63,789 nucleotides of DNA, taken from positions 1 to 63,789 of the IMG/VR virus record IMGVR_UViG_3300043395_000803. The stretch is one strand, 5' to 3'. The DNA comes from a virus. Lineage: Duplodnaviria > Caudoviricetes. The translations under genes were made by a program, and so were the position numbers. This document shows positions 1 through 63,789 of the stretch, piece after piece. The notes beneath the pieces were generated by a model. The model was not told where the DNA came from, made no database searches, and saw nothing but the letters and a program-made list of their open reading frames with translations. How positions within the stretch are numbered: position 1 is the first letter of the stretch; each line of letters starts with the position of its first letter.

Positions 1-329
1 CGTTGGTGTCCGTCAACCAGTGGTTGATCGTGTAACCCTCGGGGATCGAACCGTTGTTCTTCAGCGCGTTGATGTCGTTGTCGGCGGTCGCCACGCGGAG
101 TTCGGTCTCCAACAGACGGGTCGCAACGAATTGCAGTGAAGGCGGAACGATCAGTTTCCGGGGCTTGGCAGCGATCAGCAGACCACGTTCGTCCGTCCAC
201 GCTGCGATCTGGATCACGGCGTTTTCAAGGGACGTTTCGTTGAGGTCAGCACCCACGGTCGGGCGGTTGCTGTTGGTGCCACCAGAGATCAGCGGATGCG
301 CCGTCGAGAACAGGCTCACACCGTCGCCG
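1..329. repeat. Terminal overlap, copy 1 (matches 63461-63789); circular assembly overlap
   Basis: 329-nt direct repeat of the window end, differing at positions 50, 149, 161, 209 and 212; lies inside the capsid gene. Confidence 0.95.
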
Positions 330-736
330 TAGGTCACGGCGGAGTTGAAGCCTTGGTTCAGGATGGCCGCAGCCTTGACCTGCTTGGTGTAAGCCATAGC
401 ACGGGCCAGAGCCTTGGTGTAACGGGCCGACAGAGAGTCGTACAGGTTGTCTTCCATCGCCTCTTCGGTGATGGAGAAACCCATAGCGATGGTCTCGTGG
501 TTGTACCGTGCAGTCCAGGCTTCTTGCGCGTTGTCATACGCAATGGCTTGGCCTTCAGGCTTAACCGGGGCGGCAGAGAAACCAGCCAGTTTGGTTTCTT
601 CTTCGAACGAACGCTCGGAAGTCTCGGTTTCGTAGATTTCCTTGTGTTCTTCGCCGTAACGCTTGTACTCCATGCCAAACAGGGCGTTCAGACCCGGCAG
701 GAGTTCCTTCAGTAGTTGGGCACGAGAAATTGCCAT
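1..736 (-). CDS. Major capsid protein, N-terminal part (continues across the junction to 63288; ~302 aa)
   Basis: ATG at 736 with GGAG RBS; MAISRAQLLKELLPGLNALFGMEY...SERSFEEE...EEAMEDNLYDSLSARYTKALARAM, a Mu gpT-like/HTVC010P-like capsid signature; missed by the ORF track because it runs off the end. Confidence 0.93.
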   Translation of the reverse strand, partial: MAISRAQLLKELLPGLNALFGMEYKRYGEEHKEIYETETSERSFEEETKLAGFSAAPVKPEGQAIAYDNAQEAWTARYNHETIAMGFSITEEAMEDNLYDSLSARYTKALARAMAYTKQVKAAAILNQGFNSAVTYGDGVSLFSTAHPLISGGTNSNRPTVGADLNETSLENAVIQIAAWTDERGLLIAAKPRKLIVPPSLQFVATRLLETELRVATADNDINALKNNGSIPEGYTINHWLTDTN

Positions 737-749
737 TTTGAATTACTCC

Positions 750-1625
750 TTACGCAAGCGCCGTAGCGTATTGATACGAGTGCCAGCCCTGGTTCCACTT
801 CACCAAGACTTCAGGGAAGCCGGTAAAGGTGAAACTGCTACCAGCGGTAGAAGCGGTCAGCGTCTTCGCCACGGTGACGGTCGTGCCATTCACGTTGGTC
901 ACATAGTTGAAGTCGCCAGGGGTTCCACCAGCAGTTGCATCGGGGCAGACCACCGCCATACCGGCCTGAAGGCCAGTGACAGCAGCGTCCAGCGTGATGG
1001 TCGTGGAGGCAGAAGTACCCGTGCCCGACACGGAGTAAGCCGTTTCAGGGACCACAGCAACGACGCGGAACGGCAGCGAACTGGTCGCCACACGGACGTT
1101 GCCGGTACCGTTGGTCGGGCCGTCACCAGACACAGCCATCTTGGAATTGCCCGTGACGGTGCTACCGGCAACGCCGGTAATCGCGTACACGTTGGTTCCA
1201 ACGAACGACTGGTTGGCATAGCCAATGGTCGAAGCGGTGTTGCTCTCGGTGGAGGTTTGACCAACCATCGCCACCTTGAACAGTGCCGAGGGATCATCCA
1301 CCACAAAAGCCACGATGTCGTTAGCCAGGATACTACCGGGGTAGTACTGGGCGAACAACTTCTGACCCGTCGAGGGGTTGGTGTAAGAACATCCGACAAA
1401 TACGCCGATAGCGCCAGCGATGACCGAGGTCGGGCTGGTTGCGGCGGAATAGCCGGTCTTGATGATGGTTCCGTCCGTCGTCAACTGCAACAGGTCGCCA
1501 TTGAACAAGGCGGTGCTGTAGTTTCGAGCAATCGGAATTTGTCGGATTGCTCCAGCATACGGTAGGCCATTCAACTCGTTGATGGCTTTGAAACCGTAGG
1601 GAGCGTCAACAACAGGGTATGCCAT
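750..1625 (-). CDS. Capsid decoration / minor head protein
   Basis: 291 aa, beta-rich, MAYPVVDAPYGFK... N-terminus, directly upstream of the capsid gene. Confidence 0.7.
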   Translation of the reverse strand: MAYPVVDAPYGFKAINELNGLPYAGAIRQIPIARNYSTALFNGDLLQLTTDGTIIKTGYSAATSPTSVIAGAIGVFVGCSYTNPSTGQKLFAQYYPGSILANDIVAFVVDDPSALFKVAMVGQTSTESNTASTIGYANQSFVGTNVYAITGVAGSTVTGNSKMAVSGDGPTNGTGNVRVATSSLPFRVVAVVPETAYSVSGTGTSASTTITLDAAVTGLQAGMAVVCPDATAGGTPGDFNYVTNVNGTTVTVAKTLTASTAGSSFTFTGFPEVLVKWNQGWHSYQYATALA

Positions 1626-1644
1626 TTGTGACTCCTAAGATGAT

Positions 1645-2091
1645 TTAACCACGTCCGAACTTCACCTCAGAACGCCGCTCCTTGAAGACGGGCATCCGGG
1701 GATCGTTCTCGCGCATGAAGGCGTTGTCGACCGACTGCATCTGCCCATCAGTTTGACGCTGATAGTACGAGTTGCGTTGTTCGACAAACTCTTTGGGTGT
1801 TTTGCAAAGCAAGAGTCCACCAATCTCGATGCTATCTGGGAACCGGGGCTTGTCCCCAGTTGCCATGATTTGGATTTCGGGATGCTCAGAGGCTTTTACA
1901 GGCTCCCAACCTTCGCGGAGTTTTGCGGAAACATGGCCTGGATCGGCAGTACCCAAAGTACTGATTCGAATCCAACGAAACTCGTAGCCGTCCTCGGGGT
2001 TGGGGCTCGGCAGCAGTTCAGGAAGCATCCACTGCTTGGGGCGCTCCATCTTTGCTCGGGTATCCAATTCACGGGGAGTACGTTCAGCCAT
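1645..2091 (-). CDS. Conserved head-module protein of unknown function
   Basis: 148 aa with FRWIR...LREGWEPV...IGGLLLCK motifs; between scaffold and decoration genes. Confidence 0.75.
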   Translation of the reverse strand: MAERTPRELDTRAKMERPKQWMLPELLPSPNPEDGYEFRWIRISTLGTADPGHVSAKLREGWEPVKASEHPEIQIMATGDKPRFPDSIEIGGLLLCKTPKEFVEQRNSYYQRQTDGQMQSVDNAFMRENDPRMPVFKERRSEVKFGRG

Positions 2092-3031
2092 TTTGTTTCC
2101 TCATTTCTTCCGCAACCGCACGGGCGTACTGCTCATTCGTCAGTCCGAGCCGCTTGGCGATGTTCACTTGGGACTTGGTCAGCACGATTTTTTTGGGCGC
2201 TGTGCTTCGGTTCGCGGGTGCAACTACCGGTGATTTCTTTGGCTTCTCGGAGGTAAACGCATCCGGGAAGATTTGCCGCATACGTTGGTCGATGCGGTCA
2301 AAGTATTCATCACTCGCCAGTTTTACCCCACTTTCCACAAGTTTCCGATGCAGTGTCAGAGCAACAGCCGTCATCTCCTCGTTTGGCCCAAACCAGGGAT
2401 TGGCATCTTGCCACGCGGCTGATTTGGGATCGAGGACTACCGGCTCTTGTTGAACTGGTTGTGGTGCGGGTTGTACCACAGGTTTTTCTGCTTGAACAGG
2501 GGCCGGTTTGAAATTATTCACCCGGTCTGCTTTGATCTTTGCGGCAGTCAAAGCCTCCTGGGCTTCAACAATTCCGTCCGAATCACCTGACTCAAACGCA
2601 ATCTTGTACTTGCGCTTGGCCTCTTCCAACTCGTTTGCAACAACCTTTTTGGCCTGCTCCAAGAGCACTTGTTGGGTCTGCCCCTGCGAACTTTGGAGTT
2701 TTTTGTTCTCCTCTATAAGTTGTTGAGCAAGGCGAAGCGCCTCTTCGCGCTCACGGAAAGCAGCCTCTTTTGCCCGGCGCTCTTCGTGATAACCCTTAGA
2801 AAAGTGCTGGATGCGCTTTTTGACCCCTTCGGAATACTGGGCCAGTTCATCATCCGTAACTTCTGCCGGGGGTTCCTTCATCGGGGGGCGATCACGATCC
2901 TCTAAGGGAGTATCGTCAATCACCTCAACCTCGGGCTCTGCTTCGCCCTCGACTTCAAACTGGATTTCTTCCTGCTTCTTGTCCTCGACCTTTTCGTCCG
3001 GGAACTTGAATGCTTCTTGATCAAGCGGCAT
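2084..3031 (-). CDS. Capsid scaffolding protein (putative)
   Basis: Start reassigned to MPLDQEAF (AGGAGG RBS); acidic N-terminus, coiled coil, C-terminal QVNIAKRLGLTNEQYA helix; position in head module. Confidence 0.75.
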   Translation of the reverse strand: MPLDQEAFKFPDEKVEDKKQEEIQFEVEGEAEPEVEVIDDTPLEDRDRPPMKEPPAEVTDDELAQYSEGVKKRIQHFSKGYHEERRAKEAAFREREEALRLAQQLIEENKKLQSSQGQTQQVLLEQAKKVVANELEEAKRKYKIAFESGDSDGIVEAQEALTAAKIKADRVNNFKPAPVQAEKPVVQPAPQPVQQEPVVLDPKSAAWQDANPWFGPNEEMTAVALTLHRKLVESGVKLASDEYFDRIDQRMRQIFPDAFTSEKPKKSPVVAPANRSTAPKKIVLTKSQVNIAKRLGLTNEQYARAVAEEMRKQNG

Positions 3032-3041
3032 GTGATCCTCC

Positions 3042-3446
3042 TTAAACGCGAGAGATGCCACGCGGGTCTTGCACCACGGCTTCCACGCTGTCATCGTTGA
3101 TGATGCGGAACTCACGCCCGTGAATCTTCACGCGGGTGCCCGTGTTGGGTCGAACCAAAACAAAGTCGCCCGGTTTGCACGATGGTCCACTGGGGAATCG
3201 GGTTTTATCGCCGTAGGCGTCCGGCCCCATCTTCATCACAAACAGCACTGGAGACATGACTTCCTCGAAGTGCATGGTCTGCCCTGACTTGACGATCCCA
3301 CTCTCATACTCACGGTCGATCTCTGGGAGAACGCACAGCAAGTGGTACGTTGCGGGTTCGGGAAGTTGCTTGGCCTTTTCCTCTGCCGTTTCAGGCAGGG
3401 TGGTCGGCACGGCGTCTTCGCCGGTACTCAGGAGGATTTCACTCAT
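3042..3446 (-). CDS. groES: GroES/Cpn10-like co-chaperonin
   Basis: LPEP..YHLL...SGIV...VMKMGPDAY...CKPGDFVL...GTRVKIHGREFRIINDDSVEAVV matches the Cpn10 pattern. Confidence 0.85.
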   Translation of the reverse strand: MSEILLSTGEDAVPTTLPETAEEKAKQLPEPATYHLLCVLPEIDREYESGIVKSGQTMHFEEVMSPVLFVMKMGPDAYGDKTRFPSGPSCKPGDFVLVRPNTGTRVKIHGREFRIINDDSVEAVVQDPRGISRV

Positions 3447-3642
3447 CTTCGTTTTGCTCCATCTTTCGCACGAGGTCGGTGATAAACATGTGTGCGGTTG
3501 AGAGACCCCGGACCTCACCACACATACTGCGGTACTCGGCATAGTCCCGAGCCGCACCATCTACGAGGGCACGGGCGATGGACTCCCGGTGCTCCTCAAT
3601 GTCTTTCAATACCACGGAAAACGCAGTGGTTGCCATGATCAT
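3439..3642 (-). CDS. Small conserved head-module protein
   Basis: 67 aa with DYAEYRSMCGEVRGL motif; overlaps neighbours. Confidence 0.7.
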   Translation of the reverse strand: MIMATTAFSVVLKDIEEHRESIARALVDGAARDYAEYRSMCGEVRGLSTAHMFITDLVRKMEQNEDE

Positions 3643-4580
3643 TCCTTTGCTAAATGTTCTCGATACACATCCTGATTGATGGTTTCCGTTTTGTAATCAA
3701 TGCCACAGAACGCAGCATAGTCAGCAATCGTCCTCTGATTGCCAAGCCCATAGATTCCTTTGAGATCGCCAGTCAATACCTGCCTGACGCGCTTGAGAGA
3801 GTGCAACTTCAACTTCTCCCAGTTCTCATGGCGCTTCTTATCCGCGTGGCATTCCCAATGCGCCACTCGGTGGTCGCGGTCCCAGTTGTGATAAATGGGC
3901 ATGTTGGGGACATAGAAAATGTCCCAGCCGTGCGTGAATGAGCGCAGCGTGATGGTCTGCTCCTCGCCCTCAAAGTAAATCTGAGGGTCGTATGGAATCT
4001 CATCAACAAATTTGCCCCTGGAGAACAAGCATCCAGCGGCTGTGTACCACGCCTTTACGGGCCTTTTGATTGGCTCTGTCTGCGCCGCCACCATAAGAAT
4101 CAGCGCATCGTCACAGAACTTAACCGGAGGCTTGAAGATGTGGACCTTTGCCCCGTCTTCAATTTCCCTAACCGGCAAACTTTTCTCAAACCAAAACTTC
4201 TTGGGATACCCAGAGATGATTGGCTTGCTGAACTGCTCTTCCAGTGACTTGGCCTGCCCAATAAACCACTCATCCCAGTGCATGTCAAAGAGCATGTGGG
4301 AGTCAATCTGAAAGTACCAATCTTCTCCCTGGTAAAGCGACATCGCCAAGGCTCTGGCCCAGCAAACGCCGCGCGAGTCCTCGGGTTCAACGCCGATATA
4401 CCGGATGTACTTGCGTGCAAGAAGGCCCGGGTTAATTCTCCTGGCCTGCTCTCTTTGTTCTACAACACCGAATGTGATTCTGTTTGGGTACTTTGCCTTG
4501 GCTAACGCATCAGCAATTGTGGCTTTCAACAGGTCATCCTGATAGGCCGCAACGCTGATAAAGATCGTTTCCGTGCTCAT
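3639..4580 (-). CDS. GT60-like GlcNAc-transferase (Skp1-hydroxyproline/polypeptide alpha-GlcNAc transferase family, GT-A fold)
   Basis: TIFISVAAYQD, RITFGVVEQ, SRGVCWAR, YFQIDSHM (DSH metal motif), VDEIPYDPQIYFEGEE, RSFTHGWDIF, IYH: the motif series of the Gnt1-type family. Confidence 0.88.
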   Translation of the reverse strand: MSTETIFISVAAYQDDLLKATIADALAKAKYPNRITFGVVEQREQARRINPGLLARKYIRYIGVEPEDSRGVCWARALAMSLYQGEDWYFQIDSHMLFDMHWDEWFIGQAKSLEEQFSKPIISGYPKKFWFEKSLPVREIEDGAKVHIFKPPVKFCDDALILMVAAQTEPIKRPVKAWYTAAGCLFSRGKFVDEIPYDPQIYFEGEEQTITLRSFTHGWDIFYVPNMPIYHNWDRDHRVAHWECHADKKRHENWEKLKLHSLKRVRQVLTGDLKGIYGLGNQRTIADYAAFCGIDYKTETINQDVYREHLAKE

Positions 4581-5071
4581 AAGCCAAAGAGTTGAATCGT
4601 GTTCCGAACCGGCGCGTCGGGCGTCGTTTGAAACACGCAATGATCAAGCGGCGTGACGATGTAGTTGGCGTGATTGAACTCGGGTTTCAGGCACTTAACT
4701 TCAGCGCCTTCTTTCCAAGCAAAGTACCCGCCGTAGTTCTCATCCCAATACTCATTGAGATGAATGGTCATGCCAAACTTCCATGAGTGATCTTGGTGCC
4801 AAGTGATGTAACTGCCCGGCATCATGCGGTGATAGACAGCGTAGATGTTGGCGTACTTGTTCAACTCTGGGTGAGCAACTTTGGCTTGAGCCGCCACATC
4901 TTGTCTCAAGTCTTCAGTCAGATCAAAGACCAAGATGGCCGCGCTTGACCTGATCAATTCCTTTTGCCATGAGGTGTGGTTTGTCCGGCAAGAAGATTGA
5001 TCCTTTGTGTATGCGTGCAACCGCTCAATGAGCGGCGCACTCAACACATCTCTAAAACTTTGTACGCTCAC
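4577..5071 (-). CDS. 2OG-Fe(II) oxygenase, prolyl-4-hydroxylase-like
   Basis: ITWHQD (HxD), TIHLNEYWDENYGG, distal H (DHCV) and 2OG-binding R (VRNTIQ); GTG start overlaps portal stop. Confidence 0.85.
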   Translation of the reverse strand: MSVQSFRDVLSAPLIERLHAYTKDQSSCRTNHTSWQKELIRSSAAILVFDLTEDLRQDVAAQAKVAHPELNKYANIYAVYHRMMPGSYITWHQDHSWKFGMTIHLNEYWDENYGGYFAWKEGAEVKCLKPEFNHANYIVTPLDHCVFQTTPDAPVRNTIQLFGL

Positions 5072-7488
5072 TGCTTCACCGCGCCTTTATTGGGGCGGGG
5101 CTTCATCACCGTCTTGATCATTTCGGCGCGAAGTTTCTTGTCGTTCTGCTGTGATTGAGCAGCAAGGCGGGCTTGCTCCTTCTGGGTTTCGATTGCAATG
5201 CGCTCTCGCTCAAGACGAATCTTTTCCTGAGCAATGGCGAAGTCGCGCTGGCTGTCCTGCTCTTTACGTTGCAGTTCTTGCATACGCAATTGCAGTTCTG
5301 CCTGCTGCATTTGCAGCATCGGGTTCTGCGCCATCTCTTGAGCCTGGGCTTGTTGAGCCTTGCCCATGTTGGACTGAAGCAGTTGCTGTGCGGCCTGAGC
5401 AACCAGACGGGAGATTTGCACCTCTGCTTGCTCATCCAGTTCAGCATCGGGCGGAGTAAGCGGAACGCCCAACTGTTCTTCAACCTGTTGACGGTACGCA
5501 AAGGCCATGTGCTCTGCGATGTGAGCCATGATGGCTGCGCCCATCTGTTGGGCCATCGGAGATTGACCAATCATCTGAGCAACCATCGGGTCTTGCATCA
5601 GCGCCATGTGAGTAGCGATGTGCGCCTGATGATCTTGGTAGATGAATGCCTTGGTCGGCTTGCCGGTCAGGAACGACATGTTCTCCGACACCGGATCGCG
5701 AGGCTTCTGGTCTTCCTCAATCGGAACCAACTTCTCGGCATTCTTGATACCAAGAACTTCCAACATCTGCCGGTGCAGGTTGGGTAGGTCATAGATTTGC
5801 GGAGCACCTTGGGCCAACTGGAGAGCGGCTTGATACTGCATGATCCGCTGCGCCATCGTGGAGGCGTTGGGATCAGAGACCGGGATCACCTCAACAAGAT
5901 CGTAGTCCTCTTGTTTTGCAGCACGATTTCCTCCCACGGGGATGTAGGAGTAATCCGGCGGCATGTAGTCCCGGATGATCTGCTTGAGGAGTTTGAACTC
6001 CATCTTCAGGCTTGCATGCACGCGAGCCTGAACAGCCGACATCGTCTTGAGTTGACGCTCAAGCAGAGCCAGGGTAGTACCCACCGGGGCTTGAGCCGAC
6101 ATGTCGCTGAACTTCAGATCAGCAATAGCCGCTAGGCGACGGCCTTCGTCGGTGATCTTGTCAAGGAGAACCGCGAGAACTTGGCTCGGTTCCTTGTACG
6201 GCAGCGGCATGATGTTGTCACGCAGCGCGCCAGACGGGATATCTACATCTCTAAATTCACCTGGGGCAATCGGCGTGTCGTCACCCTTGACTCGCAGACC
6301 CCGGGTCTTCAGCCCTCCGGGGAGGTTGGACAGTGTTCCCGCGTCTACCAGTTGGCGAATAATCGCGGTCCCTGCACGAGCATACCCACCAATAATATGA
6401 ATAAAACCAAGGCCATAAGCACCAAAACCAGGGATGTAAGTGTACTGAACGAAGTGCTGTCGCTTGAGTTTTCGGCGGTCTGATTCTTCCCAGTTTCGTC
6501 GGATAGACAGAACGGTTTGGGTTCCCCGCTCGATGGTGATGACGTAGGGTAGTCCGATTCCGGTTTCTTCTCCATCATCGTCTGTATCCTCATAGCCCTT
6601 CAGATTCCAATCGACGTGAATCTCAAGCACCTGATACCGATCATCATCGGTGAGGGTGTAGCCCTGTTCCTCAGCCTTCTTCTTCTCAATGTCTGTAAAG
6701 ACTCTGACCGGCTCGCCCAGTTCTGTTTGGCGATAGAAGCCAGCGGCCATCAACTTGTTCAGATCATTCTCAGTCTTACGCATCACATGGGTGACGCGCT
6801 CGGCTGTATATACATTAGCCGCTCCGTAGGGAATGATCAAGTCTTCTGCCTGGATGTAAGCAGCCACTTGTCGGCCAAGTGAAGGATCAAAATAAACCTT
6901 CTTGAACGCTGCACCAGCAAGACCGAGGGAGTACAAGAGTCTTTCATGCTCAGGACGGTACTCAATCATCTCGTCCGTGAGCCGGTAGTTCATGTCGTCC
7001 TTGACACGGTCGGCAGACTCTTCGTTCTTCCGAGTTACTTCACCAATGATCTGGGTCTTGACAGGACCCTGAGCCGGAAAAGTCTCCGTGATCATCTCGG
7101 ACTGAAAGCGAATGGCCGCTTCGGTCAGGATCGGGGAGTACACACCGCAGGCGCCAAGCCAGGGTTCTGCTCGTTCTTCGTACTTCATGCCAAGGACTTC
7201 GAGTCCCTTGACATACATGTCGGCCCAGTCTTTGCGACTGTTGATGTCCGCGTCTACAAGACCAACAAGATCAGAGGCCAGAGACTGAAGGTCGCCTTCT
7301 TCCATGTACTCTGCGAGGTTGGCATCAAAGTCTTCGGCAGTCTCTGCTTCTGGCTCCAACTCAATCTCCAACCCGCCCATCCCGATCTTGACAGATTCGG
7401 GGTCTTCAATTTCAATCTCAACCATTGGTTCATCTCCCATCTCTTCTGGGAGGAGGGGAACCATTGCCGGGTCGATATTGGTTGCCAT
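5068..7488 (-). CDS. Portal protein
   Basis: ~806 aa; SRKDW, GAAFKKVY, GFGAYGLG, APVGTTLAL motifs and Q-rich helical C-terminus; follows terminase. Confidence 0.9.
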   Translation of the reverse strand: MATNIDPAMVPLLPEEMGDEPMVEIEIEDPESVKIGMGGLEIELEPEAETAEDFDANLAEYMEEGDLQSLASDLVGLVDADINSRKDWADMYVKGLEVLGMKYEERAEPWLGACGVYSPILTEAAIRFQSEMITETFPAQGPVKTQIIGEVTRKNEESADRVKDDMNYRLTDEMIEYRPEHERLLYSLGLAGAAFKKVYFDPSLGRQVAAYIQAEDLIIPYGAANVYTAERVTHVMRKTENDLNKLMAAGFYRQTELGEPVRVFTDIEKKKAEEQGYTLTDDDRYQVLEIHVDWNLKGYEDTDDDGEETGIGLPYVITIERGTQTVLSIRRNWEESDRRKLKRQHFVQYTYIPGFGAYGLGFIHIIGGYARAGTAIIRQLVDAGTLSNLPGGLKTRGLRVKGDDTPIAPGEFRDVDIPSGALRDNIMPLPYKEPSQVLAVLLDKITDEGRRLAAIADLKFSDMSAQAPVGTTLALLERQLKTMSAVQARVHASLKMEFKLLKQIIRDYMPPDYSYIPVGGNRAAKQEDYDLVEVIPVSDPNASTMAQRIMQYQAALQLAQGAPQIYDLPNLHRQMLEVLGIKNAEKLVPIEEDQKPRDPVSENMSFLTGKPTKAFIYQDHQAHIATHMALMQDPMVAQMIGQSPMAQQMGAAIMAHIAEHMAFAYRQQVEEQLGVPLTPPDAELDEQAEVQISRLVAQAAQQLLQSNMGKAQQAQAQEMAQNPMLQMQQAELQLRMQELQRKEQDSQRDFAIAQEKIRLERERIAIETQKEQARLAAQSQQNDKKLRAEMIKTVMKPRPNKGAVKQ

Positions 7489-7496
7489 GTTAATCC

Positions 7497-9002
7497 TCAA
7501 TAATACGCCGCCTTGCGCGGCTGAACGAAGGGTTCATCTCTCTCGTCTGATTCGAGTTTGATCAAACCACCGGACCTAAAGCGAAGCATAGCCTGTACGG
7601 TCGAATCCACCAAGTCGTCATGCTCCGCATTTGGGAAAGCAGCCATCTGTTCGACCACCTCGTGCGCCCATCTCCGGTCTGGAATCCACACTTTTCCTGA
7701 TCTGAAGATGTCGGCCACTGAACTCAGGCGGGCAAACTTGTCATTCGGGACTTTTTTCGTCCCACGGGTGGGGGTGTACTCCGAAACAATGAGCCCCATC
7801 TGCCTCAATTCGTAAATAAGCGGGGCTCCGGCGGCTTTTGCCTCGATGAGACACACATCGGGCTCCCACTCCTTGTACATCTCGTAGGCTTTGTCCTTCA
7901 GTTCGGGAAATTCCATCCGTTTTTGGAAGGCATCCAACAAGATTAGGTGGGGATCGCGTTCATTTTCGTCCTTATTGAAGACTCCCCACGTCGTACAGGC
8001 CGAAAAGTCGGACCTTTCGTTCTTTGTGAAGGCCGTATCCCAAGATTGGATGATGAATTCGCACTGTGGAGGGTCATCTTTCTCCCAAATCTGCCACCAC
8101 TCCCGCTTGATCATTGCCCCTTCTTCGCCAGTTGGCGTTTGCTGATATTGAGCGTTCCATTTGGAGATCGGAAGTTCGGCTTTTAGGTCTTCTAAGAGGT
8201 TTAGCGGCCAGAATTCAGGCCAAAGTGGGTTCCCAGAAGGAAGAATCGCGGGGAATTCGATGACTTTCCACTCCTCATCCTTGCCTCTTTTGGCCGAATC
8301 CTTGAGAACCTGACCAATCAGGTCCCGATCCGACCACCTCGTAGCGATGATGATGATCGCTCCCCCTGGTTGAAGGCGCTGTCTGGGGCCAGAGGTGTAC
8401 CACTCATACGTTGAGTCATAAATTCCGGGGTTCCCAGCGGCCAAAGTCGCCTCTTGTTCCGAATGTGGATCATCAATGATCACCACATCCGCACCTCTAC
8501 CGGTCATGGTACCGCCTACACCAATAGCGAAATACTCCCCACGGTCATTCACAGCCCACCGGCCCGCACTCTTGGAGTCCTGCCTCAACCTTACATTCGG
8601 GAACACCTCGTGGTACTGCTCCGAATCCACCAAATTTCGGACCTTCCGGCCAAACCCAACAGCGAGTTCACTCGTATTTGAGGACTGCATCACCTTCTTG
8701 TCAGGGAACTTTCCAAGGAACCAAGCCGGAAACAGGAACGAACCAAACTCCGACTTCGTGTGCCGAGGCGGCATGCTAATAGCCAGCCTCTTAATAGACC
8801 CATCTGCTATACCCTCAAAGGCTTTTGCCACCACCGCATGGTGCCTCCCCGAGATAAACCCAGGCCACATCTTCTTCACAAAAGCCAAAAACGACCCCTG
8901 GCACTTCTCCCTCTCAAGAGCCATCTTGTACTCGTTGACCTGATGGAGCAACTTCTCCTGATCGGCCACACTCAACTGACTGATCAAATCGTCTAACTTC
9001 AT
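7497..9002 (-). CDS. terL: Terminase large subunit
   Basis: MPPRHTKSE Walker A variant, GRGADVVIIDDP Walker B, ATRW, QSWDTAF nuclease, IEAKAAG, HDDLVDS; start reassigned to MKLDDLI. Confidence 0.95.
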   Translation of the reverse strand: MKLDDLISQLSVADQEKLLHQVNEYKMALEREKCQGSFLAFVKKMWPGFISGRHHAVVAKAFEGIADGSIKRLAISMPPRHTKSEFGSFLFPAWFLGKFPDKKVMQSSNTSELAVGFGRKVRNLVDSEQYHEVFPNVRLRQDSKSAGRWAVNDRGEYFAIGVGGTMTGRGADVVIIDDPHSEQEATLAAGNPGIYDSTYEWYTSGPRQRLQPGGAIIIIATRWSDRDLIGQVLKDSAKRGKDEEWKVIEFPAILPSGNPLWPEFWPLNLLEDLKAELPISKWNAQYQQTPTGEEGAMIKREWWQIWEKDDPPQCEFIIQSWDTAFTKNERSDFSACTTWGVFNKDENERDPHLILLDAFQKRMEFPELKDKAYEMYKEWEPDVCLIEAKAAGAPLIYELRQMGLIVSEYTPTRGTKKVPNDKFARLSSVADIFRSGKVWIPDRRWAHEVVEQMAAFPNAEHDDLVDSTVQAMLRFRSGGLIKLESDERDEPFVQPRKAAYY

Positions 9003-9379
9003 TCCAAATTCCTGAAGTTGATGTACACAGGCCGGATCGTCCTCCCAGCCCCCTCCATCTTCTTCACCACCCCCAACTTCACCAGCCGGTTCACGATCTT
9101 GTGAACCCCACTCACCCCGCTTCTCCCAGTTACATACGCAATCTCCCTCACAGTCGGGCTGTACCCAAACCGCTTCCACCACTCATCAATCGCCAAAAAC
9201 ACTTCCTTCTGCGCCGGGCTCATCTCCATCTCCATACACTCACTCTCACTCCTGTCCCCCCTGCGAGCCCTCAATTCCCCTATCTGAACCCGTTTCCGCC
9301 TCTTATCCACATACTTATCCACAGAAACTGGGGATAACTTTTCCTCTCCGGCTGGTGCGATCTGGTGTACTTCAGTCAT
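8999..9379 (-). CDS. LexA-type winged-HTH DNA-binding protein (no peptidase domain); start uncertain, possibly 9235
   Basis: MSPAQKEVFLAIDEWWKRFGYSPTVREIA...SGVHKIVNRLVKLG...RTIR matches the LexA N-terminal domain. Confidence 0.8.
   Translation of the reverse strand: MTEVHQIAPAGEEKLSPVSVDKYVDKRRKRVQIGELRARRGDRSESECMEMEMSPAQKEVFLAIDEWWKRFGYSPTVREIAYVTGRSGVSGVHKIVNRLVKLGVVKKMEGAGRTIRPVYINFRNLE
9303..9337. promoter_or_regulatory. Cluster of three DnaA-box-like 9-mers
   Basis: TTATCCACA at 9303-9311 and 9315-9323 (perfect); inverted TTATCCCCA at 9329-9337 (8/9). Confidence 0.65.
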
Positions 9380-9410
9380 GCAAAGTGAGGAAAACGTTGT
9401 GATGAAACAA

Positions 9411-9438
9411 CAAACTAATGGAAATCTTCATTAGTTTG
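9411..9438. repeat. AT-rich palindromic site, copy 1
   Basis: CAAACTAATG-GAAATCTT-CATTAGTTTG; 27 nt identical to 27761-27787. Confidence 0.85.
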
Positions 9439-10252
9439 AGGTGGGTGCCTCATTTTTAGGCAAATCTAACTTTGACGGGGGGTCTCCCAAAAATGAGGGG
9501 GTGGGAGTCCCGCCAGAAAAAGAAGGGGGGGTGTCCGCAGAATTTTCGTCGTCAGCAGAGGAGGGGAAATCGGAAATGGGGTGGGGGGATGATCGTTCGT
9601 GGGGGATAGTATGTGTAGGGGGAGGGGCCACCATATCTGACGCATCGGGGGGTGGGGATAGGGTGGGGTCGACCTCCCCCCGGCTTCCGGAAAGTTCAGC
9701 CAGGAGGGAATCCGCTGCGCTGTCGATAACCTCGGCGTCATCCGCCTGGGATTTCAGCATCTCGCGCAACTGGGCCATGACTTGTGCGCGCGCGTCATCA
9801 CTTGATCGAATGGTGCGAACCTCTTTCCGCTCAGTAAATGCGGCCACCTCGGTTACCGACCCCAACACTTTGGCCGCCGCAGTAATTTGGCCGGGCTTAG
9901 ATTCCGGGTCGGTAATTACTTTCACCAGGGAATGAATCACCAGGGAACGCAGTCCTGCGGGGGTTTCATATTCCGCCGCCCTGATTGCGTGTTCTATTGC
10001 TTGGATCTCTGCACTCACCCTAGGATCGGCTGCGATGCGGTAAGGGTCGGCGCGGAGTGAATGCGGGCTGGCGTCGGCTTTGTATGCTTTGCGGTAGGCG
10101 TCCGCTTTGGTGTTTCCCTTCGCTACCTCCAGGGCGAACTTTCGCTGTTTGGGTGTTAGTTCCCGGTTTACCTCTCTTCCAAGGATTACCGAAACGGGAA
10201 CTGTATCTAGTGCGTCCTTCAATTGCTTTCGGGATAGTTTAGGGGGTTTCAT
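9431..10252 (-). CDS. terS: Terminase small subunit (putative)
   Basis: LTPKQRKFALEVAKGNTKADAYRKAY HTH typical of TerS; upstream of terL; Pro/Ser-rich tail. Confidence 0.75.
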   Translation of the reverse strand: MKPPKLSRKQLKDALDTVPVSVILGREVNRELTPKQRKFALEVAKGNTKADAYRKAYKADASPHSLRADPYRIAADPRVSAEIQAIEHAIRAAEYETPAGLRSLVIHSLVKVITDPESKPGQITAAAKVLGSVTEVAAFTERKEVRTIRSSDDARAQVMAQLREMLKSQADDAEVIDSAADSLLAELSGSRGEVDPTLSPPPDASDMVAPPPTHTIPHERSSPHPISDFPSSADDENSADTPPSFSGGTPTPSFLGDPPSKLDLPKNEAPTSN

Positions 10253-10349
10253 ACTGAGCCGCTGCCCTTCGGGCTGAACCAAACCGCCGCCATCATAGGT
10301 GAACAAGTGGAGAACATCAATAGCCCGCGCCTATCGCCCGGCCCGCACC

Positions 10350-10393
10350 GATAAAAACAATTCAATGGACTGGTGCATCCTGACTGCTACATT
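10350..10393 (+). promoter_or_regulatory. Candidate sigma70 early promoter
   Basis: A-rich UP-like tract, TGGACT (10366-71), 16 nt, extended -10 TGcTACATT (10385-93), at the start of the + strand early cluster. Confidence 0.45.
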
Positions 10394-10439
10394 GTCACCC
10401 GTGCTGACTGTTAGCACCAACCCGAAAGGATCGCTCACT

Positions 10440-10688
10440 ATGTCATCCCTCATCGTTGTCACCTACCGCAAGCCCACCGACACAAGGGGCGCGCGGCTGC
10501 GCGTGACTTGCGGCGACTTCAAGCCCCAAACCCTGGCCTATCCCTACGGATATGACGGGTTCCGGGCATTTGAATGCGCCGCCCGCACCTATGCCGACTC
10601 TATGGGTTGGCATGGAATCAATCTCGCCGGCGGTTGGATCGGCACGGGTTCCGCCGGGTTCGCCCTTGTCCCCTACTCCACCAAGTGA
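10440..10688 (+). CDS. Early hypothetical protein
   Basis: GAAAGGA RBS; VTYRKPTDTRGARLRV motif seen in small early phage proteins. Confidence 0.7.
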   Translation: MSSLIVVTYRKPTDTRGARLRVTCGDFKPQTLAYPYGYDGFRAFECAARTYADSMGWHGINLAGGWIGTGSAGFALVPYSTK

Positions 10689-10699
10689 AAGGAAACACC

Positions 10700-11107
10700 A
10701 TGCAAACCGAATTCCCTACCCTGCGCGACAAAATCCGCGCCGAATCCGCTGCCCGCGCTGCCCGCAATGCCGGATTCGAAGCCCTGGCGATTGAAGCCCA
10801 CGCCGCAGGACTGCGCGCCGTTGCGGAAACCGAATGCACCCCTATGGCCGTTTCAGATGGCCGCAACTTGTGGGTTGTCAATGATGGGCCGTGCGGCTTC
10901 GCCTGGGTCAAAGTGCCCGCGAATTCCGCTTTTGGCCGTTGGGCACTCAAGCGCGAACTGTTCCGCAAGTCCATCAGCGGGGGCGCGATGTTGTGGGTGA
11001 CTGATTTCAATCAGTCCCATCAGCGGAAACAAGCATATGCCCACGCATATGCGGAAACCCTCCGCGCCGCAGGGATTGAAGCATTCGCCGATTCCCGGCT
11101 CGACTGA
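10700..11107 (+). CDS. Early hypothetical protein
   Basis: AAAGGA RBS; GPCGFAWV...QSHQRKQAYAHAYA...SRLD. Confidence 0.75.
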   Translation: MQTEFPTLRDKIRAESAARAARNAGFEALAIEAHAAGLRAVAETECTPMAVSDGRNLWVVNDGPCGFAWVKVPANSAFGRWALKRELFRKSISGGAMLWVTDFNQSHQRKQAYAHAYAETLRAAGIEAFADSRLD

Positions 11108-11120
11108 AAAGGGGCGCGCC

Positions 11121-11261
11121 ATGATTCGAGTCGCAATCCTGGCCGCTTCCGCCTTTGTGGCGGTTGTGGCCCTTTCCATTGTGTGGCCCTATGACTGCGC
11201 CACCGATACCGAATGCGAAGCCGCCGAAGCCGCACGTTGTCTCATTCTCTGCGAAAGGTAA
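11121..11261 (+). CDS. Small membrane/exported Cys-containing peptide
   Basis: MIRVAILAASAFVAVVALSIVWPYDC...; hydrophobic N-terminus and 4 Cys. Confidence 0.5.
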   Translation: MIRVAILAASAFVAVVALSIVWPYDCATDTECEAAEAARCLILCER

Positions 11262-11264
11262 CCC

Positions 11265-11570
11265 ATGAACACCCACACTCCCGGCCCGTGGGCGCAAGCC
11301 CAGTATTCGCCCGCCGATGTTGTAGCAGGCGAAAAAATCATGGTCGCGTCGGCCCGCTATGGGCTGAACGATGTTTCCCGCGAACAAGCAATTGCAAACG
11401 CCCGCCTTATCGCTGCCGCGCCGGAACTGCTGGCCGCCGTTCGGGGCTTGCTCATTTGCGTTTGGCCGCGCGGCGATGCCGAAACGCTCGACGCATACGA
11501 AACCCGCACGGCCATGCTCAAAGATCAAATTGCTAGGGCCGATGCCGCTATCGCCAAGGCCACAACCTAA
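11265..11570 (+). CDS. Hypothetical protein (HTPGPW...ANARLIAAAPELL family)
   Basis: Widespread phage early-gene motif. Confidence 0.75.
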   Translation: MNTHTPGPWAQAQYSPADVVAGEKIMVASARYGLNDVSREQAIANARLIAAAPELLAAVRGLLICVWPRGDAETLDAYETRTAMLKDQIARADAAIAKATT

Positions 11571-11585
11571 CCCGGAGCCCTCAAC

Positions 11586-12251
11586 ATGGAAACCCTCGAA
11601 CAATTGCAAGCCCGCCACGCCGCCGAACTCCAAAAAGCCGCCGCCGCGCAAGCCCTCGCCGCCGAACTCCCGCGCGAACCCCTGCGCGTCATGGACACCC
11701 GGGATGCATGGTGGATTACCTACAAAACGCCGAACCCTGCCGCCGTGGCCGATATCGTGCGCGCCTTCGCGCCGCTGATCGTGCCGACTCTCGAATGGCG
11801 CGACGGGGTTTTATATCGCCAGCCCTTGGAACTCTACCCGGAGGGAATGCGCGAACGCGCAAACGCCGAGGGGCGCGAGGTTGTTTTCTCCCTGGACACG
11901 CACCAGGGGCGCGGGTTTGGCCCGTCGGTCAAATTTTGGTTTTATGCCCGCACCCCGTCGGGTGCGTTTGTCCGGGTGCATTGTGAACTGCCCGATTCCT
12001 ACCGAGCCGGGGCGCGATTGACCGCGCCTAAGTTTGACTCGCACGGCCACCCCACGGGTGACGGGAAAGCCGAGCCGAATCTAACCCTTCGGTCAATCTT
12101 TCACGACTCCATCGCGTGGAGCCCGAACACGCGCGGCTTAGATGCCCGCTACACCTACACCCTTTGCGATGATGGCCCCGAATACCGGGAAACGCTCGAA
12201 ATTCTGAACAACGCCGAATTGGCCGCTATGTGGCCGGGAGCGGGCGCATGA
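11586..12251 (+). CDS. Hypothetical protein
   Basis: 221-aa ORF with GGAG RBS, coupled to the next gene. Confidence 0.7.
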   Translation: METLEQLQARHAAELQKAAAAQALAAELPREPLRVMDTRDAWWITYKTPNPAAVADIVRAFAPLIVPTLEWRDGVLYRQPLELYPEGMRERANAEGREVVFSLDTHQGRGFGPSVKFWFYARTPSGAFVRVHCELPDSYRAGARLTAPKFDSHGHPTGDGKAEPNLTLRSIFHDSIAWSPNTRGLDARYTYTLCDDGPEYRETLEILNNAELAAMWPGAGA

Positions 12252-12925
12252 ACTATTCATTTACCAGGGTATCGCAAAATGCGAAAACCGGGCCGATTCC
12301 CGTCACCAGTACCGAGCGGGCATCATGCCCGCCATCGTGCGCGCACTATCGAACCTCATGCTATGCCGAGGATTTTTACACCCGGCTTCATTGGAATCGA
12401 CTAGACCGCGCCGGGCTCAATTTGTCGCAACTGGCCGCGAGAATCGCCGCACTTCCACCGGGTCAATTGTGGCGAATGAATGTTTCGGGTGACCTACCGG
12501 GCGCGGGCGAGACTGTCGACCCCGTGGCCCTGGGTGAAATTGTCCGGGCGAATCGCGGGCGAAGGGGGTTCACCTACACCCACAAGAAAACGCAAAAGGC
12601 TATCGAGTGGGCGCGCCACGCGACTATGTGGGGGTTCACGGTCAACCTATCCGCCGACGACGCGGGCGAAGCCGATGCACTGGCAGTGCATGGGCTCCCC
12701 GTCGTTTGCGTTGTCCCGATGGACACGCCGAAGCATTCCGCAACCCCCGAGGGTCGCCCGATTGTGGTTTGCCCCGCGCAAACCGTCGAAGGTATGGACT
12801 GCGCGAATTGCGGTCTATGCCAACGGGCGAACCGCTCCACGATTATCGGATTCCGGGCGCATGGTGCGCGCGCCAGGATGGCCGACGAAAAAGCGCGCCG
12901 AGTCATTCCAATTTTGAGAGGATAA
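12248..12925 (+). CDS. Gp88-like Cys-rich, possible Fe-S protein
   Basis: NAKTG, CPPSC-x6-CYA, LWRMNVSGDL, FTYTH, VNLSAD, CPAQ-x6-CANCGLC. Confidence 0.6.
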   Translation: MNYSFTRVSQNAKTGPIPVTSTERASCPPSCAHYRTSCYAEDFYTRLHWNRLDRAGLNLSQLAARIAALPPGQLWRMNVSGDLPGAGETVDPVALGEIVRANRGRRGFTYTHKKTQKAIEWARHATMWGFTVNLSADDAGEADALAVHGLPVVCVVPMDTPKHSATPEGRPIVVCPAQTVEGMDCANCGLCQRANRSTIIGFRAHGARARMADEKARRVIPILRG

Positions 12926-12927
12926 AC

Positions 12928-13116
12928 ATGGACACAACACCCCCAAAAGGTTTCGAGCGCATCCCATTGTGGGATGAGAAGCGCACCCAGTTTTCCCATT
13001 ACCGAAAGATTCCGCACGGGTGGGATTACTGGCGAGAGCGCCAGCCTCACCAGTTTCAGCGCGAAGTGTGGACATCCGATGCCGCGCGATGCATCACAAC
13101 CCACAAATTGCCATGA
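12928..13116 (+). CDS. Hypothetical protein
   Basis: GAGGA RBS; MDTTPPKGFER... Confidence 0.55.
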   Translation: MDTTPPKGFERIPLWDEKRTQFSHYRKIPHGWDYWRERQPHQFQREVWTSDAARCITTHKLP

Positions 13117-13280
13117 GTCCCGCCGATTTCATCCGCGCCGGGTATCGCCTGGAGCGTGCCCGGACAGCATCAACCTATGCCGCCGCATTGGAGCGAGTGC
13201 GCGCCATGCTCCGCGAGGCCGACGATAAAACAGAGGCGCGCTACCTCATCGAACGGGGCCGAAAGGAGGCCAGGACATGA
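13113..13280 (+). CDS. Hypothetical protein
   Basis: ATGA overlaps at both ends; MSPADFIRAGYRLER... Confidence 0.6.
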   Translation: MSPADFIRAGYRLERARTASTYAAALERVRAMLREADDKTEARYLIERGRKEART

Positions 13281-13447
13281 AAAGAGAATGGTTAGAGATG
13301 CTGCGAGAGATGCGAAGCGAAGGCTACGCCGTGATCGTATGGACTCCCGAGGAACTTGGAGAGACTGACCGCGAATGGGTGGAGGATTGCTCCATCAGTT
13401 ACGGCAACGAATACCTGATACCGCAAGAGGCGACCAATGAAGATTGA
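13277..13447 (+). CDS. Small acidic hypothetical protein (56 aa, not in ORF track)
   Basis: AGGAGG RBS; MKREWLEMLREMRSEGYAVIVWTPEEL... Confidence 0.65.
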   Translation: MKREWLEMLREMRSEGYAVIVWTPEELGETDREWVEDCSISYGNEYLIPQEATNED

Positions 13448-13733
13448 ACTACAGAACTTCAAGCATTCCGACTGGGCCAGCGAGGAAACCGACTGCTTCC
13501 GCGCCGACCTATGGATTGACGGAAAGTGGTTTGGAGAAGTGTCAAACGACGGGCATGGGGGCGGGCATCGATACACCAACCCAGCCGCGCGCCGGGTTCT
13601 CGACGCCGAGGCTGAGAGACTGCCGTCGTTTGTTTACGAAATGAACGGGGTCACACTGACGATCCCGCATGACGCCGATTCCCTGGTATCGAGACTTGTG
13701 AACCAACAACTTGACGCGAAAGTGAGGCACTGA
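13437..13733 (+). CDS. Hypothetical protein
   Basis: SEETDCFRADLWIDGK...NDGHGG motif. Confidence 0.7.
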   Translation: MKIELQNFKHSDWASEETDCFRADLWIDGKWFGEVSNDGHGGGHRYTNPAARRVLDAEAERLPSFVYEMNGVTLTIPHDADSLVSRLVNQQLDAKVRH

Positions 13734-13734
13734 A

Positions 13735-14097
13735 ATGGGATTCTTTTCTAAAACCTGCGCCAAGACGCACCTACCCATCGTGGCCGAGCCCGTGGGCATC
13801 CCGAAACTCAACCGAGTGGTTGCCCTGCTGCCCGACGGGCGGAAATTCACCGGGTCATACGACGGTTACGGACGGGTCGATGGGCATGATGAAGTTGCCG
13901 AGGCATGGGACAAGGTGAAGTTTGTTCTTGAGGCTTACTACGAAGGCGAGGAATACAAAGACCTCGGGAAATCGGGCGTCGAATTGGGGCAGGGCTATTT
14001 CATGGACAGAAAATTCCTGCACCATTGTTTGCTCAATGGGCCGTTCAAAGATCGAGCGGCATACACCCGCGCCTTCAAACGACTGGCGAACTGGTGA
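13735..14097 (+). CDS. Hypothetical protein
   Basis: MGFFSKTC...GSYDGYGRV...QGYF. Confidence 0.7.
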   Translation: MGFFSKTCAKTHLPIVAEPVGIPKLNRVVALLPDGRKFTGSYDGYGRVDGHDEVAEAWDKVKFVLEAYYEGEEYKDLGKSGVELGQGYFMDRKFLHHCLLNGPFKDRAAYTRAFKRLANW

Positions 14098-14279
14098 TGA
14101 CTGCTCAAGAGATTGACGACCTCGCGCGCGAAGCACTCGATGCCGCCGCGCGCCTCATCCAAGACCGGCTAGGCGTCCTGACGGGCGACCTCGCCGGGCT
14201 CTACTTCACAGGACAAACCTATGACCACACCATCGCAACCCTCGCCGGATACATCAAAGCCGAACTCTCCGAAGCCTGA
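14097..14279 (+). CDS. Hypothetical protein
   Basis: IQDRLGVLTGDLAGLYF motif; coupled start. Confidence 0.6.
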   Translation: MTAQEIDDLAREALDAAARLIQDRLGVLTGDLAGLYFTGQTYDHTIATLAGYIKAELSEA

Positions 14280-14282
14280 CAA

Positions 14283-14327
14283 TTGGCCTTTCCCAAGGCC
14301 AAAACTAATGGAAATTTCCATTAGTTT
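14283..14327. promoter_or_regulatory. Hairpin plus perfect 26-bp palindrome (copy 2 of repeated site)
   Basis: TTGGCCTT-TCCC-AAGGCCAA (14283-14302), then AAACTAATGGAAA|TTTCCATTAGTTT (14302-14327), abutting the GGAGG RBS of 14339. Confidence 0.8.
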
Positions 14328-14338
14328 GGAGGACGACC

Positions 14339-14539
14339 ATGCTCCCGAATGAGCACCATCCACTAACGGAGGCGTATCTGCGGAGTGTAAGCGTTCGCTC
14401 ACATGATGCGCTTCGAGAGGTATCGAGACTGATCTCGCACCTCGAAAAAATGTGTGACGAGGTGACTGTTGCCCAGTGCAAACTCGCCGCCGAAGTTTTG
14501 CTAGAGCGTGCCCCCAGGGCTATGATCGGGCATGGCTGA
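14339..14539 (+). CDS. Hypothetical protein
   Basis: GGAGG RBS; 66 aa. Confidence 0.55.
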   Translation: MLPNEHHPLTEAYLRSVSVRSHDALREVSRLISHLEKMCDEVTVAQCKLAAEVLLERAPRAMIGHG

Positions 14540-14732
14540 CAAGCAAATCTTCAGCGTCTACATCCTAGAGGATGAGGATGGGAGCGTGCGTGTCTTGGCG
14601 TCCAGCCAGGGCGCGCCCGGCAAAGCCTTTGAGGTTGGCCTTGAGATCATGGCAAACCTCAAGGCCGCAGAGTGTGAGCACCCCGATATGCTCACAGTCT
14701 CTCCCATCATCTGCTCGGAATCCCGGCAGTAA
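14532..14732 (+). CDS. Hypothetical protein
   Basis: 66 aa, overlaps previous gene. Confidence 0.55.
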   Translation: MADKQIFSVYILEDEDGSVRVLASSQGAPGKAFEVGLEIMANLKAAECEHPDMLTVSPIICSESRQ

Positions 14733-15543
14733 TCATCGCCTTGTGCAAGGCCGTTGCCGCCTTGAAAAGACCCACTTGCCGGTGGAAATCGTTGAAGTCC
14801 TGGCCCGGCGTCGGGGGCATGAAGTAAGGCCACCCCGTTTCCTGCGCCGCCTTCTCCCCGGTCTTGCTCTCATCGTTGTCGGCCACAACGAAGCCGCGAG
14901 GGTAACGACTCGCCAACTTGACGAGATTCCCGGCAGAGAACGCGATATGCAGGGTGTACCGACGCTTCATCGAAGCCAAGGCCGCGCGTACCGATAGCGC
15001 CGTCGCGTACCCTTCCACCAATAAATGTGGCCCTTTGTTGTCGATAAGGTACTCCGCGCCCGTGGTGCGCTGACCCAGCAGGAACTTCTTGCTCCCGTCC
15101 TCACGGATCATTTGGCATCCGACGATCCGGCCATCGACGCGCATGGGGATGACGAGAATCTGCTCACCCTCGCTGACCCACACATTGCCGTAGTCCTCCT
15201 CGAAGCCCTTGGCCTTGAGGTAGGCGTGTCTTGCGGTCTGACATTCCTTGAGAATCCACGCCGCTTTCCTGGCTGCACTTTCCTGCTGCTGCCTGCGCCG
15301 CTGCTCCGCTTGCTCTGTGGCCCGGCGAATCTTTGCCATGTCCACGCCAGCGTCAGACTTCCAGACCACCACATCCTGATTGACCGCCCAGTTTTGCAGG
15401 AAAGCATGGTCGCCCATGAACTTGACCGCCCCGTTGCGTTTGTTGGGGTGATCCTCGGTGCGATACCGACGCCACACCCCAATCGGAGGTACGGAATCCA
15501 ACATGATGCCCATCGAACGGGCAAAGGTTACAAGGTCGCTCAT
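14707..15543 (-). CDS. Toprim-domain DNA primase
   Basis: HAYLKAKG, LVIPM, LLVEGYATALS, VVADND, DFND Toprim motifs. Confidence 0.88.
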   Translation of the reverse strand: MSDLVTFARSMGIMLDSVPPIGVWRRYRTEDHPNKRNGAVKFMGDHAFLQNWAVNQDVVVWKSDAGVDMAKIRRATEQAEQRRRQQQESAARKAAWILKECQTARHAYLKAKGFEEDYGNVWVSEGEQILVIPMRVDGRIVGCQMIREDGSKKFLLGQRTTGAEYLIDNKGPHLLVEGYATALSVRAALASMKRRYTLHIAFSAGNLVKLASRYPRGFVVADNDESKTGEKAAQETGWPYFMPPTPGQDFNDFHRQVGLFKAATALHKAMITAGIPSR

Positions 15544-17009
15544 GCTCTTTGCTTGCCTTTCAGGAATGCGATCAGTCTGTGCTTTACGAACTTCTCAAAC
15601 TCAGCCGTCGGGGGTTTGGTTCTCCTTTCGTCTAGGTTCCTGGGCCACACGCCGAACTTGTCTCGATAGGTATGCGCCGCCCGGCCATTGCTCCAGCCGC
15701 TGTTGAAGACTTTGTATTTGCACATCGCCCAGAAGTCTTCGCGGTTGATGCCGCCACTGCTGAACAGTTCTTCCATCTGCCCAGGCACAGCCGCCACCTG
15801 ACTGCGACGCTGACGGACATGGCCGCAATGCAAACAAGTGTCAGAGTTACCCGGCCACAGAGCCCCGCACTTCGGGCACTTCGCCGCCTCCTTCTCCTTC
15901 TGCGTCTTCTCCTTCCTGGCCTTCTCTTTCGAGTCATCCAAGTCAGTCACGCCACCATCGAAGATCGAATCCCAGTCCTCTCGGAAGCGCAGATAGTTGC
16001 CTGAGTGGTCGAGCCACACGGCGAACTCCTTGCCCGGATACCCGCGCATGATTCTCCCCATCTGCTGAATGTGTGAGGACAGCGACTTCGAGAATGGCCG
16101 GGCAGAGATACCGATCAATACATCAGGGACATCAAACCCTTTTGTGAGAATGTCCGTGGCAATGAGCCCATTGATGTCCGTGTCCGGCTTGCTGAACTCT
16201 TCGATCACATCGCGCTTGAACTGATCGTCGTCCCGGTATGAGATGCTGATGAAGTTGTACCCGGCCTGTTGGAACTTCGAGGCGAGATCGGCTGCGTGCT
16301 CCACGCCTGCGGCAAAGACGATGGTCTTGACGGGCTTGCCAAATATCTCGTGGGTCTTCTGAATCCACTCGGCCACCACATCCCCGGTTATCTTCATGCC
16401 TCGGGTCTGCGCTTCGTCCTGGCTCCACTCGCCCGCCACCTTCTTCGCGCCCGTCATGTCGATCTCTTTGGCGACGAACACGCGCAACGGAGCCAGCACC
16501 TTCTGATCCACCAAGTCTTTGGTGGTGACTGTGCTGACCACGTTGTCATAGACCTTGCCGATACCCTTGGTGAAAGGCGTAGCGGTCAGGCCAATGACCA
16601 TCACATCCTGATGCTTCTTGATGAACTCCACTGTCTGCTTCCGCATGGCGTGGCACTCATCAACGATGAGAAGTTTGAGTCCAGGGAATGAGCCGCGCTT
16701 CTCAAGCGTTTGGGCCGAACAGACTTGGATGTTCTCGGACGGGCGATACCTCCAGTGTCCCGCCTGCATCACCCCGTGGTCGATCTTGTATCGCTCAAGC
16801 CGTTGGCTTGTCTGGTCGCACAGAATGATTCGATCAAGCAACATCGCTGCCCTGTTGCCCCGCTTCTTGGTGGCCTCAAGCAATGCGATTGCCATCTCAG
16901 TTTTCCCGGAACCCGTGGGCGAGTAAAGGACTTGCGCTCTCTTTCCCTCTGCAAATCCTTCGCGCAATCGCTCAAGACATTCCTTCTGGTATCCACGCAG
17001 TTCAAGCAC
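15540..17009 (-). CDS. SF2 DExH helicase (RadD/YejH-like) with C-terminal Zn finger
   Basis: LRGYQ Q-motif, SPTGSGKT, IVDECH, GLTATP, KGFDVP, QQMGRIMR, CPKC...CLHC; probable GTG start. Confidence 0.92.
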   Translation of the reverse strand: MLELRGYQKECLERLREGFAEGKRAQVLYSPTGSGKTEMAIALLEATKKRGNRAAMLLDRIILCDQTSQRLERYKIDHGVMQAGHWRYRPSENIQVCSAQTLEKRGSFPGLKLLIVDECHAMRKQTVEFIKKHQDVMVIGLTATPFTKGIGKVYDNVVSTVTTKDLVDQKVLAPLRVFVAKEIDMTGAKKVAGEWSQDEAQTRGMKITGDVVAEWIQKTHEIFGKPVKTIVFAAGVEHAADLASKFQQAGYNFISISYRDDDQFKRDVIEEFSKPDTDINGLIATDILTKGFDVPDVLIGISARPFSKSLSSHIQQMGRIMRGYPGKEFAVWLDHSGNYLRFREDWDSIFDGGVTDLDDSKEKARKEKTQKEKEAAKCPKCGALWPGNSDTCLHCGHVRQRRSQVAAVPGQMEELFSSGGINREDFWAMCKYKVFNSGWSNGRAAHTYRDKFGVWPRNLDERRTKPPTAEFEKFVKHRLIAFLKGKQRA

Positions 17010-17487
17010 TTTTGTACCTTTCACCGCGAACGACTCGTTGCATCGTTGATTGCGCGACCGCATATTCCTTTGCTAATCGGTACATGGTCTTGCCTTGGGC
17101 GTACTCTGCGCGAATGGTTCTTACCTGATCTTCCGTGAATCTGGCTTTGGGATGCGCGGAACCTACGACATGAGGATTGCGGGGTGGCTTGCTGTTCCGG
17201 CCCTTGGCGATCATGTCGCGCACGTTGTCGTGATTCGTGCCGACGAACAGATGGTGCGGGTTGCAGCAGGACGGCGTATCGCACCGATGGCAGACGAACA
17301 TCCCTGGCGGAATCTCGCCCACGAAATGCCGGTAGGTGATGCGGTGCGCCCTGTCGTTGGGGTCGCCACGCCTGCCGGTTCCGACGATCCCATATCCGGC
17401 TTGGTTCACAGCGCCGGTAAAAACCCAGCATCCGCTGAACGGGATGCGGATTACCTTGGACAACACTCTTTCGATTGCTGATTTCAT
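17002..17487 (-). CDS. HNH homing endonuclease with C-terminal HTH
   Basis: GCWVFTG...GYG...AHR...VCHRCDTPSCCNPHHLFVGT..DN. Confidence 0.9.
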   Translation of the reverse strand: MKSAIERVLSKVIRIPFSGCWVFTGAVNQAGYGIVGTGRRGDPNDRAHRITYRHFVGEIPPGMFVCHRCDTPSCCNPHHLFVGTNHDNVRDMIAKGRNSKPPRNPHVVGSAHPKARFTEDQVRTIRAEYAQGKTMYRLAKEYAVAQSTMQRVVRGERYKSA

Positions 17488-17534
17488 TTGGTTTCTCCTG
17501 CCGGGACACAGGCCACCCGGCGTTGGCACTCCGA

Positions 17535-18365
17535 TTACTTGTCCTTGAGTTGCTTTTGCATCATCGTTATTTGTTTGCGCATCTGTGCATTCTCACCTTG
17601 GAAGGTGTCCCTGCTCTTGGTCACGGCATCCAGTTGAATCTCCAATTGCCTGATCTGCTCCCGCAGTTCGGAGATGGTTTGCTCTGCGAGTTTCTTCTCC
17701 TCGTCTGTGGCGTCAAGCGCCGCAACCGCGAGTCGGTCAGAGAGGTTCCGATTCTCCTGCTCCAGTTGCTGAATCCGCTCCGTCTGGGCGTCTTCCATCA
17801 ACATCTCAAACTCGTCGGGCTCGTCCGCCTTCGGCTGTTCCTTGGCCTTCTTGTTTTCCGTCGTGGCCTTGCGCTCCACCACCTTACCAGTCTTCGTCGT
17901 CATCTTGATGGTGTCTGGGCGCTCGATACCCATCTCGTCGCGCACCTTCTTGACCAGGGTCGAACTTGCGTCGCATTGACGAGCGATCTCACTCAAAGGT
18001 TTCTTCGACAACAAAGGGTGACGCAACAAGACCTCGATGTTCCTGCGCCGATCCGACACCGACAAGCGCGCGCCGTTCTTGTTGTTCGCACCAACGCTGA
18101 ACCACAGGGCATCATCGAATGTGCCCTGCAACACCTCGGCCTTGATGCTTGCTCGGCCCAATATCTTGTGCGCCTCAAGCCGGTGCCAGCCGCTGGTCAG
18201 CAAATAGTTCACCCCGTTCCAATGGACTGTGATTGGGTTGAACTCGTCGCCGTTCTCCATGTCACGGGCATACGCCTCGGCAAGACCATCCACCATGTGG
18301 ACGCGCGGTTGCAGGCCCGGATCGAGAACGATGGCCGCTATGTTGAGTACCTTGATCTCGTTCAC
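17535..18365 (-). CDS. ParB/Srx-like N-terminal domain protein with HTH and coiled coil
   Basis: LQPR...FNPITV...LLTSGWHRLEAH; LSEIARQCDASSTLVKKVR HTH; probable GTG start. Confidence 0.8.
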   Translation of the reverse strand: MNEIKVLNIAAIVLDPGLQPRVHMVDGLAEAYARDMENGDEFNPITVHWNGVNYLLTSGWHRLEAHKILGRASIKAEVLQGTFDDALWFSVGANNKNGARLSVSDRRRNIEVLLRHPLLSKKPLSEIARQCDASSTLVKKVRDEMGIERPDTIKMTTKTGKVVERKATTENKKAKEQPKADEPDEFEMLMEDAQTERIQQLEQENRNLSDRLAVAALDATDEEKKLAEQTISELREQIRQLEIQLDAVTKSRDTFQGENAQMRKQITMMQKQLKDK

Positions 18366-18511
18366 TTGCTCATGCTCCTCAGTTGCCAGCCCAGCAGGAA
18401 CCATCTCCAGTAGGTCTGTGTGTTCTTGTTCGGGTACTTGCTGCCGTCCCACTTCGTGGGCTTCTTTCCCTTGCTGATCAGCAGTGCCTCGAATGCCTGT
18501 CGTGCATCCAT
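18362..18511 (-). CDS. Small hypothetical protein
   Basis: AAGGAG RBS; MDARQAFEALL...WRWFLLGWQ. Confidence 0.65.
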   Translation of the reverse strand: MDARQAFEALLISKGKKPTKWDGSKYPNKNTQTYWRWFLLGWQLRSMSK

Positions 18512-18549
18512 CTGTGCTCCTTTGTTGGTGCGCTTTGGTACGAAACCTC

Positions 18550-18592
18550 TTGCGCGGGGATACAAATATACACTAGACTGCACCTGCGTCAA
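18550..18592. promoter_or_regulatory. Overlapping divergent promoter candidates
   Basis: Minus: TTGACG-16-TATATT; plus: TTGCGC-18-TAGACT; located at a strand switch. Confidence 0.45.
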
Positions 18593-18622
18593 GCATCGAC
18601 GCGCACAGTTCAAGGAGAAAAC

Positions 18623-18784
18623 ATGAACGATTACATCCCCCTGATCGCCATCGTCGGCTCTGTGGCCGCATGGCTTACACACATCTTCACTTGCTTCTCT
18701 GAGGGGCTGTGGGGCTTCCTCATCGCGGGCGCCCTGCTCTTCCCGATTGGCATCCTTCACGGCATCTACCTGTGGTTTAGGTGA
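18623..18784 (+). CDS. Small membrane protein (2 TM)
   Basis: AAGGAG RBS; MNDYIPLIAIVGSVAAWLTH... Confidence 0.7.
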   Translation: MNDYIPLIAIVGSVAAWLTHIFTCFSEGLWGFLIAGALLFPIGILHGIYLWFR

Positions 18785-18791
18785 GGTAACC

Positions 18792-18983
18792 ATGAGCAAC
18801 GACGCAAAGAAGACGATGCCCTGGATTCCCGTGGGTCATCCTGATTTCAAGTGGCGATCAGGCGCGGATGTGCAGGCTACATGGCATCGCTACACCGGAT
18901 GGACTCCGCCCAGCGCGGGCCGGGAGCCTGTGTATGTGGAGGCCCGCACGCCAGAGTGGGCTAAGGTGAGGAGGGTGAAGTGA
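18792..18983 (+). CDS. Hypothetical protein
   Basis: GAGGT RBS; PDFKWRSGADVQATW...GWTPPS. Confidence 0.65.
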   Translation: MSNDAKKTMPWIPVGHPDFKWRSGADVQATWHRYTGWTPPSAGREPVYVEARTPEWAKVRRVK

Positions 18984-19102
18984 TGCAACGCTACGAAGAC
19001 GATGGGCTTGACGAACTGGGATGGCTTGCCGCCATGCTTGGCGCGTTGGGCTTTCTGTTTTTTGCCCTGGTGTACTTCCTGCACTGGGCTGGGTTGCTAT
19101 GA
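18983..19102 (+). CDS. Small single-TM peptide (39 aa, not in ORF track)
   Basis: MQRYEDDGLDELGWLAAMLGALGFLFFALVYFLHWAGLL; coupled at both ends. Confidence 0.55.
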   Translation: MQRYEDDGLDELGWLAAMLGALGFLFFALVYFLHWAGLL

Positions 19103-19218
19103 GGCGGCTGACTGACTGGCTTGCCACAGCATGGCTCCTTGCGGCCTTGCTCGTGGTGTTCCTCGCCCCGTTCGTGACGGTGGCGGTGTTAGTCACTTAC
19201 TTGTGGGGGATGGTATGA
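19099..19218 (+). CDS. Small single-TM peptide
   Basis: MRRLTDWLATAWLLAALLVVFLAPF...; ATGA overlaps. Confidence 0.55.
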   Translation: MRRLTDWLATAWLLAALLVVFLAPFVTVAVLVTYLWGMV

Positions 19219-19541
19219 AACAACCAGAAGCCCTGCGCTTGGCTGATGCGCTTGATTACAAGTGGTTTCGGTGGGGCGCTGACGAAATTGATGAGAGGAA
19301 AGCCGCCGCCGAACTGCGCCGCCTGAGTGCTGAGAACGATGCGCTGCGCGAAGCCAACGAAGCCTTCGCCAAACGACAAGAGTGGTGGAACGAGAAGATG
19401 TTTGCGCTTGAAACGCTGAACGCGGAACTGTTGATGGCGTTGAAATACATCGACAAAGAGTTCCGCAAACACGGGCGGCAGCATTGGCCTGAAGCCGTGA
19501 AAGCCCGCGCAGCCATCGCAAAAGCAGGAGAGAAGGCATGA
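19215..19541 (+). CDS. Hypothetical protein
   Basis: MKQPEALRLADAL...AAAELRRL...ARAAIAKA modular phage motif. Confidence 0.7.
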   Translation: MKQPEALRLADALDYKWFRWGADEIDERKAAAELRRLSAENDALREANEAFAKRQEWWNEKMFALETLNAELLMALKYIDKEFRKHGRQHWPEAVKARAAIAKAGEKA

Positions 19542-19663
19542 ACTGCGAAATTTCCCCGGGGTTCCTGTTTGGAACCATCATCAGCATCATCATCGGCAGC
19601 GCCATCGGCGGCGTCATCTGGGGCTTCGTTGAAGCATGGTGGAAGGACAGACATGGATCGTGA
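19538..19663 (+). CDS. Small single-TM peptide (not in ORF track)
   Basis: MNCEISPGFLFGTIISIIIGSAIGGVIWGFVEAWWKDRHGS; AGGAG RBS. Confidence 0.55.
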   Translation: MNCEISPGFLFGTIISIIIGSAIGGVIWGFVEAWWKDRHGS

Positions 19664-19988
19664 CACCATCATCCGACTGGCGCGGCAAGCGGGGGCCTTT
19701 CCAGAACTGTCTGCGACCCCGGAAAAAGACGTGGTGTTCCTTAAACGCTTCGCTGCCCTTGTTGCCGCTGCCGAGCGTGAGAAGGTAGCCCGGTGGATGA
19801 TGGAGCGTGGTTACGCCACGGGCCACGGAGACACCACGGAAGACCTGCTGACGGAGTTGGAGTGGCAGGTGCGCGAGAGCGAACGCAAGGCGTGTGCGAA
19901 GGCGTGTGATGACTTGACCGCAAACGAAGCGCAAAGAGTCGCACTCATGGAAGCGAGCCGCCGCATCAGAGAAAGGAGCAATAAATGA
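19653..19988 (+). CDS. Hypothetical protein
   Basis: MDRDTIIRLARQAG...RFAALVAAAERE...GYATGHGDT. Confidence 0.7.
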   Translation: MDRDTIIRLARQAGAFPELSATPEKDVVFLKRFAALVAAAEREKVARWMMERGYATGHGDTTEDLLTELEWQVRESERKACAKACDDLTANEAQRVALMEASRRIRERSNK

Positions 19989-20218
19989 GTAAAGGTTTGT
20001 TCGATGACGTGCCCATCCACAACCCAGACCGAGACAAGGCGTGGGAGCGGATCATCAAGCGCAAGGATATGAAGGCGATGATGAAGAAGGTCGAAGGATG
20101 CAAGTTCCCGCTTGATGGTTCTTACGACCTGTGGTGCATCGCTTGGAACATGGCATGGACTAAAGGGCACGAGGCCGGATGGGACTCGCGTGGCGAATGG
20201 GAAAAGGAGAAGACATGA
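19985..20218 (+). CDS. Hypothetical protein
   Basis: AAGGAG RBS; 77 aa. Confidence 0.65.
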   Translation: MSKGLFDDVPIHNPDRDKAWERIIKRKDMKAMMKKVEGCKFPLDGSYDLWCIAWNMAWTKGHEAGWDSRGEWEKEKT

Positions 20219-20463
20219 CCCGCGACGACATCATCCGACTGTCTCGGGAAGCCGGGTTTGCTGACGGCGTGCCAGAGATCGTAGGGCTTGAAGGATTTGC
20301 CCGGTTCGCGGCCCTGGTTGCAGAACAAGAGCGGGAAGAGATGGGCAAAGATTTCTTAGATTTTTACCGAATGATGGTGATGCTCGGGGACAAGGAGTCT
20401 GCAATAACAACAGAGCACTGCATGAGTCTGATCAGAATGAGAAGCAAAAGGAAACCAACATGA
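20215..20463 (+). CDS. Hypothetical protein, paralogue of 19653
   Basis: MTRDDIIRLSREAG...RFAALVAEQERE. Confidence 0.65.
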   Translation: MTRDDIIRLSREAGFADGVPEIVGLEGFARFAALVAEQEREEMGKDFLDFYRMMVMLGDKESAITTEHCMSLIRMRSKRKPT

Positions 20464-20714
20464 ACCAATATATGCACGAAGCCTACGAATGCTTGGTCAC
20501 CAAACTCAAGGGGACCATCAAGGAACTGACCAACAAGATGGACGAACGGTACTGTGCCGACAACACGGCCATCAGCATGCTGCTGGACTTCGTCCTCGAA
20601 CACCACGGGCCGCAAGTCGCCAAGCAACTGGCAGAAGAAATAGATGAAGCAGGTGGCTACGAAGTTGCCGACTACCTGCGCGACAAGATGGAAGAGAAAG
20701 GACTCGAACCATGA
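20460..20714 (+). CDS. Hypothetical protein
   Basis: Coupled ORF, 84 aa. Confidence 0.6.
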   Translation: MNQYMHEAYECLVTKLKGTIKELTNKMDERYCADNTAISMLLDFVLEHHGPQVAKQLAEEIDEAGGYEVADYLRDKMEEKGLEP

Positions 20715-20908
20715 GCGAACAATCAAGCAGACGAATCGAAGACCCGGATGTGCTCATGGTTGACGCGCTTCATCACATCACTTGCTGCCTTCTTAACGAG
20801 ACACACGTCAATGGCGGGCCAACGATACGTGAAGAAGACATCGAACATCTTTGGCAGGCAGTACACGCCCTGAGCCTTGCCTACCTGCGCCCCAGGAAGA
20901 TCGTATGA
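20711..20908 (+). CDS. Hypothetical protein
   Basis: Coupled ORF, 65 aa. Confidence 0.55.
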   Translation: MSEQSSRRIEDPDVLMVDALHHITCCLLNETHVNGGPTIREEDIEHLWQAVHALSLAYLRPRKIV

Positions 20909-21078
20909 GAGAAGAACCCTGCGAACACCGCAAGGTTGACATGTATTACGACATGGAAACTAAGAAGCCCGTCCTGTGGGCCTGCCGGAACTGCATGTTG
21001 CAGTTCGTACCCGTACAAAAGGAAAACGAAGATGAAACACATCACCCTCTTGATGAGATGCCACGAACTCCTGCGTAG
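20905..21078 (+). CDS. Small Zn-ribbon-like protein
   Basis: MREEPCEH...WACRNC. Confidence 0.5.
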   Translation: MREEPCEHRKVDMYYDMETKKPVLWACRNCMLQFVPVQKENEDETHHPLDEMPRTPA

Positions 21079-21304
21079 AGTTGATACCGTCACGCCCGAA
21101 GGCCGGGTCACCCAGGACGGGGACCGGCTGGCAAAAGACATCAACGACTACATCAACCACATCAGCAGCCACACCCACGACTGTTGGTCCTGGGGGCCAG
21201 AGCATTACATGTGCGCCTACGAACGAGTCAAAGAACTAGAGCAGAAGATCAAGGATCAACAGGATGTTCAAACTCCCGCAGTACACATGGGACAAGGATC
21301 GTGA
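21032..21304 (+). CDS. Hypothetical protein
   Basis: HTHDCWSWGPEHYMCA motif. Confidence 0.55.
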   Translation: MKHITLLMRCHELLRRVDTVTPEGRVTQDGDRLAKDINDYINHISSHTHDCWSWGPEHYMCAYERVKELEQKIKDQQDVQTPAVHMGQGS

Positions 21305-21539
21305 ACTCTGTAAGAGATGCAAACATTACCAACCGAGCATCGACCGTCCTCGCCTGTACTCGGGCGCACTGGTCATGCGATGCGCCGCCAACCCATTCAA
21401 AGCCAGTAAAGGAATCGGAACCTGCATCGACAACCGAACCCGTGGGCCGTGCGGTAAGGAAGGGCGATTGTTCGTTGCCGCCGGGAATCCGGTAATACCC
21501 GAATCAATATCGTTCGGACAAAAGGTTCCCCAAGGGTGA
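21264..21539 (+). CDS. Cys-rich hypothetical protein
   Basis: CKRCKHY...C...C...R..GPCGKEGRLF. Confidence 0.6.
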   Translation: MFKLPQYTWDKDRELCKRCKHYQPSIDRPRLYSGALVMRCAANPFKASKGIGTCIDNRTRGPCGKEGRLFVAAGNPVIPESISFGQKVPQG

Positions 21540-21775
21540 CAGCCCGGCTGTTCATCCCTGCCCAGAGGGCACGCGATTGTGCCTTCCCAGCAAACCCTTG
21601 AGGCAGCGATTCCTTCGATGGAGCGTTTGTCGTCACCGCTTGCCGCTCCGTCTTCCCCGGTCCCTCGCTGACAGGCCGGACGGCTATGCCCCGGGGTGTA
21701 CGGGAGCCGGTGTTTCCTGGGTGCGGCCCATGCAAGCCCATTGCTAACGCGCCCTGACGACGACTAGGTAGCACC

Positions 21776-21890
21776 AAAGAAAAAACCGCTAAGACAGACC
21801 CCGGTGGCAACATCCCTCTAGTGGGAGGGAGTACCCCTTACGGGGTCGGAGTCTGACTTAGCGGTTCTCTCTGCCAGTTGCCACACAAGC
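21776..21890 (-). ncRNA. c4-like antisense/immunity RNA candidate with overlapping terminator
   Basis: Closing stem AACCGCTAAG-T-CAGAC/GTCTG-T-CTTAGCGGTT followed by a U-tract; inner hairpins ACCCC-GTAA-GGGGT (GNRA) and TCCCTC/GAGGGA; GTTGCCAC complementary to upstream GTGGCAAC. Confidence 0.6.
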
Positions 21891-21898
21891 AGTACCCG

Positions 21899-21929
21899 AA
21901 TTTTGGGACATGTCCCATTTCTTTGTCAA
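21899..21929 (-). promoter_or_regulatory. Promoter with palindromic operator driving the c4-like RNA
   Basis: TTGACA (21929-21924), ~18 nt, CAAAAT; perfect palindrome TGGGACATGTCCCA (21904-21917) in the spacer/-10. Confidence 0.6.
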
Positions 21930-21935
21930 GCGGGC

Positions 21936-21961
21936 AAAAAAATCCCCGCCGGAGCGGGGGA
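21936..21961 (-). terminator. Rho-independent terminator
   Basis: CCCCGC-TCCG-GCGGGG-A-TTTTTTT downstream of the PAPS-reductase-like gene. Confidence 0.8.
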
Positions 21962-22043
21962 ACTCAACTTCAAGGAGAGGAGAAACAACTTGAACCACGG
22001 CATCTCTGCCGTACCCCGATTGTCCTGCTCCGCCTTCGGCTGG

Positions 22044-22838
22044 TCAATCCCCGCAGAAGCAAGGAATCCCTTCATCCATCCCGGCAAACATGTCAGCCTG
22101 ATCCTGGCTGAACTTCAGCATCGACCCGTAACTGGGCCGGTCACTGCGGAAGGTGGCCCCGATCTTCTCCTCCTGAGCCGCCCACCAGACAGCCCGCTCG
22201 GGACGATCCTTGATCAAAGACATGATCTGGTTCGGCCCCTTGAGGAAACACAGGTCACAGTTCCCCAGAGCCGTGATCCCGTCCCGGAAGGTCAAGCCAA
22301 GGTCGAAAGGACTGTTCTTCCAGAACGCCTGCACATCCACCTGCGTCACGCCCGCATCTGCCAGCGGCACCAGCAGGTTCCTCGCCCGCAGTTTGGGCAA
22401 ACGCCTGGGCTCATCAGCCCTGACCCCAATCATCATCTCTGCATCCTCAATCCCCTTGGAATCAAGGTATCTGTTGATCGCCTTGGCCTTCAACTCCTCA
22501 GTGCAGAACCGGGCCACAGGGTTGGGCAGGTAACTCTTGTTCTCAATCAGCGCAGCAAACGGCTCCCCCTGCCTGGAAGCAGAGGAAAAGTCAACGACCT
22601 CAAATCGTGGTATTTGAGCCCGGTACTCCAGCCAAACGATGGGTACACCCCACTCCCGGCTGCACCGATCCACGAACTCAAGGGTCGCCTCCTCCTCCTT
22701 GCCGGTGTTGGCAAAGCAGACAACAGCGTCAGAAGGTAGCCCTTGGTTCTCCTGCAAGACCCGCCACAGCATGTAGGCACTGGTCCGCCCACCGGAGAAG
22801 GAGATGCAGGTCGGGCCTGAAATTGCAAAGGGGTTCAA
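22044..22838 (-). CDS. PAPS-reductase-family (PP-loop) protein
   Basis: ISFSGGRTS, FANTGKE, RFCT.ELK, IGVRADE, GNCDLCFLK, C-terminal CFC. Confidence 0.85.
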   Translation of the reverse strand: MNPFAISGPTCISFSGGRTSAYMLWRVLQENQGLPSDAVVCFANTGKEEEATLEFVDRCSREWGVPIVWLEYRAQIPRFEVVDFSSASRQGEPFAALIENKSYLPNPVARFCTEELKAKAINRYLDSKGIEDAEMMIGVRADEPRRLPKLRARNLLVPLADAGVTQVDVQAFWKNSPFDLGLTFRDGITALGNCDLCFLKGPNQIMSLIKDRPERAVWWAAQEEKIGATFRSDRPSYGSMLKFSQDQADMFAGMDEGIPCFCGD

Positions 22839-23179
22839 CTGAGCACCTCTATTCCAACCTTGACGAATCCGCCGATCTCCTCGGCCTTCTCAATCGTGAT
22901 CCGCCACTTGCTGTCGTCCACCTTCAGGACATCCACCAGCCCGTCTATCCCGGCCTTGAAGCGCGCCAGACAGTTGTCCAGATCAATGGCCCTGCGGCTG
23001 GGCGGATAGAAGGTCAGCGTCACATGCAAGCCCTTGGCCTCTATCGGCCTAGCCCCCTGGCTCAGAGCCGTCCAAGCACAAGCCTGCCGGTAGGACTTCT
23101 TCGCCTTCGCCAACTGCGCCCAGTGAATGCGGGCATTCGGGCTCAGTTCCTTCAGCGGCCACGGCATCGTAAATTCCAT
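22835..23179 (-). CDS. rusA: RusA-like Holliday junction resolvase
   Basis: LSPN...TFYPPSRRAIDLDN...KAGIDGL...DD. Confidence 0.75.
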   Translation of the reverse strand: MEFTMPWPLKELSPNARIHWAQLAKAKKSYRQACAWTALSQGARPIEAKGLHVTLTFYPPSRRAIDLDNCLARFKAGIDGLVDVLKVDDSKWRITIEKAEEIGGFVKVGIEVLS

Positions 23180-23231
23180 GTACCTGTTATATCACAAGGG
23201 GCTTGACAGGTACAGACCTACCAGTTAGCAT
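23179..23231. promoter_or_regulatory. Divergent promoters with inverted-repeat operator
   Basis: Plus: TTGACA(23203)-17-TAGCAT; minus: TGaTATAAC 6 nt before the rusA ATG (leaderless-like); inverted repeat TGTACCTGT (23179-87)/ACAGGTACA (23206-14). Confidence 0.65.
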
Positions 23232-23259
23232 CACTTCCCTCCTACCTGAAAGGACACAC

Positions 23260-23508
23260 ATGATAGACAAGAAAAAACTGGAGACAGTTTTCAAGATCGC
23301 AGATATCGCAACCAAGATTGTCGATGTCACTCAAGACAACTCCGACGATGACTTTGTCCGTATGAAGGCTGCGGCCTTGGCTCTTGTTTCCATCTGCGGC
23401 TCTAGGGATATGGACGACATGCAGATGTGCAGGCTTGTCTTCGAAACCTATCACGAGATGACCGACTGGCAACGAACAGGCCCAAGAACAGAGGAGACCA
23501 AGCAATGA
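23260..23508 (+). CDS. Hypothetical protein
   Basis: AAAGGA RBS; first gene after the promoter. Confidence 0.65.
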   Translation: MIDKKKLETVFKIADIATKIVDVTQDNSDDDFVRMKAAALALVSICGSRDMDDMQMCRLVFETYHEMTDWQRTGPRTEETKQ

Positions 23509-24374
23509 AACTCACCAACAACTTCAACCTGCCGGACACCTTCGTCAATGTGATCCGCCGCCCTCAGTACACCAAGGGTGACGCGCAGATCAGCGCCACG
23601 GAAATCCTCAACAGCCCCAGGATCGTAGCCCTCAAGCGCAAGCACTGGGATGAACTTGAGGAAGACGCATCAGACATGGTCTGGTCGCTCTTCGGCTCTG
23701 CTGTCCACAATGTTCTGGAGCACGGCAAGGACGCCCATCACATCGTGGAGGAGCGCATCTTCACCGAGTTCGAGGGATGGAAGATCAGCGGTGCTATCGA
23801 CCTGCAAGAAGTCTACGAAGACGGCACCATCATCTCCGACTACAAAGTCACGGGTGCCTGGGCCGTGATGAACGAGAAGCAGGACTGGCACAACCAACTC
23901 AACACCTACGCATGGTTGCTTGAGCGGGTGAAGAAGCAGCCAGTCAAATCCTTGCAGATTGTTGCCATCATCCGCGACTGGTCACGCCGGGATGCACAGA
24001 CCAAGGACTCTTACCCAAAGTCACCGGTCACGGTCATCTCGATCCCGCTGTGGCCGTATGAACAGCGTGAGCAGTATGTGGCCGAGCGGCTGCGCCTGCA
24101 CAACGAAGCATTCTTTGCGATTCATTCAGGAGAAGGAATGCCTGAATGCACCGCTGAAGAAATGTGGGAGAAGCCCACAACCTATGCTGTTATGAAAGAA
24201 GGCGGCAAACGCGCCAAGAGTGTCCATGAGACACAGGAGGAAGCGGAAAAGGCAAACCCAGGTAAAGGCTACTTTATCGAGGTGCGCCAAGGCGGTCGGA
24301 CTCGGTGCGAATCATTCTGCCAAGTCTCGGCCTTTTGTTCTCAGTACCAAAACTATCTCAAGGAATCAACATGA
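23505..24374 (+). CDS. PD-(D/E)xK exonuclease (Cas4/RecB-like)
   Basis: ISAT, GSAVH, ISGAIDL...ISDYK, QLNTY, C-terminal RCESFCQVSAFC. Confidence 0.85.
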   Translation: MKLTNNFNLPDTFVNVIRRPQYTKGDAQISATEILNSPRIVALKRKHWDELEEDASDMVWSLFGSAVHNVLEHGKDAHHIVEERIFTEFEGWKISGAIDLQEVYEDGTIISDYKVTGAWAVMNEKQDWHNQLNTYAWLLERVKKQPVKSLQIVAIIRDWSRRDAQTKDSYPKSPVTVISIPLWPYEQREQYVAERLRLHNEAFFAIHSGEGMPECTAEEMWEKPTTYAVMKEGGKRAKSVHETQEEAEKANPGKGYFIEVRQGGRTRCESFCQVSAFCSQYQNYLKEST

Positions 24375-24763
24375 ACCTCGTTCACCTGACCATTTCTGAA
24401 GCCGATCTCCCCTTCCTGATGGAAGCCATCAACCTTCGTTCTATGTCCTTGCAAGAGGAACTGCGCTGTCAGGTCATTGAGCAGCGTCAGCGCCTGGAAG
24501 CCAAGCAAGAGGCCGAGCGGAAAGCCAAACTTGCAGAAGTTACGCCCGCCCAGACTATCCACATTGATGCAATCAGCCCTCTAGAAAAAGCCATCACCGT
24601 GACGGAAGAAGCCAAGCCCTCGCTTGCCGAGCGCCGCGCCGCCCTGAAGAAACTGTTGAGCACCAAGGAAGGCCGCGCACTGTCCATCGCTGAGATCGCC
24701 CGCCAGACGGGGGTCTCCTATGTCACCGCCCGCAAGGCAGTTGTTTCCAAGAGGAAGAACTAA
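24371..24763 (+). CDS. HTH DNA-binding protein
   Basis: C-terminal LSIAEIARQTGVSYVTARK. Confidence 0.7.
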   Translation: MNLVHLTISEADLPFLMEAINLRSMSLQEELRCQVIEQRQRLEAKQEAERKAKLAEVTPAQTIHIDAISPLEKAITVTEEAKPSLAERRAALKKLLSTKEGRALSIAEIARQTGVSYVTARKAVVSKRKN

Positions 24764-25467
24764 TGGAAAACCAGTTCGCAGCACTGGCCGCAATTGATGT
24801 CTCAAAGCACATCGAGAAGAAGGGCAACCTGTCCTACCTCTCCTGGCCGTGGGCGGTAGAGAAACTCATGCGCGCAGACCCGATGGCATGTTGGGAATTC
24901 CACGCGCCTGAGATATATGGCGAAAGCATGATGGTGTCCTGCACCGTCACCGCTTTTGGCAAGCCCATCAAGATGCACCTGCCCGTCATGGATCACCGCA
25001 ACCAAGCGGCCAAGAACCCTGACGCAGTCCTCATCAACAAGAACATGATGCGCTGTTTGGTCAAGGCCATCGCGTGTCACGGTCTGGGCTTGCACATCTA
25101 CGCAGGCGAAGACCTTCCCCTTGATGAAGACGGCAACAGGCAGGAGAAGCCCAAGGCCCAGCCCAGGCCTGAGCCCAAGGCAGAGCGCGTCACGCCAAAG
25201 GTCATCGAGGGCAAGGAAACGGACTGGAAGATGAAGATCACCATGCTTGGTGAGAACGACAACCCCGAGGATTGGATCGGCGTTCTCAACGACATGACGA
25301 GCATCGCCCTGTCCACGGCCACCTCCACCAGTCAGGTAATGGCAATCTTCAAGGCCAACGCAGACATCTTCAACAAGGCAAAGGCAATTGACGCAGCAGC
25401 CTACGACAAGTTGCTCGACAAGTTCAAAGAAGCCAAAGCCAAATTCGCAGCAAAGGAAACCGAATGA
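24763..25467 (+). CDS. Sak-like single-strand annealing protein (Rad52-like, DUF1071-type)
   Basis: IDVSKHIEKKGNLSYLSW.WA...MHLPVMD.RN...MRCLVKAIA.HGLGL.IYAGEDLP. Confidence 0.88.
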   Translation: MENQFAALAAIDVSKHIEKKGNLSYLSWPWAVEKLMRADPMACWEFHAPEIYGESMMVSCTVTAFGKPIKMHLPVMDHRNQAAKNPDAVLINKNMMRCLVKAIACHGLGLHIYAGEDLPLDEDGNRQEKPKAQPRPEPKAERVTPKVIEGKETDWKMKITMLGENDNPEDWIGVLNDMTSIALSTATSTSQVMAIFKANADIFNKAKAIDAAAYDKLLDKFKEAKAKFAAKETE

Positions 25468-25835
25468 ACTCCATCACAGTCGCTGGCTCTCTGGGCCGAG
25501 ATGCAGAACTGAAGTACCTCAACAACGGAGATGCCATCAGCGCCTTCTCCGTGGCCGACAGCCAGGGCAAAGACAAGCACACCATTTGGTGGAACTGCAC
25601 CATCTATGGCAAGCGCGCCGAATCCCTGAACCAGTATCTGGTCAAGGGTCAAGCCGTCACCGTGGCCGGGCACATCACCGAGCGCGAGTACACCGACAAG
25701 AACGGCAACGAGCGCAAGGCTATGGAGATTCGCGTCACCGACGTGATGCTCCAAGGCCGCAAGCAAGAGTCCGCTCCTAAGCCTGCCAAGCAGGAAGAGA
25801 AGGCTGACTACGACGACTCTGATGTCCCCTTCTAG
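25464..25835 (+). CDS. ssb: Single-stranded DNA-binding protein
   Basis: G.LGRDAE, FSVA, KGQAVTVAG, acidic tail DDSDVPF. Confidence 0.92.
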   Translation: MNSITVAGSLGRDAELKYLNNGDAISAFSVADSQGKDKHTIWWNCTIYGKRAESLNQYLVKGQAVTVAGHITEREYTDKNGNERKAMEIRVTDVMLQGRKQESAPKPAKQEEKADYDDSDVPF

Positions 25836-25843
25836 GAGGTCAC

Positions 25844-26128
25844 ATGGTACGCATTTTTTCTGATGTCAATGGATCAGGCGACTTTGTTATTCAAACAACT
25901 TGCCTGGACACCGATACTTTTCTTACTGAGTTTGCGGAAGCCTTCGATGCTGCGGTTGTCAAAGCAAACGATGGCGGCATGACGGCAATGGGCATTCTCA
26001 AGAACGCCATGCCGATTGCCTACAAACTTTCTGGCTACAAGGCTGACAACGTGCAGGAGCAGCGCACTTTGGTGTGCGGGACGATCTCCCCCAACTCTTG
26101 CGAGGTGGTCGCAAGTGCAGGCCGGTGA
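25844..26128 (+). CDS. Hypothetical protein
   Basis: AGGAGG RBS; 94 aa. Confidence 0.6.
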   Translation: MVRIFSDVNGSGDFVIQTTCLDTDTFLTEFAEAFDAAVVKANDGGMTAMGILKNAMPIAYKLSGYKADNVQEQRTLVCGTISPNSCEVVASAGR

Positions 26129-26177
26129 ACTGTGGTGGGCAGGGAAAGAAGAAACCCTGTCCGCAAAACTTGACAAG

Positions 26178-26639
26178 ATGGCACCTTCTTGTCTGTCTCT
26201 TGAGCAGGTGTTCCTGGCATCGCTTAAAAAAGCCCCGACCAGAGAACACGCAGTTTTTGATCCAACACCGCTCAAGAGAGATGACATTGAAGAACGAATG
26301 ATCTTGTTCTCACAATGGAAGATGAGCATGGAAGCAACAATTGCGTCAGTCGAATCAACTCAACGCGCACAAGCCGCGATTGACAATCTTAGGAAAACTC
26401 TGAACGAGTTCCGAGGAGCCATCAAGAATGATTTGAGTTCTATGAAGGCCGCTAGTGAACGGGTTCAGAATGAAGTCCTTCAGATGCAGGACAAGTACCG
26501 AAAGGCCCAAGACATCCTGACCACGCCGGACTTCATGAAAGCCATTGAGAATGCCGAGCGCATGGCTGCTGCCCTTGAGGCAATACAGAAGTTGACCGAA
26601 ACAAAGGTCAGCGTTGCAGTCTTTGGTGGCGGTAAGTAA
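26178..26639 (+). CDS. Coiled-coil hypothetical protein (start uncertain)
   Basis: Helical C-terminal half; TAATG coupling to the next gene. Confidence 0.55.
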   Translation: MAPSCLSLEQVFLASLKKAPTREHAVFDPTPLKRDDIEERMILFSQWKMSMEATIASVESTQRAQAAIDNLRKTLNEFRGAIKNDLSSMKAASERVQNEVLQMQDKYRKAQDILTTPDFMKAIENAERMAAALEAIQKLTETKVSVAVFGGGK

Positions 26640-27055
26640 TGGAAACTCTCCAGTTTGAAGCCGTCAAGGTCGCGCTCAAGCAGGACAAGACAGGGTACAT
26701 CCTGACCCTCAATGTCCACCCGGACGAGATTCCGGTTGACTTGATGCGCGACTTCGTGGGTGCCCGCTATCAAGTGGTCATGGTCCGGCTCAACGGCGAA
26801 GACAAGCCAATGAACCGGGAGCATGAGTACGCCCGTGATCCCGTCAGGGTAGCAGGCATCCTATGTCGTGATGACTTGTTTGCTAATTGGCTCTTCGAGC
26901 GCGGGCAGATTCTGGATACAGATGAAGCCAGCGTAGTCGAATGGCTCAAGGAGCGACTGCACATCAAGTCCCGCACAGAACTCAAGGATCGGCCCGCAGC
27001 CGTCAAGGAGTTGTTTGCAATCGAACAGGAATACAAGCAATGGACAAACGCCTGA
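26639..27055 (+). CDS. Conserved hypothetical protein
   Basis: QFEAVKVALKQDKTGYILTLNVHPDE...GARY..VMV. Confidence 0.75.
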   Translation: METLQFEAVKVALKQDKTGYILTLNVHPDEIPVDLMRDFVGARYQVVMVRLNGEDKPMNREHEYARDPVRVAGILCRDDLFANWLFERGQILDTDEASVVEWLKERLHIKSRTELKDRPAAVKELFAIEQEYKQWTNA

Positions 27056-27351
27056 TCCCGTACTCGGTGCATCTGCCCGAGGAGATATACAAGAAACTCA
27101 AAGCCGCAGCCGGAGAGCGCAAGGCATCAGCCCTGGTGCGAGATGCCATCACCCTCATCATCGAGGGCGACGACTCCTTCAACGGCGGCTACAACAAAGC
27201 CATTCGAGATGTGATTTCAACCGTCCACGACGACCCTTGGTGCAAGAGCGTTGGCATCTTAGGGAAGACGGTTGCAGAGCATATCGAAGCACTGGTTGAA
27301 CCAATGATCGTCCCTCAAAACACGAAAGGTAAACGCCGTGGAAAGGAATGA
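27040..27351 (+). CDS. Ribbon-helix-helix-like regulator
   Basis: YSVHLPEEIYKKLKAAAGERKASALVRDAI. Confidence 0.65.
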   Translation: MDKRLIPYSVHLPEEIYKKLKAAAGERKASALVRDAITLIIEGDDSFNGGYNKAIRDVISTVHDDPWCKSVGILGKTVAEHIEALVEPMIVPQNTKGKRRGKE

Positions 27352-27514
27352 ACTACACGACTGGTCTGCCTATCTACTGACGGTAGACCAACACCTCAGA
27401 CAACTCAACGACAAGTTGCTCCACAAGAACTACGATGTTCTTCCGCACATTGTTCAGATTAAAGAGGCGCTGGATAAGACTCTGGTCTGGGTCTCGGAAC
27501 AAAGTGAACAATAA
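27338..27514 (+). CDS. Small hypothetical protein (not in ORF track)
   Basis: GTG start with AAAGGT RBS; DWSAYLLTVDQHLRQLNDKLL. Confidence 0.5.
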   Translation: MERNELHDWSAYLLTVDQHLRQLNDKLLHKNYDVLPHIVQIKEALDKTLVWVSEQSEQ

Positions 27515-27767
27515 ACTGACCGCAGCCGAACGCCGCCACCTCGCCAGGGTAAAGGAACTACCCTGCGGGGTGTGCGGCGAGCCCGGCCCGAGCGACGCCC
27601 ATCACATAGAACAGCATCTCCAGTACCTGTGCATACCTCTATGCAAGGACTGCCACCAGGGGTCTTTGAACGGAATACACGGGCAAAGACGCATCTGGGC
27701 GGTCTACAAGAAGACCGAGGAGATTGTCCTCAATGACACGATCCGGCGACTTTTGGACGAAAACTAA
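27504..27767 (+). CDS. Ref/DUF968-like small HNH-type Zn nuclease
   Basis: VKELPCGVCG...AHH...IPLCKDCH. Confidence 0.75.
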   Translation: MNNKLTAAERRHLARVKELPCGVCGEPGPSDAHHIEQHLQYLCIPLCKDCHQGSLNGIHGQRRIWAVYKKTEEIVLNDTIRRLLDEN

Positions 27768-27787
27768 TGGAAATCTTCATTAGTTTG
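27761..27787. repeat. AT-rich palindromic site, copy 3, at a convergent gene junction
   Basis: AAACTAATGGAAATCTTCATTAGTTTG; each arm supplies AAC-TAA ending one of the two convergent genes. Confidence 0.85.
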
Positions 27788-30700
27788 CAGGTTTCTTAGG
27801 GGTTTCCTCTAACTTCTTGACCTGATCGTTCAGCCGTTTCATCTGGTTGGTGATCAGGTTTTCCTTGGCCTTCACCGCCTCGCGGGACGCCCCCTTCTCC
27901 ACCAATTCCTTGCGCTGTTTGCGAAGTTCGCGGATATTGCGCTCGGTCTCCCGGGCTGATTCAACCAGCCGCAACTTGGGGTTCTCCTTGACGAACTCGG
28001 TCACCGATTCCTTGCGGGACTGACGACCTTTGAGTTGGTTGTCAAGGATGTTTAGTTCCTCAAGGTTTTTGTAGAACCGAGCCGATTCTGCGTAGCCTGC
28101 CTTGGTGTCGCCATAGAACCGACCTGCCAACGGGATGTTGTACGGCGCAAGTTCTTCGCCCGTGATCATTGCTTCCGTAGTCTTGGTGGCCTTGAGAATT
28201 TCTCGGCCAAGACCGCCGGTCACTTGACCAGCCAAGTAATCAATTTGATCCGGCGTCGGACTGAACACCCCAGGCTTGTCTTTGTCACCACCAGAAGCAA
28301 GGTTCAAATAGTACGAAATCTGACGGCTAATCCAAGACGCATTCTCTCTGGCGCGCGTGTAGCCTGGGGTCGGGTCCAGTTTGCTGACATCTTCACGGGC
28401 GATCTTCTTGCCCGTCCAATCGCGGTTTTCTGTCAGAGCCACGATGGGGTCAGCGATAGTCGGCGCAATCGTCTGAGCAGATAGACCAGCATTGCCAATT
28501 GGGTTGAAAGCATCAAGGATCACATCAGCAAGATGCACAATCCGCTTGGCCGGGTCTTTACCGCCAGCAATCATCCACTCGGTCAGGATGCGACCAATCG
28601 CAGGGATGACGTGGTAGCCCAGCGGCAGGGGCCAAGCCAGATACTTGCCATCCCCAATCGGAATGATGAGGTTCCGATCCTTCACAAAGTCAGGCGGCTC
28701 GTTCTCGTCATACCCCATCGCAGCCAATGCGATGGCCTGGGCCGTGCCGATCAGCAAGCCACCATAAATCACTGCTTTACCGGCCTTGGTCAGACGCAGG
28801 CTCGTGATATCCCCAGGCCGTTCCATCTTGGCGACGGTCTGAAGCAGACGTGTCGTGCCCTGAACAGCAGAGTTGAAGAAGGCATACAGGGCACCAACCT
28901 GCACCGCGACTTGACCTTTGCGGTTGAAGTTAACCGTCAGGTTCTTGGCAAGACTGGCCGCGCGCTCTTTGCTCATGCCCGCATCAAGACCGGCCTTGTA
29001 TGCGCTCAAGCGAACAGCGTTCTCAAGAGTCTCGTTGTAGTCAGCAAGCCACCCAAAGATTGCGTTGCCCCCACGACGAACGACGCCCTGGTTCATCCGG
29101 TCGATCTCACGTTGCAATGCTTCAGCCCGCTCTTGCGAACGGCTGAACATGTCGCGGTATCCCGTCTGTCCACCCTGAGCCTGAAAGTCCCGCCACAGAT
29201 CGGCCCACTGCTTAGTGGCGGGCTGCGCCCCAGCGCGCTCTCTGCGAAGCGTGGAGTAGATGCCGGACATGGCACCAGCGATGTTGACCGGAGACAAAAC
29301 CTTAGCCCTAGAGTCCGCCAACTCAGTCCCAGACAACTGGATCGCAGCGCCTTGGAAGTCACGCAAGAAGTTGTAGGGACCGAAGATAGGGTTGTACTGC
29401 GTGTTGATGCTTGCGAACCACCGGGTCAGCGAAGCCACAAGTGACATGGCAGTGCCCAGTTGATCGGCGTCCATGTTCTTCAGTGACGATACCATCCGCG
29501 CAGCGCGGGGGTTCTGGGTGTTAAAGAACACATACCGATCCTGCCCGTTGACCCGAGCAGCAAGCACGTTGCCTGCGCCACGCAGCACAGGGTTCACTCG
29601 CTTGGTAACCAAGCCGGTCTGAGGATCGACAACAGTAGCAGCAGGCTCTTCCATCAAGCCTTCCGCATCCTGTTGCGTCAGGCCCATGTTGATCAGTTCA
29701 TCAACCGCTTTCTTCTTGGAAGTCTTGGCTTGCGGGTTGACGGCCAGCCACACTTCCGAGTTCGGGTTTTGCACGGCCAAGCCATACACTGCCACAGCAA
29801 CGCGGTTCTTCTCGCCACGCACGATGGCGCGCTCACGCTGCATGATGATGTTGGGCAGGATGTCCACAACAGTGCGGCGAGAACCCGTTGCACGGCGAGA
29901 GGACGGGCCGCGAACGCTGTAGCCCAAGCCCGTGCCAGTTCCGACCGTGGTGCTGTACTCCACATCGCCACGGTTCAACGGCACATAGTTGGGGGCTGCG
30001 CTTTCCCAAGAGTCAATCGTTGACCGCTCTTCAAGCCCGCTGTCCACCAGATACTCGCGGGTGCCCTTGGTGATGCCATCCACCATCTTGGCAAGCCGCT
30101 CATACTTCCTGCGCTGCTCGGGCGTCAGGTTATTTAGGTAAGCCTGGGCATCAGCCGTGTCGATACCAGAGCCACCGGAGAAAGGCGTTCCATCGTCAGG
30201 ATAGGCAGGGTTGACCTTGGCAATCTGGATATTGCGCTCTTCAGCAAACCGGTTGTGCAGGTACTCCTCAAGGTCGGCAATTGAAACGTCTTCCTCGTTC
30301 ATTGCCTCCAGCAGAGGACGAACCTCTTCACGCAGGAAGTTTGCAGTCTCCCTGGCCGTGCGACCGTGATACAACTCTTCTTGCAGGTAGGCGTCCCACC
30401 GATCCTCGATGCCACCAGCCGCTTCCTCAATCGCATCAACAGCGCGCTTGAGATCAATCTGCTTGTTCTGCAACCGATAGATCAGGTCGGCATCCAACTT
30501 GGTTTCATCGGGCATCGTCCAGGCCGCAAGGGGTTTGCGCCCGTAGATGTTTTTCCCAATCTGCAAGTAGTCTTCCTGCGAAGACAGCATGTCCCTGCTG
30601 ACAAACTTACCGTCGGCTTTGCTCAGACTATCAAGCGCCTTGATCAACGGCGCATCAGAACGCATGCCGAACATGCCCTTGATGCGCTCACCCAGTTCCT

Positions 30701-33700
30701 TGAGCCAGTTCTTCAGCCGGGCAAGCACTCCACCTTGGACTGCCTCATACCGACCGCGCACGATCTCAGAACCGTTGACGGCCCAGAACTCGGACGGGTT
30801 GACGAACTGATAGTTATCCATCTTGACCAGCCCAAGCCGCAACATCTCGATGGCGACGCGGTAACTGCGGTCATACAGGTTGGTGTCTACACCCATCCCT
30901 GACAGCATCAGGATGAACTTCGGGGCGTCCTTTAGGTATCTGACGGAGCCAGTGCCGAGGTGGTGGTTCATCAGCGCCTCGAAGAAGAACTTCTCCTCCG
31001 GGGTCTTGGCCTTCTTCTGAGCCGCCACCAAAGAGCGCAACCATGCTTTGCGGATGGCTTGCTGTACTTCAGCAGGCATCATGCGCTCAAGGTGGTGCAG
31101 GATTTCGTGGACGATGGTGCTGTCATTAGCAGCGCCCTTCATCAGCACCATGATGCGCTGCAGCGTGGCGTACATCCCAGCAGTGCCACCCTTCTTTGGA
31201 GTTTTGATGGCAATACCCAGGTCGCCCACCAGATTCTCGTTCTGAAGGATGAACCACTCTGCTAGGTTGACACTCTCTTCAGAGAGTTCGCCACGACGCT
31301 TGGCCTCAAGCAAACGCTGACGGATGTAGTCTGCGCCACGCACTCGTGCGGCAGCAGCCTTGTCGTATTTGCTTTCCTCATCAGCCTTGACAGCGGCATC
31401 AACCTCTTCAACAAACTTCTCGGGCGTGATCTTGCCGTCTTCGCGCTGGCGGTTCAGCGTCTTGACCTTGCGCTTGAGCGACGGAGAACGGTTGGACTGC
31501 TCCCCGGCAATCGGCTCTTGGGAGGAGAAGTCATAGCCCTTCGGCTGATCGGTGTCGATACTGTAGAGGAACTGCTCACGCTCACCGTACACCGGGTTCT
31601 TGACCAGCACAAACCGACCAACTTGCAACGCCTCATCGGCGGACAACACGGGCCGCTTGCTGTCGCGGGCATAGAAGTATGAATGGCGCAGCGGATCAAG
31701 GCTGACCTGCACCCAATCCGGGTTGTCGAGGTTCTGCTGAATGAGCCGGAAGGTTTCTTCCGGCGACATGTTGACCCATTCGCCCTCCATTGTTTGCTGG
31801 GGCTTCTTCTCGTCAACCGACTTCAAATACTCTTCGCCGGTCTTTTTGCGACGGAGTTCGGGTTCTGCCTGCTGGGCAATAAGAAACGCCTCATCCTCGC
31901 GGCGGATAGCCATCTTCACATTCTTGATGGCCCCAGTTGAGCGGTAACTAAGGTTGTCACCAGCCGTAGCATTCTCAAGGGGAGCACCCTTGTGAATGGA
32001 AACAACACTTCCGTTGACGCCGTTTGCCTTACCCCACTCAAGGGCCGGGATGTCCATGCGAAGACCAACGCGAGTGCCATCAGCGATGGGAGCATTGACC
32101 TTATCCGGGTCTTTCTTCTGCTTGATCTTCTTGGTAAGGATTTCGGTCATCATGCCGTCTTCAACCGGCGGCTCCATGACTCCACCAAGAACAGTCGTGA
32201 TCGGCAGGTATGCCTCTACATATTCGTCGTACTCAGCCTTAGTAATGCGCCCTGCTGCCAACTCGCGCGCGGCCATAACCAACTGAGTCTTGCGTCCTTT
32301 CTTCGGTTCAAACCCTTCGGGCACAGGCAATAGAGGGGGTTGCTTCTTTTCAGCAACTTCTGGGCTTGCACCTTTGGCCGCAGCACGAAGGTCCGCTTCG
32401 GCCTGCTTGTAATCCCGGCTGAAGTAGTACGGCTCATCAACAACGCTTGAGATTTCCTCGTAGGTCATGCCCGCATTCACCGCCTCCTCGAAGACGGCAC
32501 GGTCCATCAAGTCATACTTGTTGGAGATCGCAAGCACTGGGTTGTCCACAGCGTTGTTCGCCATGAAGAAGGCGTAGGCAAATCCTTCCGGCGTTACGCT
32601 GCGGGCATTCTTTGTAGCCTGGGACTTGCCGCCATACATGCGGTGCATCTTCGATCCCTCTGTCGCTTCGACAGGGGCAATCGGCATATCGGCATTGAAC
32701 CGACCCCACAGCAGAGTCTTCTTGGTGTACGGATCACCGAAGTGATTTGGGTTCCATGAAGACCTCCAGGGCGGCAGGCCGGTCAGTTTCTCAATCCGTC
32801 CGACAGGGTTCTCAATCGCCCAGACGGAAGGCTTGAAGTATTCGATTGTCGCCAAAGTTTGACGGACCAACTCGACCGACTCCAGTGTGCGGCCATCCTC
32901 ATCCTTCGCAGCAAAGTGACGGGCACCACTGGAAGCAAAGTCAGTGCAAGGGCAAGCAGCCAAGATTGCGTAAATGTCCTGGCCCTCAAACGCACCAAAG
33001 ATGTCGTTGAAGAAGTCAGCGGAAAACTTATTGACATCCCCGAATTCAGGATCAGTCTGAATATCAAAACGGTAGACCTGATACCCAGCCGCATCCCAAG
33101 GCATGCTCCATTCGCCCGTCAGGTCAAACAGAGACAAAACAATTTTGTTGGCATTGACGCCGGTATCGCCTTGCTCAAAGGCATGCTGCTTCCACTTGGC
33201 GATTTCCTGCTTGGCTTCAGCCAAGGTCATGTAGCCACGATCCTTGGTGTAGACGCGGACCTTATCCTCAATCCGCACAACTTCGTTCTTGGTGGGCGGA
33301 TCAAAGACTCGGGTTTCCCGCTCATCTTCCTGGCTTTGCTCGGCATCCTTGAAGGCACCAGCAACTTCTTTCACCTCTTCATCAGAGGCTCCACGGAATC
33401 CGGTGTCGTTCTCGTCCACCGCCTCACCGGGCTTTGCTTCAGCCTTCTTTTCTGCCTTCTCTTCGACAGGAGCCAACTCCATCTGCCCACGGGCCGCAGC
33501 CTCATCAGCAGCGCGCTCACTGCCGGTCAGCACAAACTCTTCAGCGGGCGGAACCTCGGCAGGCTTGGCTTGCTCTTCCTTGCGGGCGCGCTCTTCACGC
33601 TCGGCCTTGGCGCGCAACTCTTCGGGCGTCTGCGTGGTCAGCACCGGGGGCGCAGCGCCGCGCTCGGCACGAATCTCGGCGATCAGTTCAGGATTGACAG

Positions 33701-36700
33701 ACCAGTTATCCCACGCTGCCTTCATCTGCCGCAGTTCGTTGATGCGGTTGTTGACAGCCTGGGGATCGCGGATGTCGATGCCTTCGGAAGCAGCCAACTG
33801 AGGATTGCGGGCAGCACCAGAGATGGCGGACAGACGGGTCTGGATTTCCTTCTGCTTGCGACCGGCGATCTTTGCCATCTCCTCTGCCTCTTTCATGGCA
33901 GAGTCGTCAAAGCCAAACATGTCGGTCGTGGTGTCCGCTTCCCCAGCCAGGGCGCGGACAGCCTGCATCATGTTGACGGCAGTCGCAGCAGACTTGCCAT
34001 CAGCAACAGCCTTGATGCCTACGCTTTGGAGCCGGGCATCGCCGGGCGCGTTGATTGCGATGAGGTACGCAGCCTCATCAGGGATTTGGTCGGCACGGAC
34101 ACCGGCAATGAGTTCATCACTTCCGTCATTTGCGATTGAGAAAGCCCGCTTGCCCGGCGCTCTTGCCAGTAATCCTCGTGCGTTTGCCGTTTCCCGGTCG
34201 AGCCCTGTGCCTTTGAAGTAGTTGACATAGTCCTTTACCTTTCCTTGACCGTCACGAATGTTGAGTTCTGCATCCAATACAGCAGCCATGTCACGGGTGA
34301 ATCCCTTGGACTCATCGTGAATCTGCGCCGGGATGGTCTTCTCACCACTGCGCTTTGCAAGATCAAAGCGATGCCGACCGGAGATGATCTCCATCCGGCC
34401 ATCAGTCCTGCGCCAAACCTGAATAGGCGCAACACCCGTGCGCTCGAACTTACCGCCCAGCGCCTCAACGATGCCTTCCTTGTCTGCGCCCGTCTTGAAC
34501 TGCGGCACATCTTCTGACAGGGTCAGTTGATTGACCGGAACTTCAACAACCGCCTGACGAGGAATTTCTGTCTGAGGCGGCAGCGGTTCAACCTGAAGCG
34601 CATCTTTAGCCGCTTCTTGTACTGGCTCGCTGGGCTCCAGTTCTTTCTTTGGAATAACAATGTACTCGCGTCCGTTGGTGGTGACAAAACTCACCCCATC
34701 GTAGCCTTGATCTCGCGCGGCATTGACAATGTCAGCCATGCCTTGATCTTGGCGAAGGCCCAAAGCAGTTTTTGCGTCTGTCCAACGAGGCACGTCCAAC
34801 AGTTTGTTAAACGTGACCTCCGTTTCTTGAATGTTGCCTTCGGCACCGGCATACATCTCCGCAATCTTCCGGTCGGGAGACATGAACCGTGCGTCGCCAA
34901 CAGTTGGCTGACCTTCCTTGCCTTTCTGAATTCCACGGAACAGTTTGACTCTTTCCGTTTGAGCAGGCGGAACCTCGGCAGGCTTGGCTTCCTTAGCAGA
35001 AGGCGCAGTGCCCTTTTCTATTACGCCGCCAGTGTTCGTGACACGATTGCCATCGGCATCGGTATAAAACTGAGGGGCCAAACGAACCCAGATTTGATCT
35101 AGGCCCATTGCTTTACCAGACTCAGGCTCTCCTTGGATTGGCTCAGGAAGAATTGCGGTTACGTTTCCACTCTTATCACGAATGACTCGAACAACCTTTA
35201 CCCGGTCGCCGGTCTTACTACCATCATCTGTAATAATAGTGTCGCCTTCTTCGATAGAGTTGGCGAGTTCTTGAGCCTGCTGTTGACGGCCTTGCGGAGT
35301 ATCAGCAACCTGTATAGGGTTAGGATTCTTCCAAACCACAGGCCCCTCTGCTGCACGCTCAAGTTCCTCAATTGCAGACTGTTGCTCACGCATAGTCGCA
35401 GGAGCGGCAGGTGAAGGGGCGGGAGCGCCCTCAAGCGCAGGTTCAACGCGCTCGCCAGGAACTGGGGGCACAGGACGTTCCTCAAACCTCGGCTCAATCC
35501 GTTCGGCAGGGGCCGGAGTAACTGGAGGAGCGGGGGGCGCGGCAGGAGGGGAAACCTCGGGAGCCTTCCTCGATTCTTGGATGGTGCTAAGTGCGGTAGT
35601 GCCAACGGCTTGAGGCCCAGCGCCCAGGGCTTCGGCAACGATGTCGCCCAGTTTAAATTCACCGGTTGCTTGTTGAGCAGCCGCCTCACCTGCGGCTTCC
35701 AACCCGACTTCACCCGCAACGTTTACCGCACCACGGCCAATGTTTCGCGCAAGTTGCCCAGGCCGCAAAGGACGGGCAACCAAACCGCTAAGAGCATCAG
35801 CGGCTGCGATCACCGTGCCACGGGTAACCGCTTTTTTCCCTGCTTGCTTCAGGAACTCTGGGTCACGCAACTTGGCGTCAATCGCCCTCTCATCCTTCAT
35901 GTTGACGTTTGCATCTCGCAACGAATCAACCAAGGACGAGAAGTATTCGACCGGGAAACTGCCGGTTGCAAGGCCGGTCATCATGCCTGCAAGACCGCCG
36001 CGCAGCAGAACGCCAGCAGCACCGCCGATCAACGACGGGAGGACGTTGGGCGCAGACTCAACAGACAGTTGCTGGGCAATACCCAACGGGTCTTTGAGGA
36101 ACGCCTCCTTCGCAGCCTGATAGTCGCCCTTATTGAGCGACTGGATCATCTGATCGGCCAAAGGATTCCGGGCGTACTGCTGCTGCTCCGCGCCATAGGA
36201 AACTACCTTGGCTATGTTGGACGGCAACACCCTCTCAAACTGAGCGCGGACTTTTGCCCTCTGCTCAGGCGACATGTCTTGATAGCCAACCGGGTCTTCG
36301 GATGCGGGGACAGTCTCACCCCGATCAATCCTGTCAAACACAGCCAAGTTCTCAGCAGTGCCCTTTGCCGTACCTGCAAAGTAACTTTGCTGAAGCCCTG
36401 CAAGGCCAGACTTAAACTGCTCTGGGACAAGCCCAAGGTTAAGCCCGGTGGTTCGATTGCGGTCAGCAATAGCCTCAATGCTCGACTCTGCCGCTTCCAA
36501 AGTGCGGGCGGCTTCATCCTGGGCAAGACGGCGCTTGATACGTTCCTGCTCAGGAACCATGTCCATGATGTCCCCAATCGTGGGAGAGACATCAGGGAAC
36601 TGCACACGGGGAGCCGGACCTGCCGCTGGTGCAGCAGGCTGACGAGGTGCAGGTTGTTGCTGCGCGGCGGCTAGGATGCCCATCAGACCCTCACGGCCTT

Positions 36701-37055
36701 GGGTTATCTCACGGCGGCGCTGATCCTCAACGGATAGGTCGGCAAGGATTCTCTTGGCCGCATCAGCACGGATGCCTCTGCCCATAGAGGCTTCTTGCAA
36801 AGCGGCACGGCGCTGCTCAGGAGGTAGGTTGCCGTACTCCGAGCGAACTTGCTCCACGAACTCCGGGCGGAGCATGAAGCCCGCAGGCATGGACGGGCGC
36901 TGATCCAGCCCAGCCTGTACGGCAAGAGTTTGAGGAGGACTAACTGGCGCTGCCGGTGCTTGCTCACCAAGGTGAGACAGAATTTTCGCCTTGGCCGCTG
37001 CCGGGTCAGTTTCAACAAGTTCGTAAAACTGACCTTTGTATTCGTAGACCGGCAT
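27780..37055 (-). CDS. Giant polyvalent (DarB-like) internal virion protein: ART-like, ParB-like, C5-MTase-like, zincin and LPD38-like regions
   Basis: 3091 aa; LFRG...FMSP...AEMYA...QGYDGV (~34650-34955); PIQVW...IISGRHR (~34250-34550); LSLFD...AACPCTDF...IENP...YTKKT...RS.TP (~32555-33150); HEILHH plus SEFWA (~30780-31110). Confidence 0.8.
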   Translation of the reverse strand: MPVYEYKGQFYELVETDPAAAKAKILSHLGEQAPAAPVSPPQTLAVQAGLDQRPSMPAGFMLRPEFVEQVRSEYGNLPPEQRRAALQEASMGRGIRADAAKRILADLSVEDQRRREITQGREGLMGILAAAQQQPAPRQPAAPAAGPAPRVQFPDVSPTIGDIMDMVPEQERIKRRLAQDEAARTLEAAESSIEAIADRNRTTGLNLGLVPEQFKSGLAGLQQSYFAGTAKGTAENLAVFDRIDRGETVPASEDPVGYQDMSPEQRAKVRAQFERVLPSNIAKVVSYGAEQQQYARNPLADQMIQSLNKGDYQAAKEAFLKDPLGIAQQLSVESAPNVLPSLIGGAAGVLLRGGLAGMMTGLATGSFPVEYFSSLVDSLRDANVNMKDERAIDAKLRDPEFLKQAGKKAVTRGTVIAAADALSGLVARPLRPGQLARNIGRGAVNVAGEVGLEAAGEAAAQQATGEFKLGDIVAEALGAGPQAVGTTALSTIQESRKAPEVSPPAAPPAPPVTPAPAERIEPRFEERPVPPVPGERVEPALEGAPAPSPAAPATMREQQSAIEELERAAEGPVVWKNPNPIQVADTPQGRQQQAQELANSIEEGDTIITDDGSKTGDRVKVVRVIRDKSGNVTAILPEPIQGEPESGKAMGLDQIWVRLAPQFYTDADGNRVTNTGGVIEKGTAPSAKEAKPAEVPPAQTERVKLFRGIQKGKEGQPTVGDARFMSPDRKIAEMYAGAEGNIQETEVTFNKLLDVPRWTDAKTALGLRQDQGMADIVNAARDQGYDGVSFVTTNGREYIVIPKKELEPSEPVQEAAKDALQVEPLPPQTEIPRQAVVEVPVNQLTLSEDVPQFKTGADKEGIVEALGGKFERTGVAPIQVWRRTDGRMEIISGRHRFDLAKRSGEKTIPAQIHDESKGFTRDMAAVLDAELNIRDGQGKVKDYVNYFKGTGLDRETANARGLLARAPGKRAFSIANDGSDELIAGVRADQIPDEAAYLIAINAPGDARLQSVGIKAVADGKSAATAVNMMQAVRALAGEADTTTDMFGFDDSAMKEAEEMAKIAGRKQKEIQTRLSAISGAARNPQLAASEGIDIRDPQAVNNRINELRQMKAAWDNWSVNPELIAEIRAERGAAPPVLTTQTPEELRAKAEREERARKEEQAKPAEVPPAEEFVLTGSERAADEAAARGQMELAPVEEKAEKKAEAKPGEAVDENDTGFRGASDEEVKEVAGAFKDAEQSQEDERETRVFDPPTKNEVVRIEDKVRVYTKDRGYMTLAEAKQEIAKWKQHAFEQGDTGVNANKIVLSLFDLTGEWSMPWDAAGYQVYRFDIQTDPEFGDVNKFSADFFNDIFGAFEGQDIYAILAACPCTDFASSGARHFAAKDEDGRTLESVELVRQTLATIEYFKPSVWAIENPVGRIEKLTGLPPWRSSWNPNHFGDPYTKKTLLWGRFNADMPIAPVEATEGSKMHRMYGGKSQATKNARSVTPEGFAYAFFMANNAVDNPVLAISNKYDLMDRAVFEEAVNAGMTYEEISSVVDEPYYFSRDYKQAEADLRAAAKGASPEVAEKKQPPLLPVPEGFEPKKGRKTQLVMAARELAAGRITKAEYDEYVEAYLPITTVLGGVMEPPVEDGMMTEILTKKIKQKKDPDKVNAPIADGTRVGLRMDIPALEWGKANGVNGSVVSIHKGAPLENATAGDNLSYRSTGAIKNVKMAIRREDEAFLIAQQAEPELRRKKTGEEYLKSVDEKKPQQTMEGEWVNMSPEETFRLIQQNLDNPDWVQVSLDPLRHSYFYARDSKRPVLSADEALQVGRFVLVKNPVYGEREQFLYSIDTDQPKGYDFSSQEPIAGEQSNRSPSLKRKVKTLNRQREDGKITPEKFVEEVDAAVKADEESKYDKAAAARVRGADYIRQRLLEAKRRGELSEESVNLAEWFILQNENLVGDLGIAIKTPKKGGTAGMYATLQRIMVLMKGAANDSTIVHEILHHLERMMPAEVQQAIRKAWLRSLVAAQKKAKTPEEKFFFEALMNHHLGTGSVRYLKDAPKFILMLSGMGVDTNLYDRSYRVAIEMLRLGLVKMDNYQFVNPSEFWAVNGSEIVRGRYEAVQGGVLARLKNWLKELGERIKGMFGMRSDAPLIKALDSLSKADGKFVSRDMLSSQEDYLQIGKNIYGRKPLAAWTMPDETKLDADLIYRLQNKQIDLKRAVDAIEEAAGGIEDRWDAYLQEELYHGRTARETANFLREEVRPLLEAMNEEDVSIADLEEYLHNRFAEERNIQIAKVNPAYPDDGTPFSGGSGIDTADAQAYLNNLTPEQRRKYERLAKMVDGITKGTREYLVDSGLEERSTIDSWESAAPNYVPLNRGDVEYSTTVGTGTGLGYSVRGPSSRRATGSRRTVVDILPNIIMQRERAIVRGEKNRVAVAVYGLAVQNPNSEVWLAVNPQAKTSKKKAVDELINMGLTQQDAEGLMEEPAATVVDPQTGLVTKRVNPVLRGAGNVLAARVNGQDRYVFFNTQNPRAARMVSSLKNMDADQLGTAMSLVASLTRWFASINTQYNPIFGPYNFLRDFQGAAIQLSGTELADSRAKVLSPVNIAGAMSGIYSTLRRERAGAQPATKQWADLWRDFQAQGGQTGYRDMFSRSQERAEALQREIDRMNQGVVRRGGNAIFGWLADYNETLENAVRLSAYKAGLDAGMSKERAASLAKNLTVNFNRKGQVAVQVGALYAFFNSAVQGTTRLLQTVAKMERPGDITSLRLTKAGKAVIYGGLLIGTAQAIALAAMGYDENEPPDFVKDRNLIIPIGDGKYLAWPLPLGYHVIPAIGRILTEWMIAGGKDPAKRIVHLADVILDAFNPIGNAGLSAQTIAPTIADPIVALTENRDWTGKKIAREDVSKLDPTPGYTRARENASWISRQISYYLNLASGGDKDKPGVFSPTPDQIDYLAGQVTGGLGREILKATKTTEAMITGEELAPYNIPLAGRFYGDTKAGYAESARFYKNLEELNILDNQLKGRQSRKESVTEFVKENPKLRLVESARETERNIRELRKQRKELVEKGASREAVKAKENLITNQMKRLNDQVKKLEETPKKPAN

Positions 37056-37063
37056 GATTTAAC

Positions 37064-38440
37064 TTAATCGAGTTTGATCGGATTCTGTCTCGTCCCCTTT
37101 GGCGCTGCAACAGGAGCAGGTGCCGGAGCAGACCCGGCAGGATTACCAGTCAATCGCTCAAGCGCCTTGGCCCGCTTCTCGGCTTCCGGCAACTCTGCAA
37201 ACGCAGGATCGCGGCGGCTCATGTCCGTGACCAAGCGGGCAACGGTACGGTTGAACTCACCGGAGGTAATCCCTGTAGGAACCTGAGAGCCATCAGACAT
37301 GATCAAGATGACGCTGCCATCAGGCCCGGAAATTGTCTTCTGAACCCGAGCCGCTTTGCCCGTGGTGCCAGCCCCTTGCGATGCAGCAACTCTTTCCCTG
37401 ATGCCCTGAAGCCGCATGTCCTGACCGCGACGGCGGGTTTCCTCAGTCTCTGCCGCACGTTCGCTGCGACCGTACTCCATGCCCATTTGACGGCGGAAGT
37501 CCACCTCTTTTAGTTCGCGCTGCTGACGAAGCCGCTCTGCTTCCATCAAGTCTCTCTGCGCGGCATCAAACCTACCATTGGCGGTCTCAAATCGAGCCTT
37601 GTCCAACAGACGGCGCTCCTTGGCGGCTGAGTTTTGGATGTCAAAGCGCAACTCATTCATGCGCTCAACAGCCGCCTCAATTGCCTTCTCATTGCGGATG
37701 ACGCTCTCAGCGCCAGTACGCATGGCTTCACCGAAACGCGCACCACGCGCTCCAAGGAAGAACTGACGACGGGCATCCTCTTGCTGTTGCGCCTGCCTGC
37801 GGGCGGCAAGATCGGCGTAATACTTGGCCTGCTCATCCCCACGGGATTGAATGCGCTGGGCCTCCGCCGCCATGTAGTTCGGATCAATCCCCTGACTTTG
37901 CAAGAACTGACGCCGGATTTCCTCCGCCTCTTTTGCTTTCTTCAGCGCATCCTCGCCTTTGATCTCACGAGCCTGGGCGCGTCGAAGAGCCTCAAGGCCA
38001 AGGGCAAACTGCGCCTCGGGAGTTTCTTCTCCTACGTCAATCGGGGCGGGCTGTGCAGCCGAACCAGCCTGGGCAGGCTCAACAACGAGACTATCTTCGT
38101 CACCGTTGTAGCCGACGATGCCGCCATAGGCAAAGTTGCCAATCGGCGGACTCATCGCCTCCAGGCCACCGACTTGCTGTTGCTGCATGGCATTGTTCAT
38201 CAGCGCCTCTTGCGCCTTCTGCCTTTGCATCGCTTCAATCTGCCCAGCAAGCCCAGCCTGTTGCGCTGCCTGAGCCATCCCCATCATCGGGGCAGTTGCC
38301 TGCTGCATCAGTTTTGCAGCAACGGTAGGCGTACCGTCAGGAGTAGTGGGTTGGAACTGCCCGGACTGCGCCGCCTGCCCGAGCATCATTACCCCAAGAA
38401 GCGCCTCGGGAATCTGGGTTTGCTGTTCTTGCATAGCCAT
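37064..38440 (-). CDS. Internal virion / ejection protein (putative)
   Basis: 458 aa, A/Q/E/R-rich helical; adjacent to the giant protein. Confidence 0.6.
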   Translation of the reverse strand: MAMQEQQTQIPEALLGVMMLGQAAQSGQFQPTTPDGTPTVAAKLMQQATAPMMGMAQAAQQAGLAGQIEAMQRQKAQEALMNNAMQQQQVGGLEAMSPPIGNFAYGGIVGYNGDEDSLVVEPAQAGSAAQPAPIDVGEETPEAQFALGLEALRRAQAREIKGEDALKKAKEAEEIRRQFLQSQGIDPNYMAAEAQRIQSRGDEQAKYYADLAARRQAQQQEDARRQFFLGARGARFGEAMRTGAESVIRNEKAIEAAVERMNELRFDIQNSAAKERRLLDKARFETANGRFDAAQRDLMEAERLRQQRELKEVDFRRQMGMEYGRSERAAETEETRRRGQDMRLQGIRERVAASQGAGTTGKAARVQKTISGPDGSVILIMSDGSQVPTGITSGEFNRTVARLVTDMSRRDPAFAELPEAEKRAKALERLTGNPAGSAPAPAPVAAPKGTRQNPIKLD

Positions 38441-38451
38441 TTGCAGCCTCT

Positions 38452-39369
38452 TTAGGGAGCCTTGGGTGCCGGATTCGTAGCCGGAGCGTTTGCAGGAGTG
38501 TTCGGGAACAAAATTTTGTACAAGGTCTCAAGCCCGCCCTGTGCGTTAAGCAGTTGCACAAACGGACTCTCTTCCTGATACGAAACATTCTGTGCAGCAA
38601 ACGGCATGTTCTGAAGCATGGACTGCTGAAATTGCAGTTGCTTGTACGGATAGTCCCGCTGTTGTTGGAACTCAGCAATATCCGCCCCGATGCCCTCCGC
38701 CTCGATGGCTCGCTGTGCTGCACCTGCGCTACCCAACATTCCAGCAAGACCCATAGCCTGGGCCTGCTCTTTGTTGTACTGATCCATCGCCTTGTCATAG
38801 GCGGTGGCGTAGCCTTGGCCGATGGTCTTACCCATCGTGTTCAGCAGGTTGCGCTGCAACTCAGCATCAAGGATTGCCTGTCGACCACCGCCAAATGCTC
38901 CGGCTTTGGTCATCCTAGAAGCATTCTGCATCTGCTCAATTTGAGACTGGCGCCGCAGTTCCTCCAGTTGCGGCTGAAGCACATTCTGGAGATACGGGTT
39001 CATGTACTGACCGGTGATGCCCGTAGGGGCAGCCGTGGTCTGCATGGGTCCGGTGGTCGAAGCCGTCGGGATAGTCGGCGCACCGGTAGAGGTGAACGAC
39101 TGCCCCAGTTGCCCAGGGAATCCCATCTTCTCAAGACCACTAAAGTATTGCGTCTGAAGAGAAGAAGGACCGGCAGTCAGCGGTCCTTGGTAGGTCTGAT
39201 ACGGCTGCTCTGTCAAAGCCGCCGTCTTGCCCAGCATGTCAGTGACATACGGTGCAGCCCACGAAGACAGGGTCTGCTCTTGACCAGACACCCTACCGGC
39301 AGTTGTGCCGCCGGCTCCGGCTGAACTGGCCGCGCTACCGGCGGTAGGAAAAAAGTTTGAGAGCGTCAT
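38452..39369 (-). CDS. Internal virion / DNA pilot-like protein (putative)
   Basis: YMNPYLQNV...AGAFGGGRQ...QQRDYPYKQL; Q/G/A-rich. Confidence 0.65.
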   Translation of the reverse strand: MTLSNFFPTAGSAASSAGAGGTTAGRVSGQEQTLSSWAAPYVTDMLGKTAALTEQPYQTYQGPLTAGPSSLQTQYFSGLEKMGFPGQLGQSFTSTGAPTIPTASTTGPMQTTAAPTGITGQYMNPYLQNVLQPQLEELRRQSQIEQMQNASRMTKAGAFGGGRQAILDAELQRNLLNTMGKTIGQGYATAYDKAMDQYNKEQAQAMGLAGMLGSAGAAQRAIEAEGIGADIAEFQQQRDYPYKQLQFQQSMLQNMPFAAQNVSYQEESPFVQLLNAQGGLETLYKILFPNTPANAPATNPAPKAP

Positions 39370-39378
39370 GTTTAATCC

Positions 39379-40221
39379 TTACGCAAGTTTGTTCAGTTCA
39401 CGGTCAGCGCCGGACGGCTTGCCGCGCTTGGCCTTCTTTGCCTGCGCCTCGATGCGGTCAAGCATTGCATAGAGTTTCCTCGCACCAGCATCAGAGGAGC
39501 CGTTGCCAATCTCCGAAACCACACGGGCCGGGATCACGAACTCGCCATCTGCCAACATGGCCTTTTGGCCGGAACCGGCAAACTGAGCAGGGATGGAATC
39601 CGATACGCCATCACCGTTCCCCTTGAGGTACCGGCCCTTGGCAAGCATCTCCAAACCGCCAACCATTCGACCGCCATCAGCAGCAGAGATGGTTTCTGTT
39701 TGTTCTTGATTTGGTGCGGGCGCAGGAGCCGGTGCTGTTGCGACTGCGGGCAAATATCTGCTCGGGGCAAAGTATGTAATTCCCCCTTGCCCTGGGCGGT
39801 ATCCTGATGGGCGCTGCTGGGCAAACGGCACCTGCTGCCGTTCAAACGTGTACTTGGGGATCGTGCCTTGGAAGCCTACTCGGGTGGTCGGTGCGTTGAA
39901 AAAACCAGACCTGTTGCCAAGGGCTGCTAACGCCAAAAGTGGTAGCCCGCCCAAATCTCCCTTTGGATTAAGGAACGTCTTCAGAAGTCCGCCAACGTCT
40001 TTGACACCGCCACCAAGAGTCTTGAGGATGGAAGAAAGATCAAAACCGCTCGCCCCACTATTAGCACCATAGTCGTATGTCGGGTTGTACGGCACATCTC
40101 CAGAACCGAAGTCCATGTAGTCTGACCCCAAGTTGCCAGTTGACATGCTGCCTGGGTCGCCAAATTCAAAGCCACCAGTGTTTGGACTGCTGCCGGGATC
40201 ACCGTATTCAAATCCGTTCAT
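39379..40221 (-). CDS. Virion protein with conserved GDGxSDSIPA domain
   Basis: GNGDGVSDSIPA...LADGEFVIPARVVSEIGNGSSDAGARKL. Confidence 0.7.
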   Translation of the reverse strand: MNGFEYGDPGSSPNTGGFEFGDPGSMSTGNLGSDYMDFGSGDVPYNPTYDYGANSGASGFDLSSILKTLGGGVKDVGGLLKTFLNPKGDLGGLPLLALAALGNRSGFFNAPTTRVGFQGTIPKYTFERQQVPFAQQRPSGYRPGQGGITYFAPSRYLPAVATAPAPAPAPNQEQTETISAADGGRMVGGLEMLAKGRYLKGNGDGVSDSIPAQFAGSGQKAMLADGEFVIPARVVSEIGNGSSDAGARKLYAMLDRIEAQAKKAKRGKPSGADRELNKLA

Positions 40222-40222
40222 A

Positions 40223-43200
40223 TCAGGCCTTTCCAATAATTTGCATCAGTTCTTCGATGGTCGCAGCAGGATTTTCCTGTGACAACGCAATGATTTGATC
40301 CACGGCATCCTGCGTCATATTTTCGTCCGCAGACCCTTGTAGCGCAAGTTCCATAGCATCCCGGGCTTTTGCCGCGCGGCCTTGGAAATCCGTCACGTCC
40401 GCCATTGACTGGGCGCGCTTGCCCGGCTGTCCGTACTTCATTGCCTCGTAGTAAAAGGCTTCGTACTTTGGAAGTTCGGACAGTTGGCTTACCTGTTGCT
40501 GCCGCATAGGCATAGCCCGAGGTACGGCAACAGGCGTAACCCTTGGCGCCACCTTGGGCGTCACCACCGGAGTCACTTTCGGGGTGACCACGGGAGTTAC
40601 TGTCGGGGTGACCGTAGGAGTAACGGTAGGCGTGACAGTGGGTGTCACGGTTGGCGTTACGGTGGGGGTAACTGTCGGCGTAACCGTGGGAGTCACCGTC
40701 GGAGTGACCGTGGGCGTAACGGTAGGCGTAACCGTTGGTGTGACGGTAGGCGTCACAGTCGGGGTCACCGTGGGAGTTACGGTTGGTGTCACTGTTGGAG
40801 TAACAGTGGGCGTCACGGTGGGGGTGACTGTTGGTGTGGCCGTCGGCGTCACAGTCGGAGTGACTGTTGGTGTGGCCGTAGGAGTGACAGTAGGGGTGAC
40901 CGTGGGGGTCACTGTAGGAGTTACTGTCGGGGTCACAGTAGGCGTTGCCGTTGGAGTGACGGTTGGAGTCACCGTCGGTGTAACCGTTGGAGTGACGGTT
41001 GGGGTAACCGTGGGTGTGACTGTGGGAGTCACAGTCGGGGTGACTGTCGGGGTTACGGTTGGAGTGACCGTGGGTGTGACGGTAGGGGTAACCGTCGGAG
41101 TAACCGTTGGCGTGACGTCTGGAGTAACCGTAGGCGTTACTGTTGGAGTAATGGCGGGCGCAACCGTCGGCGTTATCGTGGGCGTAACAGTTGGGGTGAC
41201 AGTGGGAGTTACCGTTGGCGTAACGGCGGGGGTAACCGTTGGCGTTACTGTTGGCGTAACAATTGGAGTTACTTCTTTGGGCGGTGTTACTTCTTTGGGT
41301 ATCACATCCTCCTTCGAAACCCCAGGGGTTTGCGGGGTAGTCATAACACCTTCCTTTGGCACGCCGAGGTCACCCGCAGTCAGCACATTACCAAACATGT
41401 CCGTAAGGATAGGAGTGCCCGTTGCAATCGTGGGGCCAGTCTTGGTGCCTGTATTTAGCACCAGATCGGTCAGGTCGGTAATATCTTTTGGCAGGCGCGT
41501 ACCCGTGACCGTGACAGTTTGATCAACCGATCCAGGGATATATGGAGCAGCGTTGGGGTCGTACCCGCCATAATACTTACCCGTGATGCGGTTGTACTCC
41601 CACTGCAAATTGGGATCGTTCGGCGTCTTAGACAGTTCGGCTTCGACCAGCGGCAACCAATCGGCAAGTTGTATAGCAGCACTATAGGTATTAGCGTAAT
41701 CATCTGTCAGGGCTGCACCGCCACGCCGCACTCTATTGATAAGGTCAGATACGGTTGGGGGTTTTGTGCCTGTAACATCCCGGGCTTCTACATCAATAAC
41801 ATCGCCGGGCTTGGTGGTTGTTTGCCCTCCTGGCTTATTAAGAAGTTTGTTTATATCTTCTGCGCCCTGGGCAACCCCGCCGTACAACTCATTCCAAAAC
41901 TTAATTGCCCCGGACGGGTCTGTCTTGTACGCAAGCCGTTCTATATCTTCAGGGGTAAATGAATACCTCTGATTCCCGACCTGATAAGAAAAACTGCCAG
42001 ACGCATCTCTGGTAACCGGCACGGGCACAATCTTGCCCGCTTCATCCATGATCCCGTAGAAGATGTCACCGGTTTTGATGTTAAGGTTGACGCCCGGATT
42101 TATTTTTGTAGAGACCTTGCCATCGCCGGATGTCTGCACCATCCCATAGTCATCATCGGGATCGTAGACACTGACGCCCCCGGCAAGGGAATACACCGGG
42201 TCACTGATGATGTTTGCCGCAGTAGTTGTAGTTGGCGCTGTCGTAGGCGGCTGTGTACCCGGGGGGCGGCTTGCCATCGCAGCAGACAACTGCTGCGATG
42301 CGGTGAGGATAGCGTTCAGGTTACCGGAGGTAATTGCTTGCGCCAGAGAGACAGCACGTCCGGCAACGACGGTATCCGGGCTATCAGCCAACTGCCCAAG
42401 CGACGCCAGGGCTTGACCGTATTGGCCGTTCTGTATGGCCGTAATGGCTGAAGCCCCCTTGAGTGCGTCGCCAAAAGTAAAGTTGGTGCCGCCAATCGTG
42501 GTGTTTAGAACGTCCTTACCAAGTTCACTGCCTGCCGCCGCTGAAAGTAACGCACCCCAATTCTCGTTCTTGATAGCATTGGCAATGTTTGCGCCGGTCG
42601 AGATATTTGCAAACGTAGAAGTCGGAACACCCGCAAGGTTGCCCGTGTTGACAACTGCTCCGCTGATTGGGTCAATTGCCGTGGCAGCGCCGGACAGACC
42701 CGCGAGCGCACCTGCACCGGCGGCGATTGCCCCGAGATAGTTGCCCTGTCCAGCCTGAAATGCGGCGTTGGCAAGCATGCCCCACGGCCCAAGAGCCGGG
42801 GCAATCATTGAGAAAATGGTCCCTACGGGAGCCTTCCATTCTTCGGAATAATCAAATCCTTTTGGTTGGCCGACAATCTTACCGTCTGCACCAAATTGAT
42901 AAACGATTCCGCTATCGCCGCCGGTAAAGTAGCGCACCTCACTGCCAGTTATGTTTCCGGCGTCGTCGTATGTCAGTTTCGTCTGAAGCGGCAGTCCTCG
43001 ATCATTCTTTGTTTCTTGAAACGCCTCAAACCCGCCACCCGTGCGATTACCGGAAAAGTCATACCCAATCGGCATTGACCGCACGGTGTAGTTACCGACT
43101 TGTACGCCGGGGTCGTTGTAAGTAGAAGCCTCACCCATCAAGTTTGCCTGGGCATAACTGTTTCGTAATTGATCGGCAATACTTGGGTCTTTACTTAGCA

Positions 43201-43888
43201 GCGTGGATAACAAATCTTGCGGCTTTGCAGACGCCGCCGCGCTGATTGCTGAGGCGGTTGTGTTTTGGGTGGTCGGCGTTGGCGTGGGTGCCGTAGGGGC
43301 GGGGGTTGGAGTTGTGGGCGTTGGCGTTGGCGAAACACCAAGATCACCCGCCGTCAGTGTCTGACCGGACGTATCCGTGATGACCGGCGTCGTCGGCGTT
43401 ACTGGGGTTGGGACTGTCGGTGTGGGTGTAGGAGTAGGTGTGGGCACCGTACCTATAACCGTATCTTGCAAAATACTTTGCAAGTCCTCTGGGGTGTAAT
43501 CGCCGCTCCTATAGAGATTAAGTAACTCTTGACGGTCAAACTGTGTAGGGGCAATGGTAGTAGTTGCCGCCGTGGGGGCCGTGGTAGTCGGCGCGGTAGT
43601 AGCCGTCGTAGAAGGCGGTTGCGTACCTGTTGCCCGATAGTAATCGGCCAACGTGAAGTTGGTACCGAGGGCGCTGTTCCACTCAGAGATAGTTTGCTCC
43701 GGGCTCCACCCCTGCTGCGCTGCATACTGAAGGCCGCGCACAGTAGCAGCAGCATGATCACCGGGGCTCCCGGCGTACATATAAGACTTGAAATCAAACG
43801 GAGCCGGGGCAGCGGCCTCACCGCCGCCGACGATATTCAACAGGTCGTTTTCTGTCGGCTCGCGCTCATCGAAGTAGTTCATCGCCAT
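40223..43888 (-). CDS. Large Pro/Thr-rich (mucin-like) virion-region protein
   Basis: 1221 aa; N-terminal TTAP/PTPT tracts, central G/A-rich helices, ~60 (PTVT) repeats. Confidence 0.8.
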   Translation of the reverse strand: MAMNYFDEREPTENDLLNIVGGGEAAAPAPFDFKSYMYAGSPGDHAAATVRGLQYAAQQGWSPEQTISEWNSALGTNFTLADYYRATGTQPPSTTATTAPTTTAPTAATTTIAPTQFDRQELLNLYRSGDYTPEDLQSILQDTVIGTVPTPTPTPTPTVPTPVTPTTPVITDTSGQTLTAGDLGVSPTPTPTTPTPAPTAPTPTPTTQNTTASAISAAASAKPQDLLSTLLSKDPSIADQLRNSYAQANLMGEASTYNDPGVQVGNYTVRSMPIGYDFSGNRTGGGFEAFQETKNDRGLPLQTKLTYDDAGNITGSEVRYFTGGDSGIVYQFGADGKIVGQPKGFDYSEEWKAPVGTIFSMIAPALGPWGMLANAAFQAGQGNYLGAIAAGAGALAGLSGAATAIDPISGAVVNTGNLAGVPTSTFANISTGANIANAIKNENWGALLSAAAGSELGKDVLNTTIGGTNFTFGDALKGASAITAIQNGQYGQALASLGQLADSPDTVVAGRAVSLAQAITSGNLNAILTASQQLSAAMASRPPGTQPPTTAPTTTTAANIISDPVYSLAGGVSVYDPDDDYGMVQTSGDGKVSTKINPGVNLNIKTGDIFYGIMDEAGKIVPVPVTRDASGSFSYQVGNQRYSFTPEDIERLAYKTDPSGAIKFWNELYGGVAQGAEDINKLLNKPGGQTTTKPGDVIDVEARDVTGTKPPTVSDLINRVRRGGAALTDDYANTYSAAIQLADWLPLVEAELSKTPNDPNLQWEYNRITGKYYGGYDPNAAPYIPGSVDQTVTVTGTRLPKDITDLTDLVLNTGTKTGPTIATGTPILTDMFGNVLTAGDLGVPKEGVMTTPQTPGVSKEDVIPKEVTPPKEVTPIVTPTVTPTVTPAVTPTVTPTVTPTVTPTITPTVAPAITPTVTPTVTPDVTPTVTPTVTPTVTPTVTPTVTPTVTPTVTPTVTPTVTPTVTPTVTPTVTPTVTPTATPTVTPTVTPTVTPTVTPTVTPTATPTVTPTVTPTATPTVTPTVTPTVTPTVTPTVTPTVTPTVTPTVTPTVTPTVTPTVTPTVTPTVTPTVTPTVTPTVTPTVTPTVTPTVTPTVTPVVTPKVTPVVTPKVAPRVTPVAVPRAMPMRQQQVSQLSELPKYEAFYYEAMKYGQPGKRAQSMADVTDFQGRAAKARDAMELALQGSADENMTQDAVDQIIALSQENPAATIEELMQIIGKA
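40535..41290 (-). repeat. 12-nt coding tandem repeat encoding (Pro-Thr-Val-Thr)n, ~60 units
   Basis: Period-12 repeat whose variation is mostly at third codon positions. Confidence 0.92.
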
Positions 43889-43892
43889 AGTC

Positions 43893-45266
43893 TTACTGCG
43901 TCAGATCGTAGAAGGAGATTGAACCGACGCCATCGCCTTTGGTGGCTCCAGATACCGTCCGCACGGCCAGGGTAAGCGTGTCACTGACCCCCGCGATGGA
44001 GGCACCCAACTGCAAATCCCAGTTGTAGGACACCGTGGAAGACGTGTTGATCGTGCCGCCGCTGCCGGTGCTGGTGACGTAATCCGTTTGCACGATGGTG
44101 CCGCCGGACAGGGCAGTAGCCGCAACATCGTAGTCCACGTTAGAGTCCGAAGGCACCGTTGCCGCCCAGGTCGCACTGGTCAGCGTGGCATTCTTAATTA
44201 GCGCCACCTCATAGTTTTGACTGGTCAAGGGCAGGAACTGCGTCCGATTGGGAAGAACCACAGAACCTGTGCGCCCAGAGGCCAAGCGGATGGACACGAT
44301 TGGGTAGAACGCCGCCGTGTCGATATTGGTAAACGCTGTGGTGCGACGCGCCACATGGTCGATGGAGGTCTGCTCAAACCCACCCTCAGACACCACCGAA
44401 CAGCAGATGGCCTTCATGGATGCCGCAACAGCAGAGGTTGTGGTCACAATCTCGTACCTGACCGGCAGAATGGCCGTCGTCATGTAAACATTGGTGATGT
44501 CGTTGGCGTTGTTGAACGTGTGGCAGACGATGTACTCACCGTTGATGATGAAGCCGCACCGGACCGACCCGACACCGAGCCACTCAAAGTCCATCCACAG
44601 AATCTGCGCCTTGCTCGGGTCAAGCGTGTAGCCGGAAGCGCCAGAGCCGTCCAACTTATCGCCGTTCCAACTGCTTTGGTTTACCGTCCGGGCATCCGAC
44701 ACCGCTCCCGTTACATAAGAGCGCAGGACAAACGAATAGGTGCCATCCACTCGTTGGAAGAACACCCCGTTTTGATCGTTGTAGTATCCCACCCGCTGCG
44801 TGAGGTTCAGGCTCTGGCTGCTGTCCATCACGAAGGTGGCAAGCACCAACAACCCCTTACCGGGCTGATACGGCATGGAGCGATAGGACTGCCGCTTGAC
44901 CGAGCCCACACCGGCCCCGGTGACTTCCATCTTCACTGCCGCTTCGTTGGGCAAGAACGTAGTTGTACCCGTGCCGGTTGTGGCTACATCAAATTGATTA
45001 TCGGCAGCGTAGCGATTCTGGCTGTCAAAGAGCGTGTAGGGCTGACTGACCCGCAGCCGCCCAAAGGCGTCCGTGTTGGTGCCGCCGATGGAAATTGGGA
45101 TGGGGGATGCAGTTGTCACGATTCGACTCAGCAGTGAATTAAGCCGGTTGAAGTACAGACGCAGGACGTTGTTAAGCGCCTCTTGATACCGAGAGTCATA
45201 GCCCCCCGGAGCCAGTGGCAGGTTGGGTGGCGCAGGGACGGTTGCATCTTCAATAATGAAACTCAT
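43893..45266 (-). CDS. Tail/virion structural protein
   Basis: N-terminal PNLPLAP..Y...LRLYFN module fused to a beta-rich DAFGRLRVSQPYTLFD domain. Confidence 0.7.
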   Translation of the reverse strand: MSFIIEDATVPAPPNLPLAPGGYDSRYQEALNNVLRLYFNRLNSLLSRIVTTASPIPISIGGTNTDAFGRLRVSQPYTLFDSQNRYAADNQFDVATTGTGTTTFLPNEAAVKMEVTGAGVGSVKRQSYRSMPYQPGKGLLVLATFVMDSSQSLNLTQRVGYYNDQNGVFFQRVDGTYSFVLRSYVTGAVSDARTVNQSSWNGDKLDGSGASGYTLDPSKAQILWMDFEWLGVGSVRCGFIINGEYIVCHTFNNANDITNVYMTTAILPVRYEIVTTTSAVAASMKAICCSVVSEGGFEQTSIDHVARRTTAFTNIDTAAFYPIVSIRLASGRTGSVVLPNRTQFLPLTSQNYEVALIKNATLTSATWAATVPSDSNVDYDVAATALSGGTIVQTDYVTSTGSGGTINTSSTVSYNWDLQLGASIAGVSDTLTLAVRTVSGATKGDGVGSISFYDLTQ

Positions 45267-45268
45267 AT

Positions 45269-47125
45269 CTAGCGCCTGCCGTCCATGCGAACGTCGATTC
45301 GCGGCGAGCCCAACTGCCACGCCACGCCAAGCGCATCAGACTGGGCTTTCATAATCAACTGACGCCCGCGCACCCGGATGTAAACGATGTTGGTGAACTG
45401 CTCAATCGGCACGGTGGCGCTACGCGTGACTGCTGCGCTGCTCGACCCACCCAGGGACTGAGGCGTGTTAAACCCGGAGCCAGAACCCTTCATTGGGATC
45501 AGCGTCATCGTAATAGACGGGTTAGACGCAGTAGACCCGGAGAACGTCACGTCAGGCAGCATGCGCCAGATGAACCCGAAGTTCTGCCCGTCCTCGATGT
45601 CAAATTCGGCGGACTCGATGTAGGCATTGATCGCCACGGGCGTGCCGTTGACGTTATCGTCCACCCCATTTTCATGCAGCACGATGTTGTTGAGGTAGGT
45701 CGTCGCAATCGGGTAGTCCAACGTACCGGAATCTAGCCATGCTGTGCGGGCCATCGTGCCGTAGTACCAAATCTTCTCAAGGTAGTTGTAGACTACATAC
45801 CGATCTACCGTAATGGAATTAGCCGAGCAGTAAAACCACCAGACCTCGTTGAAGCCCTCGTTAGTCCCGGCAAAGAACTGGGCACCCTGAGACTGATTGA
45901 TGTCGCCAAAGACATACCGGCGCAGATCGCAGGGGAGCGTTTGCACGCGACCGTCGTAGGCATAGAACTTGTCCACACCCATCCAGTACACCACGCCAGA
46001 TGCCACGATGGCTGCGTTCTGACTCTCAATCGAGATGTTGTCGCCAAGCAGTTGAGCGCCCCAGACTTCTGGAGCACCCAGATACTGCAAGGAATAGACA
46101 GCAGAGTCCGTGAACACCACAATTTCTTGACGGGTCTGGACTGCCGTGACGATCTCTGACCCGTGAGACAGGCGCAGGCTACCGGCTTGGTTAGTGGCTG
46201 TAGGAGTCCAGTCCGTTGCGCTTTCCTGATCCGACCACCGAATCAATAACGGGTCTTGCGCCGCAGAGCCGATCTCGTTGCATCCGAAGGCAAACACAAA
46301 CCGACTGATGTCGGACACATAGATTTCGTTCTGTACGGTGGGCACACCGTTGGCCCCGGACAGACTGGAAAGCAGGACACCACGGGTACTCACGCCACTC
46401 GTGGCATCCCAGTAATACATGCCGCCACCGCGAGGCCCGAAGATCAGGTCTTCGCCAAAGTTCATCTGGCTCCACAAGCGAATCGACGTGTTGGACGAAC
46501 CGCCAACACCCCACGTACCGGAACTCCATGCACCGGCACCCCAACCCGCCAACGGAACTGCAATAGCCGGGCCTGTGTTGATCTGATACGCCGCAGAAAC
46601 TGCTGAACCGCCCGTTGATACCGCAGGGATGGCCGAGGCCGTGGTAATCGTGTACGAGCCGGAGTTGATGACCGTGATCTGGAACTCGCCGTTGAGCAGG
46701 GATGCGTATGTACCCGTGACGCCGCTGAAGGTTACAAAGTCCCCCGTGATTGCTCCATGCGACGAAGCCGTGACCGTGACCGTTGTGGTTCCGTTGCCTG
46801 TGAAGGGGTCAGCACCAAGAGTGACCGTGGTTCGCAGCGGCGTGACATCGTTGTACATCCCGCCCTGTTCAATATAGAACTTGAGGTTGGTGCCAACACC
46901 GATGAGGTTGACCGAACTCAGCGTCAACCAGTTCCACAGAGAGCGGCACACCCCGAGGAATGTAGATGTAGAAAGCGGTGCCCACCCCCCGATCTTCTCA
47001 GGAGTACCTTGGCGGAAACGTACCTTATCGCACTCATACCAACCGTTCTCGTTGGTATAGCGGGTGTTCTCTCTGTTCACCCCTGGGCGGAGTTGCAGAC
47101 GCTTTAGTGGCACGTTACACTCCAA
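45269..47125 (-). CDS. Tail tube/nozzle (stabilisation) protein
   Basis: PGVNRE...DKVRFR.G.PEKIGGW; IRWSDQE; EVWWFY; RVRGRQ...LG.PRID. Confidence 0.8.
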   Translation of the reverse strand: MECNVPLKRLQLRPGVNRENTRYTNENGWYECDKVRFRQGTPEKIGGWAPLSTSTFLGVCRSLWNWLTLSSVNLIGVGTNLKFYIEQGGMYNDVTPLRTTVTLGADPFTGNGTTTVTVTASSHGAITGDFVTFSGVTGTYASLLNGEFQITVINSGSYTITTASAIPAVSTGGSAVSAAYQINTGPAIAVPLAGWGAGAWSSGTWGVGGSSNTSIRLWSQMNFGEDLIFGPRGGGMYYWDATSGVSTRGVLLSSLSGANGVPTVQNEIYVSDISRFVFAFGCNEIGSAAQDPLLIRWSDQESATDWTPTATNQAGSLRLSHGSEIVTAVQTRQEIVVFTDSAVYSLQYLGAPEVWGAQLLGDNISIESQNAAIVASGVVYWMGVDKFYAYDGRVQTLPCDLRRYVFGDINQSQGAQFFAGTNEGFNEVWWFYCSANSITVDRYVVYNYLEKIWYYGTMARTAWLDSGTLDYPIATTYLNNIVLHENGVDDNVNGTPVAINAYIESAEFDIEDGQNFGFIWRMLPDVTFSGSTASNPSITMTLIPMKGSGSGFNTPQSLGGSSSAAVTRSATVPIEQFTNIVYIRVRGRQLIMKAQSDALGVAWQLGSPRIDVRMDGRR

Positions 47126-47187
47126 TCGTCATTGACAAGGAGAACACTATGTGTGTTTATCGCTTGCGGCATATCGGTATTCTCCCG

Positions 47188-47691
47188 TCAAGACAGGAAA
47201 AGGGCAATCTCGGCTTCACGCCGTTTTACCAGACCGGGCAACACTTTGCCACCACCCATCGTCCATTGGCGAAAGGCGTCTGCCGCCCCATTCCAGTCGT
47301 CCCGGTTGGCCCGCATCCTGATCTGGCTTCTCTGAAGGTTGCCTAGCCCTGCATTGAAGGCAAAACTGACCAGAGCGTCAAAAGAGCCTTGACGCCCAGA
47401 TACACCGGGAACAAGTCGAAGAACACCGCGTTCAAAAGTCCCGACATCATCACGGAATAGTTCGTCAATCTCCGTCTTGGTCCAGACACGGTTGTCCTCC
47501 GGCTTCAGCGGGAACTCGTTGCGAAGCATCCCGGTGTAGCCTTCCTTGCGGATAACCGGGAGCCTGATCTGCTCTTGATACAGGACATGGCCGTAGCCAA
47601 TCGTCCAGATATGGGCGGGGCAAAGGTAGGGTTTACTCCTAAAGCCCTCGTACTTGTGCATGAGGGTTTCCCCTGCACTGCTCAGTTTCAC
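47188..47691 (-). CDS. Endolysin, GH24 lysozyme
   Basis: YEG....YLCPA.IWTIGYGH; FDALVSFAFNAG; LPGLVKRR.AE. Confidence 0.92.
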   Translation of the reverse strand: MKLSSAGETLMHKYEGFRSKPYLCPAHIWTIGYGHVLYQEQIRLPVIRKEGYTGMLRNEFPLKPEDNRVWTKTEIDELFRDDVGTFERGVLRLVPGVSGRQGSFDALVSFAFNAGLGNLQRSQIRMRANRDDWNGAADAFRQWTMGGGKVLPGLVKRREAEIALFLS

Positions 47692-48191
47692 TTCTTACTC
47701 CACTGGCGCGACCCGAACCAGTAGCCGATGATGCCGCCAAGGATAGCCATCTCGTCGGCAGAGAAGATCAGGTCGGAATACCGGATCACATCGTCAATGT
47801 TCTGGATGAGCGTTGGGTGCTGCCACAGGTACCACGCCATGAAGGCGTTGATGGCGACCAACTCAAACACGAAGATGTAGGTCACCGTGGGGCGCACCGT
47901 GCCGGTGTAGTTCACCACCCACTTTGATGCCTTGTCCATGATCTTCTGGTCGTGCGCCAGAGCCGCCTCGGTCATCCGAGCGTCGGTTTCCATCGCCACC
48001 TGTTCGGTGCGAATCTCTTCCATCCGGGCCTGGGCGGCAAAACCTGCCGCTGCCAGTTGCAATTCGCGTTCGGTCTGAACCTGAGCCAACTTCAGTTCAT
48101 GGGCTTGGTCTGCCTTGTTTTGGAAGTACTCAAGCAGTTTGGGCAGGCCCGAGAGCAGCAGCCCGCCGAGGGTGGAAAGAAGCGACAGCAT
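47688..48191 (-). CDS. Holin-like membrane protein
   Basis: N-terminal hydrophobic helix, VRP.VTY, IIGYWFGSR; coupled to the endolysin. Confidence 0.65.
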   Translation of the reverse strand: MLSLLSTLGGLLLSGLPKLLEYFQNKADQAHELKLAQVQTERELQLAAAGFAAQARMEEIRTEQVAMETDARMTEAALAHDQKIMDKASKWVVNYTGTVRPTVTYIFVFELVAINAFMAWYLWQHPTLIQNIDDVIRYSDLIFSADEMAILGGIIGYWFGSRQWSKK

Positions 48192-48695
48192 TTAAGCCCC
48201 CAGTGCAAAGAAGAACAGAAGCACCCCGACCGCACCCACCCCAACAGAAGCGTAGAACAGACTCAGGGTAACGGCCAGGATGGCCGCAGAGGACAGGACG
48301 ATGGCGAGTTGCAGCGCCATGCCGGAATAGGAGTACCACGAAGATTTAGCCTTTGCCGCATCCCGCGCCGCCTCCGCTTCACGAGCCTTGGCTTCGATCT
48401 CCACCATGTCATCCTTCAGACGAATGGCTTGCTTGTCGAAGGTGTCGGCAGACTTCCCGCCCTGCTCGGCGGCGATGGAGTACATCGAGGCGCGGACGTT
48501 CTTGGTGCCGTACCAAGTCCACAGGTTGTTTGCCGCTATGGTGCCGTTAAGAACCGCAGAAGAGTTTCGTCCGGCAAAGTAATTTGTAACAGCAAGCAGT
48601 AGAGCAAGCAGGCTAATAGAAACCGCAGCAAGAGCCTTGACATGGGCTTCCCTCTCTGACCGGCTTGCGCCCTCCGGCGGCTTCTTGAAACTCAT
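48192..48695 (-). CDS. DUF4337-like membrane protein
   Basis: TM - W.WY.TK..R - coiled coil - LQLAIVLSS - TM. Confidence 0.6.
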   Translation of the reverse strand: MSFKKPPEGASRSEREAHVKALAAVSISLLALLLAVTNYFAGRNSSAVLNGTIAANNLWTWYGTKNVRASMYSIAAEQGGKSADTFDKQAIRLKDDMVEIEAKAREAEAARDAAKAKSSWYSYSGMALQLAIVLSSAAILAVTLSLFYASVGVGAVGVLLFFFALGA

Positions 48696-49186
48696 TTCTG
48701 CACCTTGTCAATGATGTAGTAACCCACCGCAATGAGTGCGGTCAGGAGAAAGGCGATAGCCGCCCCGTACTTGGCGTTGAGCATGAACTCCTTTTGCCGA
48801 ATACGATGCTCACGCTCCTTCTTTTCGCGCTCCTTCTTCAGCCGGATGCGCTCCATGATCATCTCGTTGTACACGTTCTCACCGTAGTGAGCGATGATCA
48901 GAATCTTGAGTTCGTACTCCTGCTTGACCAACGCCTGCTTGTGCATCGTGATCTGCAAGGCTTCCTGCTCGATGCTGTCGTCGTGCAGCAGGCGCTTGAA
49001 TACGGACGGCTTCTTGTTGGCCTTTTCGGTGGCGAGGCGGTTGAAGTCTCCGAATGCGCCGTACCATTTACCGATCTGACCGGCAACGTCCTGAATTTCG
49101 CGGCCCGTGGCAACGAGTTTCTTAACGGCTCCGAACGCAGCATTCGCCGCTGATACTGCCGCGAGAATGCCGGTTATTGGCTCCAT
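48692..49186 (-). CDS. Conserved hypothetical protein with C-terminal TM
   Basis: MEPIT..AA..AAFGAVKKLV..G.EI; C-terminal hydrophobic segment. Confidence 0.7.
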   Translation of the reverse strand: MEPITGILAAVSAANAAFGAVKKLVATGREIQDVAGQIGKWYGAFGDFNRLATEKANKKPSVFKRLLHDDSIEQEALQITMHKQALVKQEYELKILIIAHYGENVYNEMIMERIRLKKEREKKEREHRIRQKEFMLNAKYGAAIAFLLTALIAVGYYIIDKVQK

Positions 49187-49399
49187 CTACAGCCCAAAGA
49201 ACTTCTTGACCACCTCTGCCATTGCGCCGGGGCCGAGCAGGACCGCGCCCAGAGTGATGTACAGCCAGACTTCGATGTTTCGCATCCGCTTGCTGCCATC
49301 GTCAAGACGTTTTTCAATCGCCTCGTACCTCTGGGCGCAAACCTGCTCATGGCCCGTCAACCGCGCCTCCACTTCGGGAATCAACTTCAGATCGTGCAT
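49187..49399 (-). CDS. Small coiled-coil plus TM protein
   Basis: HEQVCAQRYEAIEKRL...TM. Confidence 0.65.
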   Translation of the reverse strand: MHDLKLIPEVEARLTGHEQVCAQRYEAIEKRLDDGSKRMRNIEVWLYITLGAVLLGPGAMAEVVKKFFGL

Positions 49400-49905
49400 G
49401 ATGAGTGATACTTTCTCTTTGCCTGCAAGTACATCTGATGCGCCTCATCAGGGGTATCAAAGTACCCAAGATGCATTTTCTTGCCGTTAACCTGAATGTA
49501 AGAGGAAAACCTGTTTGTGCCTTTAAAGAAAGACACGCCCATAAATCCAGTTGAATTATGTTTTGGCGGCTTTATGTGGTTTTGATTGTTTTGTTGATGC
49601 GTAACAGACCTGAGATTGCACATCCTGTTATCAAGGCCATTACCGTTGATATGGTCAATTTCTTCTGGAATGTAACCATGCACAAACAACCATGCCAAGC
49701 GATGTGCCCGATCTCGATAGCCACCAAAACCAATTTGCAAATAGCGCCCATTGACAACGCCAACCCTTGAACCCGCCTTTCGAGGGCCTGAGTTTTTCAA
49801 GCGAATAAATTCGCCGGTGTCGGGGTTGTACGAAAGATGCTCCAACAGAGCATCTCTCATCGCCGCTTGTTTAGCAATCTTGGCTTCGACCGACTCTTCC
49901 ATCAC
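49387..49905 (-). CDS. HNH homing endonuclease with AP2 domain
   Basis: LSYNPDTGEF, AHRLAW, IDHINGNGLDNR..NLR, NSTGFMGVS...HLGYF. Confidence 0.92.
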   Translation of the reverse strand: MMEESVEAKIAKQAAMRDALLEHLSYNPDTGEFIRLKNSGPRKAGSRVGVVNGRYLQIGFGGYRDRAHRLAWLFVHGYIPEEIDHINGNGLDNRMCNLRSVTHQQNNQNHIKPPKHNSTGFMGVSFFKGTNRFSSYIQVNGKKMHLGYFDTPDEAHQMYLQAKRKYHSSCTI

Positions 49906-50084
49906 TGCACCGGCTCGTCTTTAATGTCATTGGCTTGGGGCACCGGCACCTGCGGCGTAGCCTGCGACTGAATCTCAGCCACCAGGGGGAACACTTCGGC
50001 GTAAGGCCGGGTGCCCAGGTATTGCAAGATGGCGTTGACCAGACCCAGGGTCAGGGTGATGGGGGTGTCGTTAGTGGGTTGCAT
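49902..50084 (-). CDS. Small tail-fibre-associated protein
   Basis: VNAILQYLGTRPYAEV; AAGGAG RBS. Confidence 0.65.
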   Translation of the reverse strand: MQPTNDTPITLTLGLVNAILQYLGTRPYAEVFPLVAEIQSQATPQVPVPQANDIKDEPVQ

Positions 50085-50093
50085 GTGTACTCC

Positions 50094-50333
50094 TTATTCG
50101 TTGGCAGCGATGGCAGCGTTCAGGGGGGCAAGGTCTTGACCCTGCATCCACTCCTTGGCGACCATGATCTTCAGGTGCTCGACGTTGCGCTTTTTGCAAT
50201 CGGCCCAGTCGGCATCGTCCATGCCTTCGGGCTTACCGGCGTTCAGCAGGTTCACCGAGTCCATCGCGGCGCTGTAGTGGCGTGCGACTTCTTCAGCGGT
50301 CGGGGTTTCAACAGGGGTTGCGACTTCAGGCAT
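50094..50333 (-). CDS. Small tail-fibre-associated protein
   Basis: HYSAAMDSVNL...RNVEHLKIM. Confidence 0.65.
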   Translation of the reverse strand: MPEVATPVETPTAEEVARHYSAAMDSVNLLNAGKPEGMDDADWADCKKRNVEHLKIMVAKEWMQGQDLAPLNAAIAANE

Positions 50334-50352
50334 TTCAATTTCCTTTCAAAAA

Positions 50353-53300
50353 TTACATTGCAGCAATAACAAACGCCAACAGTTCATCGTAACGAACGCC
50401 AAAGCGGGTTACCTTTACGGCATTTGGGGTTTCTGAGGTGTAAGGCTCGTTTGGCCGAGCCTCAGATATTCCATCCACTTCATACCAAGTATCAGAGCAA
50501 AACAATCCATAACGATTTGGGTCAAGACCTTCAGAAACAAAAGCGGCCTGAACGTCTTGAGCAATTACTCCAACATGAATTCGAGCGCCGACGCCTTTCT
50601 TAACAACAGCATCCTTAAAGCGAAACTTCTTGATAAGAGATTTAATGCGAACGGCGACACGTTTTTCTGCATCATCCAAATCAGCAATGTCTTGCTTGCT
50701 GTTAGCATCAGAAGTGTTAATCGTGCCAGAGGTTGCGTAGATAGTGTTCCAGCGATTTGTTGCTGTTCCGCAATTGGCATTTCCATCTGTACTGGTATAG
50801 AGAGCCGTTCCGACAAACACCAAGTTGTAGGTCGAGGAGTTGATTTGCATCCTCGGATTCCCATCCCCATCCGACAGCACGATCCAGTTGTTGGCAGTGC
50901 GGATGTCGAGGCCACCTTGGTTGCCGTTGTATTGACCAAGGATGGTGTTCTTTGCGCCAGTCGTGATGTAGTAACCGGCTTGATTTCCAACCATTGTGTT
51001 GGAGGTGCCCGTAATACTGAAGCCTGCCTGATAGCCGACATAAACAGCGCCTGCTGCGCCAGTAGTCCCGCTATACCCCGCCTGATAACCAACAGCAGTG
51101 TTGTTTGCGGCAGTGGTGTTCTTCGCCAAAGCACCAATACCGACGCCCGTGTTATTTGCACCTGTCGTGTTTGCCTGAAGCGCCGCCTCCACAGTGCCAT
51201 CATTGCCGCCAACAGCCACGTTTGATTGGCCGGTTGTGTTGGAATACAAGGTGTATGCGCCAACCGCAGTAATTTTTCCCGTTGTGTTGGAGTAGCCAGA
51301 TGCCCAACCAATGAAAGTGTTTTGACCGGCAGTCGTATTACTATACCCCGCCTGATAACCAACAGCGGTGTTGTTGGAAGCGGTGGTGTTGGCTTGGAGC
51401 GCCTCCCTACCGATGGCGGTGTTTTGTGCGCCAGTAGTGTTGGAATATAAACCCGCGTACCCGACGGCAGTGTTGCTTGAGGCGGTTGTGTTGAAACGCA
51501 GCGCCAAGTCACCGACGGCCACGTTATACGAACCCGTGGTGTTCACCACCAAAAGATCAGCGCCGCCAATAGCAGTGTTGGAAACGCCGGTTGTATTTCC
51601 TTCCAAACTTGAAAGGCCGACCGCTACGTTCCTTGAACCCGTCGTGTTGGAATAAAGCGCGTTGACGCCAACTGCGGTATTCGTGATGCCGGAAGTGTTG
51701 AAGAGCAAAGCGTTTGAGCCAACCGCCGTAATATTGGCAGAGGTGTTGGAAGTCGCCGCGCGGTAACCGATGGCAGTGACGCCGCTATTGGCGGCAACTG
51801 TGTAAGCCGCCTGATAACCAACAGCGGTGTTGTTGTTGCCGGTGGTGTTGGAAAAGAGAGCAGACTGACCAACCGCTACGTTGTTGATGCCGGTGGTGTT
51901 GGAGTACAGGGAGAAACCGCCGAGCGCGGAGTTGTCCCCTCCGGTTGTGGTTGAGTATCCGGCTTGATAACCAACCCCGGTATTAGTACTTGCGGTTGTT
52001 GCTCTGAAAGCCTGCAAACCGACTGCAACGTTATAAACGCCCGTCGAATTAAGTCTGAGAGCCTCATACCCAACAGCGGTGTTGTTTGACCCAGTGCCAG
52101 TCGTATAACCCGCCTGATAGCCAATAAAAGTGTTGGCCCCTGCGTTATTAGAGTACCCCGCCTGATACCCAACAGCAGTGTTGTTGGAGGCGGTGGTGTT
52201 GGAGTAGAGCGCGAGACTGCCGAGCGCAGTGTTGTTGTTACCTGTGGTGTTGAAGCGAAGGGCTTGGCTTCCGACTGCAACGATGTCTGAACCAGTCGTG
52301 TTAGAAGTCGCAGCCAAATACCCCATGACCGCGATTGGAGTGCCAGTCGTAGTCGAGTACCCCGCTTGATAACCAACGGCGGTATTGTTAGAGGCGGTGG
52401 TGTTGGAGTAAAGAGCCAGTGTTCCAACTGCCGTGTTGTATGAGCCGGTGGTGTTGCCATTAAGTGCACCAGAACCAACCCCGACATTATAGGCTCCAGT
52501 GGTTATAGACTGACCAGTATAATAACCAAGCAACGTGTTGTCATTGCCGGTGGTTACTCGGAAACCGGCATGAGAACCTGAAATGGTGTTGTTGGACGCC
52601 GTGTTTGTTCCGCCAAAACCATACCCGGCCGCTTGACCAAAAATTGAATTATCACTGCCGGTTGTTAAGGTATACGCCCCTCCTTGCCCAACAACCGTGT
52701 TATTTGTACCAGTTGTATTGCTATACGCCGCCTGATGTCCCACGGCGGTGTTGTTGGAAGCGGTGGTGTTGTTGGCGAGCGCAGAATCTCCGATGCCCGT
52801 GTTGTTATTGCCACTCAGAGTGGTAACGTTCCCACCCATTGAGTTGTAGCCAAAACCAGTATTTGATTGTCCCGTTGTGCTGCCGTAGCCCGAATATGCG
52901 CCACCAAACGCATTGCGCGTGCCCGTGGTGTTGTAATAACCCGCCTGATAGCCAACGGCGGTGTTATTGGAAGCGGTGGTGTTGGCTTGAAGTGCGCGGT
53001 GGCCAATTGCCGTGTTATAAGAGCCAGTAGTATTGTTTTGAAGCGCGGCGCCGTCAACGCCGTATGCGCCCCCACCTATAGCCGTATTATTAGTACCCGT
53101 TGTATTGGAGAAAAGAGTAAGGTATCCAAATGCAGTATTGTCTGAGGCCGTACTTACTTTAAGCGCGTTGTGGCCGAAAGCGGTCACGCCGTTCGCGGTA
53201 GATGCCGTATATCCTGTTTGAGCGCCGAAGTAGTTGTTCGCTGTGCCAGTAGTATTGCTATACCCCGCCTGATAGCCGACAGCCGTGTTGTTGGAGGCGG

Positions 53301-54543
53301 TGGTGTTGGAGTAGAGCGCCGACTTTCCAATAGCCACATTGAAGTTGCCTGTGGTGTTGGTGGTCAGCGCATAGGTGCCCAAGCCAACGTTTGACGCCCC
53401 TGTTGTGTTGGCGTACATGGCTTGCCAACCAAAGGCTTCATTTGTAGTGCCTGAAGTGGATGAGTACAGGGACTGATAACCAACAGCGGTTTGATATGAG
53501 CCTGTAGCCAAATAACCGGACTGCACTCCAATATAGGTGTTTTGAATCCCAGTGCTGTTTGTATAAGCAGCCTGATAGCCGACAGCAGTGTTGTTGGAGG
53601 CGGTGGTGTTGGTGTTAAGGGCATTTACGCCTACGGCTGTATTGTTTGAGCCAGAGGTGTTGCCTGTAAGGGCGGCATCACCAATAGCGGTGTTAGCGCT
53701 TCCTGTTGCAGTGCCGCTTGAACCAGCAAGAGTAGAAATACCAACAGCAGTGTTACTTGAACCTGTAGTGTATAGAGCCGCAAAATAGCCAACAGCAGTA
53801 TTGCGAGAACCTGTTGCATTTACAGCCAGCGCTGTATTACCCACCGCAGTGTTGGTGGACACAGCACCCGCGCCACGGCCTACGGTGATGCCGTAAACAG
53901 TCAGGTCAGTGCCGGAGTACAGCAGGTTGGCCGAACTGGTGAGGTTGCCGCCCGTAGTGGTGTAGACCACCCGGCCAGTGGTAAGGGAGGAATCGGTCAG
54001 GTCAGCAACGGTCAGCGTGGTGCCGTTGAAGGTCATGTTGGCAGAGCCTGCCAGGACACCAGACGAATTAAATTGAACCTGTGTGTTGGAGCCCCCGGCA
54101 CCCAAGACCGTGGTTGCCACCTTCACGAAGTCCGAACCGTTCCAGGCAATCAGTGCCTTCTCGCCAGACACCATCGTGACGCCCGTGGTCGGGCCTGCAC
54201 CCACCACCTTGACTGACTGCGAAGTCGATGTGGAATTCAAAACAAGATACTGACGGCTTGATGCGGGCGCCGTGATGGTGAGCAGCGACGCCGGGTTTCC
54301 GGTGCAGTTGATGATGGCGTACTGGGCAGAGCCAGAAGAGCCCGTCCCAACCTGCGTCAACGCCGTGCCGTTGGTGACCGTGAGCGTTACCGCTGTCTGG
54401 CTACCGCTGATTGTCTGGGTGCCTTCGACGGCGGAATCTAAATATGAAGTAATATAATCATTAACGGTACTTCCCCAAGTTCCTTGTAATTCACCAGTAA
54501 CTGGAAGCGCAAGGCCGAGAAGAGGAGAATATGAGGTCGGCAT
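50353..54543 (-). CDS. Tail fibre with NTAVG beta-repeats and C-terminal S74 intramolecular chaperone
   Basis: 1396 aa; many 14-aa NTAVGYQA..SNTTG repeats; TSD..SK.DI...HVGVIAQDV...VRYDEL. Confidence 0.9.
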   Translation of the reverse strand: MPTSYSPLLGLALPVTGELQGTWGSTVNDYITSYLDSAVEGTQTISGSQTAVTLTVTNGTALTQVGTGSSGSAQYAIINCTGNPASLLTITAPASSRQYLVLNSTSTSQSVKVVGAGPTTGVTMVSGEKALIAWNGSDFVKVATTVLGAGGSNTQVQFNSSGVLAGSANMTFNGTTLTVADLTDSSLTTGRVVYTTTGGNLTSSANLLYSGTDLTVYGITVGRGAGAVSTNTAVGNTALAVNATGSRNTAVGYFAALYTTGSSNTAVGISTLAGSSGTATGSANTAIGDAALTGNTSGSNNTAVGVNALNTNTTASNNTAVGYQAAYTNSTGIQNTYIGVQSGYLATGSYQTAVGYQSLYSSTSGTTNEAFGWQAMYANTTGASNVGLGTYALTTNTTGNFNVAIGKSALYSNTTASNNTAVGYQAGYSNTTGTANNYFGAQTGYTASTANGVTAFGHNALKVSTASDNTAFGYLTLFSNTTGTNNTAIGGGAYGVDGAALQNNTTGSYNTAIGHRALQANTTASNNTAVGYQAGYYNTTGTRNAFGGAYSGYGSTTGQSNTGFGYNSMGGNVTTLSGNNNTGIGDSALANNTTASNNTAVGHQAAYSNTTGTNNTVVGQGGAYTLTTGSDNSIFGQAAGYGFGGTNTASNNTISGSHAGFRVTTGNDNTLLGYYTGQSITTGAYNVGVGSGALNGNTTGSYNTAVGTLALYSNTTASNNTAVGYQAGYSTTTGTPIAVMGYLAATSNTTGSDIVAVGSQALRFNTTGNNNTALGSLALYSNTTASNNTAVGYQAGYSNNAGANTFIGYQAGYTTGTGSNNTAVGYEALRLNSTGVYNVAVGLQAFRATTASTNTGVGYQAGYSTTTGGDNSALGGFSLYSNTTGINNVAVGQSALFSNTTGNNNTAVGYQAAYTVAANSGVTAIGYRAATSNTSANITAVGSNALLFNTSGITNTAVGVNALYSNTTGSRNVAVGLSSLEGNTTGVSNTAIGGADLLVVNTTGSYNVAVGDLALRFNTTASSNTAVGYAGLYSNTTGAQNTAIGREALQANTTASNNTAVGYQAGYSNTTAGQNTFIGWASGYSNTTGKITAVGAYTLYSNTTGQSNVAVGGNDGTVEAALQANTTGANNTGVGIGALAKNTTAANNTAVGYQAGYSGTTGAAGAVYVGYQAGFSITGTSNTMVGNQAGYYITTGAKNTILGQYNGNQGGLDIRTANNWIVLSDGDGNPRMQINSSTYNLVFVGTALYTSTDGNANCGTATNRWNTIYATSGTINTSDANSKQDIADLDDAEKRVAVRIKSLIKKFRFKDAVVKKGVGARIHVGVIAQDVQAAFVSEGLDPNRYGLFCSDTWYEVDGISEARPNEPYTSETPNAVKVTRFGVRYDELLAFVIAAM

Positions 54544-54544
54544 T

Positions 54545-55336
54545 TTATAAACCCTTTGTCAAATAAACATGCGCTTTGCGCTGTTTAATTAGTAAAACCA
54601 TTTTCTTGCTAACCCCAAATTGTTCTGCTGTTTTCAACAAAGACAAGGGGCTGTAGAAAATATCTTTCACGGTTTGCTCAGACAGTTTGGCGTTGGGGCC
54701 GCGTTTGCCCCGTTTTGATTCCGCCAGTTTTTTCAATGCTTCAACGCGGTGTGCATCCAGTATGCGCTTGGCTTGCGCTTTGCGCTCTTCGGTCATAGGC
54801 TGTTTGCGCGTGCCTTGACCTGCCTTAACCGGTGGGTACTTATCATTGAGGTGCTGCCAACGCTCTCCGCGCCGCGCATCTCGCAGCGTGTCCCTGGCAA
54901 TCTCCGCCCCAAACCGTTCCTGCACCATTTCAAGAACCGCTGAGTTTGGCTTGTCCCAGTGGGCCGGGTCGCGGATAAACGCTACCATCTCTTCGGTCAA
55001 CTTGGCGTTGTAAAGGTCTTCGCCCTTCTGCTGATCAACAGTGCCATGCTTGTGGCCGTGATCGGTTAGGTTGTAACCGCCGTCCTTGGCGTGGGCTTTG
55101 AGTTCACCAATCAGCCTGATCTCAGCAGCCCGCAGGTCTTCGATGGACGTGGCCCTGTAAGTCACCTCAATAGAGAACTTATCTGCCCCATACTTGCGCA
55201 TGGCCCGATACAGCGGCTTGTCCACATCCGTATTTGCCGCCGACAAATGCTGCCGCCACCGAACCTTAAGCGGTCCCGTCGTCAGACCGACGTACACGCG
55301 GTCATTGACTGTGTTGGTGATCTTGTAGACAAACAT
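54545..55336 (-). CDS. GIY-YIG homing endonuclease
   Basis: FVYKITNTVNDRVYVGLT...RWRQH...LYRAMRKYG...E...GYN; NAKL DNA-binding repeats. Confidence 0.9.
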   Translation of the reverse strand: MFVYKITNTVNDRVYVGLTTGPLKVRWRQHLSAANTDVDKPLYRAMRKYGADKFSIEVTYRATSIEDLRAAEIRLIGELKAHAKDGGYNLTDHGHKHGTVDQQKGEDLYNAKLTEEMVAFIRDPAHWDKPNSAVLEMVQERFGAEIARDTLRDARRGERWQHLNDKYPPVKAGQGTRKQPMTEERKAQAKRILDAHRVEALKKLAESKRGKRGPNAKLSEQTVKDIFYSPLSLLKTAEQFGVSKKMVLLIKQRKAHVYLTKGL

Positions 55337-55343
55337 CCAGGCT

Positions 55344-56432
55344 CTAATCCGTGTTGATGGTCGTCCAACCGGGCGATTGCGTGGTGCTCACGCTCTGCCA
55401 CGAAGGCGACTGGGTGTTGCCGATATTCTGCCAATTTGCCGTCTGGGTGTCACTCACATTTGCCCACCCGGCAGACTGCGTGTTTCCAATCCCGCCCCAA
55501 TTGGCGGTCTGGGTGTCGTCAATGATTTCCCACAGCGGCCTGCCGCCGATGGTGTCCGTGGCCGTAGCGAGTTCTTGGATGGAAGCGAAGAACCGTGCCT
55601 CTGCGCTTGGAGTATCCGTGCCGGTGGCAGTCTCTGCAACCACAGCGCCAAACGTAGCCCCGGAAGAAACCGCGTCCGTGCCCGTAGCAGATTCGGAAAC
55701 AGCGGCCCCAAGTGTGGCAGCGGCGGAAACCGTGTCCGAGGCGGAAGCCGTCTCGTCAATGGCGCTGTTGAACAGGAAAGCAGATTGAAGCGCATCTGTC
55801 CCCGTAGCAGCCTCGGTGATCGCTGCACCGTAGGTCGGCGTGGACGAAACGTCGTCTGTACCCGTGGCGGATTCTGTGACTGCACACCCATACGTCGGGA
55901 TGGCCGAGATGTCATCCGTACCCGTCGCAGACTCAGAAACCACGCCGCCAAACGTGGCCGCAGTAGAGATAGCGTCCGTGCCAGTGGCGGACTCAGAGAT
56001 CGTCGCGCCGAGCGTAGCGATGGAGGAAACATCGTCCGTACCCGTGGCGGACTCAGAGATAGCCCCACCGAAGGTGGCCGAAGAAGAAACCGCGTCTGTG
56101 CCTGTAGCGGCTTCAGTTATGGTCCCGGCGTAAGTAGGCGTGGCCGAGATGTCGTCTGTGCCGGTGGCGCTCTCTGAAAGCGAAGCCCCAAACGTAACCG
56201 CAGCGGAAGTAGTGTCCGTCCCGGTGGCGGACTCAGAAACAGCCGCGCCAAACGTGGCTAAAGAAGAAACTGTGTCTGTGCCGGTGGCTGTCTCAGAAAG
56301 AGAAGAAGCGAAGGTAACAGCGGAGGAAGGGGCGTCCGTCCCGGTAGCCGACTCAGCGACGGCCCGGTCATAAACGGAATCACCCCAACCGGCCTGACCC
56401 CAGGTGCCGGAACCCCATCCGCCTTCTGCCAC
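55344..56432 (-). CDS. Ser/Thr/Ala-rich repeat tail protein
   Basis: GW-rich N-terminus; many ~20-aa SESATGTD..S...TFGA repeats; W-repeat C-terminus. Confidence 0.75.
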   Translation of the reverse strand: MAEGGWGSGTWGQAGWGDSVYDRAVAESATGTDAPSSAVTFASSLSETATGTDTVSSLATFGAAVSESATGTDTTSAAVTFGASLSESATGTDDISATPTYAGTITEAATGTDAVSSSATFGGAISESATGTDDVSSIATLGATISESATGTDAISTAATFGGVVSESATGTDDISAIPTYGCAVTESATGTDDVSSTPTYGAAITEAATGTDALQSAFLFNSAIDETASASDTVSAAATLGAAVSESATGTDAVSSGATFGAVVAETATGTDTPSAEARFFASIQELATATDTIGGRPLWEIIDDTQTANWGGIGNTQSAGWANVSDTQTANWQNIGNTQSPSWQSVSTTQSPGWTTINTD

Positions 56433-56441
56433 CGTTCATCC

Positions 56442-57014
56442 TCAACCGGCGAGGCTGAAGGTGTACGTGACCGCGAGAATATCGCCGCTCACCACCGAAC
56501 GGTCGCCGGGGCTAGAGAAAGCCTTCTCCGAGAACAGAGTACCCGTCGTGCCGCCCTTGGCCGAACCGGAGGTCAGGAACGCACCGCCCACCGTGCCCGT
56601 GGCGTTGATGGTGAAGTTGGCCGGGGTGCCCGAGTTGGTCACCACCGAGGGGTTGGCGTTGGTCGCAGCCGTGAAGGTGGGAGCCACACGGGTGGAGTTG
56701 CTGTAGCCCGTGAACTCAGTCCAACCCTTGGACGACATCGTGTCCGTGGCACTCGTGGTCACGCCGGGGCCAGTGATCAGGCCCAGATACCACGTCGTAA
56801 TCTGCGTAGTAGAGGTCAGCGCCACACCGGCCATGTATTGCAGGCCGACGTTGACCACGAGGTTGTCTTCCTCAACAACCCACTTCAGGCTGCCGTCCTT
56901 GTCAAAGCACTCCAGTTTGTAGCGGCCCACAGCCGTGGCCTGCTCTTGGCCCTGTGCTCCTGCGATCAAGCCGCTTGCAACGAAGTCTGCGGCCTTGGCG
57001 ATTTCGGTGGTCAT
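56442..57014 (-). CDS. Virion structural protein
   Basis: KW....NLVVNVG...WYLGL...GTLFS. Confidence 0.75.
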   Translation of the reverse strand: MTTEIAKAADFVASGLIAGAQGQEQATAVGRYKLECFDKDGSLKWVVEEDNLVVNVGLQYMAGVALTSTTQITTWYLGLITGPGVTTSATDTMSSKGWTEFTGYSNSTRVAPTFTAATNANPSVVTNSGTPANFTINATGTVGGAFLTSGSAKGGTTGTLFSEKAFSSPGDRSVVSGDILAVTYTFSLAG

Positions 57015-57024
57015 TTGATGCTCC

Positions 57025-57444
57025 TTAATTGGAAGACCGGATCAAGGCACTGTTGGCGTCGTTGACCGGCATAACGATGGTGAAGGTGGCCGTCGAGGTC
57101 TTGTCTGACCCGAAGTCCAACACGGCGATGGAACGGTTGGCTTTACTGGAGTTGTAGATCAGGGCACACCGTGCTGTAAACACACCGGGGTTCCACTCCA
57201 CATTGTCGAAGTCCACGAAAGCCGTGTACCCAGAACTGCTGATGGTCGTGCCGGTCAGCGTCTTGCCGCCCGCCGAATATCCAGTCCCCGTGATCTCTGC
57301 CGTCGTGTTGTAGGCCGTGGTCTCTTCGTTTAGATCAGCGTTGCCGTTGTACAAAGCAATCTTCAGGACATCCGTCGTCAGATCATGGATGCCCTGGTAC
57401 AACTCCTTCTTAAAGGAGGTGGTCTGCGTTTGAACGATTGGCAT
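57025..57444 (-). CDS. Virion structural protein
   Basis: SFKKEL..G.HD...KIALY...GTGYSAGG...ALIYN...VLDFGSDK. Confidence 0.8.
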   Translation of the reverse strand: MPIVQTQTTSFKKELYQGIHDLTTDVLKIALYNGNADLNEETTAYNTTAEITGTGYSAGGKTLTGTTISSSGYTAFVDFDNVEWNPGVFTARCALIYNSSKANRSIAVLDFGSDKTSTATFTIVMPVNDANSALIRSSN

Positions 57445-58109
57445 CAGCCCACCTTCACCCTAACCTGCCCGTTCCTGTAGGCGTCTTGACGGTTCTTGCC
57501 ATCGCCCAGTTGCTTCAACAGGATCAGAGACTGTGCGAACTGCTGCTCGTACATGGTAACCACATCGGGCTCTTCCTTCATAAACCGAGCGGCTTCGACC
57601 ATCACGCCGTTAAACAGCACAGAGTCAAAGTTGTCGCCAAGCCACGAAGTGCCGCTAGGATTAAGTACCGTATCTGCAATTGAAACCGGGTAGTAGAAGT
57701 AGTGCAACTCCACCGACAGACTGGCGCTAGGGGTCGGCCCAACAATAAACGTCAACTCATTCGCATCATCTGATCGGGGGCCGAAGATGGCGTAGTACCG
57801 AGGAGTGCCGGTGCTCGTGGGCGTGGGATACGCCTGACGGATGAAGTTCACGTCCTTATCAAGCAAATACTCATACGACCCATCCGCCAGGATAACCGCC
57901 ATCGAAAAGACGGACAGGAAATCTGATGGGCACTGAAGGTACTTGTTGTTGGCCGTGAGCGTGCCAGTGACGTTCTTGCGAAGTGCAGGCAGTTGGACGG
58001 TGTTGTAGATTTTTTGTTCAGCCAACTTCGTCATAGTGGCGAAGTCAGTCGCGGAGAACGAGTTCTCCGTGTAATCTTCAACGTTGGTCTTTAACTGCGT
58101 GTAGTTCAC
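57444..58109 (-). CDS. Head-tail adaptor / neck protein
   Basis: MNYTQLK..V.DYTE...AE..I...P.DFL...G.PRYY...GPTP. Confidence 0.78.
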   Translation of the reverse strand: MNYTQLKTNVEDYTENSFSATDFATMTKLAEQKIYNTVQLPALRKNVTGTLTANNKYLQCPSDFLSVFSMAVILADGSYEYLLDKDVNFIRQAYPTPTSTGTPRYYAIFGPRSDDANELTFIVGPTPSASLSVELHYFYYPVSIADTVLNPSGTSWLGDNFDSVLFNGVMVEAARFMKEEPDVVTMYEQQFAQSLILLKQLGDGKNRQDAYRNGQVRVKVG

Positions 58110-58366
58110 GCCATCGGCCCCCGAGCCATCACACCCTTGGTTGCTGCCCCCGTACCACGAATCTTGATACCCGAGGTCTTGGGTTCAGGGTCATACCCGT
58201 CGCGGGTGATATTGCCCACGGACATGTTTACACGGTTGGCAGCAGTGGGCTCTTTCTGAGTCCCGTTGCCCAGGGCAACCTTGCCGCCCTTCATCGTGTG
58301 GGGCTCGGCATAGACGGAGGCATCCCCGACTTCCTTGCCGCCCATCTTTTTGCTGAACTTAGCCAT
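58106..58366 (-). CDS. Small basic virion protein
   Basis: MAKFSKK...GIKIRGTGAATKG.MARGPMA. Confidence 0.7.
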   Translation of the reverse strand: MAKFSKKMGGKEVGDASVYAEPHTMKGGKVALGNGTQKEPTAANRVNMSVGNITRDGYDPEPKTSGIKIRGTGAATKGVMARGPMA

Positions 58367-58367
58367 A

Positions 58368-58544
58368 TCAGCCACCCTTCTTGTAGGTGAACGAAGACTT
58401 CTTCTGGTTGGCAACCTTTGCCAGACCGCGACCGAGTTCGCGCATCTGCTGATTGGTTTTGCCACCCTTGGCGAGTTTCGTCATGGGTTTGCCCGGGTGC
58501 ATGTGCTTCTCATGCGCGTGAACAGCCTTCTTTGCGTCCATCAT
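58368..58544 (-). CDS. Small basic protein (58 aa, not in ORF track)
   Basis: AGGAG RBS; MMDAKKAVHAHEKHMHPGKPMTKLAKGGKT...GRGLAKVANQK. Confidence 0.7.
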   Translation of the reverse strand: MMDAKKAVHAHEKHMHPGKPMTKLAKGGKTNQQMRELGRGLAKVANQKKSSFTYKKGG

Positions 58545-58550
58545 TTGCTC

Positions 58551-58967
58551 CTACGTCACCGTGATTGATACTGTACCAACAGAGGTCGTTGCCACCAAGT
58601 AGTTTGGTGTCAGGCCCGCATCATTTGCTCTTGCTCCGCCAACCGGACTCCAGCCCCACTGAATATCCCGGGAACCCCCAGTTGGAAATCCCTGCTCTGG
58701 GTTTGCGATATTGATCTCCAGACTGTTTGTTCCGGCGGTCTTGTACGTCGAATCACGGCGCGGGTTACGGACTGCCTGCGGATCATCCACCGGGTACATG
58801 CCCAGTTGCAACTGCGGATGATCTGGGTCCCAACATTCCTCGCAGACAAGCAGATTGAAACGCTTGGTCTTGATGACCTCTTCCTTCAGGCGCTTCAATT
58901 TAAACTGGGCGCCGCATCGATCACACATGGCAATCGACCGCTTGCCAGAAGCAAACCGATTACCCAT
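58551..58967 (-). CDS. Zn-ribbon neck-region protein
   Basis: ASGK...CDRCG...VCEECWDPDHPQL...NPR. Confidence 0.75.
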   Translation of the reverse strand: MGNRFASGKRSIAMCDRCGAQFKLKRLKEEVIKTKRFNLLVCEECWDPDHPQLQLGMYPVDDPQAVRNPRRDSTYKTAGTNSLEINIANPEQGFPTGGSRDIQWGWSPVGGARANDAGLTPNYLVATTSVGTVSITVT

Positions 58968-59424
58968 TTGCGACCTCCAGATACACCTTCTGAGCCTTGC
59001 GGATGTCGCGCAGGGCAATCATTACCTGCTCGCGCTTGGCTCGCACATCCTCTGGGATCGGGTTGTTTCCGCAGAAACGGGTGCCGACGTGCGGGAATTC
59101 CAAGGCGATGCGAACCTGTTCTGCCTTGACCACGGTGTACGGCTGAATAGCCCGCAGGAAGGCATGAGCCTCCACGCTGCTTGCCTTCCACCGCCACACC
59201 AATGCAGCCCCACGCTTGCGCTCATAGGAGTCTGAGGTGGCAGTCTTATCCGGCGTGACATTGCCGCCAAACCGCTGTTTAAGCAGGTGCAGTGCGGTCG
59301 GGTCTTGTTGAGTCACGGATGTAAACAGGCTATGAAACTTGCCGTTGTTCCGTGGATTGACCAACACGCAGCCCTCTCCATCGAAGAAGCCTGCTGCCCA
59401 CGCCAGGAAGATTTTGTCTTCCAT
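58960..59424 (-). CDS. Free-standing single-motif LAGLIDADG homing endonuclease
   Basis: LAWAAGFFDGEGCV...Q.D...L...FGG.V...W...FL..I.PY...K; overlaps both neighbours. Confidence 0.85.
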   Translation of the reverse strand: MEDKIFLAWAAGFFDGEGCVLVNPRNNGKFHSLFTSVTQQDPTALHLLKQRFGGNVTPDKTATSDSYERKRGAALVWRWKASSVEAHAFLRAIQPYTVVKAEQVRIALEFPHVGTRFCGNNPIPEDVRAKREQVMIALRDIRKAQKVYLEVANG

Positions 59425-60356
59425 TACGTAGTCGCTCCACCAATGAACTGTTGACGCGGCACAAACCGGATTGCAGCCTTTTCCCGGTCCTCGTCTGCTG
59501 CCAACTGCCATGCCTCTTCGTACTGAGACTTCAGGATGGGCAGGCGGTCGTAGGCATCAGGAATCTTCATGCCCATGTAGTAGGACAAGCCTGCCACCAT
59601 GCATGGGATGAACCGGAACGGGACATCTGCCACGTCCACACCCTGACCGGCATCCTGCGTCCGGCGCAGTCTCCAGTACACCAGGGTGTAGGTGGTCGAG
59701 TTGTCCGGCACCGGCCAGACTGTCACACAGGGAACCTGCGCCCAGTAGACCGTACTACCCAGAACATGGATTGCTGCCGTCGTCCCTTGCTGGCCCCGGA
59801 AGCAGTTGTACAGCGTATTGCCTGTGATGTACCCGTAGACGATGATTTCGTTGTCGATCTTGATGAACCCTTGGGCGGGCAGACCGGCAGTCGAAGACAG
59901 CGTAATCGTGGTTTCCGTGGCAGAAATCTGAGCAGGTAGCGTTGCCCCAATTGGGGAGATCATCCCGTTGTTGCGCTGCACCAGAATCTGAATCGGGCGC
60001 GAAGTGGTCAACTTGTTCGGGATCGTCGCGTAAGTGCTGATGCTAATCCGAGTGATGTTTAAATCAGCCTGATTGCTGCTGCTGTTGGCCTGCGTGCGAA
60101 TCTGATGCTCAAGCAGGTCCACCGTGTCGTTGGGCAGGGCATACGTCATCTGGTTGTAGACCAGGGTGATCGTCCCCTGCTCCATCGTCCACATGTTGAT
60201 GCCACGGTTTGCCCAGTCGGCAAAGAGCAGGTTCAGACTGCGACGGGCAGTCCGAAGATCGTAGCCCGTGCGAAGTTCTGAGCCACAACGCTCAAAGGCT
60301 TCTTCCACGACCTCAGAGAGATCGAGGTTGAATACAGCGGTGCCTGAAGTTGTCAT
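59424..60356 (-). CDS. Head-tail connector / tail tubular protein A-like
   Basis: MTTSGT..FNLD...EEAFER.G...GYD..TARRSLNL...WANRG.N.W; DVPFRFIPC..AGL.YY. Confidence 0.8.
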   Translation of the reverse strand: MTTSGTAVFNLDLSEVVEEAFERCGSELRTGYDLRTARRSLNLLFADWANRGINMWTMEQGTITLVYNQMTYALPNDTVDLLEHQIRTQANSSSNQADLNITRISISTYATIPNKLTTSRPIQILVQRNNGMISPIGATLPAQISATETTITLSSTAGLPAQGFIKIDNEIIVYGYITGNTLYNCFRGQQGTTAAIHVLGSTVYWAQVPCVTVWPVPDNSTTYTLVYWRLRRTQDAGQGVDVADVPFRFIPCMVAGLSYYMGMKIPDAYDRLPILKSQYEEAWQLAADEDREKAAIRFVPRQQFIGGATT

Positions 60357-60357
60357 G

Positions 60358-60531
60358 TCACTTCATCTTTTTCAGCGTCTGGGCCAAACGAGCACGCTGT
60401 CCCATCTTGCCCGGAGCCTTGGCTGCTTTAGCCAACTTCTTGGCGGGGATGGTTTGACCTTCCTTGACACCAAGAGCAGAGCGCAGGGCTCCAGGCTTTT
60501 TGATGGCTTTCTGAATCCACTTCTCAGCCAT
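60358..60531 (-). CDS. Small Lys-rich protein (57 aa, not in ORF track)
   Basis: MAEKWIQKAIKKPGALRSALGV...IPAKKL...RARLAQTLKKMK. Confidence 0.75.
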   Translation of the reverse strand: MAEKWIQKAIKKPGALRSALGVKEGQTIPAKKLAKAAKAPGKMGQRARLAQTLKKMK

Positions 60532-60533
60532 GA

Positions 60534-60782
60534 TTACTTCCTTGCGGTTTTTGCCGACTGAACAAATGCTTCATCCGTTGGAGCGCCTTTTGAACCCGGC
60601 TTACGCATGCGTTCACCAGACCCTTCAGCGATGCGCTTACGCTTTGCATGAATGTTGGCATACAGACCTACCTTCCCGCCTTCGGCATATTCCGTGAAAT
60701 CCGTGTTGTCACGGCGCTTCTTGACGACCCCTTTGGGCATCTTGGCGGGGTTGATACAACCCATTCCACGACTGGCTCTCAT
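60534..60782 (-). CDS. Small basic protein
   Basis: MRASRGMG.I...YAEGG..GLYANIHAKRKRI..GSGE.MRK.G.KGAPT. Confidence 0.75.
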   Translation of the reverse strand: MRASRGMGCINPAKMPKGVVKKRRDNTDFTEYAEGGKVGLYANIHAKRKRIAEGSGERMRKPGSKGAPTDEAFVQSAKTARK

Positions 60783-61189
60783 ACCATCTTCCCGCGAGTC
60801 TTGCCTTTTGTGACACAACCATCAGCACGAGAAGATGCTGATCCGCCTTTGGCATATCGCCCTTCAGGAACTGTTCCACGAGTCTCGCGCTTAATTTCCG
60901 CAGCAGCCTCGCGTTGTGCAGCCTGTGCTTTTTTAGCAGCCGACGGGCTATAAGGCGGAGCCTTCTTGCCGGGCTTCATGTCTTTTGCACCTTCTGCGGC
61001 CTTGTTGTATGCGGCTAAAGCAGCACGTCCAGAAGGCGTGTAATCCTCATAGCCAAAATACTCTGGCCGTTTGCGGTAGGCAATAAGTTCCTCTGCCTCT
61101 GCAACATCTTTAGGCTTACCCTCATCCGGCATTGGGGGCTCACCCATTTCGGCGCGGTAAACGCCGCCTTTGGCATATTTGCTCTTCAT
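60779..61189 (-). CDS. Small basic protein
   Basis: YAKGG twice; SRADGC..KGKTRG. Confidence 0.7.
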   Translation of the reverse strand: MKSKYAKGGVYRAEMGEPPMPDEGKPKDVAEAEELIAYRKRPEYFGYEDYTPSGRAALAAYNKAAEGAKDMKPGKKAPPYSPSAAKKAQAAQREAAAEIKRETRGTVPEGRYAKGGSASSRADGCVTKGKTRGKMV

Positions 61190-61190
61190 T

Positions 61191-61628
61191 TCAGCACTTC
61201 CCGCCCATAGCCATCTTCACTTGCATGCCACGGGTCTTGCCACGCTGGGCGCAACCATCAGCCTGCTTGTGACCAGCGGCCAAACCGCCTGCGGCCATCT
61301 TGACTTCCATGCCGCGAGTCTTGCCCTTCTTGGCAATACCGTCGGCTTGCTTGTGACCGGCAGACAGGCCACCACGAGCCATGCCCTTCATCTCACCCAT
61401 CTCATGCTTGATCATGGACCTGGGAGCGCCCTTCTTCTTCATAAAAGCGATCTCTTTGCCAACCATCTTCTTAGATTCCATTTCGCCACCTCCGGCAAAT
61501 TTGCGGCCCTTATCGGCCTGGATGAACTCTTCCCCCACGGATTGAGGGACGCCTACTTTCTTGGCGAACTTGGGGTTGTTAGCCACCGCCGCCATGAATC
61601 TGTGCTGCTTTCCGCTTGTGCTTGGCAT
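61191..61628 (-). CDS. Small basic protein with internal repeat
   Basis: MPSTS.KQ..FMAAVA.NPKFAKKVG; duplicated MA.GGL.AGHKQADG.A..GKTRG unit. Confidence 0.75.
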   Translation of the reverse strand: MPSTSGKQHRFMAAVANNPKFAKKVGVPQSVGEEFIQADKGRKFAGGGEMESKKMVGKEIAFMKKKGAPRSMIKHEMGEMKGMARGGLSAGHKQADGIAKKGKTRGMEVKMAAGGLAAGHKQADGCAQRGKTRGMQVKMAMGGKC

Positions 61629-61629
61629 C

Positions 61630-61884
61630 TCAACAGTTCCACGCCCGCAAGGATTTGTTAATCCTCGAATTCGGATCGTTTGCGGTCTTTTCGCTCGTCA
61701 ACTTCTTTTTCATGCCCTTCATACGGGCGCAAAAAGAGTCGCGGCGTGGACCGCCCTCCGGTTGAGGGGGTTTCAGTCCCGGCTTCCCTGGATTCGCGGC
61801 GTTGTAGGAGGCTCGCCCCTTGGCGTTCAAGCCGCCCTTGGGGTTCTTCCCTTCCTTGCGTTGCCATGCCGGGGTCTTAGCCAT
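61630..61884 (-). CDS. Small basic protein (DUF6321-like)
   Basis: AWQRKEGK.P.GGLN.KGR...RR.SFCARM.G...SR.NKSL..W.C. Confidence 0.75.
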   Translation of the reverse strand: MAKTPAWQRKEGKNPKGGLNAKGRASYNAANPGKPGLKPPQPEGGPRRDSFCARMKGMKKKLTSEKTANDPNSRINKSLRAWNC

Positions 61885-62158
61885 AGAACACCACTGCCGT
61901 TGTAGCGGTGCCAGATACGGTTACATGAAGGTTGGTCGAGCAGAGTACGCCCTCTCCGGGGAACGTCATGGCAAACGGAGTACCGCTTGCAAGCGTCGTG
62001 GTGGAGAAAACCGTTGTTCCGCTTGCCCCGCCGTCACGAATAACAACCGTGCCCGTAGCAGAACCGGGCGTAACAAACACACCCTTGCAACGGGTACGGT
62101 CGTTAAACACCGTGGCCGTGGCAGAAACATACCCGGCTTTAACGTCGGTTTGCATCAT
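61877..62158 (-). CDS. Small beta-rich virion protein
   Basis: MQTDVKA...PGEGVL...VFYG. Confidence 0.7.
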   Translation of the reverse strand: MMQTDVKAGYVSATATVFNDRTRCKGVFVTPGSATGTVVIRDGGASGTTVFSTTTLASGTPFAMTFPGEGVLCSTNLHVTVSGTATTAVVFYG

Positions 62159-62173
62159 GGTGATGCGCTCCTA

Positions 62174-62506
62174 TTAAGAGGCCGTGGTGATGGCGATCCA
62201 AGCAGCAGAACCGCGCACATAGATGCGGTCGTTGGTGGTGGTGCCGTCGGTACGCAGGTACAGCGAACCTTGAGCAGCCGTCACGGTCGGAGCGCCAGAA
62301 CCCACGAAGATGCCCAGGTTGGCCGTGGAAGAAATCTGGATTGCCGACATGCCGCCCGCAGCAGGAGCCGTGCCGCTATCAGCGGTCAGGTTACCCGTGG
62401 CAGAGACAGAAGTTGCGGTGACCGTAGTTGCGGTGACAGCGCCAGTAAGAGCACCAACAAAACCATTGGTCGAAGTTACCGGGCCGGAGAAGGTAGTGGA
62501 AGCCAT
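62174..62506 (-). CDS. Head fibre / minor virion protein
   Basis: MASTTFSGPVTSTNGF N-terminus; GSGAP...GSLYLRTDG C-terminus. Confidence 0.75.
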   Translation of the reverse strand: MASTTFSGPVTSTNGFVGALTGAVTATTVTATSVSATGNLTADSGTAPAAGGMSAIQISSTANLGIFVGSGAPTVTAAQGSLYLRTDGTTTNDRIYVRGSAAWIAITTAS

Positions 62507-62511
62507 GCTTC

Positions 62512-62590
62512 AATTCCTCAAATTGCGCTTGCTGTCTGTGAGGTCAGTCCGCCAAGCCGGTCAGCAAGCAGTTGGTGATCTTGGGACTGG
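62512..62590 (-). ncRNA. Structured (pseudoknotted) 5' leader candidate
   Basis: CAGTCC-CAAG/CTTG-GC-GGACTG, GCTTGCTG/CAGCAAGC and CCTCA/TGAGG (SD) helices, interleaved. Confidence 0.55.
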
Positions 62591-62594
62591 TGTG

Positions 62595-62624
62595 TTTATA
62601 CACCGGGGGTCGGGTTGGGGTCAA
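62595..62624 (-). promoter_or_regulatory. Promoter within the 3' end of the HNH gene
   Basis: TTGACC-18-TATAAA; predicted start coincides with the structured leader. Confidence 0.55.
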
Positions 62625-63204
62625 CGAGTTTGTTGGACTTCTTGAGGTTCTCCATCTGGGTAATCACCCGTAGATTCCATGGCACGTGCAGTCCGCAAAC
62701 CTCTGGGCTAATCAAAGGGACAATGTGATCCACAACGTACCGCTCCCCCGTTACCTGCGTTAGCCTAACCGCTTGGACATACAACTGCCGCATGGTGGCA
62801 CGTTCTTCCTTGGTTATCCATGGAGGAGTGGCGTTTCTATGCCGCCGCTTACGTACGTTGTTTAACGTGTTGTAGTACTCTGGGTTGGTGCGCTTGTGCT
62901 TACTCTTGTATTGACGTTTCTCTTGATCGGGGCGGGCGTTAGCACGGGCAACCACCACCTCCTTGTTGCGTTCGTAATACTCCCGCTTGGCCTTCTGTCC
63001 GGCCTCCGACTGGTTGTACTGGCGGAAGTACTCTGCACGGGTTTGGTTGCCCTTCTCCCACTCCACCTTCAGGCATCCCACGCAGGCTCCCTTGGTTTTG
63101 CGTGGGGCAATGTGCCCGTGCTTGCAGGGCTCCCCAGTGAAGTAGTACTTGGCCCCCGTGGCCTTGGCTTCGGCGCGGGTCTTGGGTAGGTTGGTGATGT
63201 CCAT
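62596..63204 (-). CDS. HNH homing endonuclease
   Basis: YFTG.PCKHGH N-terminus; ATPPW; VDHIVPL....VCGLHVPWNLRVI...N..KSN. Confidence 0.88.
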   Translation of the reverse strand: MDITNLPKTRAEAKATGAKYYFTGEPCKHGHIAPRKTKGACVGCLKVEWEKGNQTRAEYFRQYNQSEAGQKAKREYYERNKEVVVARANARPDQEKRQYKSKHKRTNPEYYNTLNNVRKRRHRNATPPWITKEERATMRQLYVQAVRLTQVTGERYVVDHIVPLISPEVCGLHVPWNLRVITQMENLKKSNKLVDPNPTPGV

Positions 63205-63241
63205 GTGGGCTCCTGATATACGATACGGGTAATCATAGCCC

Positions 63242-63270
63242 AAAGAAAAGGGGGGCGCAAGCCCCCCTTC
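63242..63270 (-). terminator. Rho-independent terminator after the capsid gene
   Basis: AAGGGGGGC-TTGC-GCCCCCCTT-TTCTTT; also contains the -35 of TTGCGC-17-TATGAT. Confidence 0.85.
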
Positions 63271-63287
63271 TCAACACCGTTTCGGTA

Positions 63288-63789
63288 TCAGGCTCCGGGG
63301 GAACCGAAGATACCGAGCGGATCAGAAACGCCAAACGAGTAGCGTTCACGAGCCTTGTAACGGGCGTTGCCGGTATCGAAGTCTCCGTCCATGGAAGTAC
63401 TCATGGGAGTACGGATGAAGTGCTTCAGACCGTTGGGCACGTCCGTGGTCAGGAACCAAGCGTTGGTGTCCGTCAACCAGTGGTTGATCGTGTAACCCTC
63501 GGGGATCGAGCCGTTGTTCTTCAGCGCGTTGATGTCGTTGTCGGCGGTCGCCACGCGGAGTTCGGTCTCCAACAGACGGGTCGCAACGAATTGCAGTGAA
63601 GGCGGAACAATCAGTTTCCGAGGCTTGGCAGCGATCAGCAGACCACGTTCGTCCGTCCACGCTGCGATTTGAATCACGGCGTTTTCAAGGGACGTTTCGT
63701 TGAGGTCAGCACCCACGGTCGGGCGGTTGCTGTTGGTGCCACCAGAGATCAGCGGATGCGCCGTCGAGAACAGGCTCACACCGTCGCCG
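63288..63789 (-). CDS. Major capsid protein, C-terminal part
   Basis: LFSTAHP...DERG...LIVPP.L...WFL.TD...GDFDTGN.RYKARERYSFG. Confidence 0.93.
   Translation of the reverse strand, partial: GDGVSLFSTAHPLISGGTNSNRPTVGADLNETSLENAVIQIAAWTDERGLLIAAKPRKLIVPPSLQFVATRLLETELRVATADNDINALKNNGSIPEGYTINHWLTDTNAWFLTTDVPNGLKHFIRTPMSTSMDGDFDTGNARYKARERYSFGVSDPLGIFGSPGA
63461..63789. repeat. Terminal overlap, copy 2 (matches 1-329)
   Basis: Direct repeat of the window start. Confidence 0.95.

Follow-up and report, generated by a model that had tools for sequence, protein, structure and literature searches.

Which molecules are modified by an oxygenase and a glycosyltransferase whose genes lie inside the head-assembly operon of a tailed phage? 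The question arises from the window, the whole stretch of DNA analysed here (63,789 nucleotides), which is the complete 63.8-kb genome of a HTVC023P/Pag-Yong1-like phage. Its portal protein shares 38-46% identity with the portals of Pag-Yong1, DSL-LC04 and HTVC023P, and the two genes follow directly downstream (Table 1). The first-pass annotation of this DNA regarded them as a candidate system for protein hydroxylation and O-glycosylation, co-expressed with the structural proteins.

Table 1. Position of the two-gene cassette, its neighbours and the candidate substrate in the window
Feature	Coordinates	Strand	Basis
Portal protein, upstream neighbour of the cassette	5068..7500	-	phrog_1216
Small 2OG-Fe(II) oxygenase, 164 aa	4577..5071	-	HxD...H...R site, predicted PHD/P4H-like double-stranded beta-helix fold
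GT60/PF11397-type GT-A glycosyltransferase, 313 aa	3639..4580	-	PF11397 and phrog_24687; start = ATG 4580
67-aa ORF, downstream neighbour of the transferase	3439..3642	-	ATG overlaps the transferase stop
GroES-like co-chaperonin, head module	3042..3560	-	phrog_3188 (E 2.3e-6); GroES annotation in relatives
Candidate-substrate protein, 1221 aa, virion/ejection-protein block	40223..43888	-	Translation and gene order
Tandem DNA repeat encoding (TPTV)n	40563..41266	.	Tandem Repeats Finder

Stop and start codons overlap at every junction of the cassette, between its two genes as well as with the neighbours. The portal gene ends in a TGA (5070-5068) that overlaps the GTG of the oxygenase gene (5071-5069). 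The stop codon of the oxygenase (4579-4577) is in turn overlapped by the transferase ATG (4580-4578), and that of the transferase (3641-3639) by the ATG at 3642-3640, which opens the 67-aa ORF. The ORF coordinates thus confirm the GTGA/ATGA overlaps reported in the first-pass annotation. These junctions tie the cassette to the portal and head genes and support the proposed co-expression with them. A small ORF (cluster c10/c40) is conserved between the portal and the GroES-like gene in related loci, and the true start of the GroES-like gene in the window is probably an internal ATG near 3452. A consensus scan for promoters and terminators over positions 1-10500 returned sites no more frequently than in shuffled sequence, with nothing convincing inside the cassette. 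The GC content of the cassette is 50.5%, against 56.0% for the genome, and falls below that of 99.5% of 1248 segments of the same size. The dip noticed earlier is therefore real, although the figure of 43-45% given for it is wrong; since it is modest, the third-position GC of the cassette (0.61-0.63) is the same as that of the portal gene (0.60) and single 60-nt lines vary from 35% to 68% GC, it does not support the recent acquisition at which it had been taken to hint.

The transferase matches PF11397 (Pfam name ‘Glycosyltransferase (GlcNAc)’), which we take to be linked to Gnt1, with 175.8 bits against a cut-off of 21 bits (E 2.2e-51, model positions 93-350 plus 1-42), and the PHROGs family that it matches is annotated as ‘glycosyltransferase’. 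All the motifs from which it had been assigned to the Gnt1-type GT-A enzymes are present (IFISVAAYQD, SRGVCWAR, QIDSH, PYDPQIYFEGEE and THGWD) and lie on invariant columns of a 31-sequence alignment, and together with the PF11397 match they bear out this assignment. The D93-x-H95 of QIDSH, corresponding to the GT-A metal-binding motif, is invariant in the 31 transferase sequences, as are W74-A75-R76, Y197-D198, E206-E207 and G218-x-D220. The first strand (TIFISVAAY) starts at residue 4 and leaves no space for an N-terminal anchor, and from this absent N-terminal extension the enzyme is predicted to be soluble. Homologues of the transferase number 928 at E <= 0.001; its profile gave no match among PDB sequences at E <= 0.01, so that no solved GT60 structure was found by this route. 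According to the available text of PMC6939170, GT60 comprises both Gnt1, which acts on Hyp-Skp1, and the Trypanosoma cruzi polypeptide alpha-GlcNAc-transferase.

The assignment of the neighbouring gene to the 2OG-Fe(II) oxygenases, made from its HxD...H...R pattern, also stands, on the basis of a conserved site and a PHD/P4H-like fold. A 136-sequence alignment shows no variation at H92-x-D94, H144 and Q160 and has R156 in at least 90% of the sequences, giving the iron triad H92/D94/H144 and the basic residue for the 2-oxoglutarate carboxylate. The score of the oxygenase against PF13640 is 22.6 bits, under the 27-bit cut-off; all 12 close homologues match this family, with a best E of 1e-5 that does not amount to passing the cut-off, and some distant relatives exceed it (28.4-34.9 bits). 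Searching PDB sequences with the oxygenase profile returned chance-level matches only (E >= 0.09). An AF2 model built on the 136 sequences reached a pLDDT of 97.8, compared with only 58.5 for an earlier model built on 12 close sequences, and its best Foldseek matches in the PDB are PHD2, Pseudomonas PPHD (4iw3), Dictyostelium PhyA (6t8m), Trichoplax PHD and Tpa1 (TM 0.63-0.73, E about 1e-7). The listed matches are mostly prolyl hydroxylases, and TET, JBP and AlkB are absent among them, but the non-prolyl enzymes PiuC and PolD, and also 3dkq, score as high as the prolyl hydroxylases, and the oxygenase, at 164 aa, falls 40-60 residues short of the PHD chains that it matches (roughly 200-230). 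Judging by this model, it is PHD/P4H-like in fold rather than an established prolyl hydroxylase.

The oxygenase falls in a large family of small phage 2OG oxygenases, and the viral structures closest to it are uncharacterised small cyanophage members. In the available text of PMC9599517, which concerns this phage lineage, small 2OG-Fe(II) oxygenases are listed only as auxiliary genes. A metagenome scan with the oxygenase retrieved only three loci, and the genomic context of its distant relatives is known from L086, L087, L171 and L172 only. Members of the wider family are fused or adjacent to Sulfotransfer_2 sulfotransferase, GT25, luciferase-like monooxygenase or carbamoyltransferase, for example the L087 copy, which adjoins both a sulfotransferase and a carbamoyltransferase. 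These fusions and neighbours may point to glycan tailoring, and because of them prolyl hydroxylation is a putative activity.

This phage lineage has more than 600 portal matches in IMG/VR. Comparison of related loci shows an accessory cassette inserted between the portal and GroES genes, a junction that is empty in 71 of 74 informative relatives. The loci L203 and L010 are 96% identical on both flanks and have 18 nt and 1685 nt between them, respectively, the latter with oxygenase and transferase, so that they differ by a clean 1.67-kb indel made of exactly the two genes. The seven oxygenase-linked transferases form one clade (support 98) despite an identity of 45-49%, the linkage is constant within that clade (7/7), and the phages carrying them are scattered over several places of the portal tree. 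On these sequence comparisons the two genes are a horizontally mobile accessory cassette, and the indel and the single clade agree with the earlier description of the pair as a cassette. Of the two genes, that of the transferase is more common; the oxygenase, an addition, goes with a single transferase clade. Fifteen loci of this lineage have a transferase but no oxygenase at this junction. Among 80 viral transferase loci, six have a neighbouring oxygenase gene; among 80 bacterial ones, none has an oxygenase within 6 kb of the transferase. L086 has an oxygenase without transferase. The cassette of L013 holds a second, clear PF13640 oxygenase (53 bits). Elsewhere, the portal/GroES junction harbors a GT2 enzyme (L249), an HNH endonuclease (L200) or members of three other GT60 clades, and in many other phages the transferase adjoins genes for DNA polymerase A, DUF3310, ParB-like proteins, integrase or ADP-ribosylglycohydrolase, not structural genes.

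This distribution bears on the likeness to the Skp1 pathway of Dictyostelium and Toxoplasma, from which a PhyA-then-Gnt1 sequence of reactions had been proposed for the phage. In both systems a PHD-type 2OG oxygenase of the cytoplasm is paired with a GT60/PF11397 transferase that is soluble, as far as can be predicted for the phage, and the phage oxygenase has Dictyostelium PhyA as one of its best structural matches. However, the phage system has no Skp1, its candidate substrate being a long Thr-Pro repeat, follow-on glycosyltransferases are not seen beside the cassette, and the phage transferase mostly comes without oxygenase. Gnt1 depends on hydroxyproline, according to the available text of PMC6939170; a general dependence of this kind in phage and bacterial transferases is unlikely, because most of the phage loci, like all 80 bacterial ones, lack the oxygenase. 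A strict dependence of glycosylation on prior hydroxylation is likewise not supported, since the transferase stands alone in the 15 lineage loci and in the bacteria, and its frequent occurrence without oxygenase would make Thr/Ser the more likely acceptor.

A candidate substrate with such residues is encoded in the window itself. The check for Pro/Thr-rich genes recommended in the first-pass annotation led to a 1221-aa protein that co-occurs with the transferase. Thr-Pro tracts occupy roughly residues 85-215 of this protein, and ~280 residues near its C-terminus form a (TPTV)n tract. The underlying DNA repeat has a period of 12 and about 54 copies, and its DNA matches are just 69%; a near-perfect peptide repeat with varying codons shows that the (TPTV)n peptide is under selection. 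The gene is flanked by ‘virion structural protein’ genes on one side and a ‘DNA ejection protein’ gene on the other, and this gene order suggests that the protein may be part of the virion. Its distance of 35 kb from the cassette counts against its being the substrate. A Pfam search of the protein found no domain, and a protein-atlas look-up with its non-repeat part gave a best score of 0.79, under the useful range.

Three transferase-positive genomes of the lineage were compared, the window and G001, which have both oxygenase and transferase, and G002, which has the transferase only. Each encodes an orthologue of 1196-1283 aa with 380-450 residues of Thr/Ser-Pro repeat. No such tract is found in the seven transferase-negative genomes that were scanned whole (G006-G009, Pag-Yong1, DSL-LC04 and HTVC023P), and the positional orthologue of the closest complete relative, G006, is 777 aa long and lacks the repeat; in G011 and G012, also devoid of transferase, the scan covered the syntenic slot, downstream of a 618-aa structural gene, which contains no repeat. 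The association between transferase and repeat in the lineage amounts to two phylogenetically independent contrasts, both concordant (sign test p 0.5), so that a single shared gain and a single shared loss would be enough to produce it. Another protein considered as a substrate, the 291-aa Ser/Thr-rich protein of the head module (750-1625), was dropped for its lack of association with the transferase: its long form (272-303 aa) is present in at least 10 transferase-negative relatives (L218, L268, L209, L208, L211, L207, L271, L220, L224 and L233), and L010-L012, which carry both oxygenase and transferase, have a short 204-aa form.

Similar repeats are found near the transferase in other viruses and in bacteria. 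Thr/Ser-Pro repeat proteins are encoded at most 6 kb from it in 19 of 80 viral loci (L047, L062-63 and L069-84), and among seven other transferase-positive viral records a Thr/Ser-Pro tract reaches at least 100 residues in three and at least 58 in six; G033, a complete transferase-positive record, has no such tract of at least 30 residues. The bacterial homologues (38-45% identity) adjoin a large exoprotein gene in 24 of 80 loci. Repeats of the type (TPAP)n, (SP)n or (TPAPTVAP)n cover 60 residues or more in eleven of these 24 exoproteins and 100 or more in seven, and the single exoprotein tested has a TPS secretion domain. In Ramlibacter and relatives, the transferase lies beside (TPAP)n TPS exoproteins. 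This arrangement resembles HMW1C/HMW1, where the gene of a cytoplasmic glycosyltransferase also adjoins that of a TPS exoprotein. HMW1C is, however, a GT41 N-glycosyltransferase acting on Asn, whereas the bacterial relatives described here are GT60-like and the repeats are Thr/Ser-Pro.

The explanation that we favor, tentatively and at somewhat less than an even chance, is a late O-glycosylation of the phage’s own Thr-Pro repeat protein, presumably accompanied by proline hydroxylation. The cassette genes would be translated late, together with the virion proteins, and the GT60-type transferase would act in the host cytoplasm, where it would most likely add a sugar, possibly a HexNAc such as GlcNAc by family analogy, to hydroxyls in Thr-Pro repeats, its prime substrate being the 1221-aa (TPTV)n protein. 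The PHD/P4H-fold oxygenase would most likely hydroxylate prolines of the same repeats using O2 and 2-oxoglutarate, which may provide extra acceptor sites or a stiffer extended chain. The earlier reading is thus kept for the families, the co-expression and the behavior of the pair as a unit, but the sequential dependence is not supported and the GC argument goes too far; the modification of virion proteins is, here too, what we infer.

A rather unlikely alternative is that the transferase alone glycosylates Thr/Ser of the repeat, and that the oxygenase tailors the sugar or sugar nucleotide, or acts as the hydroxylase of a host protein, for instance a translation factor. Pseudomonas PPHD, one of the best fold matches, hydroxylates EF-Tu, and the closest viral structures are the cyanophage oxygenases mentioned above. 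The transferase-only cassettes at the same junction, the lack of any nearby oxygenase in the bacterial loci, the oxygenase found by itself in L086 and the sulfotransferase, GT25, monooxygenase and carbamoyltransferase partners of the wider oxygenase family are all in line with separate roles. On the other hand, oxygenase and transferase come and go as one block, the linked transferases are a single deeply diverged clade, which argues for a joint function, and the additional oxygenase in the L013 cassette also speaks against this alternative. It is clearly improbable that the cassette instead modifies host surface or secreted proteins (e.g. TPS adhesins with Thr-Pro linkers) or the envelope, leading to receptor change or superinfection exclusion, and not the virion. 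The PHROGs class of the transferase family is ‘moron, auxiliary metabolic gene and host takeover’, the HNH endonuclease in L200 suggests a permissive insertion site, and the exoproteins of Ramlibacter and relatives suggest that a Burkholderiales-type host could offer substrates; against this stand the translational coupling of the cassette inside the late head operon and the phage-encoded repeat protein that tracks the presence of the transferase. Finally, DNA modification by the cassette is unlikely, and base hydroxylation followed by glycosylation in the style of TET/JBP plus a glycosyltransferase very improbable: phage-DNA-modifying systems pairing a 2OG dioxygenase with a glycosyltransferase exist, the transferase adjoins genes for DNA polymerase A, DUF3310 and ParB-like proteins in other phage lineages, and a 3091-aa polyvalent protein contains a sub-threshold C5-methylase match (17.6 bits vs 22), but the complete genome has no Tet_JBP (PF12851) and no thymidylate-synthase-like hydroxymethylase (PF00303, positive in 10 of 14 control genomes) at E <= 0.1, the oxygenase fold matches are mostly prolyl hydroxylases without TET, JBP or AlkB, the transferase is far over the cut-off of a protein-glycosylating family, and the cassette is located in the head operon, away from the replication genes.

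Late glycosylation of the repeat protein would have partial parallels in other viruses. In mycobacteriophages, virion proteins are reportedly glycosylated by phage-encoded glycosyltransferases whose genes are associated with structural genes; the targets are said to be C-terminal extensions of capsid and tail-tube subunits, and the enzymes to belong to other transferase families and to have no oxygenase partner. In the present phage, the putative target lies inside a protein of the ejection-protein block and consists of a giant repeat. A full-text literature search found no report of a hydroxylase and GT60 pair in phages, so that the earlier remark that no phage example is characterised holds for the pair, but not for virion glycosylation by phage enzymes, which is in print for mycobacteriophages. 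The prolyl 4-hydroxylase of PBCV-1 is reportedly a viral 2OG oxygenase acting on proline-rich repeat peptides of the same virus, and the Mimivirus L230 lysyl hydroxylase-glucosyltransferase couples hydroxylation to glycosylation. These are larger enzymes of eukaryotic viruses, whereas the present case is a 64-kb tailed bacteriophage with a 164-aa oxygenase and a separate GT60 enzyme. The T. cruzi transferase acts on Thr-rich, Pro-containing mucin-like repeats, of a type similar to the phage candidate, and is a membrane-anchored enzyme of the eukaryotic Golgi, whereas the phage enzyme is predicted to be soluble. We liken the two through their common CAZy family, GT60 (available text of PMC6939170).

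The most far-reaching interpretation, which we hold to be unlikely in its entirety, would be a ‘viral mucin’, i.e. an O2-dependent, Pro-hydroxylated and O-glycosylated Thr-Pro rod of ~280 residues on a virion or ejected protein, produced by a P4H-like/GT60 cassette that hops from one related phage to another and always lands in the portal junction. The same transferase family would serve bacterial TPS adhesins with Thr-Pro repeats, and a reservoir in prokaryotes and phages would lie behind the GT60 pathways of protists, both that of Skp1 (PhyA/Gnt1) and the mucin-type one. If the favored explanation, late glycosylation of the phage’s own repeat protein, is true, a mobile two-gene cassette would confer mucin-type O-glycosylation, possibly on hydroxyproline, on a giant Thr-Pro repeat, a tailoring of phage proteins of which the literature search found no report. 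It would also provide a function for a representative of the small 2OG-Fe(II) oxygenases of phages, a very large family, and a substrate class for the widespread bacterial and phage PF11397 transferases, and could explain the protection or stiffening of long disordered linkers, or altered adhesion and immune or protease exposure.

The window spans a complete 63,789-base virus record. Its portal shares 38-46% identity with the portals of Planktothrix phage Pag-Yong1, phage DSL-LC04 and Pelagibacter phages HTVC023P/027P. A 2OG-Fe(II) oxygenase gene and a glycosyltransferase gene form a cassette in its head module, and the GTGA and ATGA overlaps named in the first-pass annotation are exact. The longest large-terminase ORF opens with roughly 60 extra residues rich in Gly, Glu and Trp and overlaps an upstream ORF, so the true start is probably an internal ATG. 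The small-terminase-like protein ends in a tail of about 80 residues rich in Pro and Ser, a feature also present in the near-identical contig L004. The 291-aa head-module protein is Ser/Thr/Gly-rich, and its long (272-303 aa) and short (about 190-220 aa) forms are scattered over the lineage independently of the transferase. Since the reading frames of the capsid gene and of the ORF entering from the record end do not match where the two ends meet, a few bases may be missing or repeated there.

Features of the window with their coordinates
Feature	Coordinates	Strand	Remark
Small-terminase-like gene (phrog_51)	9431-10306	-	
126-aa ORF	8999-9379		upstream of large terminase
Large terminase (longest ORF)	7497-9182	-	first in head-module order
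Portal	5068-7500	-	after large terminase
Oxygenase (164 aa)	4577-5071	-	after portal
Transferase (313 aa)	3639-4580	-	after oxygenase
67-aa ORF	3439-3642	-	after transferase, before GroES-like gene
GroES-like gene, scaffold-like gene, 148-aa gene		-	in this order, downstream of 67-aa ORF
291-aa head-module gene	750-1625	-	after 148-aa gene
Capsid	2-736	-	last in order, cut by record start
Polyvalent protein (3091 aa)	27780-37055	-	LPD38
Thr-Pro repeat protein (1221 aa)	40223-43888		
Tail fibre/spike (1396 aa)	50353-54543		10-12 repeated matches to virion-protein families
Homing endonuclease (263 aa)	54545-55336	-	GIY-YIG type, phrog_314/7168, directly upstream of tail fibre/spike
ORF entering from record end	63288-63788	-	

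The transferase matches Pfam PF11397 at 175.8 bits (cut-off 21) as well as phrog_24687. In an alignment of 31 sequences, all the motifs previously listed for it, the D-S-H metal motif among them, fall in invariant columns. The oxygenase carries H92-x-D94, H144 and R156 and falls under the PF13640 cut-off (22.6 vs 27 bits). Its close homologues likewise score under it; all 12 match this family, with a best E of 1e-5. Among 1.84 billion representative proteins, a profile search gave 618 relatives at E <= 0.001, mostly of 160-190 aa. The AlphaFold model (pLDDT 97.8, 136 relatives in the alignment) finds its best solved matches (TM 0.63-0.73, E about 1e-7, 12-17% identity) in the HIF prolyl hydroxylase PHD2, the Pseudomonas EF-Tu prolyl hydroxylase, Dictyostelium PhyA, a Trichoplax PHD and yeast Tpa1, with PiuC, PolD and an uncharacterised Shewanella oxygenase at an equal level. 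On the viral side, the model groups with small 2OG oxygenases from cyanophages and from uncultured tailed phages, all uncharacterised. The predicted fold is thus PHD/P4H-like, from which a substrate assignment does not follow.

The cassette is an accessory element. Among 80 relatives sampled by portal only (58-79% identity), and therefore without bias for the cassette, a GroES-like gene is visible downstream in 74, and in 71 of these the gap is 37-257 nt, with room for a small ORF only. The transferase is found at this junction in one relative (L245) and the oxygenase in none of the 74, while the two remaining insertions are an HNH endonuclease (locus L200, 3770-4381) and a GT2-family glycosyltransferase (locus L249, 4742-5482). 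The portal/GroES junction acts as a hot spot for insertions and has taken up glycosyltransferases more than once. Among 80 viral loci chosen by the transferase, the pair directly follows the portal in six (L004, L009-L013) and the transferase without oxygenase in 15, whereas the other 59 represent other phage contexts, with a DNA polymerase A, DUF3310, ParB-like, integrase, ADP-ribosylglycohydrolase or HtrL/YibB-like gene as neighbor. One of the six (L013, 3579-4472) has a second, larger 2OG oxygenase of 297 aa, unambiguously PF13640 (53 bits), between the portal and the pair.

On a 93-row portal tree, cassette presence requires at least seven changes. On the transferase tree, the seven oxygenase-linked transferases group in a single, internally deeply diverged clade (support 98), and the transferase-only cassettes of the junction fall into three other clades. 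Moreover, two loci with 96% identity on both flanks differ by 18 nt in one (L203) against 1685 nt, containing oxygenase and transferase, in the other (L010). By these phylogenies and this indel, the pair arose once, has been kept together through roughly 50% sequence divergence, and travels between related phages as one block, always into this junction. The low GC content first taken as a hint of acquisition is real (50.5% vs 56.0% for the genome, lower than 99.5% of equal-sized windows), but third-position GC equals that of the neighboring genes, so composition says little on this point.

A scan of the whole window for Ser/Thr/Pro-rich segments brought out the 1221-aa protein, in which Thr-Pro tracts occur between about residues 85 and 215 and a nearly perfect (TPTV)n repeat of about 280 residues lies near the C-terminus. 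As the corresponding DNA repeat (period 12, about 54 copies) has just 69% matches, it is the peptide that is conserved, not the DNA. On one side the gene is flanked by "virion structural protein" genes and on the other by a "DNA ejection protein" gene and the 3091-aa polyvalent protein; judged by gene order alone, its product probably belongs to the virion or is ejected. The polyvalent protein itself (LPD38 domain at E 1.7e-42, weak sub-threshold ParB_N and C5 DNA-methylase matches) is probably an injected multi-domain anti-defence protein.

Orthologues of the 1221-aa protein occur at the same position in two transferase-positive phage records, with 1283 aa in G001 (both cassette genes, 66% complete) and 1196 aa in G002 (transferase only, complete), and contain 438 and 450 Thr/Ser-Pro repeat residues, respectively, vs 380 in the window. 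No comparable tract was found in the transferase-negative genomes scanned whole, namely G006 and G007 (complete), G008 and G009 (partial), Pag-Yong1, DSL-LC04 and HTVC023P, where the largest tracts in credible ORFs have 58-64 residues. G006, which groups with the window on the portal tree (support 99 in a 10-row version), has a positional orthologue of 777 aa with other repeats; G007 and G008 lack a large gene at this position, and two further transferase-negative genomes (G011 and G012, 95-100% complete, scanned in the slot only) have no repeat in it. These taxa provide only two independent contrasts, both concordant (sign test p 0.5), and one joint gain plus one joint loss would suffice for the lineage association. 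Slot tracts of at least 100 residues are rare, being present in 4 of 80 loci sampled by the neighboring 618-aa gene, on contigs that end short of the portal region.

Beyond this lineage, a Thr/Ser-Pro repeat protein lies within 6 kb of the transferase in 19 of the 80 viral loci (L047, L062-63, L069-84), some of these genomes being generally rich in such linkers; for example, a 1928-aa (SSPPS)n protein is directly downstream of the transferase in L047, and (PTPTPS)n proteins are nearby in L070. Seven further transferase-positive records scanned whole have tracts of 113-218 residues in three cases and 58-71 in three, and none in the complete record G033. The transferase family is common in bacteria, with at least 583 matches, mainly in Ramlibacter and other Burkholderiales, Thiomicrospira and Francisella. 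Within 6 kb of the bacterial transferase, no oxygenase was found in 80 loci, the sole signal being a 17.5-bit match in a 72-aa ORF. In 24 of these 80 loci the neighbor is a divergently oriented exoprotein gene (products of about 1970 aa at most, with several truncated where the locus ends), with a TPS secretion domain (E 4.5e-23) in the one tested. Repeats of the (TPAP)n, (SP)n or (TPAPTVAP)n type reach at least 60 residues in 11 of the 24 and at least 100 in seven; many of the genomes are related and so represent few independent observations. In chromosomes of Ramlibacter, Caenimonas and relatives (L090-L134, e.g. L115:2-5761, L106:1722-5822, L122:2-4063), the two genes lie head to head and the exoprotein has 60-204 repeat residues. 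This arrangement may represent an adhesin-glycosylation pair.

We conclude that the transferase is a predicted cytoplasmic polypeptide O-glycosyltransferase for Thr/Ser-Pro repeat proteins, most likely acting in this phage on the 1221-aa protein during late expression. The first-pass enzyme assignments agree with the GT60/PF11397 family and the PHD/P4H-like fold, but a PhyA-then-Gnt1 dependence is not general, because the transferase occurs without any oxygenase in most genomes. For the same reason, Thr/Ser is the likelier general acceptor, as in the T. cruzi GT60 enzyme, whereas Gnt1 uses hydroxyproline; GT60, as outlined in PMC6939170, covers both activities. The oxygenase-linked clade could be specialised on hydroxyproline, or the hydroxyproline made by the oxygenase may serve to stiffen the protein. 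Fold and fixed linkage to the transferase support the oxygenase as a candidate prolyl hydroxylase. It may instead tailor the sugar, because distant members of its family occur as fusions with Sulfotransfer_2, GT25 or a luciferase-like monooxygenase (P0187, P0207, P0225) or adjoin a carbamoyltransferase and a sulfotransferase (L087:3769-5516). Modification of phage DNA by the pair is unlikely, since neither Tet_JBP nor a TS-like hydroxymethylase was found in the whole window, and no TET, JBP or AlkB enzyme is among the listed fold matches of the oxygenase.

In the parts of PMC9599517 that catalogue auxiliary genes of HTVC023P-type phages, glycosyltransferases and eight kinds of 2OG oxygenases appear with no link drawn between them. 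Full-text searches of a literature collection that covers few subscription journals turned up no phage example of a GT60 system or of a hydroxylase-glycosyltransferase system. The closest known systems are the protist PhyA/Gnt1 pathway, mucin-type initiation by the T. cruzi GT60 enzyme, the prolyl/lysyl hydroxylases of giant viruses and virion glycosylation in mycobacteriophages. Overall, the cassette is as first described, and its reading as a protein-tailoring system is partly supported, with a concrete and testable candidate substrate in the 1221-aa protein.

What the first reader, a model, noticed from the sequence alone, without database searches (positions are those of the whole stretch)
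40535..41290. ~60 x (PTVT) mucin-like tract: the same tetrapeptide that is O-GlcNAc-modified in Dictyostelium PsA
Seen: a ~750-nt period-12 repeat encoding almost pure PTVT, with heavily scrambled synonymous codons. This points to protein-level maintenance rather than recent slippage. The same protein has TTAP and PTPT tracts at ~43260-43620. Known: Dictyostelium prespore antigen PsA/SP29 carries (PTVT)n repeats bearing O-linked GlcNAc on Thr, dependent on modB/Gnt2, a GT60 enzyme. Inference: this tract is the likely acceptor for the phage GT60 and/or P4H, giving an extended glycosylated stalk. The enzyme and repeat genes are ~35 kb apart, so the link is not positional.
Basis: partly seen in the sequence, partly recalled or inferred. 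Interest (0 to 1): 0.85.

Follow-up and report, generated by a model that had tools for sequence, protein, structure and literature searches.

The report
Phage Thr-Pro stalk tracks GT60 glycosyltransferase
A lake phage makes a large particle protein with about 60 repeats of Thr-Pro-Thr-Val, and across related phages such Pro/Thr-rich repeats appear only where a mucin-type sugar-transferase gene is also present, so the phage probably sugar-coats this stalk, though no sugar has been measured.

Summary
Window 40502-41269 (minus strand) encodes 64 xPxx tetrads, 48 of them exactly TPTV. They lie in a 1221-aa ORF (40223-43888) at the head of the ejection-protein module of a complete ~63.5-kb freshwater podovirus.

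Third codon positions are effectively random and the longest exact repeat is 20 nt. A second assembler reproduces the tract, so it is not slippage or an artefact.

The GT60 gene (3639-4640) and a PHD-like 2OG oxygenase (4577-5071) lie just downstream of the portal gene, on the same strand, 23 kb away on the circular map.

In two podovirus clades the protein in this slot is Pro/Thr-rich (P+T 0.30-0.36) in 11 of 11 GT60-positive records. It is not (at most 0.19) in 0 of 18 GT60-negative records, which carry (TG)n, (GAS)n, Asn-rich or other repeats instead. For complete genomes the split is 7/7 versus 0/12.

Caveats:
- There are only about four phylogenetically independent contrasts.
- One 61%-complete contig (G120) has a PT-rich slot but no GT60 at the syntenic site.
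- No glycan has been measured.

Earlier notes of this scan report the same GT60/PT pairing in large phages. I found nothing in print.

The parts
40502..41269 (-). Thr-Pro-Thr-Val tract: 64 xPxx tetrads (P0001 aa 874-1129), 48 exactly TPTV. Proposed glycan acceptor and extended spacer.
40223..43888 (-). ORF P0001, 1221 aa: 'slot' protein between the stabilization/virion-structural genes and the ejection-protein genes. No Pfam family.
43220..43645 (-). N-terminal TTAP and PT(P/A)T tracts of the same protein (aa ~82-118 and ~136-223).
42209..43201 (-). Conserved core of the family (aa ~230-560). It holds the 'TYDxxGNITGSEVRYFTGGDSG ... FDYSEEWK ... PALGPWGMLANAAFQA' block followed by a Gly/Ala-rich hydrophobic stretch.
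40226..40501 (-). Conserved C-terminal module (aa 1130-1221) ending '..EELMQIIGKA'. In homologues the variable repeat always sits just before it.
3639..4640 (-). GT60-family glycosyltransferase (PF11397). The 'QIDSH' motif is invariant in 5/5 aligned relatives. The likely true start is Met21.
4577..5071 (-). 164-aa 2OG-Fe(II) oxygenase with invariant H92-x-D94, H144 and R156. Its fold is nearest to PHD-type prolyl hydroxylases. It lies directly between the portal gene and GT60.
5068..9182 (-). Portal (5068-7500) and large terminase (7497-9182). The oxygenase-GT60 cassette lies just downstream of the portal gene, between it and the capsid gene, which spans the record's ends; at least four ORFs separate GT60 from it.
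43893..47125 (-). Upstream neighbours: phrog_3287 'stabilization'/virion structural protein (45269-47125) and phrog_1645 virion structural protein (43893-45320).
27780..40236 (-). Downstream neighbours: a 285-aa ORF, a phrog_4287 'DNA ejection protein' (38452-39369), a 458-aa ORF, and a 3091-aa polyvalent 'DNA transfer' protein (LPD38, methyltransferase, ParB_N).

Best explanation
The tract is a genuine Thr/Pro spacer of about 256 residues, maintained at the protein level. It sits just before the conserved C-terminal module of a 1221-aa particle protein encoded at the head of the ejection/internal-protein module of an HMO-2011-like freshwater podovirus.

It is most likely the acceptor of the phage's own GT60 enzyme. 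During late infection GT60 would transfer a HexNAc, presumably GlcNAc from the host's UDP-GlcNAc pool, onto the tract in the cytoplasm before assembly. The sugar would go onto the Thr residues and/or, after hydroxylation by the adjacent PHD-like oxygenase, onto hydroxyproline. The result would be a stiff, extended, protease-resistant glycosylated stalk.

Shown here:
- the tract and its codon scrambling;
- the GT60 family assignment and the oxygenase facial triad;
- the gene context;
- the co-variation of GT60 with Pro/Thr composition in the homologous or syntenic protein.

Inferred:
- the enzyme-substrate link, the sugar and its linkage;
- the cytoplasmic site of modification;
- the location of the protein in the particle;
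- the physical role of the stalk.
For: (1) The tract is real, coding and under protein-level constraint. It is reproduced by a different assembler in two runs with 0 differences. A ~93%-identical relative in another study keeps it at a slightly different length.

(2) P0001 is the only protein in the genome with long Pro/Thr tracts.

(3) GT60 assignment: PF11397 at 175 bits, with the DxH-type motif invariant. GT60 enzymes start mucin-type O-GlcNAc on Ser/Thr-rich domains in Dictyostelium and T. cruzi (PMC8724618 passages).

(4) GT60 is rare in phages:
- 4 of 50,697 named phage records;
- 0/18, 0/50, 0/50 and 0/3 relatives fetched by other markers.

(5) Clade A, podoviruses of about 50-70 kb. 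All 4 GT60+ records in which the slot can be read have 338-431 aa of PT tract:
- G000;
- G023, which has the same TPTV/SPTV unit and the same oxygenase-GT60 pair;
- G026;
- G038.
The 15 GT60-negative records, either complete or covering the portal-capsid site, have 0-82 aa.

(6) Clade B, ~39-kb podoviruses. All 7 GT60+ records have P/T/E-rich repeats. Their 3 GT60-negative homologues have (GAS)n or Asn-rich repeats; the C-terminal domain is 46-51% identical.

(7) Statistics:
- P+T fraction is 0.30-0.36 against at most 0.19, with no overlap.
- Complete genomes split 7/7 against 0/12, Fisher p = 2e-5.
- The base rate of PT-rich slots is 8/96.

(8) On stab and portal trees, the GT60+ genomes are interleaved with GT60-negative ones.

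(9) The oxygenase family (PF13640) is found in 17/39 GT60+ records against 0/15 GT60-negative relatives. Its model is nearest to P. putida P4H, the Dictyostelium PHD and PHD2.

(10) Both enzymes lie in the same-strand morphogenesis block.
Against: - No biochemical datum exists. The sugar, the linkage and even the presence of the protein in the virion are all inferred.
- Phylogenetically independent contrasts are few: 2 concordant pairs on the portal tree (sign test cannot reach significance), plus the G038 lineage and clade B. The Fisher and Mann-Whitney p-values ignore relatedness.
- G120 (39 kb, 61% complete) has a 371-aa PT tract. The site where its relative G038 carries GT60 is covered and empty, and no GT60 was found in the contig. 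It does carry a PF13640 oxygenase and a TPR protein.
- Seven other PT-rich slots lie on fragments whose GT60 status cannot be read.
- G023's nearest relative by the stab protein (G074) has a slot with no PT tract; its GT60 status is unknown.
- The window's oxygenase is below Pfam's cut-off (22.6 against 27 bits), and its model is only moderate (pLDDT 68).
- The GT60 fold could not be checked: the model had pLDDT 30, and there were no PDB sequence matches.
- The genes are not adjacent.
Confidence: 0.6

Rival explanations
1. The tract is an unmodified low-complexity spacer, a length or flexibility element of an ejection or fibre protein. GT60 and the oxygenase act on something else, such as another phage protein or a host protein.
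For: Homologues fill the same position with quite different repeats: (TG)n, (GAS)n, Asn-rich, Thr/Asn/Gln-rich, Gln-rich tandem repeats (predicted by eye to be coiled coil; no prediction run), and 23-aa peptide repeats. Length or extension may therefore matter rather than chemistry. The genes are 23 kb apart. G120 has a PT-rich slot without GT60 at the syntenic site.
Against: This does not explain why Pro/Thr composition in particular tracks GT60 in two clades, 11/11 against 0/18, against a base rate of 8/96. No other protein of this genome has a mucin-like tract.
Confidence: 0.22
2. The glycan is attached to hydroxyproline rather than threonine. The oxygenase would first make 4-Hyp in each T-P-T-V unit and GT60 would then add GlcNAc to Hyp, as PhyA and Gnt1 do on Skp1 in Dictyostelium.
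For: The oxygenase gene directly abuts GT60 here and in the nearest GT60 clade (L005, L034-L037), at 47-50% and 97% identity. Its facial triad is invariant. Its fold neighbours are PHD-type prolyl hydroxylases, including the Dictyostelium enzyme 6t8m. The two genomes with this gene pair in which the slot can be read (G000, G023) both use the (T/S)PTV unit. PF13640 is enriched with GT60, 17/39 against 0/15.
Against: GT60 tracks PT-rich proteins in genomes with no PF13640 hit at all: G026 and all of clade B. A Thr/Ser linkage is therefore the common denominator. That the oxygenase acts on proline is not shown, and its fold neighbours also include PiuC, PolD and KanJ.
Confidence: 0.25
3. The co-occurrence reflects shared ancestry or shared host and habitat, for example adaptation of both genes to one host envelope, and not an enzyme-substrate relation.
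For: Only about four independent contrasts exist. Phage genomes are mosaic, and clade membership and host are unknown.
Against: GT60+ and GT60-negative genomes are equally distant from the window (portal 67-72% against 58-68% identity) and are interleaved on two gene trees. GC content overlaps: 0.46-0.56 against 0.47-0.57. The same pairing recurs in an unrelated 39-kb clade and in a 171-kb phage.
Confidence: 0.1
4. The repeat is an assembly artefact or a non-coding slippage array.
For: It is a long period-12 repeat in a metagenome-assembled record.
Against: There are 59 distinct 12-mers among 64 units and the longest exact repeat is 20 nt. The frame stays open for 1221 aa with conserved modules on both sides. 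A 7,827-nt contig from another assembler spans it with 0 differences, and a second run tiles it. A homologous tract occurs in G023.
Confidence: 0.01

Closest known systems
Protist CAZy GT60 polypeptide alpha-GlcNAc-transferases and their mucin-like acceptors (Dictyostelium modB system and PsA; T. cruzi mucins and gp72)
   Same: The enzyme family is the same: PF11397 at 175 bits. The acceptor is a tandem Thr/Pro-rich domain. T. cruzi gp72 even contains PTVTPTP...-type sequence (PMC3630849 passage). GT60 starts O-GlcNAc on Ser/Thr-rich mucin domains (PMC8724618 passages). I recall, but did not see, that PsA carries PTVT repeats. I saw only a reference title on O-glycosylated tandem repeats in PsA.
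   Different: The protist enzymes are Golgi type-II membrane proteins that act on secreted proteins. Here a soluble phage enzyme would act in a bacterial cytoplasm on a virion protein with no signal peptide. The tract is far longer (64 units) and codon-scrambled. No activity has been shown.
Skp1 hydroxyproline-GlcNAc pathway (PhyA prolyl 4-hydroxylase plus Gnt1, a cytoplasmic GT60) of Dictyostelium and Toxoplasma
   Same: It pairs a cytoplasmic PHD-type oxygenase with a GT60 enzyme. Here the two genes abut, and the oxygenase model resembles the Dictyostelium PHD 6t8m among others.
   Different: Skp1 is modified at one proline, whereas here there would be up to 64 sites in a repeat. I did not look for a Skp1-like acceptor. 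Many GT60+ phages lack the oxygenase.
Chlorella virus PBCV-1 prolyl 4-hydroxylase acting on viral (Pro-Ala-Pro-Lys)n repeats
   Same: A virus-encoded P4H-type enzyme together with virus-encoded proline-rich tetrapeptide repeats (PMC3634087 passage).
   Different: It is a eukaryotic giant virus with a collagen-type P4H and no GT60 partner has been described. Here the virus is a bacteriophage with a minimal 164-aa PHD-like enzyme.
Mycobacteriophage virion glycosylation (Freeman et al. 2023)
   Same: Phage-encoded glycosyltransferases decorate the phage's own particle proteins. I saw this only as cited in PMC12619734; the paper itself is not held.
   Different: In that case the glycans are on the C-termini of capsid and tail-tube subunits. 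I saw no mention there of GT60 or of a Pro/Thr repeat acceptor.
Podovirus internal/ejection proteins (P22 gp7/gp20/gp16, T7 gp14-16) and the 'tail tape measure protein' annotated in Phage DSL-LC04
   Same: The gene position matches: after the stabilization/structural genes and before a phrog_4287 'DNA ejection protein' and a giant 'DNA transfer' protein. It also has a Gly/Ala-rich hydrophobic segment. DSL-LC04's syntenic protein shares N- and C-terminal motifs with the G038 slot protein (E 1e-10 and 1e-7).
   Different: P0001 has no detectable sequence similarity to the DSL-LC04 protein or to any annotated family. Presence in the particle and ejection are untested. The P22/T7 gene order is recalled.

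Membership tests
CAZy GT60 / Pfam PF11397 (the enzyme proposed to act on the tract) | Profile match above the curated threshold over most of the domain | tested here: met
   E 3.1e-51, 175.3 bits against a cut-off of 21, profile positions 93-350 of 352, with a second stretch on 1-42.
CAZy GT60 / Pfam PF11397 | GT-A metal-binding D-x-H/D-x-D motif conserved (the motif definition is recalled) | tested here: met
   'QIDSH' is invariant in 5/5 aligned phage sequences at 45-98% identity.
CAZy GT60 / Pfam PF11397 | GT-A fold | tested here: inconclusive
   The AlphaFold model from 5 sequences had mean pLDDT 30. No PDB sequence match was found by phmmer or by profile.
CAZy GT60 / Pfam PF11397 | Transfers alpha-GlcNAc from UDP-GlcNAc to protein Thr/Ser or Hyp | not testable with these tools
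   Needs an enzyme assay.
Mucin-type (PsA/T. cruzi-like) O-GlcNAc acceptor domain | Tandem Thr/Pro-rich repeat with Thr flanking Pro | tested here: met
   64 xPxx tetrads, 48 of them TPTV.
Mucin-type (PsA/T. cruzi-like) O-GlcNAc acceptor domain | Occurs together with a GT60 initiator | tested here: met
   Both lie in the same genome. Across relatives the split is 11/11 GT60+ against 0/18 GT60-negative. One possible exception is G120.
Mucin-type (PsA/T. cruzi-like) O-GlcNAc acceptor domain | Carries O-linked HexNAc | not testable with these tools
   Needs mass spectrometry or lectin blots.
Mucin-type (PsA/T. cruzi-like) O-GlcNAc acceptor domain | Secretory-pathway protein modified in a Golgi-like compartment | tested here: not met
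   This is a bacteriophage protein. The N-terminus (MAMNYFDEREPTENDLL...) reads as non-signal-like by eye, and the only hydrophobic window is at aa ~385. No signal-peptide predictor was run. It therefore works like such a domain but is not a member of the eukaryotic secretory mucin class.
PHD-type prolyl 4-hydroxylase (PhyA/PPHD/PHD2) | 2OG-Fe(II) oxygenase H-x-D...H triad plus a 2OG-binding Arg | tested here: met
   H92, D94, H144 and R156 are invariant in 5/5 sequences. The Pfam PF13640 score is 22.6 bits, below the cut-off of 27, for the window's copy. The G023 copy scores 31.4 bits.
PHD-type prolyl 4-hydroxylase (PhyA/PPHD/PHD2) | Fold closest to prolyl hydroxylases | tested here: inconclusive
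   The model has pLDDT 68. Top Foldseek PDB hits are P. putida P4H (4j25, 4iw3), 3dkq, the Dictyostelium PHD 6t8m, PHD2, Tpa1 and OGFOD1. PiuC, PolD and KanJ also appear. TM-scores are 0.42-0.59.
PHD-type prolyl 4-hydroxylase (PhyA/PPHD/PHD2) | Hydroxylates peptidyl proline | not testable with these tools
   Needs an assay.
Podovirus internal/ejection protein | Encoded within the ejection-protein gene block | tested here: met
   It is flanked by phrog_3287/phrog_1645 virion structural proteins upstream. Downstream lie a 285-aa ORF, then phrog_4287 'DNA ejection protein', and further on a 3091-aa polyvalent protein. The order is the same in DSL-LC04 and in G023, G026 and G038.
Podovirus internal/ejection protein | Sequence or profile similarity to a characterised ejection protein | tested here: not met
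   No Pfam family was found. There is only a low-complexity phrog_15511 hit of unknown function, no match in named phages, and no lead from the protein atlas.
Podovirus internal/ejection protein | Present in virions and released on infection | not testable with these tools
   Needs virion proteomics.

The most novel reading that the evidence does not exclude
Aquatic podoviruses run a complete cytoplasmic 'mucin-type' protein glycosylation system of their own. It would consist of a GT60 initiator, sometimes with a PHD-like prolyl hydroxylase, as in the protist Skp1 pathway. Its dedicated substrate would be the repeat spacer of an ejected internal protein that must extend across the host envelope. 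The amino-acid composition of that spacer would be switched wholesale (PT against TG, GAS or Asn-rich) whenever the enzyme cassette is gained or lost. This would make the slot protein a natural swap experiment for enzyme-substrate co-evolution. It would also place GT60 and P4H/GT60 pairs, so far studied in protists, as a widespread phage and bacterial invention.
Probability: 0.25. Interest if true: 0.85.

Novelty: new variant of a known kind. Interest (0 to 1): 0.72.

Why it matters
Protein glycosylation of phage particles is known from very few systems. In the part of the literature I could search, GT60 enzymes appear only as protist mucin or Skp1 glycosyltransferases.

If this link holds, small abundant lake and ocean podoviruses glycosylate, and perhaps hydroxylate, one of their own particle proteins using a eukaryote-like chemistry. 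That would affect particle stability, protease resistance, host-envelope crossing and possibly recognition.

It also gives a directly testable enzyme-substrate pair: two small soluble enzymes and a repeat peptide that can be expressed in E. coli. The within-family replacement of PT repeats by other repeats where GT60 is absent is an unusually clean comparative handle on why low-complexity spacers have the composition they have.

Tried and rejected
- Named-phage searches with the 12-kb region and with P0001 found nothing. The low-complexity filter probably contributed.
- P0001 against the syntenic DSL-LC04 proteins showed no similarity.
- The single-protein GT60 scan of viral contigs gave only 4 loci, so I replaced it with an alignment scan.
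- PT tracts within +-10 kb of GT60 were seen in only 4 real cases of 80 loci. Adjacency is therefore not the pattern in these phages, and whole contigs had to be read.
- I tested whether a GT60-bearing fragment and a PT-slot fragment were one genome. They overlap at only 77-79% identity, so they are different phages.
- PDB sequence searches for GT60 and for the oxygenase gave no usable hit.
- The GT60 structure model was unusable, at pLDDT 30.
- The protein atlas gave no lead for the P0001 core; best score 0.79.
- The metagenome-contig scan gave 80 GT60 loci, but their records are not held for whole-record searches. Within +-3 kb, 24 of 80 loci were flagged. By my reading 23 are out-of-frame noise in high-GC DNA and one (L418) is a real PT repeat, so these were not used.
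- Using the TPTV tract as a protein query detects only G023, not PT-rich proteins in general.
- Runs X3 to X24 hold only small shares of the stretch, and I draw no habitat conclusion from them.
- The PsA papers and Freeman 2023 are not held.
- Supplementary files of papers are closed. Any virion proteomics tables for HMO-2011-type phages that might bear on particle location could not be seen.
Full report
**What is there**

The window is a whole virus record of 63,789 nt that CheckV rates 100% complete. Its first and last 329 nt overlap at 98.5% identity and the major capsid gene runs across the junction. The genome is therefore closed and about 63.5 kb.

Gene content identifies an HMO-2011-like podovirus. 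Its nearest named relative is Phage DSL-LC04 from lake water, with 68% identity on one structural protein. Runs labelled freshwater metagenome hold the stretch.

On the minus strand, ORF 40223-43888 encodes a 1221-aa protein, P0001. Its residues 874-1129 (window 40502-41269) are 64 xPxx tetrads. Of these, 48 are exactly TPTV, and the 64 units use 59 different 12-mers. TRF sees a period of 12 with 53.9 copies at only 69% nucleotide matches. The same protein has TTAP and PT(P/A)T tracts near its N-terminus.

**Not slippage, not an artefact**

- Third codon positions carry 1.96-1.97 of 2 bits of entropy.
- The 48 TPTV units are on average 74.9% identical in DNA, which is what random third positions give.
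- Neighbouring units (72%) are no more alike than distant ones.
- Codon usage resembles the rest of the genome for Thr and Val.
- The longest exact repeat is 20 nt (all).
- A 7,827-nt contig built by another assembler from a run that may be the source spans 39800-42000 with no difference. A second run of that sample tiles it with no difference.
- A 5,882-nt contig from a different study, about 93% identical in the flanks, carries the tract about 90 nt shorter between the anchors at 40630 and 41250. That figure is my reading of the piece coordinates. The differences listed inside the tract lie at 3-nt spacing.

**The protein and its family**

P0001 has no Pfam family and only a low-complexity PHROG hit. 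Its neighbours are as follows.

- Upstream: a phrog_3287 'stabilization'/structural protein and a phrog_1645 virion structural protein.
- Downstream: a 285-aa ORF, a phrog_4287 'DNA ejection protein', a 458-aa ORF, and a 3091-aa polyvalent protein with LPD38, methyltransferase and ParB_N domains.

The order is the same in DSL-LC04, where the protein in this position is annotated 'tail tape measure protein'.

Homologues share three parts:
- an N-terminal 'ENDLLNIVGG' motif;
- a core with a Gly/Ala-rich hydrophobic stretch;
- a C-terminal '..EELMKIVxG' module.

Between the core and the C-terminus each carries a different repeat. The types seen are Pro/Thr-rich units, (TG)n, Thr/Asn/Gln-rich, Gln-rich tandem repeats (by eye coiled-coil-like; no prediction was run), and a 23-aa peptide repeat. 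The tract is therefore the local version of a variable spacer.

By position I read P0001 as an internal or ejection-module protein. That is an inference from synteny only.

**The enzymes**

- ORF 3639-4640(-) is a GT60-family enzyme: PF11397, 175 bits against a cut-off of 21. Its 'QIDSH' motif is invariant among relatives.
- ORF 4577-5071(-), directly upstream of it, is a 164-aa 2OG-Fe(II) oxygenase. The Pfam score is weak (22.6 against 27 bits), but H-x-D, H and R are invariant.
- The oxygenase model (pLDDT 68) lies nearest to Pseudomonas putida P4H, the Dictyostelium PHD, PHD2, Tpa1 and OGFOD1. Some non-prolyl enzymes also appear among the hits.
- The pair sits directly downstream of the portal gene, between it and the capsid gene, on the same strand as all the morphogenesis genes and 23 kb upstream of P0001 on the circle.
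- In GT60-negative relatives the portal-capsid interval is about 1.4 kb shorter. This is my reading of G068 against the window.
- The GT60 fold could not be checked.

GT60 is rare. It occurs in 4 of 50,697 named phage records, all jumbo phages. An alignment-based scan found 143 viral contigs, of which 80 were kept.

I read whole contigs and scored Pro/Thr tracts in six frames. The rule was a 30-aa window with P+T/S at least 0.6, and P and T/S each at least 0.2.

Clade A comprises relatives of the window, with portal 58-72% identical.

- All four GT60+ records in which the slot can be read carry 338-431 aa of PT tract in the syntenic protein. They are G000, G023, G026 and G038.
- G023 has the same oxygenase-GT60 pair and the same TPTV/SPTV unit, in a protein that is otherwise not detectably similar.
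- Relatives fetched with the neutral 'stab' marker had no GT60 in 0/50 and 0/50 records.
- Fifteen of those are at least 90% complete or cover the portal-capsid site. They have 0-82 aa of PT tract and a P+T fraction of at most 0.19.

Clade B comprises unrelated ~39-kb podoviruses.

- All seven GT60+ records have a homologous 650-715-aa protein full of PPTL/TEPP-type repeats.
- The three GT60-negative homologues, one of them 99% complete, have (GAS)n or Asn-rich repeats instead.

Overall:

| Measure | GT60+ | GT60-negative | Source |
|---|---|---|---|
| Slot P+T fraction | 0.30-0.36 (11/11) | at most 0.19 (0/18 reach 0.28) | |
| Complete genomes with PT-rich slot | 7/7 | 0/12 | (Fisher p = 2e-5) |

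PT-rich slots occur in only 8 of 96 marker-fetched loci. A 171-kb GT60+ phage also has a 105-aa PT/S tract in a 2057-aa protein. GC content does not separate the groups.

**Against, and limits**

- These p-values ignore relatedness. On the portal tree two changes explain both traits, and only two independent pairs exist, both concordant. With the G038 lineage and clade B there are about four contrasts.
- On the stab tree the GT60+ genomes are interleaved with negatives. This fits either repeated loss or cassette exchange.
- G120 (39 kb, 61% complete) is a possible exception. Its slot has 371 aa of PT tract, yet the site where its relative G038 has GT60 is covered and empty and no GT60 is in the contig. 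It does encode a PF13640 oxygenase and a TPR protein nearby.
- The other seven PT-rich slots are on fragments where GT60 cannot be scored.
- G074, the nearest relative of G023 by the stab protein, has no PT tract, and its GT60 status is unknown.
- Nothing shows that P0001 is in the particle or that any sugar is attached.

**Thr or Hyp?**

PF13640 accompanies GT60 in 17 of 39 GT60+ records and in 0 of 15 GT60-negative relatives. It abuts GT60 in the window's nearest GT60 clade. This recalls the protist PhyA/Gnt1 route to Hyp-GlcNAc.

G026 and all of clade B have GT60 and PT repeats but no such oxygenase. Direct Thr/Ser glycosylation is therefore the simpler common mechanism, as GT60 performs on protist mucin domains (PMC8724618 passages). 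Hydroxylation would then be an add-on in some lineages.

**Comparison with what is known**

- GT60 enzymes initiate mucin-type O-GlcNAc in Dictyostelium and T. cruzi.
- T. cruzi gp72 has a PTVTPTP... domain.
- PBCV-1 P4H hydroxylates viral (PAPK)n repeats.
- Mycobacteriophages glycosylate capsid and tail-tube C-termini. I saw this only as cited.
- That PsA bears PTVT repeats is recalled. I saw only a reference title, and the papers are not held.
- Full-text searches for 'GT60' with 'phage', and for phage virion O-glycosylation, found no description of a phage GT60/PT-repeat system.

Earlier notes of this scan report the same pairing, usually as adjacent genes, in jumbo and T4-like phages: 18 findings in at least 17 genomes. 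Those are unchecked AI notes. The present case adds small podoviruses, non-adjacent genes, the oxygenase partner and the within-family composition switch.

**Verdict**

My confidence that the tract is the GT60 acceptor is 0.6. I class it as a new variant of a known kind, with interest 0.72.

Noticed in passing
window 1-329 and 63461-63789: The two ends of the record are a 329-nt overlap at 98.5% identity, and the major capsid gene (736..1 joined to 63789..63288, minus strand) spans it. The record is a closed genome of about 63.5 kb that was not flagged as having terminal repeats.
   Followed up: yes
window 27780-37055 (-): A 3091-aa polyvalent protein with LPD38, a DNA methyltransferase-like region and a ParB_N-like region lies at the end of the ejection module. 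It corresponds in position to DSL-LC04's 'DNA transfer protein'.
   Followed up: no
L018 8861-13408, L015 9173-13309, L273 3349-6519, L276 3748-6519, P0003: Homologous slot proteins of GT60-negative relatives carry very long non-PT repeats. These are (TG)n/(GTGV)n runs of over 150 aa, (GAS)n/(GATGAS)n, Asn/Ile/Thr-rich 'ANILTNANV' arrays, and, in P0003, whose GT60 status was not read, Gln-rich tandem repeats.
   Followed up: partly
L358 5622-9277 (G120) and L128 237-1427 (G038): Next to the site where G038 carries GT60, both phages encode a TPR-repeat protein (636 and 397 aa). The G038 copy has a weak Glyco_transf_9 hit. G120 also has a 273-aa PF13640 oxygenase there. This may be an alternative modification cassette.
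   Followed up: partly
L409, L412, L422, L424, L442, L445 (metagenome contigs of 139-562 kb): GT60 relatives at 37-42% identity sit on very long contigs that look cellular rather than viral. The family therefore also occurs outside phages.
   Followed up: no
window 55344-56432 (-): A 362-aa protein with a 60-nt tandem repeat (55915-56110) encodes 'SESATGTD'-type Ser/Thr-rich units without proline. It is the only other mildly mucin-like stretch in the genome.
   Followed up: no
L377 (2,970-nt contig): Its oxygenase is 98% identical to the window's, but the adjoining GT60 is only 74% identical. This suggests recombination within the two-gene cassette.
   Followed up: no
window 50353-54543 (-): A 1396-aa tail fibre or spike with repeated PHROG tail-spike matches and a C-terminal Peptidase_S74 intramolecular chaperone domain.
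   Followed up: no
window 40049-40234: In the ~93%-identical relative (run X4), the junction between the end of P0001 and the next gene is replaced: 184 nt are skipped and 109 other letters stand in their place.
   Followed up: no
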